DNA from: Podospora anserina
Lineage: Eukaryota
Assembly (NCBI GenBank): GCA_017654855.1
Contig: CM030336.1
Coordinates: 3,286,001 to 3,350,000 of the forward strand
Direction: 5' to 3'
Length of the DNA: 64,000 nucleotides
The stretch's first letter is position 1, and each line of letters starts with the position of its first letter. A model generated the notes under the pieces. The model was not told where the DNA came from, searched no databases, and saw only the letters and a list, made by a program, of their open reading frames with translations. The position numbers were made by a program, and so were the translations under genes. Of this stretch, positions 1 through 64,000 are shown one piece after another.

Positions 1-747
1 AATCACCCTCGCCACATCCCTCACATCCACATACGAGGGAAACGCCCCAGGTAACCCCGACTTAGCCAGCTCAGTGCCAGAGTAAACATCACTGATCAGC
101 TTTGTCGTCCCGTGAATCTTGTCCCTTGACTCCGGCACAACAACGGGTGGGCCAGCGACATAGACGGGGTTGACAGCCGCGATTTTGAAGGCTGGTTTGT
201 GCTCATCTCTAAACTTCCAGAGGGCCTTTTCAGCGGCGGTCTTGCTGGCAAAGTAGAGGATATACCCTGGAACTTCGTTGCCCAGCTCCCGGACAAGCCT
301 CTCTGAGGACTCATTCCAGTTTGACTCGTCGTAGTGGGCGTTGGCGGACTCGGTGTCGATGATGGCAGCGACCGAACTCATGAGGGTGAAGGATTTGACG
401 GTGGGTTCGGTGAGGGCTGACTCGAGGACTCTCTGAGTTCCCTCGACGGCGGCCTTGAGGACGGGTCCGGGGGCGGTGGAGGTGAGGAAGATGGGAGAGG
501 CGAGGTGGGCGACGGTGGTGACGCCTTTGATGGCTTGGTCGAATGCTCCGGGGATGGTGATGTCGGGGACTTCGACGATCTCGAGGTTGGCAACTAGTTC
601 GGCCGGGATGGCGGAGAGGAGGGGCTTGGTGGAGTGGAGGGAGCGGGCCGTGCCGCGGACACGGTAGCCGGCTTGGAGAAAGGTGAGGGCGGTGCGGGCG
701 GCGATGAAGCCGTTTATGCCGGTGATGAGGGCGAGGCCTTTGGACAT
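1..747 (-). CDS. NAD(P)-dependent epimerase/dehydratase-family (extended SDR, Gre2/aldehyde reductase II-like) ketoreductase; 3' end runs off the window
   Basis: Manual translation from ATG 747: MSKGLALITGINGFIAARTALTFLQAGYRVRGTARS...HLASP...LMSSVAAI...YFASKTAAERALW...VNPVYVAGP...YVDVRDVA. Contains the TGxxGxIA Rossmann motif and YxxxK. Absent from the ORF track because there is no stop inside the window. Confidence 0.9.
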   Translation of the reverse strand, partial: MSKGLALITGINGFIAARTALTFLQAGYRVRGTARSLHSTKPLLSAIPAELVANLEIVEVPDITIPGAFDQAIKGVTTVAHLASPIFLTSTAPGPVLKAAVEGTQRVLESALTEPTVKSFTLMSSVAAIIDTESANAHYDESNWNESSERLVRELGNEVPGYILYFASKTAAEKALWKFRDEHKPAFKIAAVNPVYVAGPPVVVPESRDKIHGTTKLISDVYSGTELAKSGLPGAFPSYVDVRDVARVI

Positions 748-1501
748 GGTGGTCTTGTTGGCGGGAATAGATGGACAGCTGGTTGATGATGACGATGTGG
801 GCAGGATCATGGATATGAGCTTTGTTGTGCCTCAAGATAAACTGACTCTGAAAGTAGAAGATTCTCAATATTTAAGTCGCGGTCTCTGGTCTGAAAGATC
901 CACAGTCCGCTTTGGCCAGGCGAGAAAATTAGTTTGTTGGGGCACGATGCCATTAATACCTAAGGTGGTCCCCATTGAAGGATTCTAGTGTCCAAAGGAA
1001 GTTCCAAATCGTCAAGCATTTCAAAGCAATGTCCTTGACAAATCTCATGGTTCGGCATTCGAACGCACCTCCCTTCCGAATGAATCTCGGCTGAGAGTTC
1101 ATCGTGCCAAGTAGCCCTGAGGTGGTGAGGCTCGTTCCGGGATATGCAGGCCGGGATTCGCTGCCCGTCGGTGTTGGGTGCAGTGATTAGTGAACAAAGA
1201 ACGGGAGGAGCTGTTGAGTAATCCTGCAGCTCTTAATAAGCAACCGCATTCTCCGCCATTATGCCTCGGGTGATAGTGGGGCTCTTGGTACCTTATCACC
1301 ATTGGATTGTAGAATGCCTTGATTTATTATGGTAGATGAGGATGTACTTAGAATTTGTCTACCTTAGTCTGCGAGAACTGCAAAGTGATGACTCGTCTTC
1401 ATGCATTAACCACTTTGCTGCCGAAATTCAAAGCTAACCAACTGGCTCTGACATCACATACACCATTTCTGCCCACCAGGTTTCCAAAGCCAAGTTGAAA
1501 T

Positions 1502-2768
1502 TCACCCATCATCCGCCGCCCAACCCCATATATCCCTCAACCAAGGTTTCCAAAACCCCTCCACGCTCTCTTCAAACCTCCACCCATCCCACGTCCCATT
1601 CAACAGCCCCTAGGTTTCCTCATCCTGCTGCCTCCCCTCCCGGATCCAATACCTCCCCGCCAAGCTCCACATCGTCCAGCTGACCCCATACCTCTTTGTA
1701 AAACTCCTTCAAACAACCCAACAGCACGTCGCTCATCAACCCCCCATCCTGCCTTCTCCCAAACTCACTCAAAATAACAGGCGTCAACCTCTGCGCCGGC
1801 GCGCACCGCTCCTCCTCCACGCCTGCCGTCATCAAACTCCTTTTACTTGTTAGCGCAGACAAATCCTGCCCGTACTGCATTCCCCCCCAAGAATCAACAA
1901 ATCCTCATTCGCAGCATGAATTACCCCAGCAGCAGCAGCAGTCATTTTCCCCACGAAGTTCACCCAGTTGTAACCTGAACCCCCCCTAGCCATCCCCCAC
2001 GACTCCCGCAGTTCATTCCGCAAAGACATGCTAACGATATTAGTGTGATCCCCCGCCCATCGGGCTACGTAACCCAGCCCTCGCGTCCAGTTCTCAATAT
2101 CAAAGTGCTCGTCCCCAAACCAGGCATTCCCGTCGGTCTGGGAGCAGCACCACCCCGCCTTTGAGACGTGCGCGTCGGGGTGGATGTACAGATTCTTTCG
2201 GGCGGCGACGCGGACAATGTCAGACCAGATCTTGAACAGTGTCGTGTTACGCGTCCAGATGGGATTATGGAGGAGAATCTGGGAGGTGATGAGGGCGCCG
2301 TTGTCTGGGTCGAGGGCAGAGATGAGAGTCTGGGGGAAGGGGGTGTCGGTAGAAGAGGTCGATCATTTCGATTGTGTAGGGCCTGTGACACCGTGACACA
2401 GTCAGTGATGGGAAGAATGCCAATGGGTCGGGGGAGAGGAGGGGGGGAAAAACAACATTCGAATAAAGTTGAAGCCTGCGGAGGCGATGCGGTCGAGGAT
2501 GGAATCGGCAGAGGTGTATTCCAGGCCTTCGGGGATCATGGTCTCTCGGCTGAGGGGCCAGTTGACGCCCGCCCATGTGATTACTTCGCCTCCGAGAGTT
2601 GACGATATCGCGACCTCGGGTGGAAAAGGGGCCGCAGGGCCAGGTGGAGGAGATGTTTTGCTGACGAGGGAGGATCATGTCGAGAGGATTGTCGCTCGCG
2701 GTAACGGTTATTGCGGCGAAGGCCAGGATCCAGAATAGAAGGTACGCCATGGTGTAGAATAGATGCAT
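1502..2768 (-). pseudogene. Secreted glycoside hydrolase family 5 pseudogene (GH5_16 endo-beta-1,6-galactanase-like)
   Basis: Signal peptide, then across frames WAGVNWPLSRETMIPEGLEY, GFNFIRM, HVSKAGWCCSQTDGNAWFGDEHFD, MSLRNELRES (acid/base Glu), VILSEFG (nucleophile Glu), WTMWSLAGRYWIREG. Frameshifts near 2592 and in the G7 run at 1882-1888. In-frame TAG at 1610-1612 where Trp is expected. Confidence 0.8.
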
Positions 2769-3630
2769 TGCTATGCGTGTCGGCATAGGATGCGTAGTCC
2801 CTGGTCAAAAATTGGAGGTCAAGTCAGGTTAACATTCCCGTCAATACCAATTCCTCCCCTCGACCGCTCCTTGGCTGTCTGTAACCCCCTCCTTTCTTGT
2901 AATAATGTTGGGCAACCAATCCTGTATAGTAATGTTAGTCTCGGCATGAGTTGTTGTGCAAAGTTGCAATTTGTGGGGATGAATAGAATTACCCGAGTGG
3001 TCATCCTTTGCATCCATGTTCGGCATTGGTGTCGCTCCCAGCCTGGGATACATAGGAGTCTGTCGCTGGCTACTCCGTCCTTCAAGGACGTACGTCTATG
3101 TACTGCCGTTACTTGGTCTGACGTTGCAGTGGCCTATGAGCAAGGTAGAACAACTGTAAGCACTACATACCCGACAACCGCGTTGGGGGCTCCGTTGAGA
3201 TTCATCGACAGAACCGATGTTATGCGGTCCAATATAATGAACATTCATCCAGTAACCTCAACAACAGTCTCCCGCTCAGCTATTCAACACCATGTCAGCC
3301 ATCCCGGACCGAAGAGCTCATAGATCTGCTCGGCACCCGTTCCAAGATCCGAAAGCGAGGTCGCATTTGGATGATCCACCTGGATGACCTTGCCAAGTCC
3401 AACGGCTCCAAACCAACCAACACCCCTGAATGTTGCAATTTCCCATGCAAAAGTCCATTAAAAAGAACCTACAAAAACAGTTGCCACCCCCATCGCGTAT
3501 CACAGCCTCCACGTTCCCTTTCCACCAGCAGGCAGCCATCGTGCATTTCACTCTTTTACTTCCCACATCCGCACTTTGCCTCTCACGATCCAAAATACCG
3601 TGGCCCAACGCCAAAAGAAAACATCACAAA

Positions 3631-4398
3631 ATGTTCACCTACACGCTCGTCTCAGCCCTCATCGGCGGCGCATCCCTCGCCCTCGCCTCCCCAGCTCCCG
3701 TCATAACCCCAGCACCAATCTACGAGCGCCAGAGCGAAAGCGCTCTCGAACTCAAGTGCCAGGCCCATTATGAGTCCATGATGGCAAGAGCCCCCGATCT
3801 CCCACGTGAACACCCAATCATCCAATGGATGAACCAGCCCGAGAACCTCAAGCTATTCACCGACTACACCGACATCAAAGCAATGTGCGCCGCCAGATGG
3901 GGCAAAAGCACTCTGGAACCGCCCTCTTCTCTCGCGTCCCAGTGGACCAGCTACATGTCCGAGGCTCAAATGTTTGCCATCTCCATGAAGGGCCCTGCGC
4001 ACGAGCTGTCCGCCATGGGCTGCCCTTCCGTCATCGCCGCCGCTGGAGGACTGCTGGCCATTACTGAGGAGGTCTCGTGCAGCAGAGCGTACAAGGCGTA
4101 TATGGATGCCGTGCCGTACCTTACCGCTACTGATGGTGACGATTTTGCTACCACCGGCCCGACTCGGACAAACGTTCTTGCGCCTTCAACCACGGCGCCC
4201 GGGTCAAGTGAGGAGACAGATGTCAGCGGGAATGACAGCGAGGATGAGGGCGCTGATGGGAACGGAAATGGTGGTAGTGAGGAGGGGAGCACCGAGACGA
4301 CCAGCACATCCACTGCTGGTGGCCCAAGGGAGACTGGACATGTGGCTGTTGCTGCCGCCGCCGCTCTCGCCGTTGTCGGTGCCATGGCTGCGCTGTAA
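3631..4398 (+). CDS. Secreted, probably GPI-anchored 4-Cys surface protein, paralogue 1
   Basis: MFTYTLVSALIGGASLALA signal peptide, four Cys, S/T/G/E-rich stalk, and C-terminal STAGGPRETGHVAVAAAAALAVVGAMAAL (omega-site region plus hydrophobic tail). Confidence 0.8.
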   Translation: MFTYTLVSALIGGASLALASPAPVITPAPIYERQSESALELKCQAHYESMMARAPDLPREHPIIQWMNQPENLKLFTDYTDIKAMCAARWGKSTLEPPSSLASQWTSYMSEAQMFAISMKGPAHELSAMGCPSVIAAAGGLLAITEEVSCSRAYKAYMDAVPYLTATDGDDFATTGPTRTNVLAPSTTAPGSSEETDVSGNDSEDEGADGNGNGGSEEGSTETTSTSTAGGPRETGHVAVAAAAALAVVGAMAAL

Positions 4399-4975
4399 AG
4401 AGGATTGGTGATAACACCGGGTAGCTAAATGATAATGTGTATCAAGTTCAACGTCAGCATTCCAAGCCGCAAACCAAACCCGTTGCAGACCTATGTTCGG
4501 GATCGACTCCCGAATGCGAGTGCCCCCGACCTACCAGAATCATCGCCAAGCCTGAACCAATAACACCTTCCCAATGCTTCTTAAGCCCGAGTGTGCACCG
4601 CCACCATCGATGACATCGTTAGTGAGCTCCCCTCTCACATATCTAACATCCACATCTGACGCCAGCTCTCTCCAAGCTTTGTGAGGCTTCAACAAGCCCA
4701 CCCAAGACGAACTGCGTACACGGGCAGAAAGAACTCCCTTAGCACACGTGATACCTTTACAGTTTGCTGTGGCTGGCCGCGAACCACGAAGTTTGTGGAG
4801 GCTCATTAGTGGATTCCAACCTCAAGATACGTTATTGGCTTTTCCCACAGATCAATTCCTCGAGTATAAGAACGTCTATTTCGTTGTATTCCTTTTTCCC
4901 ATTTCCTTTCTTCTGCATGAGCAAAGCTCAAACACACCTGGATCACACCAAAGACACCCCAAAACAACAGAAAAC

Positions 4976-5680
4976 ATGCTCGCCTACACGCTCGTCTCCG
5001 CCCTCGCCAACCCGGCCCAAGCCCCAGCCATCACCGCGGCACCCATCTTCAACCGCCGCCAGAGCGAGAGCGCTCTCAAGTTGGAATGCCACGCTCAGCT
5101 TGCCTCCATACAGGCGCGAAAGCCAGAGCCCAGCGATAAACTTGAGGACTGGATGGCTACCGCGAACGAAGCCAAAAACGGCAACAGCTTGGGCGACGTG
5201 CTCAACATCTGCTACACCATTTATGGCAAAGAGATGCCGGATCCCCCTTCGTCCCTTCAGTCCGAGTGGTCCACCTATCGTTCGGCCCAGGCCAGTTACG
5301 CCAGTTCCATCGGGCCTGCTGTATCCAGCCTCAAGGCCAAATGCTCCAAAGACATGGCTTTTGACTTCTTGTTCGTTGCTATGAGCGACATGGACTCGTG
5401 CCACACGGCATTTGCTGCCATGTCGCTCCCCGATTCCGAGCTCCTCACCACCTCCCCAAGCCCATCTCGCACCGTCATTGTCGCGCCCACCACCACCATC
5501 GGCCCAAGCGAGGAGGCAGGTGCCGGCGGGAAGGATACCGAGTCGAAGGAGGGAAGCGCCCAGTCTACCGACACGTCTACTGCTGCTGGTGCCAGAGAGA
5601 CAGGATACGTCGCTGTCGCTGTCGCTGCCGCTGCCGCTGCCGCGGTTGCCGCTATTGCCGGTGGCATGGTTGTGGTATAA
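4976..5680 (+). CDS. GPI-anchored 4-Cys surface protein, tandem paralogue 2, with shortened signal peptide
   Basis: Aligns with paralogue 1 (ITAAPIFNRRQSESALKLECHA vs ITPAPIYERQSESALELKCQA; PPSSLQSEWSTY vs PPSSLASQWTSY; STAAGARETG vs STAGGPRETG). Same four Cys. Confidence 0.75.
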   Translation: MLAYTLVSALANPAQAPAITAAPIFNRRQSESALKLECHAQLASIQARKPEPSDKLEDWMATANEAKNGNSLGDVLNICYTIYGKEMPDPPSSLQSEWSTYRSAQASYASSIGPAVSSLKAKCSKDMAFDFLFVAMSDMDSCHTAFAAMSLPDSELLTTSPSPSRTVIVAPTTTIGPSEEAGAGGKDTESKEGSAQSTDTSTAAGARETGYVAVAVAAAAAAAVAAIAGGMVVV

Positions 5681-5861
5681 AAAAGGGGATTGAACTTGGG
5701 TGGTGGATGACGTTGAAGACAGCCATTAACCAAATAAATGCCACAAAATAATGCATGATTTGACAACAGGCCGCGACCCGACGGTGATGCCGCCTTTCAA
5801 CTGCCGAGCAAGATGAATGTTCGAAACTCGAATTTCCAAGCCAGGCTTACAAAAATTCAAG

Positions 5862-7794
5862 CAGGGTGGGCAAGAAGCCAAGTCAAGTCAAGCTTGGGGT
5901 CTGACTTGGCTTGACTTGGTCCGGCTTGCCGTTTATTTTACCTACACCTATACCAAGAGAATATACGGTAGCGTGTGACTTGCCCCACAAAACAACAGGC
6001 CAATATGTCAGCGATCAGCAGCCACATACGCAATATCAAAATCCACCGAATCCGAAGTCGCTTTGCTACCAATTTCTATGGCAGCGGTACCTCTCAATTC
6101 TCAAGGCAATGCGAACCCTCTCGCGCAACACCACGGCCATCGACCACACCCACCACCACCACGATGGAAATTAAATGCTCTTATCAACCACAACGATATT
6201 CACACGTCACCCACAGCCGAGCGCTTCTACCGGCTTCAATTGGCAAGGCAACAACGGCCACACTAACACCTGAACGCTCACAAGGCCCCAGAGCTCCCGC
6301 GTGAGCACGGTGTAGCCATATATATCCCTAACCCTCTTCAATTCTCACTGACTAACTGACTGGCCACAGATTCGAATACGTGCCGTGCGCGAAGACGCCC
6401 ATATGTCCTACGCGGCTATACGCGAAGCCACTGGCGCGTCGGATAAACAGATTCAATATGCTCTCACTACACCGTTGACCCCGCGAACCAACCGTCGTGG
6501 CCGGAAGCCCTCGCGGTTTACCGACGAAGAGAAGGACCGTATTGCTCGCCCTCTCAATGACGACCCGCTCGCAAGCTTAGTTGGCTAGATTTAAAGCTGT
6601 ATTTAGAAGGATCTGAACACTGGAAGGATGTGGTCTTCATCACAGCCATGAGAGCAGCCGGCTATAGTCGTCAGGTCCCACCGCGGAGGATCAAGCTCAC
6701 CGCCCAATACCGGGCCGAACGGCTGGCCTTTGTCCGCGAGCAATTGGCACTTCGGCCTCGCCCGGAAGACTGGGAGCACGTGGCCTTTAGTGACGAGGCC
6801 TGGGCTACTAATGACCCGATGTAAAAAAGGTGGCTTACTTTACACGATTTGAAGGTATCAAGGCCTGGGCTACTATACGGCAAAAGCCTTACGGTTGGAT
6901 GTTTTGGGGTATAATATGTGGGTGTGAAAAGACAGCCTCTTTTGTGTGGGAAAAGGAATATGGTGGGATTAATAGCGAGAAGTATTGGAGGTATATTTTC
7001 TCTATTATCTACGGTTTTATTATGGAGAAAAAGGTATAGGGTACTTCTGTGGTTTTTTAACAGGATGATGCCTCTCCTCACTCTTCTATGGCAACCAGGG
7101 CTACATCAGAAGGCTAGGTATTGAACTATGACTTGGCCGGCAAAAAACCCTGATTTGAACCCTGTTGAAAATGTGTGGTTTTGGATGAAAGATTGGATCG
7201 AAATGCGGTAAAATATCTAAAGCCTTAGCCCCAGGGCCTTACGTAGGGCAATTATAGAAACCTGGGAGGCAGTGCCTTCTGAATGGATTCGTTCACTTGT
7301 TTATAGTAAGCCCCGGAGGCTTCAAAGGGTGATTGAGGCAAATGGGGCACTCATTCGCTGTTAGTATAGGTACTTGAAATTGTATGGGAAATTCGCCTGT
7401 TTGGTAGTACTGTGACTTGGAAAAGAATAGATTAAATGTCTGCATTATTTTCCCTATCAGGTTAGTAAGTACCACGCTACCATTTAAAAGCTTGGGACAG
7501 GTGTAGAAGCCACAACTTGGCTTACTTGTAAGCCGCACTTGATAAGCCGCTAAGCCCCCGGCCGGAGCCCGGAAGGGTGTTTTTCCGACCAGTCTTCCGG
7601 CCCGGTCAAGGACTCCCGGTCTTCCGGGACACCCTCCCGGCCAGAATCCCGGCCTTGGCAGCTTGGTCAAGCCCTCAAGCCAAGCCGGTGGGAGGGCTTG
7701 ACTTGGCTTGGTCAAAAATAAGCCTTACTTGACTTACTTATTTGACTTGGCTTGCATGTCAAGTAAGTAATTACTTGGCTTATTGCCCACCCTG
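5862..7794. mobile_element. Non-autonomous hAT-like element/MITE (~415 bp excluding a nested Tc1 insertion)
   Basis: TIRs CAGGGTGGGCAA(G/T)AAGCCAAGT starting at 5862 and ending at 7794. Flanked by near-identical 8-mers AATTCAAG / TATTCAAG. Many subterminal AAGCCAAG/AAGTCAAG repeats in both orientations. Confidence 0.7.
5966..7482 (+). mobile_element. Degenerate Tc1/mariner (Tc1-type DDE) transposon with transposase pseudogene
   Basis: HTH-like MSYAAIREATGASDKQIQYAL, WEHVAFSDEAW, WMFWGII, QDDASPH, TWPAKNPDLNPVENVW, broken by stops and frameshifts. Imperfect TIR CGGTAGCGTG(TG/GT)ACTT after TA at 5964-5965, mirrored at ~7467-7482. Confidence 0.8.
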
Positions 7795-7799
7795 TATTC

Positions 7800-9360
7800 A
7801 AGACTAATGATGGACGTAGCGGATGTTCTAGCTGACAAAACAGGCCCTGGTAGCCAAGATCTGGCGCCAGTGGCCGAACGGCAACATGAAGAACTTGACA
7901 GTGACGAAAAGGATATTGCTGTTGTGTAGTCAGTTTCCCCGCCCACGAAAAGCTCAGAGGAACAATCCAGACCTCGAAGACTTCAAACTGGTAAAGTTGC
8001 CGCGCCACCATGGCATCACCGTGAAGTTGGACATATGCGGACCGCAAGTCCTCGGAAACAGGTGACCGGACAGTTATCAAGATTGCCGTGAACGTGACCG
8101 TAGCCTCTTTTCCGTCCGACGATAGTTGCCAGGTCACGGACAAGAGAATCAAAGCTGCTTCGTGTTCTGTCTAGCTGAAATTCTGGCCATGGCTTTGATT
8201 AGAGATTGAGCACTACCAGAAGCCTGTGGTCTCTGATGGGTGAAACATGATTCAGGAGCTCGCTAGTGGTACAAACCACCCTAGGGTCCCAATTCTGCCT
8301 GCTACTTCTTTATGTTTTAGTCGGCTGCTTAATCGATGGTTTTGTCGGGCGGGTATGGAGTATACGTGATGGGGGTTTGGGCAAGTAGGTGACTGTATGT
8401 CGGCTGAAATATAGTTGGGCTACGCCATGAGAATTTGAGAGGGGAGGTTGGGTAGGGCTCAGGCACGCTGTAGAAGGCTGATGAATGATGTCTGTCTTAG
8501 GTAGCGGAGGATGGGGTTTAAGACGATAAGAAGCTGCAATGCTCGGCCATTAGGAATCGGGCCGGTTTTAGTAGCCCTTTGGGAGGCTTCCTGAGAAGAA
8601 GTTTGTGTAGACTTTAGACGATTGGAGCGGGAGCGGGAGCCAGATCAAATAGAGACCGCCGAAGATGGATGCCAAGGTTCGAGCCATTGAACCGACATAG
8701 TGTCATGGTCGGTTTCAGTGAGGGCACTCAACTCTTCCAAGTATCTCTGTAACACAAAGTCAGTTGGACTCAGGCAGTCAGCTGGAAGCCGGGCCTGTAG
8801 CTTCGCTATCTCCTCCAGAATGAGAGCAGTGTCTTCCTTGATGGCCGATGTGTCTTGGTGAATTTCTCTTGTCTCAATCATCGTCTCTCTAGCGAGGTGC
8901 CTTGACTCGGTAAGCATGTGTCAGTAGGGCTTGAACATGGTTATGCATACAGTGCTAGCATGTCGAGGCCTAAATCAAGTACCGATTTGTGGGCTTCGAT
9001 GCTCCTCCGTAGCTTTGACATGTCGTCTTGACTCGACAACGTCCACGAGACACTCCTGCCACGAGTATCAGATTTGTACTTTTCCAGAAAGTCTTCGATA
9101 TCTCCAACGACATGTTGACAGTTGGCAACGATGCCGCAGATGTGCCAGGTGAGGGCCTCGGGAAACTCGATATTCTCGTTTTCGTCGTCTTCAATATGAA
9201 GCGCGAGGACAAGTTTCGATGAGCTGAGTTCTCGAGATATGGCGTCCAGATCGGTCCGTGTTTGTCGGACCTATTTGACAAAAGAGTATATGGTCTTGGA
9301 GACATTGACAATTGTTGTGATCAAGGCGAGGCCGCCTCCGCCAATGGCAAGGGGGTCCAT
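7800..9360 (-). pseudogene. HeLo-like (fungal STAND N-terminal domain) gene, disrupted
   Basis: MDPLAIGGGGLALITTIVNVSKTIYSFVK*VRQTRTDLDAISRELSSSKLVL...IVANCQHVVGDIEDFLEKY...DMSKLRRSIEAHKSVLDLGLDML, intron 8901-8950 (GTATGC...CTGAC...AAG), then HLARETMIETREIHQDTSAIKEDTALILEEIAKLQARLP...FVLQRYLEEL. Premature TAG at 9271-9273 and TGA at 8645. The 3' extent below ~8600 is uncertain. Confidence 0.7.
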
Positions 9361-9811
9361 CGTTTCATGAGTAGAAAGACCATCTCGACGGGGAGTTAAT
9401 TGAGAGAGGTGTCGTGAGATGGCGGGGTCTGGCGAGCCTCATCGTCAATAGTCTTGTTGAACGCACCAATGGGAAGGTAGACGCGCGCCGTGGCGTTGAG
9501 TTGAACCAGATGCGTAAATATGGTAGACGTGCCAGTAGATGATCCAATCTAATGGCTGGACCAGAAAGGAAGTTGGTCGCGCGATGTGACTGTTGTGTAT
9601 GTGATAGTGGGCTAGCAGAAGTTGGCCGGGAACACTAACAGCGGGTCTTTTGTCATTGCATCATCGCTCACCTCGGTCGAGATGCCCCGCAATCGGCATC
9701 GTTGCCCAGGGCTGCTTGGCGCAGCAGGGACAGCCGCCAAAACTTTGGTGACTAACAAACACCTACCGCATCTCTGGAACAAACCATCGCAACCCCGTTC
9801 AGGTCCTCGAA

Positions 9812-10960
9812 ATGTCATCAGCACCGGCCAAAGACAATAGCAACCACCCGGCGGTCAAGGGGCCAAGTGCCCTTCGGTCCATCATTGCCGGCTCAACTGC
9901 GGGCGCTGTCGAAATTGGTATGTGATCTCTTCCGATGAAGTCAACTGCCGCTAACCCGGGCTTCCTTGTCTCCAGCCATTACCTACCCAGCCGAGTGTAT
10001 GTGAAACCCCCTACGACGACCGATTGATATCCTCGACGAGGCTCTAACACAATGCGACAGTCGCAAAGACCAGGACACAGCTCAACCGCAGGTTAGCAGA
10101 GGGCAAGAAGCTGCCATGGCCGCCTTTCGGTGCTCAGTGGTATGCCGGGTGCACCACGCTGATTATCGGCAACTCGGCTAAGGCGGGCATTCGTGTGTTC
10201 TACCTTGAGGAGGATTGAGGGGTGAAATAGGGCGCTGACAGATTGGGCGCATAGGATTCGTTGCCTTTGACCAGTACAAGAAGATGCTGGCTGACGCCGA
10301 CGGCAATGTCTCCGGTCCTCGGACCGTGATTGCGGGTTTCGGCGCCGGTGTGACCGAGTCTCTGCTCGCTGTCACACCGACAGAAAGTATCAAGACCACC
10401 CTGTGGGTTTTCTGTCCTGTGCCATATTCCTGCTACCCGTGCTAACCCCGGTCCCCAGCATCGATGACCGCAAGTCCGCCAAACCTCGCCTCCGCGGGTT
10501 CCTCCACGCCGTTCCAATCATTGCCCGCGAACGTGGTATCCGCGGTTTCTTCCAGGGTTTCGTGCCCACCACCGCCCGTCAAGCGGCGAATAGTGCTACT
10601 CGCTTCGGTTCCTACACTGCTTTGAAGCAGCTCGCCGAGAGCTACACAGCGCCGGGAGAGAAGCTCGGCGGTGTGGCTACCTTCGCCATGGGTGGTATCG
10701 CAGGGTTGATCACCGTCTATGTGACCCAGCCTCTTGATACCATCAAGACGCGTATGCAAAGTATCGAGGCCAAGCAACTCTACGGCAACTCGTTCCGGTG
10801 CGCGAGCATCATCTTCAAGCAAGAGGGCGTGTTGACTTTCTGGAGCGGCGCGCTGCCACGATTGGCGAGGTTGATTATGAGCGGTGGTATTGTGTTTACC
10901 ATGTACGAAAAGAGCATGGACCTGTTTAACAAGCTAGACCCAGAGGGCAGGTATCTATAA
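9812..10960 (+). CDS. CTP1: Mitochondrial tricarboxylate/citrate carrier (5 exons)
   Basis: MSSAPAK...SIIAGSTAGAVEIAITYPAEFAKTRTQL; carrier signatures PAEFAKTR, PTESIKTT, PLDTIKTRMQ; RQAANSATRF. Introns 9918-9975, 9997-10060, 10193-10254, 10403-10458. Confidence 0.93.
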
Positions 10961-11197
10961 ACAAGGGATTGGGGGAGGTTGTGTCTTTACAGGGCGTTCT
11001 GGATGGTTGTCTTGCTCTTTCTTATACCCCATTATGCATGGGTAGACAAAAAGGGGGGGGGGTTATGTACATTGGAATACAAAATATGGGATTATGACCG
11101 TGTATCCCTTTTCTTTTCCCCAGACTCCAAACGCCGCGTCATGCAGAAATATCATATGGTACAGTCGTGTACATGGATGGCCGTTACTATCGAGGCA

Positions 11198-11699
11198 TCA
11201 TTCCAGGCGGAACATACCCTGGACCCTCTTGGCGACCCTCTGGAAATAAGAACGTGTGGGTGCCTCATTGAGCTCTTTCAGGATGTCGCTGTAGTAGTTG
11301 GGGTTGAACTTGGGTTTGAGGAAGGATTCTGGAACACGATACTGAGAGCGTTCCTGGGTCAGCAACGAAGATTGCCTTGTAGGTAGCGCCGGTCTGCACC
11401 CACCTTGTTCTTGTAACGATTCTCGGTGAGGGAGAAGAGCGCATTGGTTTGCCTGAGGTCTGCCTGCTCTTGGCTCAATCCCTTGATCAGGGTTGGCGCA
11501 AGAGGACCTTTGGTGAGCCGCTTGGCAAGGGCATCTTGAAGCTGGCAGTCGGGACGGAGGGGATCTTTGGGCCAGCGCTGCAGGGCAGTCTGGAATAACC
11601 TGGCTGTGCTCTGGAGGGAGGTTAGTCTCTGTTGGAGATGATTTTGAATTAAATGGGCTACCAGAAGCAGCTACATACGTGCTTGGGAACAGCAGACAT
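11198..11699 (-). CDS. CBP6: Cytochrome b translation/assembly factor Cbp6 (UQCC2 family), 3 exons
   Basis: Spliced model: MSAVPKH | STARLFQTALQRWPKDPLRPDCQLQDALAKRL...NALFSLTENRYKNK | YRVPESFLKPKFNPNYYSDILKELNEAP. The WPxDxLRP and PxxNPxYY motifs are recognised from memory. Both introns have GT donor, CTRAC branch and AG acceptor. Confidence 0.8.
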
Positions 11700-12302
11700 G
11701 TTGGCGACGGTCTCGGAGCTGGGATGCGGCCTTCAAAAATGTCGACGTCAATCTGGGGAATTTCTCCAGCTTCAAGCTGCCACCAGCCACAGGACCCCAG
11801 ATTCTGGGTGCGCGTAAGCCACAGTCCAATCTGCCAAGTAGGCATCGCCCATGTTAAGGGGTGTGGCACCAAGGCCGAAAAAGGGAACATGTGGAGTCAG
11901 GAGGCAGCCGCTTGGCACAACGCAACGCGCTCTTGGTCAGCCGGGCCGGGCGCTATTCCACAGCACTGTCGCACTGCTGCACCCTCTCCAACCAACCTGA
12001 TTCCTCATCAAATCAACGACTCCCTGACGGAGCCACGCGCGCTCTTTTCTTTGCTTCTCTCTCTCTGCCTACCGTTTTTCCTTCAAACCTTGTTCGCCTT
12101 TTGTGTTCAAATCACTTCCTTACCTCGCCGTTTCCACACGTCTTTTTCCACTACCGACCTTTTACCTCCGATCGACGAACCCTTCCAACTTTCTGCGACA
12201 CTCGTTCTGTTTCCTAGCACATCTCTGACATCAAAGAGGGGGGCGATCCCATCACCTCTCAACAAAGATTAACCACAACCACATCGACTTACGACGCCCA
12301 CC

Positions 12303-13477
12303 ATGACGAGTCGGTACGAGCGGGTATGTTTGTTTCCAACGGTGGATGTTTCTGATGTCTCTGGCAACATGGAGGACTAACCTTTTGCACAGGTGAACAC
12401 CCGCGACGAAGAAGATCACCACACACCTGTCTCCAATGCGCCAAGGCCGACATATCCTATCCCAAACTCGCCACCACCATCTTTTCACTCGAGAGCATCG
12501 TCGATAATCGGCAGAGACAACGGGAACCGCCAAAACCAGGATCTTGACGACGCATTTGGAAGCGACGATGAGGATGCCTGGGATGACGAGCCGGATGATC
12601 GGCAGAGGCTGGTGCACGACAATACAACACCAAGTGCGAGCGACGCAGCCTCAATAACACCAGTGACGATGGCGACGACGGCACAGACGAGTGCACAGGC
12701 TTCGCAACCGTCGAGGCCAGTTGGGCAGGCACCGACAACGACGAGGGTGTACGGCGGCGGAATCCAGTCGGATGGCGTCTTTTCGAACTTGGCGGCCAAG
12801 CCAGAGAGGGGAGAACCAGAGAAGGAAGAACTTCCACCTGTATGTTCCCGGTGGCTACGCGAGGATGATGGTAGACAGTGGTACTGACCTTGAGACAGTC
12901 CTACGAACAGGCAGCAGCTGATTCTGCGCCCCCTTACTGGGAAACGACAGTCCTCGCCCCAGGGCTGGGCGGCTTTGACGACGTGTTTATCGACGGAATG
13001 CCGGTCGGTTCGATCTTCAGCTTCTTGTGGAACGGATTCATCTCGATGACCCTTCTCGTCGGTTTCCTGCTCTGCTACCTTCTACACACCACTCACGCGG
13101 CCAAAAACGGAGCGAAGGCCGGCTTGGGCATCCAACTCATTCAGTACGGCTTCATGATGCAGAGCGCACCACCATCTGGAGGCAGGTATGATGATGACCC
13201 GACTGCTGATAGCGGATTCATCAACCCTGTGGACCCGAACGCGCATGACTTTGACCCCGATAATGTGCAAGATCAGAACGGCGGTGGTGTAGACGATTTT
13301 ACAGGCGCCGATTGGGTGTCGTACCTCATGATGATTATCGGTTGGTTTGTTCTCATTCGGGCTGTCAGCGACTATCTGAAGGCGAGGAGACATGAGCAGC
13401 TTGTGCTTCAGAGCCCTGACCGGGGTCTCGGTATTCCTGTTATTGCCACGGGCGAGCGTCCCGACACCGTTGTGTAG
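12303..13477 (+). CDS. BSD2: Bsd2 / NDFIP-like Rsp5 ubiquitin-ligase adaptor (metal homeostasis)
   Basis: MTSRYER | ... PPSF ... DGVFSNLAAKP ... LPP|SYEQAAADSAPPYWETT (PY motifs) ... DGMPVGSIFSFLWN ... HAAKNGAKAGLG, with three hydrophobic segments. Introns 12324-12392 and 12840-12898. Confidence 0.88.
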
Positions 13478-14225
13478 TCTTTTTTTCCCCTTGTTTTATA
13501 CCACTCATCATTACTGCCTCTGGGTTTCGTTTGTAATATCTGCATTCTCAAGCTGGCATTATGGGCATTTTATTGACCCCAGCACAACAAGAACACGGCG
13601 CTTGCATTTCAGTGACTTTGTACGGCGCCGGGTTTAGCTACAGACAGACTCGACAGTGAAACATTTCTAAATATACCGAGTACATGTTATGCTCAAGATG
13701 TTGTTTACACTCGTGACGAGCCCCCTCCTGCATTGCAGCCGCGGCGGGATGTCGAGGGCGGGGTGAATGCGGGGCTGCTCATGACCACCGTGGTTGGATG
13801 TATTACCATTACATCACATGTCGTCAACTGACCATCAGCTTTGTTGTGTTTGCGTGAGATTTCTGCAGCCGACAGTATCGTTTGTTTTTTTCATTTCCGT
13901 TTCTCTCATCTCCATAAATATTTCTAGGATTCCCTACAACAGTCCGCCTCATCATCCACCACGCTCTCAAATCCAACCTGTAAGTGCCATCCGCTGACCA
14001 ACATCATCACCCACTCCTAACATCTTTTTGCAGAATCAAACTCCCACAACTTCAAAAAGCTCAGCTGCCGTGGCCACCCTACGCAAAGCCCTCCTCACGT
14101 CCCGCCTCGCGCTCCTCTCCTCCCTCCCGCCCTTTGGGTCAGCACTCTTGATCTACGAGTACCAGTCCCGTCACCCGCCGCACTTCCAACCCTACTCGTC
14201 TTTCACGCCCACCAAATTCGACACC

Positions 14226-14942
14226 ATGGCCTGGCGCAGCTCGGGCACCTCCAACAGCGAGCTGGTCGAGAACCTCTGGCGCAACGAGATGATCACCCAC
14301 CCCGAGGTGAAATCCGCTTTTTTAAAAGTCGACCGCGCGCATTATGCTCCCAGGTCCCCATATGAAGACTGTCCTCAGCCTATAGGGCACCACGCTACTA
14401 TTTCAGCGCCGCACATGCACGCCTCTGCGGTGGAGCACTTGCTGCAGTTTATAATGCCGGGCGAGGAGAGGCCGGCGCCGAGGGTGCTAGATATAGGGAG
14501 CGGATCGGGGTATTTGACTCATGTGCTTGCCGAGCTGGTGGGGGAGAGGGGGAGGGTGGTGGGGGTGGAGCATATTGAGCCGTTGAAGGAGCTGGGGGAG
14601 AGGAATATGAAGAAGTCGAGGGAGGGGAGGGAGTTGATTGAGGGGGGGAGGGTTAGGTTTAGGGTTGGGGATGGGAGGAAGGGGTGGAGGGATGAGGAGG
14701 AACAGGGGAGGAAGAGTTGGGATGCGATTCATGTGGGGGCGGCGGCGGTGAAGGTGCATGAGGAGTTGCTGGAGCAGTTGGCTAGCCCGGGGAGGATGTT
14801 TATTCCTGTGGATGATGAGGATGATCCGCAGGGGTGGGGACAGCATATTTGGTGTGTGGATAAGGATGAGAAGGGGGAGGTGAAAAAGAGGAAGTTGTTT
14901 GGGGTTAGGTATGTGCCATTGACGGATGCACCGAAGGCTTGA
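14226..14942 (+). CDS. pcm: Protein-L-isoaspartate(D-aspartate) O-methyltransferase
   Basis: MAWRSSGTSNSELVENL...VDRAHY...PQPIGHHATISAPHMHA...LDIGSGSGY...GDGRKG...DAIHVGAAA...GVRYVPLTD. Confidence 0.95.
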   Translation: MAWRSSGTSNSELVENLWRNEMITHPEVKSAFLKVDRAHYAPRSPYEDCPQPIGHHATISAPHMHASAVEHLLQFIMPGEERPAPRVLDIGSGSGYLTHVLAELVGERGRVVGVEHIEPLKELGERNMKKSREGRELIEGGRVRFRVGDGRKGWRDEEEQGRKSWDAIHVGAAAVKVHEELLEQLASPGRMFIPVDDEDDPQGWGQHIWCVDKDEKGEVKKRKLFGVRYVPLTDAPKA

Positions 14943-15406
14943 GAGGTGACGTAAATTAGGAGATGCTTTGTTCAATAGCTTGAAGGTGTTTAGCACTTCG
15001 GTTCACTCTTCACGCATCTTTGTGCTGAAGTTGAAAGTAGGTATGATATGCCCTACTAGAATATGTGTCACCGGATGTATTTCAGGCAAGTTAAAGGAAG
15101 TCGTGGGTCGTATATTGTCACAATCGGAAGTGTAAAATCAAGGCACGATTTAAGTGCTTCTTTCTATGCTTTGATTTCTTAATGCCCTGTGTGAGGTTTC
15201 ATATGTCTTGCAAAAGAGCTATCAACTGGTCAAGGCAAGTGACAACTCCACTAGGTTGTCTCTAAGTCTAGATTTAGTTGTCCAAAACATGAACTGTGGT
15301 GCAGGACAGCTTCGAACAATGTATCATCAATTGGAGTATCGGATAGAAAGAATGTTTGCCCACATCCGCCAATGTTGTCGTGGCAAAAGGGGAAAAATCG
15401 ATGGCA

Positions 15407-16669
15407 CTACCAGTCATCCTCCTCCAACTTGAACATGGGGAGCGGATTTGTTTGTGGAGGGGACATAGGCGTGGGCTCATCTTCCAGGTCTTGCTTGATC
15501 CTGATTGAACTCAGGGCCACGGGCTCATCGTCTGGGTCGGGCTTGATTCTGGGTGAACGTATGACCGGGGATTGATCCTCTTCGTCCTCGGGGTCTGGCT
15601 TGATTCTGAGTGAATGCAGTGCCAGTGGTTCGTCCTCTGGATATGGCTTGAGTCTGGCTGAAGCCATGGTCAGTGGTTTGACCCTCGCTGATCGCATGAT
15701 CATGGGCTCATCCTCCGAGTCCAGCTCGATCACATCTTGCCCACCTCCATTCCACTGAACAGACCGACCAGCCGCCACTCCCTCCTCCACCTTCACCCTC
15801 TTATTCCCCCCACTCCCCATCTCCTCTTTAACCTTCCTCTTCTTCTCCTTCTTCACGGTAGCTTTCACAACCGGCTTCTCCTCCCTTTTCACCCTGTTAT
15901 TCCCCCTCCCCTTCTTTTGCGCCCCTTCCCCTCCCCAAAACGGCAGCATCTCCTGTCTCCTCTGCACAGTAACCGCCCACTCCAACTCCCTCCTCCGCCT
16001 CCCCCTCCCCCTCCGACTCCAAAACTCCTCATGCTCCTCCAAACACTGCATCTCCGTCTCCCGTTCCATAACCTTCCCCCTCCCCCTCTGTCCCCCCAAC
16101 GCCATCCACCTCTCCCACCCAGCCACAAACCTCACCATCTCCCCATAAAACCTCACTCTCTTCACAGTCAAGCGTCCCACCCTCCTCTCCTCCCTCCCCT
16201 CCCAAGCTTTCCCCCACCGCTCCACAAATTCCGCCCACCTAGGCAACTGCACCCACTCCTCCTTTTGTCTACCCCCCATGAGCAAATAAACCTGTTGACA
16301 TCGACTGTGGTCCAAACTCCCGGGGCAATCCGTCAAGATGGTCAACCTGTTCGCGTTGGTAATCCGCTGCATAAACGGCATGTCGAACGGGGCTCGATAG
16401 GCAATAATCTCATCTGCTGTGAGGGTGGGATTACCGTAGCGGTAGCGTGCGAGCCGGAGGAGCAAGAGCTGTGAGTGTTTGGCGTAGACGCGCCAGGCTT
16501 GGGGGCAGGCCCGGAGGAAGTTGGAGAGGGTTGTTGCTGAGGGGATGGCTTCTAGGATGTGAAGGAGGAGTTCTGGGGCGAGGGTGGAGAGGGTTGGGGT
16601 TGGGGTTGTTGTTGGCGAGGGAGAAGAGGGTGGGGGTGTCATTTCGGCGGCTTGTTCGGTTGTGGTCAT
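15407..16669 (-). CDS. Hypothetical 420-aa protein with F-box-like N-terminus, basic NLS-like region and repetitive acidic C-terminus
   Basis: Uninterrupted ORF. LSTLAPELLLHILEAI is F-box-like; KKEKKRKVK; repeated RIKPDP/RIKQDL units. Confidence 0.75.
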   Translation of the reverse strand: MTTTEQAAEMTPPPSSPSPTTTPTPTLSTLAPELLLHILEAIPSATTLSNFLRACPQAWRVYAKHSQLLLLRLARYRYGNPTLTADEIIAYRAPFDMPFMQRITNANRLTILTDCPGSLDHSRCQQVYLLMGGRQKEEWVQLPRWAEFVERWGKAWEGREERRVGRLTVKRVRFYGEMVRFVAGWERWMALGGQRGRGKVMERETEMQCLEEHEEFWSRRGRGRRRRELEWAVTVQRRQEMLPFWGGEGAQKKGRGNNRVKREEKPVVKATVKKEKKRKVKEEMGSGGNKRVKVEEGVAAGRSVQWNGGGQDVIELDSEDEPMIMRSARVKPLTMASARLKPYPEDEPLALHSLRIKPDPEDEEDQSPVIRSPRIKPDPDDEPVALSSIRIKQDLEDEPTPMSPPQTNPLPMFKLEEDDW

Positions 16670-17318
16670 GATTCTTAGCCGCTGAAAGAAATGGTAAAAG
16701 ATTGTTTGTATCGACCGCAGTTCTTGGGGATATGCTGCGCGGGTGTGTGTTGATGGGCGGTGATGTGAAAGAGACGAGGTTGACTGTGGAACCTTGCAGC
16801 AAAAAGTTTTTCAGGGTTCAAAAACCGCCAAATGCGATTGCTGCAACAGTTCTGAAAGAGGGATTATAAAAGAACGAACGGGAACTGGAAGTCAAGGGGA
16901 ATTTAAACCGATTTTTGGTTCTGTTTAAAACTTTGTTCTGTGCCTGGATTTGAGTTTATTTCACACGAGACGGCGCCACCCATAACCCTCCACCGCCGCA
17001 AAACACAAAATCTGGTGGGCGACATTTCGCAACAAACCTAGATAACAATCACCACATCGAAGCAAAAGAGACGTGTACTTTGCAAAAACACTGGCGGCGT
17101 AATTTTCCGCAGTATACAAGAATGCCCAAACTCAGGCAAGTAATCCACCCGACAAACTCCAACAACCCAACCTTGCTAGTATACAAACAGAAATGGCCTC
17201 ATATACAATAAAGCACCGCCTCATTCAGCAAAGAAAACCAACCCTTGACATCAGTCATGATAGCTGCCTCACAGCCTTTGCGTGAATTCGTGGAGCCAAG
17301 AAATGCTACAACCATTCC

Positions 17319-19224
17319 TCAAACCCTGTCCTTCTCACCAAACACACCAGTCCCCTGCTTCCCCTCGGCATCCAGACCATCCAGCTCACCCCCCGTGTTG
17401 AGCACAAACTCCTCCTTGTCAATGTGCTGAAAGGTAAAGTAGAAAAGCACCGTCATCACAGCCCCAACCATGGTCGGACCAGCAAACACCCAAATCAGGT
17501 TGGGGTCCTTGATCGCAGGCGCAGACGCCAACCCAACAGCTGCCGACACGCCAACCATCATCAGGTTGAGACTCGAAACGAGACCCTTCATGTTCTTGGG
17601 CGACCGGCTGTACGCAATGCCATACGACGTGACATTGACAAAGATCTCCGAGATGGCGTTCACGATGACAGGGATGGAATACCACAGGTATGAGACCTGG
17701 GAGACTGTTACCGAGCCCTCAGGGAGAATGTCTGCGCATGTCGTGGCGTTGAACCCGCACGGCGATGTCTTGTAGGCGTAATACTGGAGGATGGCGAAGC
17801 CCGATGATCCCACGGTGCAGAGAGCGAAACCAGACGTCATGCGGCTGATAGGCCCCCATGAAATTCCGCGTTTTTGCAGGAAGGGATAGACGAGATGATT
17901 CATCACCGGCACCACTGCAGGCTTGTATTAGAAGGCGTGATACTTGCTCATGGCAAGAAGAGCGACACTTACTGATTACAATACTAATGGAATTCAGATT
18001 GTCCAGCAGATCATTGGGAAGACCCTTAGTATCCAGACTGGCAGACAAGGCATTGGCTGCGGCGCCAATGCCACTACCGTTGATGTAGTATATGGGCGTA
18101 AAGGCAAAGATACCGCAGGCCTGGAATGTTCGACGGACGTCGTCCACGAAGTTGTCGTCATACCCATAATGCTTTGTGCTGCCAGCAGCAAGACGCACAC
18201 TTGGCTTGCCCTGGTTCCAGAACCCGCTACGCCCGATGCTGGTGATACCACCATGGCGAAGGCAGTCGCCCAAGACCTTGAACACGTTGCCTAGATCCGA
18301 ACCGCCGGCCTGTTGCTTGATGAGCCTGGGGTTGAGGTACCACAGGAGCGGGGGAAGCATCAGGTACAAGATTGTGGGAATCAAGTACGCAGCCCAGTAA
18401 CCGACCAGCTTGGCGAGGTAGGTGGTGGGAACACCGAAGCAAGCACCAATGTTGATCAGGAGATAGAACCACAGCATGACGCTGTTAATAGAAGCCTCGG
18501 GGTCCACGATGACCCTCTCGCCGTTCTGCTCAATCACATGTGCGACCTTGTGTGGACTTTGATCCATGACCATTGGGGAGATGTTGGGTTTGAACTGGGC
18601 TAGAAGGGTGTCAGTGAGGGGGCAAACGTGTACTCGGTTGGTTACCTATCTGTACTCACCAGCTCCGATGGCCAACATGTACAAAGACAGGGCAAACGGG
18701 ACCATAGCCTTGCCCGCCATGAGAACAGGTGGGAGTGAGGACAAAACCATCATGACATGGGCGACACCGCAGATGCCCACGCCCCAGCAAACCATCTTGA
18801 ACCGGCCATACTTGGCATCGGCCATCCAACCGAACAGCACCGGCAGAGTGTAGGCCATCATCTTGAAGGCCTCGGTCATGGCGCTGGCAACAACAGAACC
18901 CTGACCAAGCGCACCGGCGGTGTACAGCGAACCAGGAGCCGTGGCACCAGTGCCGTTTCCATCAGGGGGAAGAGGCGCGCGGATGAAGTTCTTGTAGACT
19001 TGATTGCAGCCGTAGTAAGAGGCGCGTTCGGCGAATTCGACAGCGCAGAGCAGGTAGCAGGTGTTGGGCATCTTCCCGGCAACGCGACGTAAGGTCCGCT
19101 TCTCCTCCTCGGTGGGCAGCACCAGGCCGTTGACCGTCTCTCTGACCTGTTCCGAAGAGGGCTCATAGTTGGGGATTGTTGTGATCCCGGTTGACTTCTT
19201 GTGTACGTCTCGGACCGGGGCCAT
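17319..19224 (-). CDS. PTR2: POT/PTR family proton-dependent oligopeptide transporter (3 exons)
   Basis: VEFAERASYYG (ExxER motif), ADAKYGRFK, GAAQFKPNISP, FYLLINIGA, YSRSPKNMKG. Introns 18600-18659 and 17915-17972. Confidence 0.93.
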
Positions 19225-20181
19225 ACAGGTGGCAGCTGTCGTGGCGCTATCTGCTGTTGGGTTGGCTGTCAGTTTTATTTCCCTTGTGAAATACAGGAAT
19301 AGAAAATAGTGAATAACATACCCATTCTGCTTGTCGGTATCGATTATCGTCTTTGTTTGTTTGCAGCGAATATGGAAGCGGAGGAGGAGTTCGGCCGAGA
19401 AGGTGCGAGTGGTGTTTGGGCGGAGGGATTGGGGCTTGTCAGGACAGGTTCCTGCCTCGAGTTAAGACGACTTGAGCAGATAGGAAAGCGCACGTTTTTC
19501 TGTGGTCCGGTGGGACGCTTCTTCGTGTCTTGCTCCTGCTGTGTCGGCCTTGAAGAGGTGGGTAGGTACAGGTTGCACCTTCCACAAGTCAACAACAACA
19601 GACAACAGCGGGGTCATATCAACTCTCAGGAAAGTGCGATTCCTGTCTCCCTTGGCCTTATCTAAGGTTTGGCCATCGGTTGCGACATAACTGATTCATT
19701 CAGCCCGTCTAGGTAGATAAGCGTCAGATTTCATGTGGAGATTGAGGAAGTGGAACTTGGGGATTTCCGATACGCCTGTCCTCCGGTCAGAAGACATAGG
19801 CAGAGATTCACAAACAGCATGGTTCTCAATATATGTGTCCATATATCTGCTACAAAACTATACTCCAACCTCCAGCAATAACCGCAACAATACTGCATCC
19901 TTCCCGCATTTACATTCCCCCGGTATCATCATAGAACTACAAGAAAACTCCCTTTGCCACCCCAGACTCCGTTCCCATGCAGAAGAAATGGGTACCATCC
20001 TGCGGCACCGTGCCGCTAATGCAATGCTAAATAAAAGTACAAAGCCACCAGAAAAACTACGCCTGAAATTGATGCATGTTCCCCCTTTTTCCCGTCCTGG
20101 TTTTGTTGCAAAGCGATGAAAGATAGCAGAAAATCTCCGTTTTCTTAGCTTGGAGAGGATAAAGGCCCCCAAAAGACCAAG

Positions 20182-23100
20182 TTAATCAACCCCATACCCC
20201 TCTGCCGATCCGGACCCCCTCCTCTCCTTCCCTTTCCCCTTGTCCGTCGGAGGCTCTGGCTCTAGCTCCTCGGGCTGTTCGATACTCTCCATGGTAAAGC
20301 CCGACCCCAAGACCTCCATATCGATGTCGTCTTGCTCGACAAAATCACCAGCAGCCCAACTCTGAGGAGTGCTAGTGGGCGCAGACGTGCGACGGGGAGG
20401 ATAGCTTGGTTCGGCGAACGCCGGAGCGGAGGATGGTCTGAACCTGCTGGCGGTGTATCTCCCTCTTGGAAACCCTCGATGGGATGGAGTGGAGGTCGGG
20501 GCAGGGTACACGGCGCTGGTGTAGGATTGGGTGCTGCTCGGGGTGCTTGGTGGCTCATAATGGATGGAGGAAGCACCACCGCGGCGAGCAACGCCCAATT
20601 CCACAGGTGGTAGCGAAGCTGGGGAGGGGTGAGAGCTTGACGAACGCAACGAAGGTGCCAATGGTCGGAGCGGAGAGGAGGCTGTTTCACTGGCGGTGTA
20701 GCGCGAGCCGGTTTCTTCGTCGTCAATGTCCATGCTGGCCTCAGAATGAAAAGCCGAGACCATTATAGGTCCAGGAGACGGACCAGGAACCTCTGGATGC
20801 GGAGGGCAACCACGATCTTCGAGGTACTTGACGATGCTTTTCCCCTTGCCGGTCAAGTATCCGAGCCGGTCCTGTTTGCTGGCATCGACGTCCAAACGAT
20901 CGTAGCCAGGGAGGTCGTCGCCCTTCCAGCACTGGTACCCCTTCCGGGTTGGGCCAAATGTCATGACCAACGACTTTCGAGGAGGCATGACGTCTATCAT
21001 TTCTACGTCGAGTTCCGGTTTTGGGGACCGCTCGTTAAAGTCGAGGTCGAAGCCAAAGTCGGCATGATCCTTGATCTCCGCTCCATGAGGGGAACCAAGA
21101 AGCCGCGCCGTAGCTTGGTCAATCAGCATGTCCTTTGTCGTTGAGATCGCCTTCCACACCCTCACCTCCTTCTCCAGCGCCGCCGTTTTGATCTTTTCAG
21201 CCCTGACACGCATGATGAGAGCCCGGATCGCGTCATCAATCCTCTCGTGCTCTGCTTCTAGGTCTCTAATCATTTTGTAGAGGCCTTCTTTCTTCAGAGA
21301 CTTGAGTTTGCAATCTGGAAACGGCTCAGCTCGGAGGGCCATGGGGAGGACTATGGCCACATCTGCAGTGGGTTCCCTGGAGCAGAGGAAGTTAGCAAAG
21401 AATAAATACAAACCAAAGAGACAAAGGAGAGGGTCAACAAACATGGAAGAAACTCCATTTCCATCTTTTCTGGGGATGTCACCAGCGGACTGGATCTCTC
21501 TGGCCTTTTGCAGCATGTCTTTGACCACTGGGTCGATCGTGCTCCCCGCTTCCATCAAGTTGGACAACACGGCTGGGTCCATGCAGCCCTCCGCTGCCTT
21601 GGACAACTGGCTGTTCAGGTCTTCCACGGTGAGCTGAAACTTAGCCAACTGCCCTCTGCTGGATTCCAGTTGCCGGAGTGTCTCATTCTTTTGCCGAGAG
21701 ACAGTCTGTAACTGTATCTGCAACTCCTCAACCTTCTGCCGACATCTCTCCAACTCCCTGGACGCCTCCTCATGTTGAGCCTTGGCATCCCTAAGTTTAG
21801 GCGCCCATTCGCTCTCCATGTGCGCAAATTCCGGGTCGTCCCCTTCCTCAAGGGCCTTCTCCCGTCTTCTGAAAAAGTCGGCGTCGTCTTCAGCCTGAAG
21901 CAGCGCGGCCTTGGTTGCTTCGAGAGTATGCAACGCCTGGTCCCTTTCCGCGCCTAGCTTGTTCATATGCGTACACAATGTCTTGTTACTCTCCGCCAGT
22001 TTCGCCCGCTCGTGGGTGAGGTCGTTGTATTGGTTGAAGAGCCGGTCGAGTTGCTCCTTGGCTGAGGCCAACTCCATATCTTTCTGCTGGATCTGACTCT
22101 CGAGATGGGCGGTATGGGATTGGATAGCGGCTTGGTTGCCGGGTCTATTGCCGGGATGTAGCTGGGCTTGGAGCTCGGCAATGGTAGCTTGCATTGCCTG
22201 TATGGTTTGTGACTGACCAGCCACTTCTGTGTCGAGCTGGATAATGGTTGCCTCATTCTGCTTGATCGTCTCCAGATTCTTGTCATCCTGCGCCTTGTGC
22301 CTCTGAAGCTCCTCCTGCGCTTGCACCCTCTGCGCCTCGCCCTCAATCGCCCAGTTTTGGCAGGCGGCGAGTTCAACTTCGAGATCCTTGACTTTCTCTT
22401 CGAGATGGGCGATTTGCTCACCCTTGGTGGCGAGTTGGTTCTTGAGCGATGTGACGTAAGCGCGAGACATGTCAGATGCCTTTTTTGACGACTCAAGCTT
22501 GCCAGCCTGGCGTTGGTACATGTCTCTGTGCCCATTCGCATCTTTGACAGCCTCGTCTCTCTCTGATTGAACGCGAGAAAGCTGCTCATTGACGCTCTGG
22601 AGAGTGGCTTTCAGTGTCTCCATCTCGGGTGCTGCTTCAGACCTGAGGCGGGTCAACTCGTCTTCGAGACTCGCGATCACGGTCTCCATCATTTCCTTTT
22701 CTTGATCAAAGGCTTGTCTCTGTTGTTCAAGTCTCGCTTCACACTCACCAGCCCTCTCTTGCTGCTGTCTCAACTCAGCCTCTGACTCAACAAGTTGCCG
22801 CTGTTGACGAGCCAGTTCCTCCTCCAAACCTTCGACGCGTGCGTTGGCCTCGTCCTCCTTCTCCCAGACAGACCTGAGATTACTTCCAAAATTCTTCTTT
22901 TCTTGCTGGTCTTTGTAGTAATTAGTCCGGAACCCCTCGCACTCCTTCTCAGCCTTGTCGAGCCGTTGCTTCAGAGTCTCAATCTCGTGCTCAGAGTCTT
23001 TAAGTCTGACCCTCAGTGACTCTGCCTCAAGGTCCGGAAGCTTGTTCTTGTCCTTGTTTGCGCCTCCAGAGCTGTCGCTCTCGCTGGTAGCGACGACCTG

Positions 23101-24327
23101 GTCTTTCAGATCCTGCATGATTGTGCCGTTGACAAAGAGGGTGGTGCGAGCATTGTCGAGGGACGCCTGGCCGTTAGCCACTTGCTTTTTGAAGTCTTCA
23201 ATGGCAATGTTGAGCTCAGCCATGGAGGTCTTGTCTTCCTCCGATTGTGATCGGGCGACTTCCAGCTCGTGTTGTTTGTAGGCGAGTTGGCTCTTGAGAT
23301 CCGCGATGGTAGCTCGGGCTTCAGAAAGCTCTGTGCCCTGGGTAGAGCACCATTGGCGCTGCGCATCCAGCTCTTGTTTTTTCGAGGCAAGCTCCTGACT
23401 CTGTGCGGCGAGCTGCTGGTTCAAATTGTCGATGGTAACCTGATTCTCGGCTAGGGTCGTGTGGAGATTCTTTACGGTCGCTTGCTCAGCCTCCAGGTTG
23501 AGAGTAAGCTGGTCGATACTAATCTTGTGCTGGGTTACCGCAGCACGCTCCTCAACGAGAGCTGCCTTGTTAGTCTTGACTTCCTCCCTGAGTTCCTTGA
23601 TCTCGTCGTGCTGGTGGACGACAGTGCTCCTCGCCTTGGCGAGATTGACTGTGAAGTCGGCGACCTCTCGCTTGAGCGTATCGGTACCACCGCAGCTGGT
23701 GCATGGCTTAGCTGGTCCTTGCGAAGCTTGCTGCTGCCCGTTGGCATTTTGCTGGACCGGCCCGATACCAGTTGAAGAATTCTTCGCGGCCGTTTGCCGG
23801 TTCTCTTCAATGATCGCGCGGAGCGAGGCTATCTCTGCATCCTTCTTCGCCGTGATCATCCCGAAATCAGCCATCCTCACCCTCAACTTCTCATTTTCAT
23901 CTTGCGTCTCATGTACCCGTGCAGCCAGCTGGGTAACTGTGTCGTTCTGGTGAAACGGGGCAGGAGGCGTCCGAAAACCACTGGCAGGAAGTGCAGTGCT
24001 GGCAGCAGCGAAGGGAGTTCGATCGGTCCGGGAAACAGACGAGGAAGCAATTCTCTTCGTGGCTGGACTATTGTTGGGGGTGTCGACGTAACTAACGTTT
24101 CTTTTCTGGGAAGCGGCCTTACCATCCTCCTCCTCCTCGTCTTCGTCGTCGGAAATGAGCGAGACATAGGTTTTATTGTTGTTGGGTCGAGGGGGCCAAT
24201 CGTCTTCCTCGTCATCGCGGCCGTTGTTGCTGCTGTTAGAGGGCTTGTTCTGCCACATCCATCCGCGGTTTCCATTTCCACTTTGTCGGCGGGCGTTACT
24301 CCGCGGGTAGCGTGCGTTGCTTGCCAT
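20182..24327 (-). CDS. Large coiled-coil protein of unknown function; probable 66-nt intron at 21377-21442
   Basis: 1381-codon ORF with a long E/Q/K/L/A heptad-rich centre and disordered termini. Confidence 0.85.
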   Translation of the reverse strand: MASNARYPRSNARRQSGNGNRGWMWQNKPSNSSNNGRDDEEDDWPPRPNNNKTYVSLISDDEDEEEEDGKAASQKRNVSYVDTPNNSPATKRIASSSVSRTDRTPFAAASTALPASGFRTPPAPFHQNDTVTQLAARVHETQDENEKLRVRMADFGMITAKKDAEIASLRAIIEENRQTAAKNSSTGIGPVQQNANGQQQASQGPAKPCTSCGGTDTLKREVADFTVNLAKARSTVVHQHDEIKELREEVKTNKAALVEERAAVTQHKISIDQLTLNLEAEQATVKNLHTTLAENQVTIDNLNQQLAAQSQELASKKQELDAQRQWCSTQGTELSEARATIADLKSQLAYKQHELEVARSQSEEDKTSMAELNIAIEDFKKQVANGQASLDNARTTLFVNGTIMQDLKDQVVATSESDSSGGANKDKNKLPDLEAESLRVRLKDSEHEIETLKQRLDKAEKECEGFRTNYYKDQQEKKNFGSNLRSVWEKEDEANARVEGLEEELARQQRQLVESEAELRQQQERAGECEARLEQQRQAFDQEKEMMETVIASLEDELTRLRSEAAPEMETLKATLQSVNEQLSRVQSERDEAVKDANGHRDMYQRQAGKLESSKKASDMSRAYVTSLKNQLATKGEQIAHLEEKVKDLEVELAACQNWAIEGEAQRVQAQEELQRHKAQDDKNLETIKQNEATIIQLDTEVAGQSQTIQAMQATIAELQAQLHPGNRPGNQAAIQSHTAHLESQIQQKDMELASAKEQLDRLFNQYNDLTHERAKLAESNKTLCTHMNKLGAERDQALHTLEATKAALLQAEDDADFFRRREKALEEGDDPEFAHMESEWAPKLRDAKAQHEEASRELERCRQKVEELQIQLQTVSRQKNETLRQLESSRGQLAKFQLTVEDLNSQLSKAAEGCMDPAVLSNLMEAGSTIDPVVKDMLQKAREIQSAGDIPRKDGNGVSSMFVDPLLCLFGLYLFFANFLCSREPTADVAIVLPMALRAEPFPDCKLKSLKKEGLYKMIRDLEAEHERIDDAIRALIMRVRAEKIKTAALEKEVRVWKAISTTKDMLIDQATARLLGSPHGAEIKDHADFGFDLDFNERSPKPELDVEMIDVMPPRKSLVMTFGPTRKGYQCWKGDDLPGYDRLDVDASKQDRLGYLTGKGKSIVKYLEDRGCPPHPEVPGPSPGPIMVSAFHSEASMDIDDEETGSRYTASETASSPLRPLAPSLRSSSSHPSPASLPPVELGVARRGGASSIHYEPPSTPSSTQSYTSAVYPAPTSTPSHRGFPRGRYTASRFRPSSAPAFAEPSYPPRRTSAPTSTPQSWAAGDFVEQDDIDMEVLGSGFTMESIEQPEELEPEPPTDKGKGKERRGSGSAEGYGVD

Positions 24328-26194
24328 CTGTGAGGTTGCGATCAGCTGGTGAAGCGGTTAGGGATAATCAATTGTAAAAATGTGTGAAAAGAAAATATCT
24401 GTGGGTTCAGATGTGTAGCTGGGTGGGCAGGGAATCCGGAGGAGAGAGGCAGGGAAGGATTTGTGGAAGAGGTGATGGCTGGGAGGAAAAGAGCGTGATA
24501 GAAGTGTACGCCGACAAAATCGACTAATGGCAGGCAATCGCAGGCAGGAGCAGGTAAAAGGAAAGTTTGCAGCGTCAAGTGACTTGTAGAAAGTAAAATT
24601 AGACGATGAGGCAGGTGCTCAGGTAGTTCCAGGCTTCCAGAAACTGTCAGGATGTAGGGTGCAGGAGGAAGGCCGAGGTGATGAATGTCAATACTCGGTG
24701 ATTCCACAGGAAAGAGAAGGCAACTTACAATTTGACAACAGCTGGAACCGCGTCGCTCTCTTGCTTGGGCAGGAGCTAGTGGTGAAGTTGATGCTTGTAG
24801 ATGGGCGGGTTTTGGGAAGCACAATTTTCAAACTTCTTGCCTGTTGATTCGTAGTTGGCCGAACCTGTTGACTTTGGGCGAGGGTGATGTAGGTAAAAAA
24901 ATAACAAAGTTGGCAACACTTGGTTGGTTTGTGGGAACCCAAGTTGAAGTTGCAAATGGTAAGGATAACGTCGAGAGCAACTGGCTTGACAACTGGGTGT
25001 TGAATAGATTGGCGAGAAGTTTCTAGCCTCGACAAAAGCTCAGCTGTACCCCAGTTTAATTGGCGATAAGATGACTGGTAGAATACCGCTGTTCATCTCT
25101 TTGCAGAAACCGACTGCTGATGACCTGTTGACAGAAAGCCTTTGGGCATGTTCGAAAGGCATTTTCTGCTCTCAAAAACACTGGATATCAATATAAAAAG
25201 ACCGAAGCCAGGTGAAACACAAACCTTGTTCCTTGAAGTTGTAGTCACAGGACATCTTTAGTCCTAATCACATCAGATGGAAGTCAATATGAAAAGATGA
25301 TTCCTCTTGATGACCCTGGCCCACTACGTATTCAGCCCTACTTGTACCAAGGAATAGAAATAGCAGAAAGGGGTTCTTGAGAAGGACGTTACAGACCCGT
25401 GGGTTTTAACTCCTCATTTTTGACCTGATCTTGACTTAAGGCTGGAAGAATCTCAAAGCACAGCCGTGATAGAAAGTGCCCCTACAGTGAGCTGAGGCTG
25501 TTAAACAGATCAAACGAAAGGTGAATGTGCTAGTTATGCCAACAGATTGTGCCTAGAGTTTTATCAGCGACCAGTTCAACAATCACAAGAGCTCTTATTA
25601 TGCTACCAGATAAGGTATCTGATGTTAAAGGGTGCCTTGTAAGTTTAAGTCTTTCCTTATGTTCACAAAGTATTGTGAGGTAGTAGTAGCCTTGGATCTT
25701 CAGAAATATCACCACATTTTCGCTCACAGTTCGATGACTCGATTCTTCACAAATACCAAGTCTCTCATGTGGTGGGTAGGTAACTCGAAGGATATTCCCT
25801 AGATCAGCTGAGACAAATAGTGTTGAAATTCAAAGTGATCCCAGCGAATCATGCCGTCCCACTTATTCAGCCCCCTGTCTGCTTCGCCAGTCATCACCTC
25901 GACGGCCAGTGATGGTGGGCTTTCCACCAATGCACTGCAACGCTAGACGTGCTGACATGCATAGTCTTCGGCTGTTGGTTTGTGATTGTCGTTCGTTTCG
26001 CTTGTTTGGGTCAAGTCATTGTGGTGTTATGGCCGAGAAAGAGAACCACCTCAGCTGCGGGGTTCAAAAGGGTCGTGATGCCCAAGTTTACTTTCCCTGT
26101 CATTTATATTTCATGAATTTCTTTCATCATCTTTTATCTCTTGTGTAACCCAAAGAGCATCCCTCTTTGTCGTTGTGAGCAACATTCGCCCAAA

Positions 26195-27604
26195 ATGCCC
26201 ATTGACTTCCACCTGTCCGCTTCCCAGGAGGGAACCTATCAAGCTGCCCGGTCTTTGGCCCGCAATTTGCTGATGCCAGCCCGGCAAACCTATCTTCAAC
26301 ACCCACCCAACTCCCCTCTACGCTTCCAATCAACACAACCCACTTATGCCGCCGCGGTTTCTGCGGGGATTCTCAAGGGCCAAATCTCCCCTGCTCATGG
26401 AGGCACTGGCGGCACCCTCATTGAATCCGCCATCCTAGTAGAAGAATGCTACTCCGTCGAACCCTCCGCCGCCCTCACCATCTTCGCCACTGGTCTCGGC
26501 CTCACACCCATCAACCTCGCTGCTGGACCTCAGCACGCAGAATTCCTTGCCCCTTTCCTCAGTGGTGAAGGTAGCCCCCTTGCGTCTCTGGTCTTTTCCG
26601 AACCAGGTGGCGTAGCCAATGCCCTTGAAAAGGGCGCGCCAGGGTTCCAAACAACCGCCCGGCTGGAAGGAGATGAGTGGGTCATCAACGGAGAAAAGAT
26701 GTGGGCTACTAACTGCGCAGGCTGGGATTTCAAGGGGTGTGATCTTGCTTGTGTCGTTTGCAGAGATGCTACTACTCCGTTGGAAGAAGGACAAGATCCA
26801 GAAAACAAGGTGATGATCATTTTGGTTACGAGGGCTGATTTGGATAGGAATGGAGAGGGAAGCTTTGAAGTGTTGAGACATGTGGCTACACCGGGACATA
26901 CGAGTGTATCGGGACCTCACGTAAGGTATACTAATGTCAGAGTTCCGACGAAAAATGTACTTTGTCCGGCCGGACAGGGAGCAAAGGTAGCGTTTGGAGC
27001 CTTTGATGGGAGCGCTGTTTTGGTGGGGGCAATGGGGGTTGGCTTGATGAGGGCTGCTTTTGATGCTGCGCTAAAATTTGCCAAGGAGGACAACAGAGGA
27101 GGGGCAGTGCCACTGCTGGAGAGGCAGGCTTTTGCGGATCTGTTGAGCGGGGTAAAGATACAGACTGAAGCTGCGAGAGCACTGACATGGAAGGCTGCTC
27201 ACGCTATGGAGAATGGACCGGGTGACTATGATGCCAGGAGGGAACTGGCTCTGGCGGCCAAGGTGTTTTGCAGTGAGGCGGCTGTTAAGGCTTGTACGGA
27301 TGTGATCAATGCAGTCGGGATGTAAGTGTTCCTTCACTGGTCACAGCGATGAAGTGAAGGACAGCTGCTAAATTTGGGGTTCAGCTCGGCATACGACCTC
27401 CAAAGGCCATTCTCGGACCTCCTAAACACAGCTGTGGTGTTGCCGATCTTTGATGGTGGAAATGTTGGAATTCGTAGGCGCCATTTGTGAGTCAGCTAGC
27501 TTTATCTCCATGAGTTTAGGGTCAACTAACAGAACCATAGACAGCAGTTAATGCTGAAACCAACGTACGATGCCTGGTCATCAACGTATGGTAGTTTTCC
27601 TTGA
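26195..27604 (+). CDS. NAO: Nitroalkane oxidase (acyl-CoA dehydrogenase superfamily flavoprotein)
   Basis: MPIDFHLSASQEGTYQAARSLARNLL...FSEPGG...INGEKMWATN...AKVFCSEAA...AVGI|SAYDLQRPF...VLPIFDGGNVGIRRRHL|QQLMLKPTYDAWSSTYGSFP. Catalytic Asp lies in FDGGN. Introns 27321-27384 and 27487-27540. Confidence 0.93.
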
Positions 27605-30208
27605 CCCGGCTGCAGGATTGAAAGTAGGTGGCCAGTCGCATAAGGTGATTTCTGATGAAAAAAAGGCAGTCCAAAGGTCATACTGTTGGCTGAACTGAAG
27701 ACGCCCAACTCTCGGCTAATCTGTTTGTCTGACACTTTCGGCAGAGGAGAAGTCCGGCTGTTGTGTGGTAGCTGGTAGGAGTCAATAATGAATGTATATC
27801 CCGAGCTATCGCCCTCCAACCTTTGCTGCGCATTGCTGTCACAGAATACATCAAGGGTTTCAATATCTCGTGAAGCCATCAGCACGACAGTCCGAAAAAT
27901 GCCTGACTTGGGATACAAGCAGCTAGATGAAATTATTGAAAGATAAGGCCTTCTGTAGTGGCGTCGGGTTGTCATGCAACAGTAAACACCAGCCAAGGAA
28001 AGTCTGGTCAGCCTTAGACCGAGGTGGAGTAGATGACCCATCTTGGACCTATTAACCCCTTACTCTTTCATTCAACGCAATCAATCCTCTGCTTCGAATA
28101 ATGTAATTGAGAACTTTCACAATCCTGGTCAAAACATATTCAGCATATGTCGGTGCCGATAAAGGAACACTGGGAACACGCGCCAATCCTCAGGGTTAAG
28201 GGGTTTTGTGTATAGTCGTCACTCCGGTTCCGTCTGGGACTGTTCGTCAGGCTCGTCTCCTGAATCAGGCGGGAGGTTGACACCCGAAGAACCTCCATAT
28301 TTGAACCTAAGGGGCTTGGCTAGGCGAGCCAGCGTCTCAGGCCAGTGGCCGAGCGGTCCTGCTTCGTTGCGGAACGACCGATAAAGGCGCTGGTGAGCGC
28401 TAGGGACTGCGGAGAGGTATAAGAACGCGTATGAAAGTCTGGTGGTGTCAAGCTATCCAGTCTGTTCTGCTCACCAAAAAAGACCTTGGGAGCAACTGGC
28501 TGATCTGCCAGGACCCCAAGCATACCATTTCCCTCGGTTCATCACTATATCACGTCTTTCGTGAGCCCGACAAGCATGATCTCGAGTATGCTGAAAGATG
28601 TGGTTATGAGGCTTGATTGACTAAGATACCTAACTAAGAGTATTTGACACAGATGGGATGTTGGCTTAATATATGCTGAGTGACCTCCTAACAGCCCTGA
28701 ATACCCCCATGAAACCCATGTACCGATGCATTGCTCTCCTGGGGTCATGATCCTATTCTTGAGCAAAGTACATTCATGAATCCGGTGACTTGGATGCGAG
28801 AAACTTTCTATTCTATTGTATTTAGTAAGTTGTTCTTGGGGCATGAACAAGCTGAACAGTCAAAAGTTAGTCAACGAAAGGCTGGAGCGAATGTAGTTGA
28901 AAGTGGAGATATGTCAGAGTTAAGGAGTGGCAAGATCGAAAGATGGATAAGATAAGAGGAATTTGTTTTTCGGCACCCACCCACTTGGAAGTGTTAAGGT
29001 GCCTTAGGTAGCAACCCTTCGGCCCCTTCCACACTCACATAGCAAGTTAGCAAGGTTAACTATATTCTGTGTTTACTTTGCAGTGCTAGGTTCTTTTGTC
29101 CACTGCGTCGGCCTTCATTTAATTGTTGGATATTCCTAGCAGAGGTGGACATGAATGACCTCTGCTCTCTTTCTCACGGATGCATCGCATCGCATCTCGT
29201 ACCCTGCCAAACCGGCAGGAATTCGAACTCGAGGATAATCAGAAAGAGGCTGACTGCCCGACGCACAGGAATACTGGCAAACAGGCGCGTCCGGATTGAT
29301 CACATGCACAGCGCCGGGACATGTGTCCCCATCAACTCCGAACGCTGCTGTTTTCGCCAAATCATCACCAGGTGTCAGAGTAGCATCACTGGGAGGTACG
29401 TGCTTTCTATCAGCGTCCTTTGGCTCTGTGTTTAATCTCTAACAAGCAAGACCTATCCAGCTACGTTTCAGAAGGTTTCCCGTTTGCCACGATGCCGACC
29501 ACCGAACGAGTCATGCGTTACAAATCTGAATCAATTTTGCCAACCTTCGCCAAGTAGGAAGAGATGTCTTACCGTGCCAAACTGCTTGCCAAGGGACATG
29601 AAGTGGCTTGTAGGTTGAATGCTTCTATTTGAGGGATTAGGTCGACATTAACAAGACACATAATCAACAACCGAACAAAAAATGCTATAGATAACATCAA
29701 CATCAACCTCTATTTGATCCCCAGCAGCTCTGCCTTTCTCCTCTGGAGCCAACCCTCCCCTGTCGTCGATTGCTGGCACTTCCCTGCTACAGAAGAATTT
29801 CAAACCGGACTCAAAACTTTCGAAATCAACTTGACTCACAGCGTTTCGACCCCATTGCCCGGCTCGCCTCTGTTCCGGTGGTTACATCTAGGGTGAAATT
29901 TCACGTGGAGCAGGAGGTCGCACATCGACGGTCAGCAATTTTATAAAGACACCACCAGCTCGCATTCCGATCCTCCCTCTCCTTGTCCTCAGCCCATCCC
30001 GCACATCTCTCATCTCCTTTTTCCTCCACACACCCTTCGAGTCTGGCACTCAATCCCACCCTTTGTCTTGACTGCCGGTCAGCCATTCGTTTTCGTTGCA
30101 GCTTTGACTGCTTGTTCACACGATACACCCTTTTTAACTCCAACTTTTTTAGCACCTCAACACACCAACAAGCGTCAATTCTGGCAATTCGACCTACCTG
30201 ATTCCAAC

Positions 30209-31201
30209 ATGAGGATTACTTCCGTTATTGTGCTTGCCGCAGCGCTGGGCGCCTACGCTGCTCCTCAGGCCCTCAACACCAGGGATGTTACGACCGATGG
30301 GGTCTCCGCTAGAGGAGTGGCCCTTGGTGACGGAAGAGTTGCACTCCCTGCAGTGCAGCCCGGTAGCCGCACCCGCCGAGGCAGTAGTAGCAAGGCTGCT
30401 CGCTCTCTGGATGATATAATCGAGGCCCGTAGTCCCCAACGTGCACCACCACCACCACCATCACGTGGCGGAGCACCTCCCCCCCCTCAAACAGGAGGCG
30501 GTGGCGGTCGAGGTGGTGCTCCCCCTCCTCCCAACGGAGGCGGTCGGGGTGGTGCCCCCCCTCCTCCCAACGGAGGCGGTCGGGGTGGTGCCCCCCCCCC
30601 TCCTCCAAACGGAGCCGGCCGTGGTGGTGTCCCCCCTCCTCCCAACGGAGGCGGTCAATTCGGAGTAACCCCAGGTGGTGGCTTCAATGGCGGTGCACCC
30701 CCACAACCTACTGGAGGTCGTGGTGGTGAAAGACAGTTCAGACGTGCCGAAGTTTCAACCTCTGACGATGTTGACTCGGACTTTGTTGAAGGAGAGACAC
30801 TCGCCCTCACCGAGGCCAATCTCGCAGCAAGGGATGCAGAGCTCGAAGCACGGGACTTCAGCGACAATGACTCCGTCTTCTCCGCCGATGACGACGCCAA
30901 TTCGGTTTTCTCTGACGACTCTCTCGTTTCTGTTGATAGCCAGCGTGGTGGTAACCCCGCTGGAGTTCAGCCGCGGAGCCCGCAGTTCAGACCCCCTCCA
31001 CCACCTCCTCAGAGAGCCCCTCCCTCACCTGTTCGGAGACCCGCTCCTCCGCCTCCTCAGAGAGCTCCCCCTCCTCGGGTCCCAGCTCAAAGAGCACCTC
31101 CTCCACCTCCTCAGAGAGCCCCCCCTCCCCGTGCGCCAGCTCAAAGACCCCCTCCACCTCCTCAGCGAGCCCCCCCTCCCCCGCGCCCATTTAGAGCGTA
31201 G
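30209..31201 (+). CDS. Secreted Pro/Gly/Arg-rich repeat protein, putative multi-peptide precursor
   Basis: Signal MRITSVIVLAAALGAYA; 36-bp repeats encoding GGGRGGAPPPPN; acidic spacer; QRAPPP repeats; TATA-like TTTATAAA near 29940. Confidence 0.8.
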   Translation: MRITSVIVLAAALGAYAAPQALNTRDVTTDGVSARGVALGDGRVALPAVQPGSRTRRGSSSKAARSLDDIIEARSPQRAPPPPPSRGGAPPPPQTGGGGGRGGAPPPPNGGGRGGAPPPPNGGGRGGAPPPPPNGAGRGGVPPPPNGGGQFGVTPGGGFNGGAPPQPTGGRGGERQFRRAEVSTSDDVDSDFVEGETLALTEANLAARDAELEARDFSDNDSVFSADDDANSVFSDDSLVSVDSQRGGNPAGVQPRSPQFRPPPPPPQRAPPSPVRRPAPPPPQRAPPPRVPAQRAPPPPPQRAPPPRAPAQRPPPPPQRAPPPPRPFRA

Positions 31202-31739
31202 GCAGAACCACTGGCTAGACTCGATGGTGATGATGACTGATATGAGATGGAACCGACGCTCGTTTTTAATGTGCTGGGAACATTTGTGGATGACGATGAT
31301 TGTGATAGCCAAGTTCAAATTTTGATCGGCAGATATAGCTAGAGTATGTAGACTCTCTCTCGAGCCATGACGGCTTGGGACAGACATGAGAAAAGAGATT
31401 GACTGTATAAACTGTTTCACGTTGGCGAGTGAGGTTGATGTATCCATTTGTGGCTTGCTGATTGATGACGGTGATTCTCCTGTAGGAGAGAGGGCTGTCT
31501 GATCGGGAGGACTGAAGCCAGAAATACCCAGTCGGCAATGTACTTTTAAGACAGCACGAGGGCTGTTTTGATGGACCAAAATGTTGCTGGCTTGAAATTC
31601 TGTTATAGGGTTTCTAGCTGGTAGTACTTGGCGACAATTTTGATCAGCTTTTTCTTTTTAAGAAAAAAAAAACACATGCAAAACACTCGTCTGTCTTTGA
31701 CGAGCCCATGCTCTCGCTTCTCCAACTCGTTATAACGTT

Positions 31740-33589
31740 TCACCAGGCGTTGAGAGAGACATCCCCCTCAACGGTGATACCATCACCACCCACCGAACAC
31801 GTGCATTCTGTGCCCCCATTCAGGGCCCGGCTCCAGGAATGGATTATCCTCCACGACGCCAAAAAGATAGTCCATAGCGCCCACATTGATGACATCTTCA
31901 GACTCGTAGGTCCCCGAGTCCCCGAGAAAGCCTGCGTCGGGTATTTCACCCCCTTTCAGCCTCAAACCGATAGTATAAAGACCCCACTTGACTATCCCCG
32001 GCAGCTGAGCCGCCAGTCGGTCGCGGAGAAGTTCCAGTATCGATACCCAGCTCCCGTTCTGGAGCTTGACATCCACGTAAAGACGTCTTAGTGTGTGGCC
32101 GACGCCTTGGACAAATGTGAAAAATTCTTGCTGGTCTAGTTTAACTCCACAGACACGGAGCTCTTTTAGGTAGGGGAATGGCGGGCATTTTGATAGGGCA
32201 GGGCCGAGGTGGTAGCCGTCGCCGGGTCGACTGCCGCCCTCGAAATGAAGGCCGAAGCAGGTGAGGTCGATGTTAAGGGTTTTGAGTTTGGGGCTGGAGA
32301 TGACAGCGGAAATGTAACCGTTAATGATTTCTTTGTCTTGTCCCTCAATGGGGGCGGTTCGGGTCGGCGGGGGGTGGGTGTAATGATCAATGTGGACGGA
32401 TTGGAGGTCTTGGCATGAAATTCGGAGCTGGTGGAGGAGGGAGTCGAGGTCTTTGGTTGGTGGGAGGATCATACTGTAGTCACCCTTGCGAGGAAAGGCA
32501 TTCACAACTAGACTTTTGAGGTGATGGCCTGCTTGGTGGATGGCAACCGGGAGGTCGGTGAGGAGTCTGGCAACGAAGTTGCTGCCGTAGAGAAAAGGGC
32601 TTCGTTTATTTTCCAGCTCAGTCCGGCTTCGAGCCAGGAGGTGAGAGCGGCCTTGTCCAGGAGGATATTCGGATGATACTCGGCCAGGTCACTTTCTTCC
32701 ATGAACTGACACCTCTTGCTGTGATTGGTGTTGTAAAAGACGAGGTACTCAACTTTTCCTAGTCATTTGATTGCCGACGCAAACTTTTGGGCAAAGATTC
32801 CATCTTCGACAAGGCGGGACTGTTCCAAATGGAGAGCCTTGAACCGCTCATAGCTGTTGCGGAGAATGGAGCTCCACTCATCTCTTTCGCATTGTTGAGA
32901 CGTGTCGAACGCAGGCTCCTCCCAGATTTCCATCATTAAACTCCAGCTCTTGCATATCTCGTCAAAATTGCTAGCGGCCTCGCACGACTCGGCGGGCTCT
33001 GAAATAAACTCACCGTGTGAGTCCAGGAAGCCAATACTAGCTAGAAGTGGGATTTCGGCCGACTCCATATCGCTCTACCTGCTTATTCAAAAGTTGGAGG
33101 TGGGTGTTAGTGAAATAAACCGGGGCCTCCGCCAGAGCCTTGGTTCGGTATGCCATTTGCAGCTTGACAGAGCGAACGCCAGATGCGAGACGGGGCATCA
33201 CCAGTAGCTGCTCCAGCGTGTCGAGGGCGGTCTGGCTGATGTCAATGTGAATATGGGGGAGCAGAAGTGGCGGCTAGCTCACAAAAGAGGCGGTTGACAA
33301 GGCGAAGGTTGCGAATGTCGGACTGGTCCAGTTCACACTTTTCTCCTCCATGACAGACTGAGCAGTAGTCCCAGTCCCAGTCATAATGATGCTCGTGTGG
33401 AGTGAGCTCTTCGACAATTTCGCGAAGAATCTCCACGGGAAGGTCGTTAAGGGAACGATAGGATGTGCTCGGGGAGGAGTTGATGTGTAGGTCGCCGATG
33501 TCTTCGACAAGGTCATTCTCGGCGAGAGAGCTTGAAGGTGGGAGCCGTGTGGATGAACCACCCCTTATGCCGTTGTCATCGCAGTCCAT
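31740..33589 (-). pseudogene. F-box domain protein pseudogene
   Basis: SLNDLPVEILREIVEEL...DIRNLRLVNRLFCELA, continuing only after a frameshift (~33270) as PLLLPHIHIDISQTALDTLEQLL. Further frameshifts at ~33060 and ~32585 and an in-frame TGA at 32763-32765. C-terminal part is LRR-like (LKTLNIDL, LKELRV, LRRLYV). Confidence 0.75.
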
Positions 33590-35779
33590 CACGTCGGCTT
33601 GATTAACATTGGAATAGATACGAGGTTGGAACCTTTCACTCAAAGTAAGATACAAGCCACGAGTTACTCCCTTGCCTTCTTACCCAATAACTTGCTTGTG
33701 CGATGACTCGGCTGGTGTCGTTGAAAGCTGAGGACGGATTCGCACGTGAGGTAGCAGTCAGATCCCAACTGACCAATGACCACAGCCAACCAGAATCAAG
33801 GTCCAAAGCGATGTGACGCTGGTATGCCTCTATCATTGGCCGGGCCGATCTCTGTGCAACACTCAAGCCAAATGTTGATCCTTAAACTACACTGATAGTT
33901 GGTATTGTTAAGGGCCTATGGCTGGGTGAAGGAAAGAAAAGGAATATGAAATACACTGCCCACGACGTCTTCTTATACCGCCCAAACTCTCCGGGCTTCC
34001 CCTGCAAAACGTATGGAATATCCACCAGATTTGTCTGAATTCCTACGTCAACCGCAAGTCTCCCACGTCAATTGACCAAATAACCCTAACTCAGATATCA
34101 TCCCATAACGGGTATGAGATATTGTTCTCGACGTTTCCAGCCAGCTTAGGGCAAGGAACATCGGAGGTCATGTAACTGGGTGTGTTGAGCTGGCCACGAT
34201 GATGTTGAGAAGAAAGTGTGCCGCAGCACGGACCACCGTCAAAGCGTCATCGGGAAAAAAGCATTTCTTTACCCGCTGCAGATTCCCCTCCCCATCTACA
34301 AACACACAGATGTGGCTGGCAGGATCAATTGCGGCAGACAATTCAACTTGTTGCTGTTTTCCTCCCTTTTCTTTTCTTCAACCTGCAGCGGTACCCAGGC
34401 ACCACAGCATCAGGAGTCTGGGGATGCGGAGTCGGGTTCGGGTTCCACAAAATCGCCAAACACGAAACAAGGCGGAGAACATAGCCGGCCAGACCAGGGA
34501 GTCGGGGCTTGATAACTACTCTGCCACTGGCGAGAGATGAGCAACCAGCTTCTGGTGTCTGTACGCTCATACCGGTGGTCGACCAACGGGGGACGCTACT
34601 GCATCCCGGCTGACCTCGGTGTGGAATGTCACGAATTTTCAGCAGTCCAGTCCGAGCACACGGCAAACCCCGCCCGCAGGAACTTCTGATATGCGCTTTT
34701 AGAACACGAGCTTGACACCAATCAAAATATCAGTCGAGGACAATTTTGTGTTATTATGCAACTGACTGAACCAAAGCTCGAGCAGAGACGAACCCATCAA
34801 GAAGGGATCGCCACCTAGGGCAGGCTTCATCCTCGCTGCCGGAGCTGGACAAGGACGCCGTCGACGATAGTGGGGGAGCTGTGGACCTTGCCCTGAACCA
34901 CTGACATCTCAAAAGCCGCCGCACCCGGAATTTTCTTGCTGACGCACGGCCGTTGGCTATTGATGGGCGATGTGCTCGAGGATCGAGGTGATCTTTTCAC
35001 AGCAAGCCGGTAGTCAAGTGTCATGCCACACCGCCATGGAACCAATGCCGTGCCAATTGTTCTAGGGCTGCAGCAGCACGGGCGTCCCTTTCGGTGGGTT
35101 CTGCAGAAATGAGAACCATCAGCTCGGCAACTTTGGATGATGAAGCATGAAGCACAGGAGAAACACCTGGCGCTGGCTGGTGCAGAAAATGGAAAAGGGA
35201 GGCGGGAGGAAATTGTCTGACCTCTTTTTAGCCGGCGACAATAAAAGTTTGGGCGAAGCGACCCGGATTTCAGGCGAGGAGGCGAAAAGCACGTCGATGG
35301 AAGCGATGCTCGGTTATGTATTTTTGCTGCGCGGTGGCTTGCTGTTGCTGCCCTCGCTGTCGTTGGTGGTCGAAGCGACGAACGAGGTTGATTGTTGTGG
35401 TGTTGCTCGGACGTGTCAAAGCGCTAACAGCATCTGCCCTTTCCTTTCGAGGTGTCCTGTTAGGGGCCCGTCTCGCCGGATGCAACCCCGCATCAATGCC
35501 CTGAAAGGGGTTAGCTACTCGCAGCTATGGAGCGCCTGTGTGTCAAGCTCCGATCAGATAAGCGAGGAAATCTGCTGACATTACCCGCTTCCCTCCCCAG
35601 CACGGTGGTTACCACCTGCTTCACGGGTCCACCCAGCCCCGTCCAAGCCGTTCGAGGCCAACCATGGCGTCCCGGGCAAGAGCTTCAAAGGGGACCATGA
35701 TCCCGACCATGCGGGCCGGTGGATTCTCTCTTCAGCTTGTGTTTCTTGAAGAAGCAACAAGCAACAACGAAACAGCGCC

Positions 35780-36988
35780 ATGGACCAAGACGAAGAGGCA
35801 TATCGAATCGATCAACGACGACAGGATGAGCTGGTCATCATCACCGTGGTTTTCACGTCGCTGTCCATCCTCGTCGTCGGCACCCGCACCTTTGTGCGGG
35901 CCGTCTTGATGAGGAAATTCGGCGCCGATGACTGGACCATGTTGGGGGCCTTGGTAGGTTGATGGGCTTCTCCGCTCGATACGTCCATCATTCATGAAGC
36001 TAACCTGCCTGTCTCACCACCAGCTCTTCTCCTGCGGGTATCTCGTCGAAATCCTCATCATGAAGTACAACGGAGTCGGCCACGCAATAACCACCTTGAC
36101 AGTTGACAACATGCTCATCTTGATCAAGGTGACGTTGGCCATCCAGTGTACCTACTACGCATGCGTCAACTGCATCAAGTTCTCCATTCTGTGCATGTAC
36201 CTTCGTATTGGTACGTCGACTGGCTCTTCCCATCTCGCCCTCGCCATTCATTTCACTCTTGCTGACAGTTCTGCCTCTCCACAGCCGTGACAGAAACACT
36301 CCGATATGCATGCTTCGGCCTGATAGGCTTCCACGCGGTGTTCTTCATCATCTCTCTTACAACCACCCTTGCGCAGTGCCAGCCTCTCGAGAAGATGTGG
36401 GATCTCACCAGTGTGGCCCCAGGCACGTGCATCAACACCACCGCATTCTTTTACTTTACGTCCGGCTTCAACATCTTGACCGATATCCTCATTTTTGGCC
36501 TCCCCATCAAGACCTTGATTGGCATCAACCGCCCCCGCAAGGAAGTGTACGCTCTTGTTGGCGTGTTTTGCATTGGCGCCTTCGCCACTGTCATTGCCAT
36601 CATCCGATTGCACACCATCATTGTCTACACCACCGCCGTCGATCCTTTCCGAGAGTCCATTCTCGTCAACCTCTGGTCCGTTCTCGAGGTCAACATTGGC
36701 ATCATCTGCGCCTCCGCGCCCGCTCTGAAGCCCCTGTTCCACCCCCAGGCACTTCGAGAGGCGAGATATGGTAGCAGCGGCGGCCCGCCAAAGCGGACGG
36801 GATACCACTACCATTCACGGGACAAGAGCGGCACAGAGATCAAGAGCAATATCAGGGTTGAGCAGGAGTTCAGTGCCCGGAGTATCAACTTGGGACCCAT
36901 CCCCAGCAACACCGCCCAGGTAGTCGGGGGGAGGGAACAAAACTCGGATCAAGACAGTGTGGATAAAATCTTGCAGGATCGGTATTAA
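35780..36988 (+). CDS. PTH11-like integral membrane protein (fungal rhodopsin-domain/GPCR-like, no CFEM)
   Basis: VGTRTFVR...KFGADDWTM, IKFSILCMYLRI, QCQPLEKMWD, NILTDILIFGLP, WSVLEVNIGIICASAPALKPLF. Introns 35954-36023 and 36211-36284. Confidence 0.9.
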
Positions 36989-37954
36989 ACAATAGTGTCT
37001 TGGGATTGTGAGTTACAAGGATGGGAACGGCGCGGTGATACCAATTTCTTTTGTCTTTGTCTTTTGGGTATGGGTCCTGGAAGGATATTTACCTCGGCAT
37101 ATAGGATTTATTTAACCTTTCGGTCAGTTAAAAATGTATAATAATATCATGGAGACACAAACATAACGACTAACGATTTCTTTTATTGCGCATCAGGCCT
37201 ACATCATTGCTGAACCGTAAGGAAACTACTGACGATTAGTACAAACATCAGAATTGTTGCCCTACATCGAGTATCAGCCTGTCAGGCGGCTTCCACGCCT
37301 ATGACTTCCAGGGACCTCGGGCGGACTCCTCAATCGTGTTGATGGCATCAAAAGGGGCAGTAGTGTCGCCACTGCTCACCGTGCCTTTTAAGTTCTATTT
37401 GCCAACTATTATCTCTGACCATGCTCTTTGTTTTCGGGGAGATACATGTTGCGGACAACTTATACGTTCATTATTCCCTTAACTGTTCGCATGTAAACAT
37501 CGCAAGACAGCTGTGCTTTGGTGTGAAAGCGTGTTTCACGGGTTTGTAAGCACGTTGCCCAGATTCTCCCCTTTTAACATCACAACCCGTCTATGTGCTT
37601 CTAGTATTCTTCCCGGCTTGCTCGAATATCATAAGAGTCTTTGGGTGCATGGACACACTGAGCTCGACGCTGCTGTTGTTTAGTGCTATGAGGTACTGTT
37701 AGTAAGCCGGGACTGTTTTGAGATGAAGGGGAAGTTTTATAGCTTTGAACAAAACTATATAAGTCGAGGCTACTGATACACCTGGTTGACACGAGCATGG
37801 CTGCTAAGCAAACATCTGTCAAACATAAAATCTCCAATGATATTGAAACATTACTGTTTGTGTTGAAGCTGTGAGTAGATGTGTTCTAACTCTAATGAAA
37901 CATGATTTATATAGCTATTATAGAGGAAGGTGTGTGTCACAGTTAAGCTAACGG

Positions 37955-38317
37955 TGTGACGAACCCCTATCCAGAACCCCTGAAAGAGATACTTAGTTGA
38001 AGGTGCTTCTCAACAATTAGTCCGGTGCAGGTAAATAGTGCACAACAATGGCTTGTCTCAATCACAATAGTGTGATACCAACGAATGTGACTTGTATTGC
38101 ATACTGCGGAACTATCTACCTGCTATCTGGTTCCTCCGTATAGATAGACCTGTGGATCACCTGGATCACGTTCCCCAAAGGTGATCTGGATCATTTTTTC
38201 TTCCTGTGGCTCACTACGCTCACCGTGAGTTCGTCGCTCCACTTCCAATTGGTCAGTAATGACTGGCTAGGGGTGTCCCGCGCTCCGTGCGCTAGCTCTT
38301 GATCAGCGATTGTGACT
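37955..38317 (-). mobile_element. Solo Ty3 LTR, U3 type A (363 bp)
   Basis: Starts TGTGACGAACC and shares ~195 bp up to CTCCGTATAGATAGACC with the other LTRs. Ends ATTGTGACT. Preceded by a purine tract and a 20-bp stub of another LTR (TGTCACAGTTAAGCTAACGG). Confidence 0.8.
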
Positions 38318-38539
38318 GTTGCGGAGGGTTGATGCTGGTATATTATAGAGCTTAGCTGCGGCTCTAAAGCTTAATTTTTCGTCCTTTTGGAGAGCTTCAA
38401 GGGCTAAGATTACCCTCGCTTCCTTTTGAGTAGGAGGCATATCAGATTCTAGAAAAATTCGATGTAAAGTGCAAAGAGGACGCGTCGCGCGAGGGAGTGC
38501 GACACCCACTGATATGTACGACTCACTGATAATATACGT
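38318..38539 (-). mobile_element. 5' end of a pogo/Fot1-family DNA transposon (TIR plus HTH-psq start)
   Basis: TIR begins ACGTATATTATCAGTGAGTCG next to TA at 38540-38541. ORF MPPTQKEARVILALEALQKDEKLSFRAAAKLYNIPASTLR is truncated by the LTR. Confidence 0.8.
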
Positions 38540-38725
38540 TATAGATATCTTGATACTTTTGAGAATTTAGAAGTATATATTGGTTAGATTTCTACCCTCT
38601 TTTTCACTAATATTTCCTTTATGTAGTGGATAAACTTACTTTTTACTTTAGCTGATTCCTACCTGTATAGCTATTCCCACACTAATAACCCATTACTAGA
38701 AGCTATTCTTACCCTGCTTACACTT

Positions 38726-39095
38726 TGTGACGAACCTCTGTACAGAACCTCTGAAAGGGATACTAGTTGAAGGTACTTCTAACAATTGGTTCGGTGCAGC
38801 TAAACAGTGCACAACAAGATGTCTCGATGTAAACACAAGATGCCGTGAATATAACTGTGAATTGCATACTGCGGAACTGTTTATCTACACCAGCCAGTTC
38901 CTCCGTATATATAGACCTGTTTATCACCATTATTACCAGTGATAATGTCGATTATCACTCGTCGTTCACCGAAGGCTGGTGATAATCGCGATTATCACCC
39001 TTGGCGCTAGTGATAATCTGACTTCCCCACTTTTCCGTTCCTAGTGGTTGGACGGGTCGCGCCCCGCGCTCCCCACTTATGTCAGGTCCGTGACA
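38726..39095 (-). mobile_element. Solo Ty3 LTR, U3 type B (370 bp)
   Basis: TGTGACGAACC...GTGACA. Conserved half runs to TATATATAGACC, followed by a distinct GATAA-palindrome module. Confidence 0.85.
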
Positions 39096-40496
39096 CCACC
39101 CCACTACAACTATCTTTAATTACATAACCATAATACTAGGAAACCACAATAATTGAACTAGAAACAGATGAATCAGATGATTCTGCAGCCTCCTTGCAGG
39201 TGCGTGTATTATGGCCTGGCTTACCGCACACGCCACAGCACTGAATCTTCGGACGAGATCCCCTTGCACCACCACTACTTTGTCAATCTTTCTGGATTAC
39301 CTGCTTACCTACAGCCTTTTGATCCAGTAGATCCTGTGCCTCTTGTACAGTAAGTGACCCTCCAAGCCGCACACGTATTTTTTTGGCTTTCCGGCGCTTA
39401 CTTAATATCTCGTTAGTTTTACGGAGTGTAGTATTTTTTGTACGAAGTAGAGCGACCTAATATATTACAGTTATTATATTTTTAGTAAGCTAATTTATAG
39501 TAATTAATATTAAAGTCGGGGAACTATTTTAATAGTTAATAATATAAGTTTTAATAAACGTTAATTATAAATTAGCTTCTCGAAAGTTATATAGTATTTG
39601 GGAGACTTAAAGTTATATAGTGCCGGGCTATAAGTTTAAAAGTATTAGCGTACGAAACTTTATATTTAGTTTAGAAAGTACTCTCTTTAAATTGTACGGT
39701 ATAAGGTTAGTACCCGTAAAGCTACTCTATATATTTTTCTTTATTATAGAAGCGAAAAAAGCTTTACGGAAAGTATAAAGGAACTTAAGTTTACTTATAT
39801 AATTAATATATATACGTATTAAATCCTCGATCTAGCGACCGTATATTTATTTTAATAATTTAAAGTAATTAATATTAAGTAATTAAAGGAAGTAGGAGGA
39901 GTATAAAGGTATATAAAGCGTAATAATATTATTCTATTAATAATAACGTTTAAATTCGGTCGAGTAGTAACTTTCGTAATTATCGAGGATTAATAACCGG
40001 TATTTACCTTTTATATAAGACGTTATATAATAATCGAAGTATTTAATTTAATTTAGGCCTACCGTATTAATAGTTTAATTATTATTAATAAGTATAATAT
40101 ATTAAATAAATAATAAATTATATTTAGTATATTAATTAGTAAAGTAGTATTACGCGATTAAAATAATAAAAGAAGGAATAGTTTAGTTAAGGGTATTAAT
40201 TTCCTAAATTATTATTATTTATTTGCGGTTATTAAACTAAATTAGTTTCGCTTTATTACGGTTATTAAAAATTATAATTATTATACTCGCGAAAATAATA
40301 TTTATTATAAAGCTAGTCTCGTCGAAGTTATAAATATTATTATTTATAATACCGTACTTAATTTTAATATTCCGTATAAAAGTAAATTACTTGCTAATAA
40401 CCTTTAGATCTTTATATTTAACTCTCTAATAATTATATTTATTCGTAAAACACGTCCGAAGTTCTAGCTAACGTTTAACGAAGTTATAAGCCTATC
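39096..40496 (-). mobile_element. pogo/Fot1 transposase fragment (DDE core RIPed, C-terminus intact)
   Basis: RIP-degraded WAHNFVKR...NFDET-like core. Intact C-terminus ILSKRRKAKKIRVRLGGSLTVQEAQDLL...CGVCGKPGHNTRTC (zinc knuckle), stop near 39137. Confidence 0.85.
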
Positions 40497-40990
40497 TGTA
40501 ACGAACCCCTATACAGAACCTCTAAAAGGGATACGGGTTAAAGGTAACTTCTGACAATTGGTTCGGTGCAGCTAAACAGTGCACAACAAGATGTCTCAAT
40601 GTAAACACTAGCTACCGTGAATACAAGCTTGAATTGCATACTGCGGAACTGTCTATCTACACCAGCCAGTTCCTCCGTATATATAGACCTTGGGGCCGTG
40701 AGGTGCTCGCCCTGCTATGGGCCCGATCACTCCTAGCACATTGCATCCTGCATTGTGCTCGTCGTGCTATACCTCTGATCACTCCTAGCACATTGCATCT
40801 GCATTGTGCTCGTCGTGCTATGCCTCTGATCATCCCTAGCATCTTGCATCCTGCAGACTGCTCGTGAGCCTTGGCGCCATAGCACTTTTGCCTAGCCCTG
40901 ATCGGCTTGTTCCCTGACTTCCTGAATGATTGGCTAGGGGCGACCTGCGCCCCACATGTGGCGCGACTTGCCGTTGGGTTAACTGTGACA
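40497..40990 (-). mobile_element. Ty3 LTR, U3 type C (494 bp), nearly free of RIP
   Basis: TGTAACGAACC...AACTGTGACA. It is the reverse complement of the 44721-45214 LTR and carries two copies of the ~52-bp U3 repeat. Confidence 0.9.
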
Positions 40991-43868
40991 TAAAGTAATT
41001 AAAACGTATAGTATTACCTATACTTAAATCCTTTTATACTTTTTAACTTCGTAATATAATATATAATACGCCGGCTATTACGTTAAAAGTATAGGTTCGA
41101 TTTCCGTCGAGGTTCTTTTATATTTAAATTTATAAATACTTTTTTATAAATTTAAATATAAATCTCCCTTTTTATTACCGGTAATACTTTTTTATTTTAT
41201 AATAATAGAAACGTATAGTATTAATTAAGTTTAGATTTCTTTATACTTACTAACCTTATAATATAATACGTAATACGTTAACTACTACGTCGAAAGCATA
41301 GGTTCGATTCTTATTAAAATTCTTTTAATTCTATATTATAGTTATTTAACTATAATTTAGGGCTAAATCTTTTTACTTACTTAAGTTTTAATCAGTTTAA
41401 ATATTATTAATAAAATTCTTTTTATTTATTTAAGTAATTAAAGTATACCTATAATTCCTATAAGTTATTTATAACTAAATATTTTAATTAACTAACTAAA
41501 TACTTTAATTAACTTTTATTAAACCGTAAATCTAATATCTTTTTTATATCGTACTCTTCTTTTTTATCCTCCGCTATTACCTATATATTAACTTTATTTA
41601 CCGGTAATATAGGTTTTAAAAGTAAAATATAAAAAATATATAACCGTAAATATATTATATTAAATAACTTTAATTCGAATACTATCTTTAAAATCTTCCT
41701 TTTAATTTTAAATAGGCTTACTCTCTTATAGTCTAGCTTCTTATTAGGTCTTTTAGTATATAGATTATGTATAAAAAGGAATATTATATTTCTTCCCTTA
41801 AAGTAAAGTCCCTCAAGCCTTTTAATATTATAGTATTTCCGTATTCTTTCCCTTATAAACTTTAATTTTTACTTAAATTTACCGTAAAATATATATATTT
41901 TATTTACTTTAACCCTAGCCCTAAGTACCTTAACCGTAAGTCTTTACCGTAGGTCTATTTTATATTTAAAGTTTATAAAGAACGGTATAACTTTAATTAT
42001 TTTTATTAGTAATATATTATATATTAGTTACGCTATAAATAATAATTTAACCTAATCGTTTTACTTAAAATTAATATAATTCCATAAATACTATTCTATA
42101 ATTTAATTAAACCGTTTTATTTAACCGTTCGTCGAAAGATAATAGGCCGATAACGCTTTACTTATTACCCTTAGCCTCGTTATTAATATTCTTTAAAATT
42201 TTAATACGAATTTAGTATCGCGATCTATAATAAATTCTTTTAATTATATATATATTAATATAATATACCGTAATATTATATTTATTAACTACTTTACTAA
42301 TTAAGTTTCTTTATAAAGTAAAAAATATATTTATTTAATAAGCTTATCGACTACCGTTAATATATTATTATATTTAACGCCGGTTACTATATTTTTTAAC
42401 TCCGGTAATTTAATAATAAAATCTATGGTAATTAAATTCTATAATCGTTCTATTATTAGTAGTAACTTTAGAAATCTATATAATTTATATTTCGTAACCC
42501 TTATTTTCTTATACGTATAATATAACTAAATAACTTCCTTAACGTCGTCCTTAATTCTTAATTAATTAAAATACTATTTCATCTTTTTTATAATCTTTAC
42601 GATACTTATATATTTTCCGAACTTTAATCCGTAAATCTCTATTATTAATATCGTTCTATTACTTAGTATTACGTACGCTCGATTTTTATATTATAGTCTT
42701 CCCTAACTATCCTTTTAAATACTTTATAGCTCTCGCTCTTCCTATTAATATTATATTATAATATTATTACTTAACTTCCTTTAATATTTACTAAAAATAA
42801 TTCTTTTATAATATACTATATAATACTTTATTTACGGCTATAGTAAATACTTAAAAGTACCGTCTAACGCTTCCTTAAATAATAATAGTAATTCCTTAAA
42901 TATATCTTTATAATAATCGGTACGCCTATTAAATACGTTTACCCTAGCGTTTTCCGAACTTTTTTTATAATTAATTTAAAAATTAAATTCCGAAAAAAAC
43001 TTTAATTATCGTATTTACTATACGTTAAAGACTTTCGTAGTAATAAAGTACTATAGATTTTTATAATCCGTATAGACCTATACTTTATACTTAATACTAT
43101 TAAAGTATAACCTTTATTTTTTAAACGCTTCGATAATAGCAAATAGCTTTTTATTATAGATTAAATAGTTTTAATATATTTCCTCTAGTTTCTTCGAAAA
43201 AAAGGCTACTAAATATAATTTTCTATCGTCGTTTCGTTATCTTAATTATCTACTAATCGCATAGTCTAATATATTCGCTTCGACCTCGAATAATCGATTA
43301 AAGTTTAGTAATTTAAGTACCGGGTCTTTTAAAATAACCTTTTTTAGCTTTTAAAAGGCTTACTCCTTTTCCTGCCCCCACCGGAACTCTACGTCTTTTT
43401 TAATTAAATAATTAAATAGCCGCGCAATACTTACGTACCCTTAAATAAATATTTAATAGAAATTCGTAAATCTTAAAAATTCCCTAATATATATTTATAA
43501 TTACGGTATAAACTAGTCCTTAATTATTATAATTTTTTTAAGTTCTATATAAACTTTATTTAGCGATATTAAATATCTTAAATATACTATCTTTTATATA
43601 TAGAACTCGCTCTTTTCTTTATTAATTAAAAGTCCGGCTCTATATAATACGTTAAATATCTTTCGTATGTATTATTTATATTTCTTTAAAGTACGTAAGT
43701 AAATAAAAATATCGTTAAAATAATATATTACTATTTTATTAAAGTACTTCCGGATTATATAGTTAATAAAAGATTAAAACGTTACGGGTATATTAATTAG
43801 CCTAAATAATATTATAAAATATTCGAAATAATTATAAAATATATAAAACGCTATTTTTTATTTATCCT
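40991..43868 (-). mobile_element. RIPed Ty3/Gypsy pol fragment (RT-RNaseH-integrase-chromodomain region)
   Basis: Reverse complement is collinear with ~49280-51960 of the full-length copy. YFDD-derived RT motif near 43715. Confidence 0.85.
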
Positions 43869-45736
43869 TATCACAGACTAACTATATAGCAAAGCAAAGT
43901 AGGGACTGCAGCAGGCCGTAGTAACCAGTTAAGTAACAAATAACAGCGGGGCTATAGGATAGTAGGGCGCTCACCTTTTAGCAGAGGTAAGCCGGCTCGC
44001 TAGGAGCGCTGGGTAAGCGAGGTAAGCTAGGATAGATCACTAGGAGCGCTTAGTAATCGAAGTAATCTAAGTACGGAGGTACCTAAAGGATTAAGGTCTA
44101 TATATACGGAGGAACTAACTAATATAGATAGATAGTTCTATAATATATAATTTAAATTTATATTTACGGTATTTAATATTTATATTAAAATATTTTATTA
44201 TATACTATTTAGCTATACCGAACTAAAATTATTTAGAAATTACCTTTAACTAATATTCCTTTTAAAGGTTCTAGATAGAGGTTCGTTATATATTATATAT
44301 TTACTTTAACTCTATTATAGATAAGTTAAAAGTATTAAGATAATACTATAGCCGGAAACGTTAGTATTTAGGGAAGCTCGACCTAACCTATTATCGATTA
44401 GCTTTTCGCTTATATTTAGGAGCTTAAAAATAAATTACGCTTTTCCTATAATATATTTATATAAGAAAATATTATATTTTATTAAGAGATTAGTACTTTA
44501 CGTAAAAAAGGAAAACGTATTAAGCTCGAAGTACTAAACCGGTATAGAAGTATAAAAAAAGAGTTAGGGGGATTTTTAATTTAATTTAAAGCTTACTTTC
44601 GGTATTACCTTTCTTATTTCCCGGACGAGGAATCTAAAGTTATATACACCGCATTTAAGCTTAAGAATATAGTACTTACGTAGTTCGAATCGATTTTAAG
44701 AGATTATTTCGATAATATATTATCACAGTTAACCCAACGGCAGGTCGCGCCACATGTAGGGCGCAGGTCGCCCCTAGCCAATCATTCAGGAAGTCAGGGA
44801 ACAAGCCGATCAGGGCTAAGCAAAAGTGCTATGGCGCCAAGGCTCACGAGCAGTCTGCAGGATGTAAGATGCTAGGGATGATCAGAGGCATAGCACGACG
44901 AGCATAATGTAGATGCAATATGCTAGGAGTGATTAGAGGTATAGCACGACGAGTATAATGCAGGATGTAATATGCTAGGAGTGATCGGGCCTATAGTAGG
45001 GCGAGCACCTTACGGCCCTAAGGTCTATATATACGGAGGAACTGGCTAGTATAGATAAATAATTCCGCAGTATGCAATTTAAGCTTATATTTACGGTAGC
45101 TAGTATTTATATTAAGATATTTTATTATATATTATTTAGTTATACCGAATTAATTATTAAAAATTACCTTTAACTAGTATCCCTTTTAGAGGTTTTATAT
45201 AGGGATTCGTTATACGTTATATACTTACTTTAACTTTATTACAAATAAGTTAAAAGCGTTTTTTTATTACTATAGCCTAACCCGAAAACGTTTAAATAGG
45301 AGGCGTCCCGCCTAGCTTAACTATCGAGGAACCTTCCACGGTAAACGCTAGGTCTAGGGTCACCACGGCTTAATAGTTTATCGATCGCGTTAAAAAGTTT
45401 AAAGCCGAAGCCCAGTAGACTAGGGAGTAGGTTCTTGCTCTTTCGGCGGCTAGGCCTACGTACGTAACTAAGTTTCCGGTACCGGAGCGCTATAAAGGCG
45501 GAAAGGCAAAGCTTAAAGGTTTCTTAATCTAATTTAAAACCTACTTTCGTTATTACCCAGAATAATTTAATACGGAAAAGTTAAAAGTAATATATATAAT
45601 TACCTAACTTAAAAATAAAACTTTTATTTAATTTAAACCTATTTTTAATAATTATTACGAGGTAATGGCGGAGGACTAGGAGGAAATTATTATCTAGTAT
45701 TTTCGGAGCTACCGAGCTTTCAAGGTAAAGCTTAGG

Positions 45737-48700
45737 TATTACAGTTAACCTAACGGCAAGTCGCGCCACATATAAGGCGCAGGTCGCCCCTAGCTAATTA
45801 TTTAGGAAGTTAAGGAACAAGCCGATTAGGGCTAGGCAAAAGTACTATAGCGCCGAGGCTTACGAGCAGTCTGCAGGATGCAAGATACTAAAGATAATTA
45901 AAGGTATAGCACGACGAGTATAATACAGATATAATATACTAAGAGTAATCGGGCCTATAGCAGGGCGAGTACCTTACAGCCCTAAGGTCTATATATATAG
46001 AAGAACTGGCTAGTGTAAATAAATAGTTCCGTAATATATAATTTAAGCTTATATTTACGGTAATTAGTATTTATATTAAGATATTTTATTATATACTATT
46101 TAGTTATACCGAACTAATTATTAAAAGTTACTTTTAATTAATATCCCTTTTAAAGGTTTTATATAGGGGTTTGTTATACGTTATATACTTATTTTAACTT
46201 TATTATAGATAAGTTAAAAGCGTCTTTTTATTACTATAGCCTAACCTAAAAACGTTTAAATAGGAGGCGTTCTACTTAGCTTAATTATCGAAGGATTTTT
46301 TACGGTAGACGCTAGGTCTAGGGTTACTATAGTTTAATAGTTTATTAATTGCGTTAAAGAGTTTAAAGCCGAAGCCTAGCAAACTAGGGAGTAGGTTCTT
46401 ATTCTTTCGGCGGCTAGGCCCACGTACGTAACTAAGTTCCTAGTACCGGAGCGCTATAAAGGCGGAAAGGTAGAGTTTAAAGGTTTTTTAATTTAGTTTA
46501 AAACCTATTTTCGTTACTACCCGGAATAGTTCGATACGGAGGAGTCGAAAGTAATATACGTAATTACCCGGCTTAAGGATAAAACTTTTATTTAGTTCGA
46601 ACCTATTTTTAATAATTATTATAAGGTAATAGCGGAGGATTAGGAGGAGATTACTATTTAGTATTTTCGGAATTACCGAGCTTTCGAAGTAAAGCTTAGG
46701 GAAGTATTTAAGGAATATAATAAAGGTAAGTACGCGTAAGAGAGGCTCGCGAACTTACGGTAAATATATTTAGTAGCGGAATACGTTATTTAGTTTAAGA
46801 TCGATAATCTATATAACGAGATTAACGATAAAGGATTAATATAAACCTTTTATAATAGCTTTAAAGAAAAAATAAAGGATAAGTTATATAAAAAGAAGAA
46901 GCTTAATATTATTAATAAGTATATTACTATAGTTATACGGATCGACGATAAATAATTCTAGTGTTATACGGAAAAAAGAAATTATAATAATCGAAGTTAT
47001 TACGGAAATTATTATTTTAATAATAAATATAAATAGTAATACCCGATTATTAATTACTCCGGTATTATATATTCGGGATTTATAAATATCGACGCTATAT
47101 AATAATAAAAACCGTAAAGCTAAAGCTAGGGTAGAGATAACCGTAAGTATTTTAATTACGGTAAGGTAAAATATTTTAAAAAGAATTACCGGGTATTTAA
47201 GTAATTTAAATAGAAAAAGGAAATTACTATAATAATTATTATATTAAGGGGACCGAGGATTATAAAGGTTATAATTATCGGGTATTAGTAAAGTAAAATA
47301 ATAAATTTCGAAAAAGATTTTAATTAATACGCTAAATAAAAAAAAATAAAGTTTTAAAGGTTACGGGAAGTAATAAAAAGGCTAAAAGCGAAGTATAAAG
47401 AAAGAGACTTTTAAATATTAATATTTTAAAATCGATTAATATAAATTACTATAAAAATCGTTACGGAGGTTATTAAAAATAATAATATTATATAGTAAAA
47501 AGGATTTATTAAATAAACGATATTAAAAAAAATAATATAGTAAGTATAAAATCGTTATTTTATAAAAAATATTATTATTTATAAAGCTTATATATAAAAG
47601 CCGGAAAAAATATTGGAAGGGTAAAAAAGTTATTAATATCGGGATTGCAAAATTATTAAAAAATATATTTATATTTATATAATATATACCTTATAAAAGA
47701 AATACGGTATAAGTTTATTTTAAATATCCGGAATATCGGAGAGTATTTTAATTTTAGTATATTATATATAAATATATAAAGTATTATTAAAGTAAATTAC
47801 TATACGATTACTAACCGTTCGTATTAAAATATATAAAATACTATATTAAATATACGAACGGTTAAAATATAAATAATAATATATATTTTTTAAAAAAAAT
47901 AATATTAAGTTAATACTTAAACCCAGATTACGTACTATATTTATAAGAAAAAGATAAACGATATTATTAAGTAAAGGTATTTAAATAAATAATTAAATAG
48001 AAAAACTATTATTAGATATATATATAGGAAAATATTAAATATATAAAAAACGGAAAATAGGAGGAAATTAGGCGGGTATAATTAAAAAACTTTATATTAC
48101 TAAATAACCCGGAGTAAAAAGATACTTTTAAACGATATAACTATTTAAAAAACGACTCGCGGCCCTTCGCGGGGGCCGGTAACTTTTAATAAACTACGAA
48201 CAGTATTTTCGGAAATATTAGTATAAAGTAAAAGTATAGGATAATAATCCGGTATTTATTAGCGAGGTCGCTACTATATAAAAAGGAAATAAAAAATATA
48301 AATATTTTTAGATTATAATATATTAAAAAGATATTTAAGTAGTAATATTAATAGACGGAGGTATAAAAATAAATTTAATTTCGCTATAATTTATATATTA
48401 AATTAAAATATTATAAAAAAAAAAAAAGGAATAGATTATTATATAAGGATTATTTCCGACGTAAAAGGTTTATAAAAAAATATTATCTTTAAATATTATA
48501 ATTAAAAAAAATAATTTTAATTATATTTAATATTATAAATATAAGACTTTCGAAGGATATAATTTTAAAGTAATTATAGTATAAAGACTATAATCTAAAT
48601 ATCGATTAGAAGGATAGTAATTATTTACAACTAAAAGAATTTTAAAAATATTTAATTAACGATAAAAAATTAAACGTACGTATAAAGTAAAGTATAGGAT

Positions 48701-51700
48701 AAGTACCTTCTATAATATTACTATAAGGAACTTAAAAAATAATAATATACTCTATCGATATAAGTAATAAAATTAAAAAAATAAAGTTAATAATATTAAT
48801 AAAGATATTAAAGGTTAATAAATATATTTATTATAATTATTTAAAAAAAAATAAAAAAAAACTAATACTAATAAAATATTAAAGATATTTAGCTTTTACG
48901 GCTAAATATTTAAAGGGACTTTTAAAGTAAAAACCGTAAAACTATAAAATTAAATTAAAAGAAGAAACTAAATTACGGTTATTTAAAGTTTATTATATTA
49001 ACGATAAATAAAGTAAGGAATTACGGAAATATTTAAACGAAAATTTAAAAAAAAAATATATTAAAGAATTTATATCGTTAGTAGGATACCCTATATTTTT
49101 TATATTAAAAAAAAACGGTAGTTTATAATTATATATAAATTATTATTAATTAAATAACGAAACGGTAAAAAATAATTATTTATTACCGTTAATATTTAAA
49201 TTACGAAATTAATTAGTAAGGGTATAATACTTTATATATTTAAATATATTTATCGGGTATATTTATATATAAATTAAAGAAAGAAATAAATAAAAAATAG
49301 CGTTTTATATATCCTATAGTTATTTTAAGTATTTCGTAATACTATTTAAATTAATTAATATACCCGTAACGTTTTAATTTCTCGTTAATTATACGATTTA
49401 AAAGTATTTCGATAAAATAATAATATATTATTTTAATAATATTTTTATTTATTTATATATTTTAAAGGAGTATAAATAATATATATAAAAGATATTCGAT
49501 ATATTATATAGAGCCGGACTTTTAATTAATAAAAAAAAAATAAGTTTTATATATAAGAAATAATATATTTAAAATATTTAATATTATTAAATAAAGTTCG
49601 TATAGAATTTAAAAAAATTATAATAATTAAAGATTAGTTTATATTATAATTATAAATATATATTAAAAAATTTTTAGGATTTATAAATTTTTATTAAATA
49701 TTTATTTATAAATATATAAATATTATACGGTTATTTAATTATTTAATTAAAAAAAATATAGAATTCCGGTAAAAGTAAGAAAAAAAGTAAGCTTTTTAAA
49801 AACTAAAAAAAGTTATTTTAAAGGACCTAATATTTAAATTATTAAACCTTAATTAATTATTTAAAGTCGAAGCGAATATATTAAATTATACGATTAGTAA
49901 ATAATTAGGGTAGTGAAATAACGATAGTAAACTATATTCGATAATTTTTCTTTTAAAGAAGTTCGAAGGAATACGTTAAAGAAATTTAATTTATAATAAA
50001 AAGTTATTTATTATTATTAAAGTATTCGAAGAATAAAAATTATATTTTAATAATATTAAATACGAAATATAGGTTTATATAGATTATAAAAATCTATAAT
50101 ACTTTATTATTACGAAAGTCCTTAACGTACTGTAAATATAATAATTAAAGTTTTTTTTAAAATTTAATTTTTAAATTAATTATAAAAAAGGTTTAGAAAA
50201 CACTAAAGTAAATATATTTAACCGGCGGGCCGACTACTATAAAAATATATTTAAAAAATTATTATTATTATTTAAAGAAACGTTAAATAGTATTTTTAAG
50301 TATTTACTATAATTATAAATAAAATATTATATAATATATTATAAAAAAATTATTTTTAATAAATATTAAAGGAAATTAAATAATAATATTATAAAGTAAT
50401 ATTAATAAAAAAGATTAAAGTTATAAAATATTTAAAAAGATAATTAAGGAAGATTATAGTATAAAAATTAAATATATATAATATTAAATAATAGAATAAT
50501 ATTAATAATAGAAATTTACGGATCGAAGTTCGGAGGATATATAAATATTATAAAGATTATAAAAAAAATTAAATAATATTTTAATTAATTAAAGATTAAA
50601 AATAATATTAAAGAAACTATTTAATTATATTATACGTACGAGAAAACGAGGGTTGCGAGGTATAAGCCTTATAAATTTCTAAAGTTATTATTAATAATAA
50701 AATAATTATAAAATTTAATTATAATAAACTTTATTATTAAATTACTAAAGTTTAAAAATATAGTAACCGGCGTTAAGTATAATAATATATTAACGGTAAT
50801 CGATAAACTTATTAAATAAATATATTTTTTATTTTATAAAGAAATTTAATTAATAAAGTAATTAATAAATATAGTATTACGATATATTATATTAATATAT
50901 ATATAATTAAAAGAATTTATTACGGACCGCGATATTAAATTTATATTAAAGTTTTAAAGAATATTAATAACGAAGCTAGGGATAATAAGTAAAGCGTTTT
51001 CGGTTTATTACTTTTAAACGAACGGTTAAACGGAATGGTTTAATTAAATTATAAAATAGTATTTATAGAATTATATTAATTTTAAGTAAAACGATTAAAT
51101 TAAATTATTATTTATAGTATAATTAATATATAATATATTATTAATTAAAATAATTAAAATTATATTATTTTTTATAAATTTTAAATATAAAATAAATTTA
51201 CGGTAAAGATTTAACGTTAAAGTATTTAAAGTTAAAATTAAAGTAAATAAATTATATATATTTTATAATAAATTTAAATAAAAATTAAAATTTATAAAAA
51301 AAAAAAATATAAAAATATTATAATATTAAAAAACTTAAAGGACTTCGCTTTAAAAAAAGAAATATAATATTCTTTTTTATATATAATTTATATATTAAAA
51401 AACTTAATAAAAAACTAAATTATAAAAAAGTAAATCTATTTAAAATTAAAAAGAAAATTTTAAAAATAATATTTAAATTAAAATTATTTAATATAATATA
51501 TTTACGATTATATATCTTTTATATTTTACTTTTAAAACCTATATTATCGGTAAATAAAATTAATATATAAGTAATAGCGGAGGATAAAAAAAAATATAAT
51601 ATAAAAAAAATATTAAATTTATAATTTAATAAAGATTAATTAAAATATTTAATTAAATAATTAAAATATTTAATTATAAATAATTTATAAAAACTATAAA

Positions 51701-53104
51701 TATATTTTAATTATTTAAATAAATAAAAAATTTTTTATTAACGATATTTAAACCGATTAAAACCTAAATAAAAAAAATAAGTCTTTAGATTATTATTAAA
51801 TAATAATAATATAAAAACTAAAGAACTTTAATAAGAATCGAACCTATACTTTTAATATAATAATCGATATATTATATATTATATTATAAAGTTAAAAAAT
51901 ATAAAGGGGATTAAATATAAATAATATTATATATTTTAATTATTTTAAAAAATAAAGAATATATTAACGGTAGTATTTTAAAAAGTTAGGAAAAAAGGAC
52001 CGGTTACGCCCGGGTTTAAAGAAAGGTTAAACGACTAGTTAAAGCTTAAAGAAGGATTTAAAAAAAAAAAATCGGAAGGAATAGCGGAAGCGTTTACCGT
52101 TAGTGGGCTATATAGGATAGTAAGCCGTATAGAAAACTCTTTTTCTTTCTCTTTAAAGAGCCGAGATTCGCGACGGAAAGTAATAAAGGCTCGAGCCTTA
52201 AAGGTATATAATTATACTTTAAAACGAAAAAATTTATTTAAAGTAACTTACTTTTTAGTATTTAAACGTTTTTTTTTTTTAATTAAAGGACGGATTATAG
52301 GGATAATTAAAAAAAGAAAAATTAAAAAAAAAATTTATAATTTATATTATAAATATTATAATAGAAACGATTTAAATTAATATATAGGAGGTACCGGTTA
52401 TATTAAAAGGAAATTATATATTAAAGGTTATTTTTTTTATAATAAGTATATTTAAGTATAATAAAATTAAATTTTTTTAAAAAAATATATTTAATTATAG
52501 CGATAATCAATATTTATACGAATTAATTTTTTTATATAATTAAATATAACGGTTAGGATAAGAAAGGAAAAGAATTTATAGTAAAGATACGGAAGAAAAG
52601 GAAATTAATAATTATTTTAGGAATATAATTACCGGGATATTAATTTAAAAAAAGGGGTATTATATTATAATTAATTTAACGGTAAGTTACGTTATATATA
52701 GGGCGTAAGTCGCCCCTAACTAATTATTTAGGAAATTAAGGAATAAACCGATTAAAGCTAAATAAAAGTATTATAACGTTAAAGTTTACAAGTAGTCTAT
52801 AAAATATAAGATACTAAAGATAATTAGAGGTATAGCACGACGAGTATAATGCAGATATAATGTGCTAGGAGTGATCGGGCCTATAGTAGGGCGAGTACCT
52901 TACGGCCCTAAGGTTTATATATATAAAGGAACTAGCTAGTATAAATAAATAGTTCCGTAATATATAATTTAAATTTATATTTACGGTAACTAATATTTAT
53001 ATTAAGATATTTTATTATATACTATTTAGCTATACCGAACTAATTATTAAAAATTACTTTTAATTAGTATCCTTTTTAGAGGTTTTATATAGAGGTTCGT
53101 TATA
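45737..53104 (+). mobile_element. Inner full-length Ty3/Gypsy element (7368 bp) with 442-bp type C LTRs 45737-46178 and 52663-53104; RIP-inactivated
   Basis: Both LTRs are 442 bp with one U3 repeat. TSD TTAGG / TTAAA (G>A). Order gag, zinc knuckle, protease (GAC GGA GGT near 48355), RT, RNaseH, integrase, chromodomain, PPT. Confidence 0.9.
48147..48177 (+). promoter_or_regulatory. Putative -1 ribosomal frameshift signal at the gag/pol junction
   Basis: AAAAAAC heptamer, 7-nt spacer, hairpin GGCCCTT-CGC-GGGGGCC, ~200 bp before the protease motif. Homologous sites near 54555 and 60354. Confidence 0.65.
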
Positions 53105-56100
53105 TTAAAGAAGTATTTAAGGAATATAATAAGGGTAAGTACGTATAAAAGAGGCTCGTAAATTTATAATAAATATATTCGGTAATAAAATACGTTATTT
53201 AGTTTAAAATTAATAATTTACGTAACGAAATTAATAATAAAAGATTAATATAAACCTTTTATAATAGTTTTAAAAAAAAAGTAAAGGATAAGTTATATAG
53301 GGAGGAAAGGTTTAATATTATTAATAAGTATATTACTATAGCTATATAAATCGACGATAAATAATTTTAATATTATACGGAAAAAAAAAATTATAATAAT
53401 TAAAGTTACTATAGAAATTACCGCTCTAACGATAAATATAAACAGTAACACCCGACTATTAATTACTTTAGTATTATATATTCGGGACTTATAAATATTA
53501 ATACTATATAATAATAAAGGCCGTAAGGCTAAAGTTAAAGTAAAGATAATTATAAATATTTTAATTATAATAAAGTAAAATACTTTAAAAAGGATTACCG
53601 GGTATTTAAATAATTTAAATAAATAAAAAAAGTTACTATAATAATTATTATATTAAGGAGATTAAGGATTATAAAGGTTATAGTTATCGGGTATTAGTAA
53701 AGTAAAGTAATAAACTTCGAGGAAAACTTTAATTAATATATTAAATAAAAAGAAATAAAGTTTTAAGGGTTACGGAAAGTAATAAAAAGGCTAAAAGCGG
53801 AGTATAAAAAAGGAAATTTTTAAATATTAGTATTTTAAGATTAATTAATATAAATTACTATAAAAATCGTTACGGAAGTCGCTAAAAATAATAACGTTAT
53901 ATAATAAAAAAAAGTTATTAAATAAACGATACTAAAAAAGTAATATAGTAAATATAAAATTATTATTTTATAAAAAATATTATTATTTATAAAACTTATA
54001 TATAAAAGCCGGGAAAAATATTAAAAAGGTAAGAAAGTCATTAATATTAGGATCGCGAAATTATTAAAAAATATATTTATATTTATATAGTATATACCTT
54101 ATAAAAGAAATATAATATAATTTTATTTTAAATATTTAGAATATTAAAAAGTATTTTAGTTTTAGTATATTATATATAAATATATAAAATATTATTAAAG
54201 TAGATCGCTATAAAATTACTAATTATTTATATTAAAGTATATAAAATATTATATTAAATATATAAACGATTAAAATATAAATAATAATATATATTTTTAA
54301 AAAAAAATAGTATTAGGTTAATACTTAAGCTTAAATTACGTATTATATTTATAATAAAAGGATAAGTAATATTATTAAATAAAAGTATTTAAATAAATAA
54401 TTAAATAGAAAAACTATTATCGGATATATATATAAAAGAATATTAAATATATAAAAAATAGAAAATAAAAAGAAATTAAACGGGTATAATTAAAAGACTT
54501 TATATTATTAAATAACCTAAAGTAAAAAAACGCTTTTAAACGATATAATTATTTAAAAAACGATTTACAGTCCTTTACGGGGGCCGGTAATTTTTAACGG
54601 ATTATAAACGGTATTTTCGAAAATATCGGTATAAAATAAAGGTATAAAATAATAATCCGATATTCGTTAGCAAGGTCGTTACTATATAAGGAAAAAGTAA
54701 AAAAAATAAACGTTTTTAAATTATAACGTACTAAAAGGATATCTAGGTAATAGTATTAGTAAATAGAAGTATAAAGACGAACCTAATTTCGTTATAATTC
54801 GTATATTAAATTAAAATATTATAAAAAAAAAGAAAAAATAAATTATTATATAAAGATTATTTCCGACGTAAAAAGTTTATAAAAAAATATTATTTTTAAA
54901 TATTATAATTAAAAGAAAAATAATTTTAATTATATTCGATATTATAAATATAAAACCCTTAAAAAATATAATTTTAAAGTAATTATAGTATAAAGATTAT
55001 AATTTAAATATCGATTAAAAAAATAATAATTATTTACGATTAAAAGAACTTTAAAAGTATTTAATTAACGATAGGAGATTAGGCATACGTATAAAGTAGA
55101 GTGTAGGATAAGTACCCTTTACGGTATTACTGTAAGGAATTTAAAAAATAATAATATATTTTATTAATATAGGTAATAAAATCGAAAAAATAAAATTAAT
55201 AACGTTAATAAAAATATTAAAGGTTAATAAATATATTTATTATAATTATATAAAAAAAAACGAGAAAAAAGTAATATCGATAGAATATCGAGGATATTTA
55301 GCTTTTACGGCTAAATATTTAAAAGGATTTTTAAAGCGAGGACCGTAGGATTATAAAATTAAATTAAAAAAAAGAGTTAAATTACGGTTATTTAAAGTTT
55401 ATTATATTAACGATAAATAAAATAAAAAATTATAGAAATATTTAAATAAAAATTTAAAAAAAAATTATATTAAGGAATTTATATTATTAATAGAATACTT
55501 TATATTTTTTATACTAAAGAAAAATAATAACTTATAATTATATATAGATTATTATTAATTAAATAACGAAATAATAAAAAATAATTATTCATTATTATTA
55601 ATATTTAAATTATAAAATTAATTAATAAAAGCGTAATACTTTATATATTTAAATATATTTATCGGATACGCTTATATATAGATTAAAAAAAAAAATAAAT
55701 AAAAAATAATATTTTATATATTTTATAATTATTTCGAGTATTTTATAATATTATTTAAATTAATTAATATACTTATAACGTTTTAATTTTTTATTAATTA
55801 TACGATCCGGAAGTACTTTAATAAAATAATAATATATTATTTTAATAATATTTTTATTTATTTACGTACTTTAAAGAAATATAAATAATATATATAAAAG
55901 ATATTCGATATGTTATATAGAGCCGGATTTTTAATTAATAAAAAAAAAGCGAGTTTTATATATAAAATATAATATATTTAAGATATTTAATATCGTTAAA
56001 TAAGATTCGTATAAAATTTAAAAAAATTATAATAATTAAAAATTAATTTATACTATAATTATAAATATATATTAAAGAATTTTTAAGGTTTATAAATTTT

Positions 56101-59100
56101 TATTAAATATTTATTCGTAAGTATATAAGTATTATACGGCTATTTAATTATTTAATTAAAAAGAACGTAGAGTTTCGGTAAGGGTAAAAAAAAAAATAAG
56201 TTTTTTAGGAATTAAAAAAAATTATTTTAAAAGACCCGGTATTTAAATTATTAAACTTTAATTAATTATTTAAAATTAAAGCGGATATATTAAACTATAC
56301 GATTAATAAATAATTAGGATAGCGAAACGACGATAGTAAATTATATTTAGTAACTTTCTTTTTAAAAAAATTTAAAAAGGTACGTTAAAACTACTTAATT
56401 TACAATAAAAAGCTACTCGCTATTATTAAAATATTTAAAGAATAAAGGTTATACTTTAATAATATTAAATACGAAATATAAATTTATATAAATTATAAAA
56501 ATCTATAGTACTTTACTATTACGAAAGTCTTTAATATATAATAAATATAATAATTAAAGTTTTTTTCGGAATTTAATTTTTAAATTAATTATAAAAAGAG
56601 TTCGGAAAATATTAAAGTAAATATATTTAACCGGCGGGCCGATTATTATAAAAATATACTTAAAGAGTTATTACTATTATTTAAAAAAGTATTAAATAAT
56701 ATTCTTAAATATTTATTATAATTATAAATAAAATATTATATAATATATTATAAAAGAATTACTTTTAATAAATATTAAAGGAAATTAAATAATAATATTA
56801 TAAAGTAATATTAATAAAAAAAACTAAAGCTATAAGGTATTTAAAAAGATAATTAAAGAAAATTATAATATAAAAATCGAACGTATATAATATTAAATAA
56901 TAAAACGATATTAATAATAAAGATTTACGGATCGAAGTTTAAAGGATATATAAATATTATAAAAATTATAGAAAAAATTAAGTAGTACTTTAATTAATTA
57001 AAGATTAAAAATAATATTAAAAAAATTATTTAATTATATTATATATATAAAAAAATAAAGAATATAAAGTATAAACTTTATAAATTTTTAAAATTATTAT
57101 TAATAATAAAACAATTATAAAGTTTAATTATAATAAATTTTATTATTAAATTACTAAAGTTTAAAAATATAGTAACCGGCGTTAAATATAATAATATATT
57201 AACGGTAATCGATAGGCTTATTAAATAAATATATTTCTTACTTTATAAAAAAATTTAATTAATAAAATAATTAATAAATATAATATTATAATATATTATA
57301 TTAATATATATATAATTAAAAAAATTTATTACGGACCGCAATATTAAATTTATATCGAAGTTTTAAAGAATATTAATAACGAAGTTAGGGGTAATAAGTA
57401 AAGCGTTTTCGGCTTATTACTTTTAAACGGACGGTTAAACGGAACGGTTTAATTAAATTATAGGATAGTATTTATAGAATTATATTAATTTTAAGTAAAA
57501 TAATTAAATTAAATTATTATTTATAATATAATTAATATATAATATATTATTAATTAAAATAATTAAAGTTATATTATTTTTTATAAATTTTAAATATAAA
57601 ATAAATTTATAATAAAGATTTACCGTTAAAATATTTAAGGTTAAGGTTAAAGTAAATAAATTATATATATTTTACAGTAAATTTAAGTAAAAACTAAAAT
57701 TTATAAAGGAAAAAATATAAAAATATTATAATATTAAAAAGCTTAAAGAATTTTATTTTAAAAGGGGAAATATAATATTCCTTTTTATATATAATTTATA
57801 TATTAAAAGATTTAATAAAAAACTAAATTATAAAAAAGTAAGTTTATTTAAAATTAAAAAGAAGATTTTAAAGACGGTATTTAAATTAAAATTATTTAAT
57901 ATAATACGTTTATAATTATATATTTTTTATATTTTACTTTTAAAACCTATATTACCGATAAATAAAATTAATATATAAATAATAACGAAAGATAAAAAAA
58001 AAAATATAATATAGAAAAAATATTAAATTTATAGTTTAATAGAAATTAATTAATTAGGATATCCGGCTATAAATAATTTATAGGAACTAAAAAAATATTT
58101 TAATTATTTAAATAAATAAAAAAAATTTTATTAATAATATTTAAATTAATTAAAATTTAAATAAAAAAAATAAGTCCTTAAATTATTATTAAATAATAAT
58201 AATATAAAAATTAAAGAACTTTAATAAAAATCGAACTTATATTTTTAATATAATAATTAATATATTATATATTATATTATAAAATTAAAAAATATAAAAA
58301 GAATTAAATTTAAATAATATTATACGTTTTAATTATTTTAAAAAGTAAAAAGTATATTAATAATAATATTTTAGGAGGTTAGGAAGGAAGGACCGGCTAC
58401 GCTCGGGTTTAAAGAAAAGTTAAGCGGTTAATCGAAGCCTAAAAAAAATTTAGAAAGGAAAGATCGAAAGGAGTAGCGGAAACGTTTACCGCCGGCGGGC
58501 TATATAGGGTAATAAGCCGCGTAGAAAACTCTTTTTCTTTTTCTTTAAAGAGCCGAGATTCGCGACGGAAAATAATAAAAGTTTAAACTTTAAAAATATA
58601 TAATTATACTTTGAAATAAAAAAATTTATTTAAAGTAACTTACTTTTCGGTATTTAAACGTTTTTTTTTTTTAATTAAAGGACGGATTATAAGGATAATT
58701 AAAAAGGAAAAAAAAAAGTTAAAAAAGAAATTTACGATCTACGTTATAAATATTATAATAAAAATAATTTAAATTAATATATAAAAAATACCGGTTATAT
58801 TAAAGGGAATCTACGTATTAAAAATTATTTTTTTTATAATAAATATATTTAAGTATAATAAAATTAAATTTTTTAAAAAAATATATTTAATTATAATAAC
58901 GGTCGGTACTCGTATAAATCAATTTTTTTATATAATTAAATATAACGGTTAAGATAAAAGAGAAAAGGAATTTATAATAAAAATATAGAAAAAAGGAGGA
59001 TCGGTAATTATTTTAGGAATATAGTTACCGGAATATCGATTTAGGAAAAGGGGTATTATATTATAATTAATTTAACGGTAAATCGCGTTATATATAGGGC

Positions 59101-62100
59101 GTAGGTCGCCCCTAACTAATTATTTAACAAATTAGAAAATAAATTAATTAAGGTTAAGTAAAAGTACTATAGCGCTAAGGCTCACGAATAGTTTATAAAA
59201 TATAAAATACTAAGGATAATTAGAGGTATAGTACGACGAGTATAATATAAATGTAATGTACTAGGAGTGATTAGAGGTATAGTATGACGAGTATAATGTA
59301 GGATATAATGTGCTAGGAGTAATCGGGCCTATAGTAGGGGGAGCACCTTACGGCCCTAAGGTCTATATATACGGAGGAACTGGCTAGTATAGATAGATAG
59401 TTCCGCAATATGTAATTTAAGCTTATATTTACGGTAGCTAGTATTTATATTAAGATATTTTATTGTGTACTGTTTAGCTGCACCGAACTAATTATTAAAA
59501 GTTACCTTCAACTAGTATCCCTTTCAGAGGTTCTGTATAGGGGTTCGTTATATATATATAATTAAAGGGAAAATATTATTAAAATATATTTTAAATTATA
59601 TAAAGGTTTTAAAAAAAAAATTAAGAAAATATTTAAAAAGTATAATAAAGGTAAATATATTTAAAACTAATTAATTAATTTTAAATAAATTCGATTTATT
59701 ATTAATTATATTACGGTATTTAGGATAAATATATTCCGTAATACGATTAACGATAAAGGGTTAATATAAGCGTTCTATAACGGGCTTAAGGAAAAAATTA
59801 AAGATAAACTATACCGAATAAAGCGACTAAAGACTACCGATAAATATATTATAATAATGATCCGTATTAATAATTAATATTATTAATATTATAAGGAGCG
59901 TAAGGGTATATGCGTATAGGGACCTTACTACTTTAATAATAAAAGGAAGAAACGGCTATACGGGACTTATATTTTAAAAACTATTTACGTAAGGCTTATA
60001 AAGGTCGATACTATTTAATAGTAAAAACTATAAAACTAAAGTAAAAATAACTTTAAGTATTTTAATTATAGTAAAGTAAAATACTTTAAAAAGAATTATA
60101 AAGTATTTAAATAATTTAAATAAAAAAAAAAGATTATAGTAATTACTATATTAAAAAAACTAAAAGTAATAAAGGTTATAGTTATTAAATATTAATAAAG
60201 TAAAGTAAAGAACTATTATCGGATATATATATGACAAAATATTAGATATATAAAAGACGGAAAATAAAAAGAAGCTAAGTAAGTATAATTAAAAGACTTT
60301 ATATTATTAAATAACCCAGAGTAAAAAAACGCTTTTAAACGATATAACCGTTTAGAAAACGATTTATAGCTTTTCGCGGAGGCCAGTAATTTTTAACGGA
60401 CTACGAATAGTATTTTTATAAGTATCGGCGTAAAATAAAAGTATAAAATAATAATCCGGTATTCGTTAGCGAAATCGTTACTATATAAAGAAAAAGTAAG
60501 AAAAATAAATACTTTTAGGTTATAACGTATTAGAAAAATATTTAAGCGGTAATATTAATAAATAGTAATACGGAAACGAATTTAATTTCGCTATAATTTA
60601 TATATTAGGTTCGTATATTATAAAAAAAAAGAAAAAATAGATCGTTATATAAGGATTATTTTTAATATAAAGAGTTTATAAAGAAATATTACCTTTAAAT
60701 ATTATAATCGAAAGAAAAATAATTTTAATTATATTTAATATTATAAATATAGGATCCTCGAAAAATATAATTTTAAGGTAATTATAGTATAAAAAATATA
60801 ATTTAAATATTAATTAAAAGGATAATAATTATTTACGATTAAAAAAGCTTTAAAAGTATTTAATTAATAATAAGAGATTAAGCGTACGTACGGAATAAAA
60901 TATAAAATAAATACCCTTTACGGTACTACCGTAAGGAGTTTAAAAAGTAATAGTATACTCTATTAATATAGATAGTAAGATCGAAAAAATAGGGTTAACG
61001 ACGTTACTAAAGATATCGGAGGTTAATAAATATATTTATTATAATAATATAGAGAAGGGTAAGAAAAAGGCAGTACTAATAGAATATCGAAGATACTTAG
61101 TTTTTACGGCTAAATATTTAAAGGGATTTTTAAAGCGAAGACCGTAGAATTACGAAATTAAGTTAAAAGAAGGAACTAAATTACGGCTATTTAAGGTCTA
61201 TTATACTAACGATAAATAAAATAAAGAATTACGGAAATATTTAAATAAAAGTTTAAAAAGAAAATATATTAAGGAATTTATATTATTAGTAAGATATTCC
61301 GTATTTTTCGTATTAAAGAAAAATAGTAGTTTATAATTATATATAGACTACTATTAATTAAATAATAAAATAGTAAAAAATAGTTACTCGTTACTATTAA
61401 TATTTAAATTATAGAGTTAATTAGTAGGGGCGCAATACTTTATACATTTAAATATATTTATCGGATATACTTATATACGGATTAAAGAAAAAAATAAATA
61501 AAAAATAACGATTTATATACCTTATAATTATTTTAAGTATCTCGTAATACTATTTAAACTAATTAATATATTTATAACGTTTTAATTTTTCGTTAATTAT
61601 ATAATTCGGAAGTACTTCGATAAAATAATAATATATTATTTCGATAACGTTTTTATTTATTTATATACTTTAAAGAAATATAAATCATACGTACGAAAGA
61701 TATTTAACGCGCTATATAGAACCAAACTTTTAATTAATAAAAAAAAAGCGAGTTCTATATATAAAAGATAATATATTTAAGATATTTAATATTATTAAGT
61801 AAAGTTCGTATAGAATTTAGGAAAATTATAGTAATTAAAGATTAGCTTACGCTATAATTATAAATATATATTAAAGAATTCTTAAAGTTTATAAATTTTT
61901 ATTAGATATTTATTTATAGGTACGTAAATATTACGCGGCTACTTATTTATTTAATTAAGAAGGACGTAGAGTTACGGTAGGAATAAAAAAAGGAGTAGGC
62001 TTTTTAAAAACTAAAAGAAGTTATTTTAAAGAATTTAGTATTTAAATTACTAGACTTTAATCGACTATTCGAGGTCGAAGTAAATATATTAGACTATATA

Positions 62101-64000
62101 ATTGGTAAATAATTAAAATAACGAAACGATAATAGAAAGCTATACTTAATAACTTTTTTTTTAAAGAAGTTAAAGGGAATATATTAAAATTATTTAATTT
62201 ATAATAAAAAATTATTTACTATTATTAAAGTATTTAAAGAATAGAGGTTATATTTTAATAATATTAAGTACGAAATATAGGTTTATACGGATTATAAAAA
62301 TCTATAGTACTTTATTATTACGAAGGTCCTTAACGTATAATAAATACGATAATTAAAGTTTCTTTCGGAATTTAATTTTTAGATTAATTATAAGAAAGGT
62401 TCGGAGAACGCTAAGGCAGACGTACTTAGCCGGCGAACCGACTATTATAAAGATATATCTAGAAAGTTATTACTATTATTTAAGGAAGCGCTAAACGGTA
62501 CTTTTAAATATTTATTATAGCCGTAAATAAAGTATTATATAGTATATCGTAAGAGGGCTACTTCTAATAAATACTAAAGGAAGTTAGGTAACGATATTAT
62601 AGAGTAATATTAATAGGAAAAGCTAGAGCTATAAAGTATTTAAAAAGATAATTAGGGAAGACTATAGTATAAGAATCGAGCATACGTAAAGCTAAGTAAT
62701 AGGACGGTACTAGTAATAAATATTTATAGGTCGAAGCTCGGAGGATATATAGGTATTATAAAGATTATAGAAAAGATTAAATAGTACTTTAATTAATTAA
62801 GGATTAAAAACGACGTTAAGGAAGCTATTTAGTTATACTATACGTACGAAAAAACAAAGGTTATAAAGTATAAGCTATATAGATTTCTGGAGCTACTATT
62901 AATAGTAAAATAATTATAAAGTTTAATTATAATAAACTTTATTATTAAATTATTAAAGTTTAATTATAATAAACTTTATTACTAAATTATTAAAGTTTAA
63001 AAATACGGTAACCGGCGTTAAGTATAATAATATATTAATAGTAGTTAATAAGCTTACTAAGTAAATATATTTTTTATTTTATAAAGAAATTTAGTCGGTA
63101 AAGTAATTAACGGACGTAGTATTATAGTATATTATAATAATATATATATAACTAAAGGAATTTATTACGGATCGCGATACTAAATTCGTATCGAAATTTT
63201 AAAGAACGTTAATAACGAAGCTAAGGATAGTAAGTAAAGCGTTATCGGCCTACTACCTTTAAACGGACGGTTAAACGGAACGGTTTAACTAAATTGTAAA
63301 ATAGTATTTACGGAATTATATTAATTTTAAGTAGGACGATTAAATTAAATTATTATTTATAGCGTAACTAATATATAATATATCGTTAATAAAAACCACT
63401 AAAGTTATATTTTTCTTCGCGAATTTCAGCTATAAAATAGATTTACGGTAAGGACCTACGGTTAAGGTACTTAGGGCTAGGGTTAAAATAAATAAAATAT
63501 ATATATTTTATAGTAAATTTAAGTAAAAATTAGAGCTTATAAAGGAAAAGATATAGAAATATTATAATATTAAAAGGCTCGAGGGACTTTGCTTTAAAGG
63601 AAGAAATATAATATTCCTTTCTATACGCAATTTACGTACTAAAAAATTTAATAAAGAACTAAACTATAGGAAAATAGGCCTATTTAAAGTTAAAAGAAGG
63701 ATCTTAAAAACTGTATTCAAATTAAAGCTACTTAGTATAATACGTCTACGGTTATATACCTTTTATATTTTACTTTTGGAACCCGTATTACTAGTAAATA
63801 AAATTAATATATAGGTAGTAGCGGAAGATAAAGAAGAAAAAAACGATTTAAAAGAAATATTAGATTTATAGTTTAATAAAAGTTAATTAAAGTATTTAAT
63901 TAATTAATTAAAATATTTAGCTATAAATAATTCGTAGGAACTAAAAATATATTTTAATTACCTAAATAAATAAAAGATATTCTACTAGTAATATTTAAAC

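Follow-up and report, generated by a model that had tools for sequence, protein, structure and literature searches.

The locus analysed here lies in a 64-kb window of Podospora anserina DNA, the window being the whole stretch that was studied, with positions counted from its first letter. LTRs of four types, A to D, sit there at the edge of a RIP-degraded Ty3/gypsy nest of at least 26 kb. An earlier note on this DNA had counted four LTRs; the window contains eight, the further four being C-type copies. Three of the LTRs (A, B and C1) are on the minus strand, so the coordinates 37955, 38726 and 40497 mark their 3' ends, and D is on the plus strand. The features are as follows.

37955..38317, minus strand: LTR A, 363 bp (core 37955-38151, U3 38152-38317), not RIPped
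38152-38195, minus strand: GATC/GTGATCC array of LTR A
38726..39095, minus strand: LTR B, 370 bp (core 38726-38918, U3 38919-39095), not RIPped
38919-39095, minus strand: U3 of B, with six GTGATAA sites in inverted pairs
40497..40990, minus strand: LTR C1, 494 bp (core 40497-40690, U3 40691-40990)
40703-40855, minus strand: 51-52 bp tandem repeat of C1, three copies
40991..43865, minus strand: internal-region fragment, heavily RIPped, matching 49286-51975 at 82%
43869..44290, plus strand: LTR D, 422 bp (U3 43869-44093, core 44094-44290)
43869-44093, plus strand: U3 of D, holding 40-bp repeats and GGTAAGC/AGTAATC units of 9 bp in tandem
44291..44720, plus strand: leader after LTR D, colinear with the 524-bp leader of C2 and C3 and more diverged
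44721..45736, plus strand: LTR C2 (44721-45212) and its 524-bp leader, a tandem duplicate of 45737-46700 (82%)
45737..53102, plus strand: full-length-sized element of 7.37 kb, from LTR C3 to LTR C4
45737-46176, plus strand: LTR C3, with two 52-bp repeats
46177-46700, plus strand: leader of the C3 element
46701-52662, plus strand: internal region of the C3-C4 element, with an RNase H-like match and integrase-like motifs
52663-53102, plus strand: LTR C4
53103..59550, plus strand: second tandem unit, an internal region without leader plus LTR C5, 85% identical to 46701-53105
59059-59550, plus strand: LTR C5, C-type
59551..64000, plus strand: third internal-region unit, running past the window end

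A and B adjoin fragments of a pogo-like transposon, and the 20 bases on the left side of A (37935-37954) look like the 5' start of an LTR in reverse orientation. Upstream of LTR B, the G-rich flank GTGGGGTGG may be what is left of a polypurine tract. By eye, no target-site duplications of A, B or C1 were recognised in the flanks. The nearest named relatives of a flanking gene are from Podosporaceae (Triangularia, Apiosordaria and Cladorrhinum; 42-56% identity).

A shared LTR core is joined to largely unrelated U3 segments

We compared the four LTRs by BLAST against the 64-kb window and by MAFFT alignment. A, B, C1 and D have in common a 3' block of 192-197 bp that runs from AGGTCTATATATACGG to the LTR 3' end (BLAST E-values of 1e-27 to 1e-73 for the four LTRs against the window), which bears out the claim that a block of about 190 bp from the TATA box to the 3' end is common to all four. 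This block starts with AGGTCTAT(A/C)TATACGGAGGAAC, ends in ...GGTTCGTCACA and carries the TATA-box motif TATATATA at the core start. The termini TGTCAC...GTCACA, or RIP-changed forms of them, were present in 8/8 LTR copies of the window, and the 5' termini lie at a sensible distance from the core (AGTCACAA in A, TGTCACGG in B, TGTCACAG in C and TATCACAG in D). The copies have the TG...CA termini, internal TATA box and polypurine tract before the 3' LTR that mark LTRs in general, the polypurine tract AAAAAAAGGGG preceding C4 and C5, as well as the conserved 3' half and the subfamily-specific U3 preceding the TATA box that mark LTRs of the element crapaud. The cores of B and C1 are 90.7% identical, with 5 transversions, whereas the core of A is only 76-77% identical to the others, with 11-21 transversions and ~10 gap columns. 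The notion of one LTR core thus holds for the shared block but is too simple for A, whose core is clearly diverged; long separate descent would explain part of what sets A apart, so that swapping onto one core accounts for the pattern only in part.

Local alignment of the U3s, with 300 shuffles for each of the six pairs of A, B, C1 and D, gave a significant likeness between A and C1, in a 29-bp block (GGRGCGCRGG..CCCCTAGCCARTCATT) matched by 0/300 shuffles. The other five U3 pairs did not align significantly, with 23 to 218 of 300 shuffles reaching the observed score. With the A-C1 block as the exception, then, the segments upstream of the TATA box are largely unrelated, as had been proposed.

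Each U3 carries its own motif array

We judged motif excess in A and B against 500 dinucleotide shuffles, and tandem repeats with TRF. The arrays proved real in all four types: A repeats GATC, B has palindromes of GTGATAA, C repeats a unit of 51-52 bp in tandem, and D has repeats of 40 bp and of 9 bp. In particular, the U3 of A holds 5 GATC (1.07 expected) and that of B 6 GATAA (0.47 expected), counts reached in each case by 0/500 shuffles. In A, CTGGATCA occurs three times, with two motif sites 9 bp from each other, at -17 and -8 relative to the start of the core, and an inverted pair farther upstream; B contains a perfect 22-bp palindrome (GGTGATAATCG/CGATTATCACC). The repeat of C has a period of 51 bp, with 3.0 copies, 86% matches and a TRF score of 222. 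In the alignment, three copies of this repeat are present in C1, C2 and C5 and two in C3 and C4, and a variant short of one 51-bp repeat also appears in contigs of two runs. The U3 of D combines a 33-nt repeat (82%) at 40-bp spacing with 9-bp tandem units.

The motif positions of B coincide with those of A at -8 as the window reads, but at -17 only if 38934 is given its majority-read base; the motif at these positions is GTGATCC in A and GTGATAA in B. Elsewhere, D has GGTAAGC pairs spaced by 9 bp and C has ATGCA pairs spaced by 6-7 bp. Among the variants listed (40 of 873), the base that most reads carry at 38934 restores a seventh GTGATAA in B, and the spacer base 38989 inside the B palindrome varies. 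A motif GTGAT(C/A) common to all four U3s was considered (3 sites in A, 6 in B and 2 in C1) and was dropped for D, where it depended on taking AGTAATC for a RIP-changed GTGATC; the paralogous repeat within D has GGTAAGC, for which a transversion would be needed.

Reads break at the boundary between core and U3

Read depth was taken from one public Hi-C run labelled with the same organism, covering A, B and C1 with matches of at least 85% likeness, and is to be read as an order of magnitude only. Against a lowest-bin baseline of ~40, the depths were ~1530 (A), 3600 (B) and 7450 (C1) for the cores, together ~300-fold over the baseline, and ~135 (A, distal part), 885 (B) and 1770-2700 (C) for the U3s. 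Since the U3 depths exceed the baseline, these data point to multiple copies of each of the U3 types A, B and C and to an abrupt break shortly before the TATA box. Reads and contigs matching the C1 or B core pass into other sequences precisely where the core meets the U3 (2249 loose-ended reads at 40690 in C1, 8 contigs at 38918 in B), and loose ends with diverse flanks were found at the LTR termini 38726 and 40497.

The breakpoint upstream of the TATA box is common to the types; simple recombination during first-strand transfer would place it in R. A metagenome search with two conserved core words returned 0 matches in a first scan, and two metagenome matches to these words were set aside as chance, lying inside unrelated coding DNA without TATA or core context.

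The internal region is probably that of a degraded gypsy element

Between the LTRs lies what appears to be a gypsy pol wrecked by RIP. When translated through its stops, written as X, it gives an RT_RNaseH_2 match (E=3.3e-5, below the Pfam cut-off), and integrase-like strings such as ITDRDIKF...TNGXTEWFN can be seen by eye in the printed frame. A crapaud element has gag and pol (RT, RNase H, integrase and chromodomain), a full length of ~7.3 kb and ~800 bp of LTRs; the C3-C4 element measures 7.37 kb, and chromodomain and gag were not detected in copies with a GC of 0.10-0.25. The same leader follows the D-, C2- and C3-type LTRs. Together with the breaks of reads and contigs at the core/U3 boundary, this shared leader upholds the view that one element family carries alternative U3 segments.

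Discussion

Fourteen crapaud LTR subfamilies that differ in the U3 "preceding the TATA-box" have been described (Westerberg et al. 2024, PMC10787394), in line with the earlier note, which has crapaud LTR subfamilies differ in the 5' half, and the pattern was first noted in the Enterprise preprint (10.1101/2020.03.25.007153). That study counted 1455 crapaud LTRs of ~400 bp in seven genomes, with solo LTRs mostly unRIPped, and found two different LTRs in 7/150 full copies (PMC10787394). The LTRs A-D resemble those of crapaud in belonging to a Ty3/gypsy element, in their length of ~400 bp, and in keeping the 3' half conserved while varying only in the part of U3 that precedes the TATA box. Crapaud is the most abundant repeat; as in the window, its solo or fragment LTRs are unRIPped and its full copies RIPped, and its internal region is common to LTR types that are mixed within one element or array. 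The element is therefore probably crapaud, a name given on architecture, abundance and host family; the labels A-D were assigned independently of alignment to the published library and of the LTR1-14 numbering. Our comparison brought out no biological difference between A-D and crapaud. The crapaud paper offered enhancer selection on the U3 as a hypothesis, called the promoter binding sites unknown and does not describe the motif content of each U3 (PMC10787394).

Modular U3s occur in other systems. Murine leukaemia viruses carry 72-75 bp tandem enhancer repeats in U3, for which enhancer function and a role in tissue tropism have been shown experimentally. Type C resembles simple retroviruses in having a 50-75 bp U3 unit tandemly duplicated by the core promoter in variable copy number, here 2 or 3 copies of 51-52 bp; the retroviruses are animal elements. 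In plants, the U3s of Tnt1A, Tnt1B and Tnt1C respond to different stress signals; we know of nothing comparable for crapaud. Unlike crapaud, the Tnt1 superfamily is a plant Ty1/copia element without RIP. As with A-D, Tnt1, Retrolyc1 and Retrosol of Solanaceae conserve their coding region and the LTR outside U3, and distinct U3 versions define subfamilies, a 'modular evolution' read as adaptation of regulation (PMC1838419). In hybrid Ty1/Ty2 LTRs of Saccharomyces cerevisiae, as cited in PMC10787394, recombinant LTRs likewise combine promoter parts, and transcription-factor site number and measured expression level are altered; unlike A-D, these involve only two parental types and a copia-type element.

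We consider it highly probable that A-D are different LTR subfamilies of one Ty3/gypsy chromovirus-type element at the edge of its RIP-degraded nest, with the core kept and the upstream U3 replaced. The core promoter with its TATA box, R and U5 would have been kept in all copies, presumably because transcription start, strand transfer in reverse transcription and integration need these parts, and in separate lineages unrelated stretches of 170-300 bp would have taken the place of the upstream U3, each having grown through duplication of a short motif, in tandem or as inverted pairs. Most likely, copies or co-packaged RNAs recombined or underwent gene conversion, and each variant was then amplified as a subfamily. 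As to the role of the variable U3, we lean, with slightly less than even confidence, towards an upstream activating region that controls the timing and strength of subfamily transcription.

A substantial minority possibility is that the arrays do not wire subfamilies to regulators at all, the upstream U3 being merely the least constrained part, diversified neutrally or by chance through many recombination and slippage events in a past burst, after which the unrelated variants were amplified. PMC10787394 names this alternative, the varying number of 51-52 bp repeats, with its shorter variant in contigs, is an outcome expected of slippage, and A, B and D are each read from a single copy. The arrays are, however, strongly non-random in A and B, and the restored seventh site, the variable palindrome spacer and the matching positions of A and B hint at constraint, these points being few and post hoc. 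It is far less credible that A, B and D are LTRs cut at the TATA box and fused to unrelated flanking DNA, the least probable reading of all. Target-site duplications around A, B and C1 were missing by eye and A and B abut the pogo-like fragments, yet all four LTRs have a canonical 5' terminus, the U3s of A and B appear multi-copy in reads, and A shares its significant 5' block with C.

It is very improbable that divergence of the U3 halves leaves RIP a shorter stretch of homology to act on and so shields new subfamilies. C1 is almost free of RIP (4/253 C/G sites changed), C2, C3 and C4 have a smaller fraction of C/G sites mutated in the U3 than in the core (0.09/0.41, 0.25/0.52 and 0.45/0.57), and the GC of D is 0.47 in the U3 but 0.20 in the heavily RIPped core. 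C5 is the reverse (0.44 in the U3, 0.24 in the core), so that U3 is not consistently spared among the five C-type copies; D and C2-C5 are all RIPped regardless of U3, and the main target is the ~6 kb internal region common to all types. This part of the earlier note does not survive, since RIP evasion was tested and rejected in PMC10787394 on the grounds that the U3 measures <200 bp and that RIP spares solo LTRs in any case. Only slightly less improbable is that the arrays are bound by an element-encoded regulator, the product of an antisense zinc-cluster gene lying between pol and the 3' LTR, with U3 type and regulator changing together. About 1 kb of sequence between the pol-like frame and the 3' LTR is unassigned, and palindromic pairs such as those of B fit dimeric binders, but the published diagram of crapaud shows only gag and pol (PMC10787394) and the U3 motifs are not CGG-type half sites. 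Pfam matched 0/6 antisense frames when two copies were translated with X for each stop, but these copies are RIPped to a GC of 0.10-0.25 and hence uninformative.

Sites for GATA factors of the AreA/NIT2 type follow the rule HGATAR, with at least two close together. Of the four types, B alone has clustered HGATAR, with six TGATAA in a stretch of ~100 bp where 0.47 would be expected, and the U3 motif count gave 0 GATAA sites in A and none in C or D. The proposal of GATA factors for A and B therefore stands, as a prediction from sequence, for B with its six canonical HGATAR sites and fails for A, which has GATC(C) and not GATA. A short ACAATG-like word is the sole feature from which an HMG-box or mating-type factor may be predicted for C.

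With A-D taken as subfamilies of one element, the pattern of their U3s was published in 2024, so that the finding is real but mostly known: the modular U3, the enhancer hypothesis and the failed RIP-escape idea are already in print (2021 preprint, 2024 paper, 2025 preprint). What is new is the motif-level description only, including the matching motif positions of A and B, and its discovery value is small. The window is a compact illustration, with four U3 types within 6.4 kb and unmutated solo-type LTRs beside RIP-wrecked tandem elements. We think it unlikely that the U3 variants, rather than being arbitrary replacements, were rebuilt on one shared scheme, paired motifs of 6-7 bp beside the core promoter, with the motif exchanged at every site; if this were true, entire arrays would have changed their binding specificity together, perhaps to suit different paralogous host factors or a regulator of the element's own, which would amount to a natural experiment in how promoters are rewired. 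As to what subfamily-specific U3s may bind, a question raised by the 2024 paper, the description gives concrete, testable sites, namely the six TGATAA of B, the GATC pairs of A and the position-matched pairs of A and B.

Eight LTR copies share a core and differ in U3

The GC content of the window is ordinary (~0.50-0.57) up to ~37 kb, where an AT-rich block (GC 0.10-0.43) begins that runs to the window end. The earlier note had reported four LTRs here; a BLAST comparison of these with the window found all four in place and raised the total to eight by adding four C-type copies. The copies, with end coordinates refined after BLAST, are as follows.

37955-38317, minus strand: LTR A
38726-39095, minus strand: LTR B
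40497-40990, minus strand: LTR C1
43869-44290, plus strand: LTR D
44721-45212, plus strand: LTR C2 (C-type)
45737-46176, plus strand: LTR C3 (C-type)
52663-53102, plus strand: LTR C4 (C-type)
59059-59550, plus strand: LTR C5 (C-type)

Read in sense orientation, 8/8 copies have in common a block of 192-197 bp, here called the core, that extends from AGGTCTAT(A/C)TATACGGAGGAAC to ...GGTTCGTCACA, in keeping with the ~190 bp from TATA box to 3' end described earlier. All eight also start with TGTCAC(A/G)G or a transition-changed form of it (LTR A with AGTCACAA). The proposal of a single core holds for B, C and D, which are close: the five C copies differ from one another by transitions and 0-1 transversions, B and C1 are 90.7% identical (5 transversions, 1 gap column), and D differs from C by 2-5 transversions. 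It needs qualifying for A, whose core is 76-77% identical to any other (11-21 transversions, ~10 gap columns); LTR A is accordingly an older or separate lineage, R-U5 included. Within the conserved block, ~20-55 nt beyond the TATA box (on the minus strand at 40636-40672, for example), is an inverted repeat, GGAACTG...CAGTTCC, shortened to 5 bp in type A, which could be a hairpin at the transcript 5' end or a protein site.

Upstream of the core (U3), local alignment of the four U3s, with 300 shuffles each, yielded a sole significant block, 29 bp that A and C1 share within the 5' portion of their U3s (0/300 shuffles). The other five pairs gave no significant block, the observed score being reached by 23 to 218 of 300 shuffles, so that the earlier note is right to call the sequences before the TATA box largely unrelated.

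Each U3 carries its own motif array

As the earlier note had proposed, each U3 has a distinct array. By counts uncorrected for the choice of motif, GATC occurs 5 times in U3-A (1.07 expected) and GATAA 6 times in U3-B (0.47 expected), each at 0/500 dinucleotide shuffles. U3-A contains CTGGATCA three times together with the inverted pair GATCACCT/AGGTGATC; in U3-B, 6/6 GATAA sites extend to GTGATAA, and among them are a perfect 22-bp palindrome and an imperfect one of 20 nt. U3-C is a tandem repeat of period 51 (3.0 copies, 86% matches), shorter by one repeat in C3 and C4 than in the other C-type LTRs, and U3-D repeats a 33-nt unit (82%, spacing 40 bp) that holds the 9-bp tandem units GGTAAGCGA and AGTAATCGA.

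A point absent from the earlier note is motif position: relative to the core start, motifs begin at -17 and -8 in A and at -8 in B, whose -17 site is GTAATAA in the window and becomes GTGATAA in the majority of reads (38934 T>C, 516/769 reads). Judging by this match in position, which was picked by eye, A and B may share one architecture in which GTGATCC is swapped for GTGATAA. GATA factors had been suggested for both types; only B has canonical sites for them, and A has GATC. The HMG reading of type C is a weak one, drawn from one short word, and the earlier transcription-factor assignments in general are weak.

Public reads suggest that U3 types A, B and C are multi-copy

Twenty public runs from seven studies, all under one organism label, each contain at least half of the words sampled from 36500-41000. 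Raw reads of one Hi-C run, together with contigs from three runs, were mapped to 37900-41050 at >=85% likeness, a stretch that ends short of D; type D is a single observed copy. Summed raw-read depth (lowest bin ~40) was ~1530 over the A core and ~135 over the A distal U3, ~3600 over the B core and ~885 over its U3, and ~7450 over the C1 core and ~1770-2700 over the C U3, values that Hi-C bias, multi-mapping and the likeness threshold limit to orders of magnitude. On these figures U3 types A, B and C would each be present in several to tens of copies, and the core in ~300.

The true boundaries are marked by loose ends. Those at 38726 and 40497 have diverse flanks (2100 and 1893 reads, agreement 0.35-0.38), and the core runs on into other U3s in 2249 loose-ended reads at 40690 and in 8 loose-ended contigs of another run at 38918. 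Core and U3 meet at a sharp breakpoint that coincides with the 5' edge of the core and lies ~6 bp before the TATA box. The interval 38088-38398 is covered by exact contigs in three runs and 38371-38755/38759 by exact contigs in two of those three, and one more spans 38461 to 38755; strains thus have the A-to-B locus in common.

Two unmutated pieces of a pogo/Fot1-like DNA transposase border LTRs A and B, in inverted order relative to one gene.

38303-38566, minus strand: N-terminal helix-turn-helix-like piece (...EARVILALEALQKDEKLSFRAAAKLYNIPASTLRN), cut by LTR A
39136-39456, minus strand: C-terminal piece with a CCHC zinc knuckle (CGVCGKPGHNTRTC) at its end, adjoining LTR B

Over the transposase fragments read depth is ~18-60 times baseline, which makes this family multi-copy as well. 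At 37935-37954, plus strand, 20 bases (TGTCACAGTTAAGCTAACGG) resemble the C-type LTR 5' start (17/20) and adjoin the LTR A 3' end in opposite orientation.

A RIP-mutated element in tandem array

The element bounded by and including C3 and C4 is 7.37 kb long, and the polypurine run AAAAAAAGGGG precedes C4 and C5. The internal frame, translated with X at its 211 stops, contains integrase-like strings and a weak RT_RNaseH_2 match (E=3.3e-5, 24.3 bits vs a cut-off of 29.8); the element appears to be a RIP-wrecked Ty3/gypsy retrotransposon. The nearest named relatives of a neighbouring gene are in Triangularia, Apiosordaria and Cladorrhinum, all Podosporaceae (4 matches, E <=0.001).

Self-comparison showed that 46701-53105 recurs with 85% identity at 53110-59553 and a further time between 59551 and the window end, as tandem units each of internal region plus LTR; that 44721-45736 duplicates 45737-46700, an LTR with a 524-bp leader; and that 41173-43865 repeats internal region 49286-51975 in inverted orientation. 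The 430 bp after D are colinear with the leader.

45737-64000, plus strand: array LTR-internal-LTR-internal-LTR-internal, period ~6.4 kb, 85% identity, leader retained in the first unit only
37000-64000: crapaud-rich, RIPped AT block, at least 26 kb long, extending past the window end

Upstream of the array's internal regions, LTR plus leader stands three times running (D, C2, C3). The array possibly arose by unequal recombination or from a leader-only deletion derivative. A 2025 preprint (10.64898/2025.12.02.690432) describes centromeric regions, 44-90 kb long, that are enriched in crapaud in these species, and the AT block may thus be a centromere edge.

Mutation is all but absent from LTRs A, B and C1 (4/253 C/G sites changed in C1), and D and C2-C5 carry heavy RIP mutation.

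Mutated fraction of U3 and core
C2: U3 0.09, core 0.41
C3: U3 0.25, core 0.52
C4: U3 0.45, core 0.57
C5: U3 0.44, core 0.24

The idea that U3 divergence limits RIP finds no support here: U3 is spared relative to the core in C2-C4 and the relation is reversed in C5, so that no consistent U3 protection was found across C2-C5, in agreement with the published rejection of RIP escape as an explanation of the crapaud LTR subfamilies (PMC10787394).

At 40989-41340, nearly unmutated C1 directly adjoins an internal fragment with heavy RIP mutation (GC 0.21), in which the final ~700 bp of the internal region are missing and 140 bp are locally duplicated (40991-41130 vs 41198-41337). C1 probably did not start out as the 3' LTR of this fragment.

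Discussion

These LTRs belong to one element family with a conserved TATA-R-U5 and unrelated U3 segments that start at a common point; their motif arrays were made by local duplication, and read depth in one run is evidence that at least three U3 types are multi-copy. The reading of U3 as modular is correct and describes a phenomenon already published for crapaud, and the motif-level detail alone is new. Our full-text literature search turned up two crapaud papers only and, in the library covered, no motif analysis of crapaud U3s. Westerberg et al. distinguish 14 crapaud LTR subfamilies by the U3 before the TATA box and put forward enhancer selection as a hypothesis; among 1455 LTR copies in seven genomes, they report that 7/150 full copies had two different LTRs, that internal regions did not track LTR subfamily and that solo LTRs were mostly unRIPped (PMC10787394). 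The closest general parallel is found in the Tnt1 superfamily, where it is U3 that distinguishes the subfamilies ('modular evolution'; PMC1838419).

The variable U3 segment would act as an upstream activating region; recombination or gene conversion would give rise to new segments, which would then spread. That U3 diversification has been largely neutral is a plausible reading to which we give appreciable, if minority, weight; that the U3 types give the element distinct regulatory wiring is a prospect we put only a little short of even.
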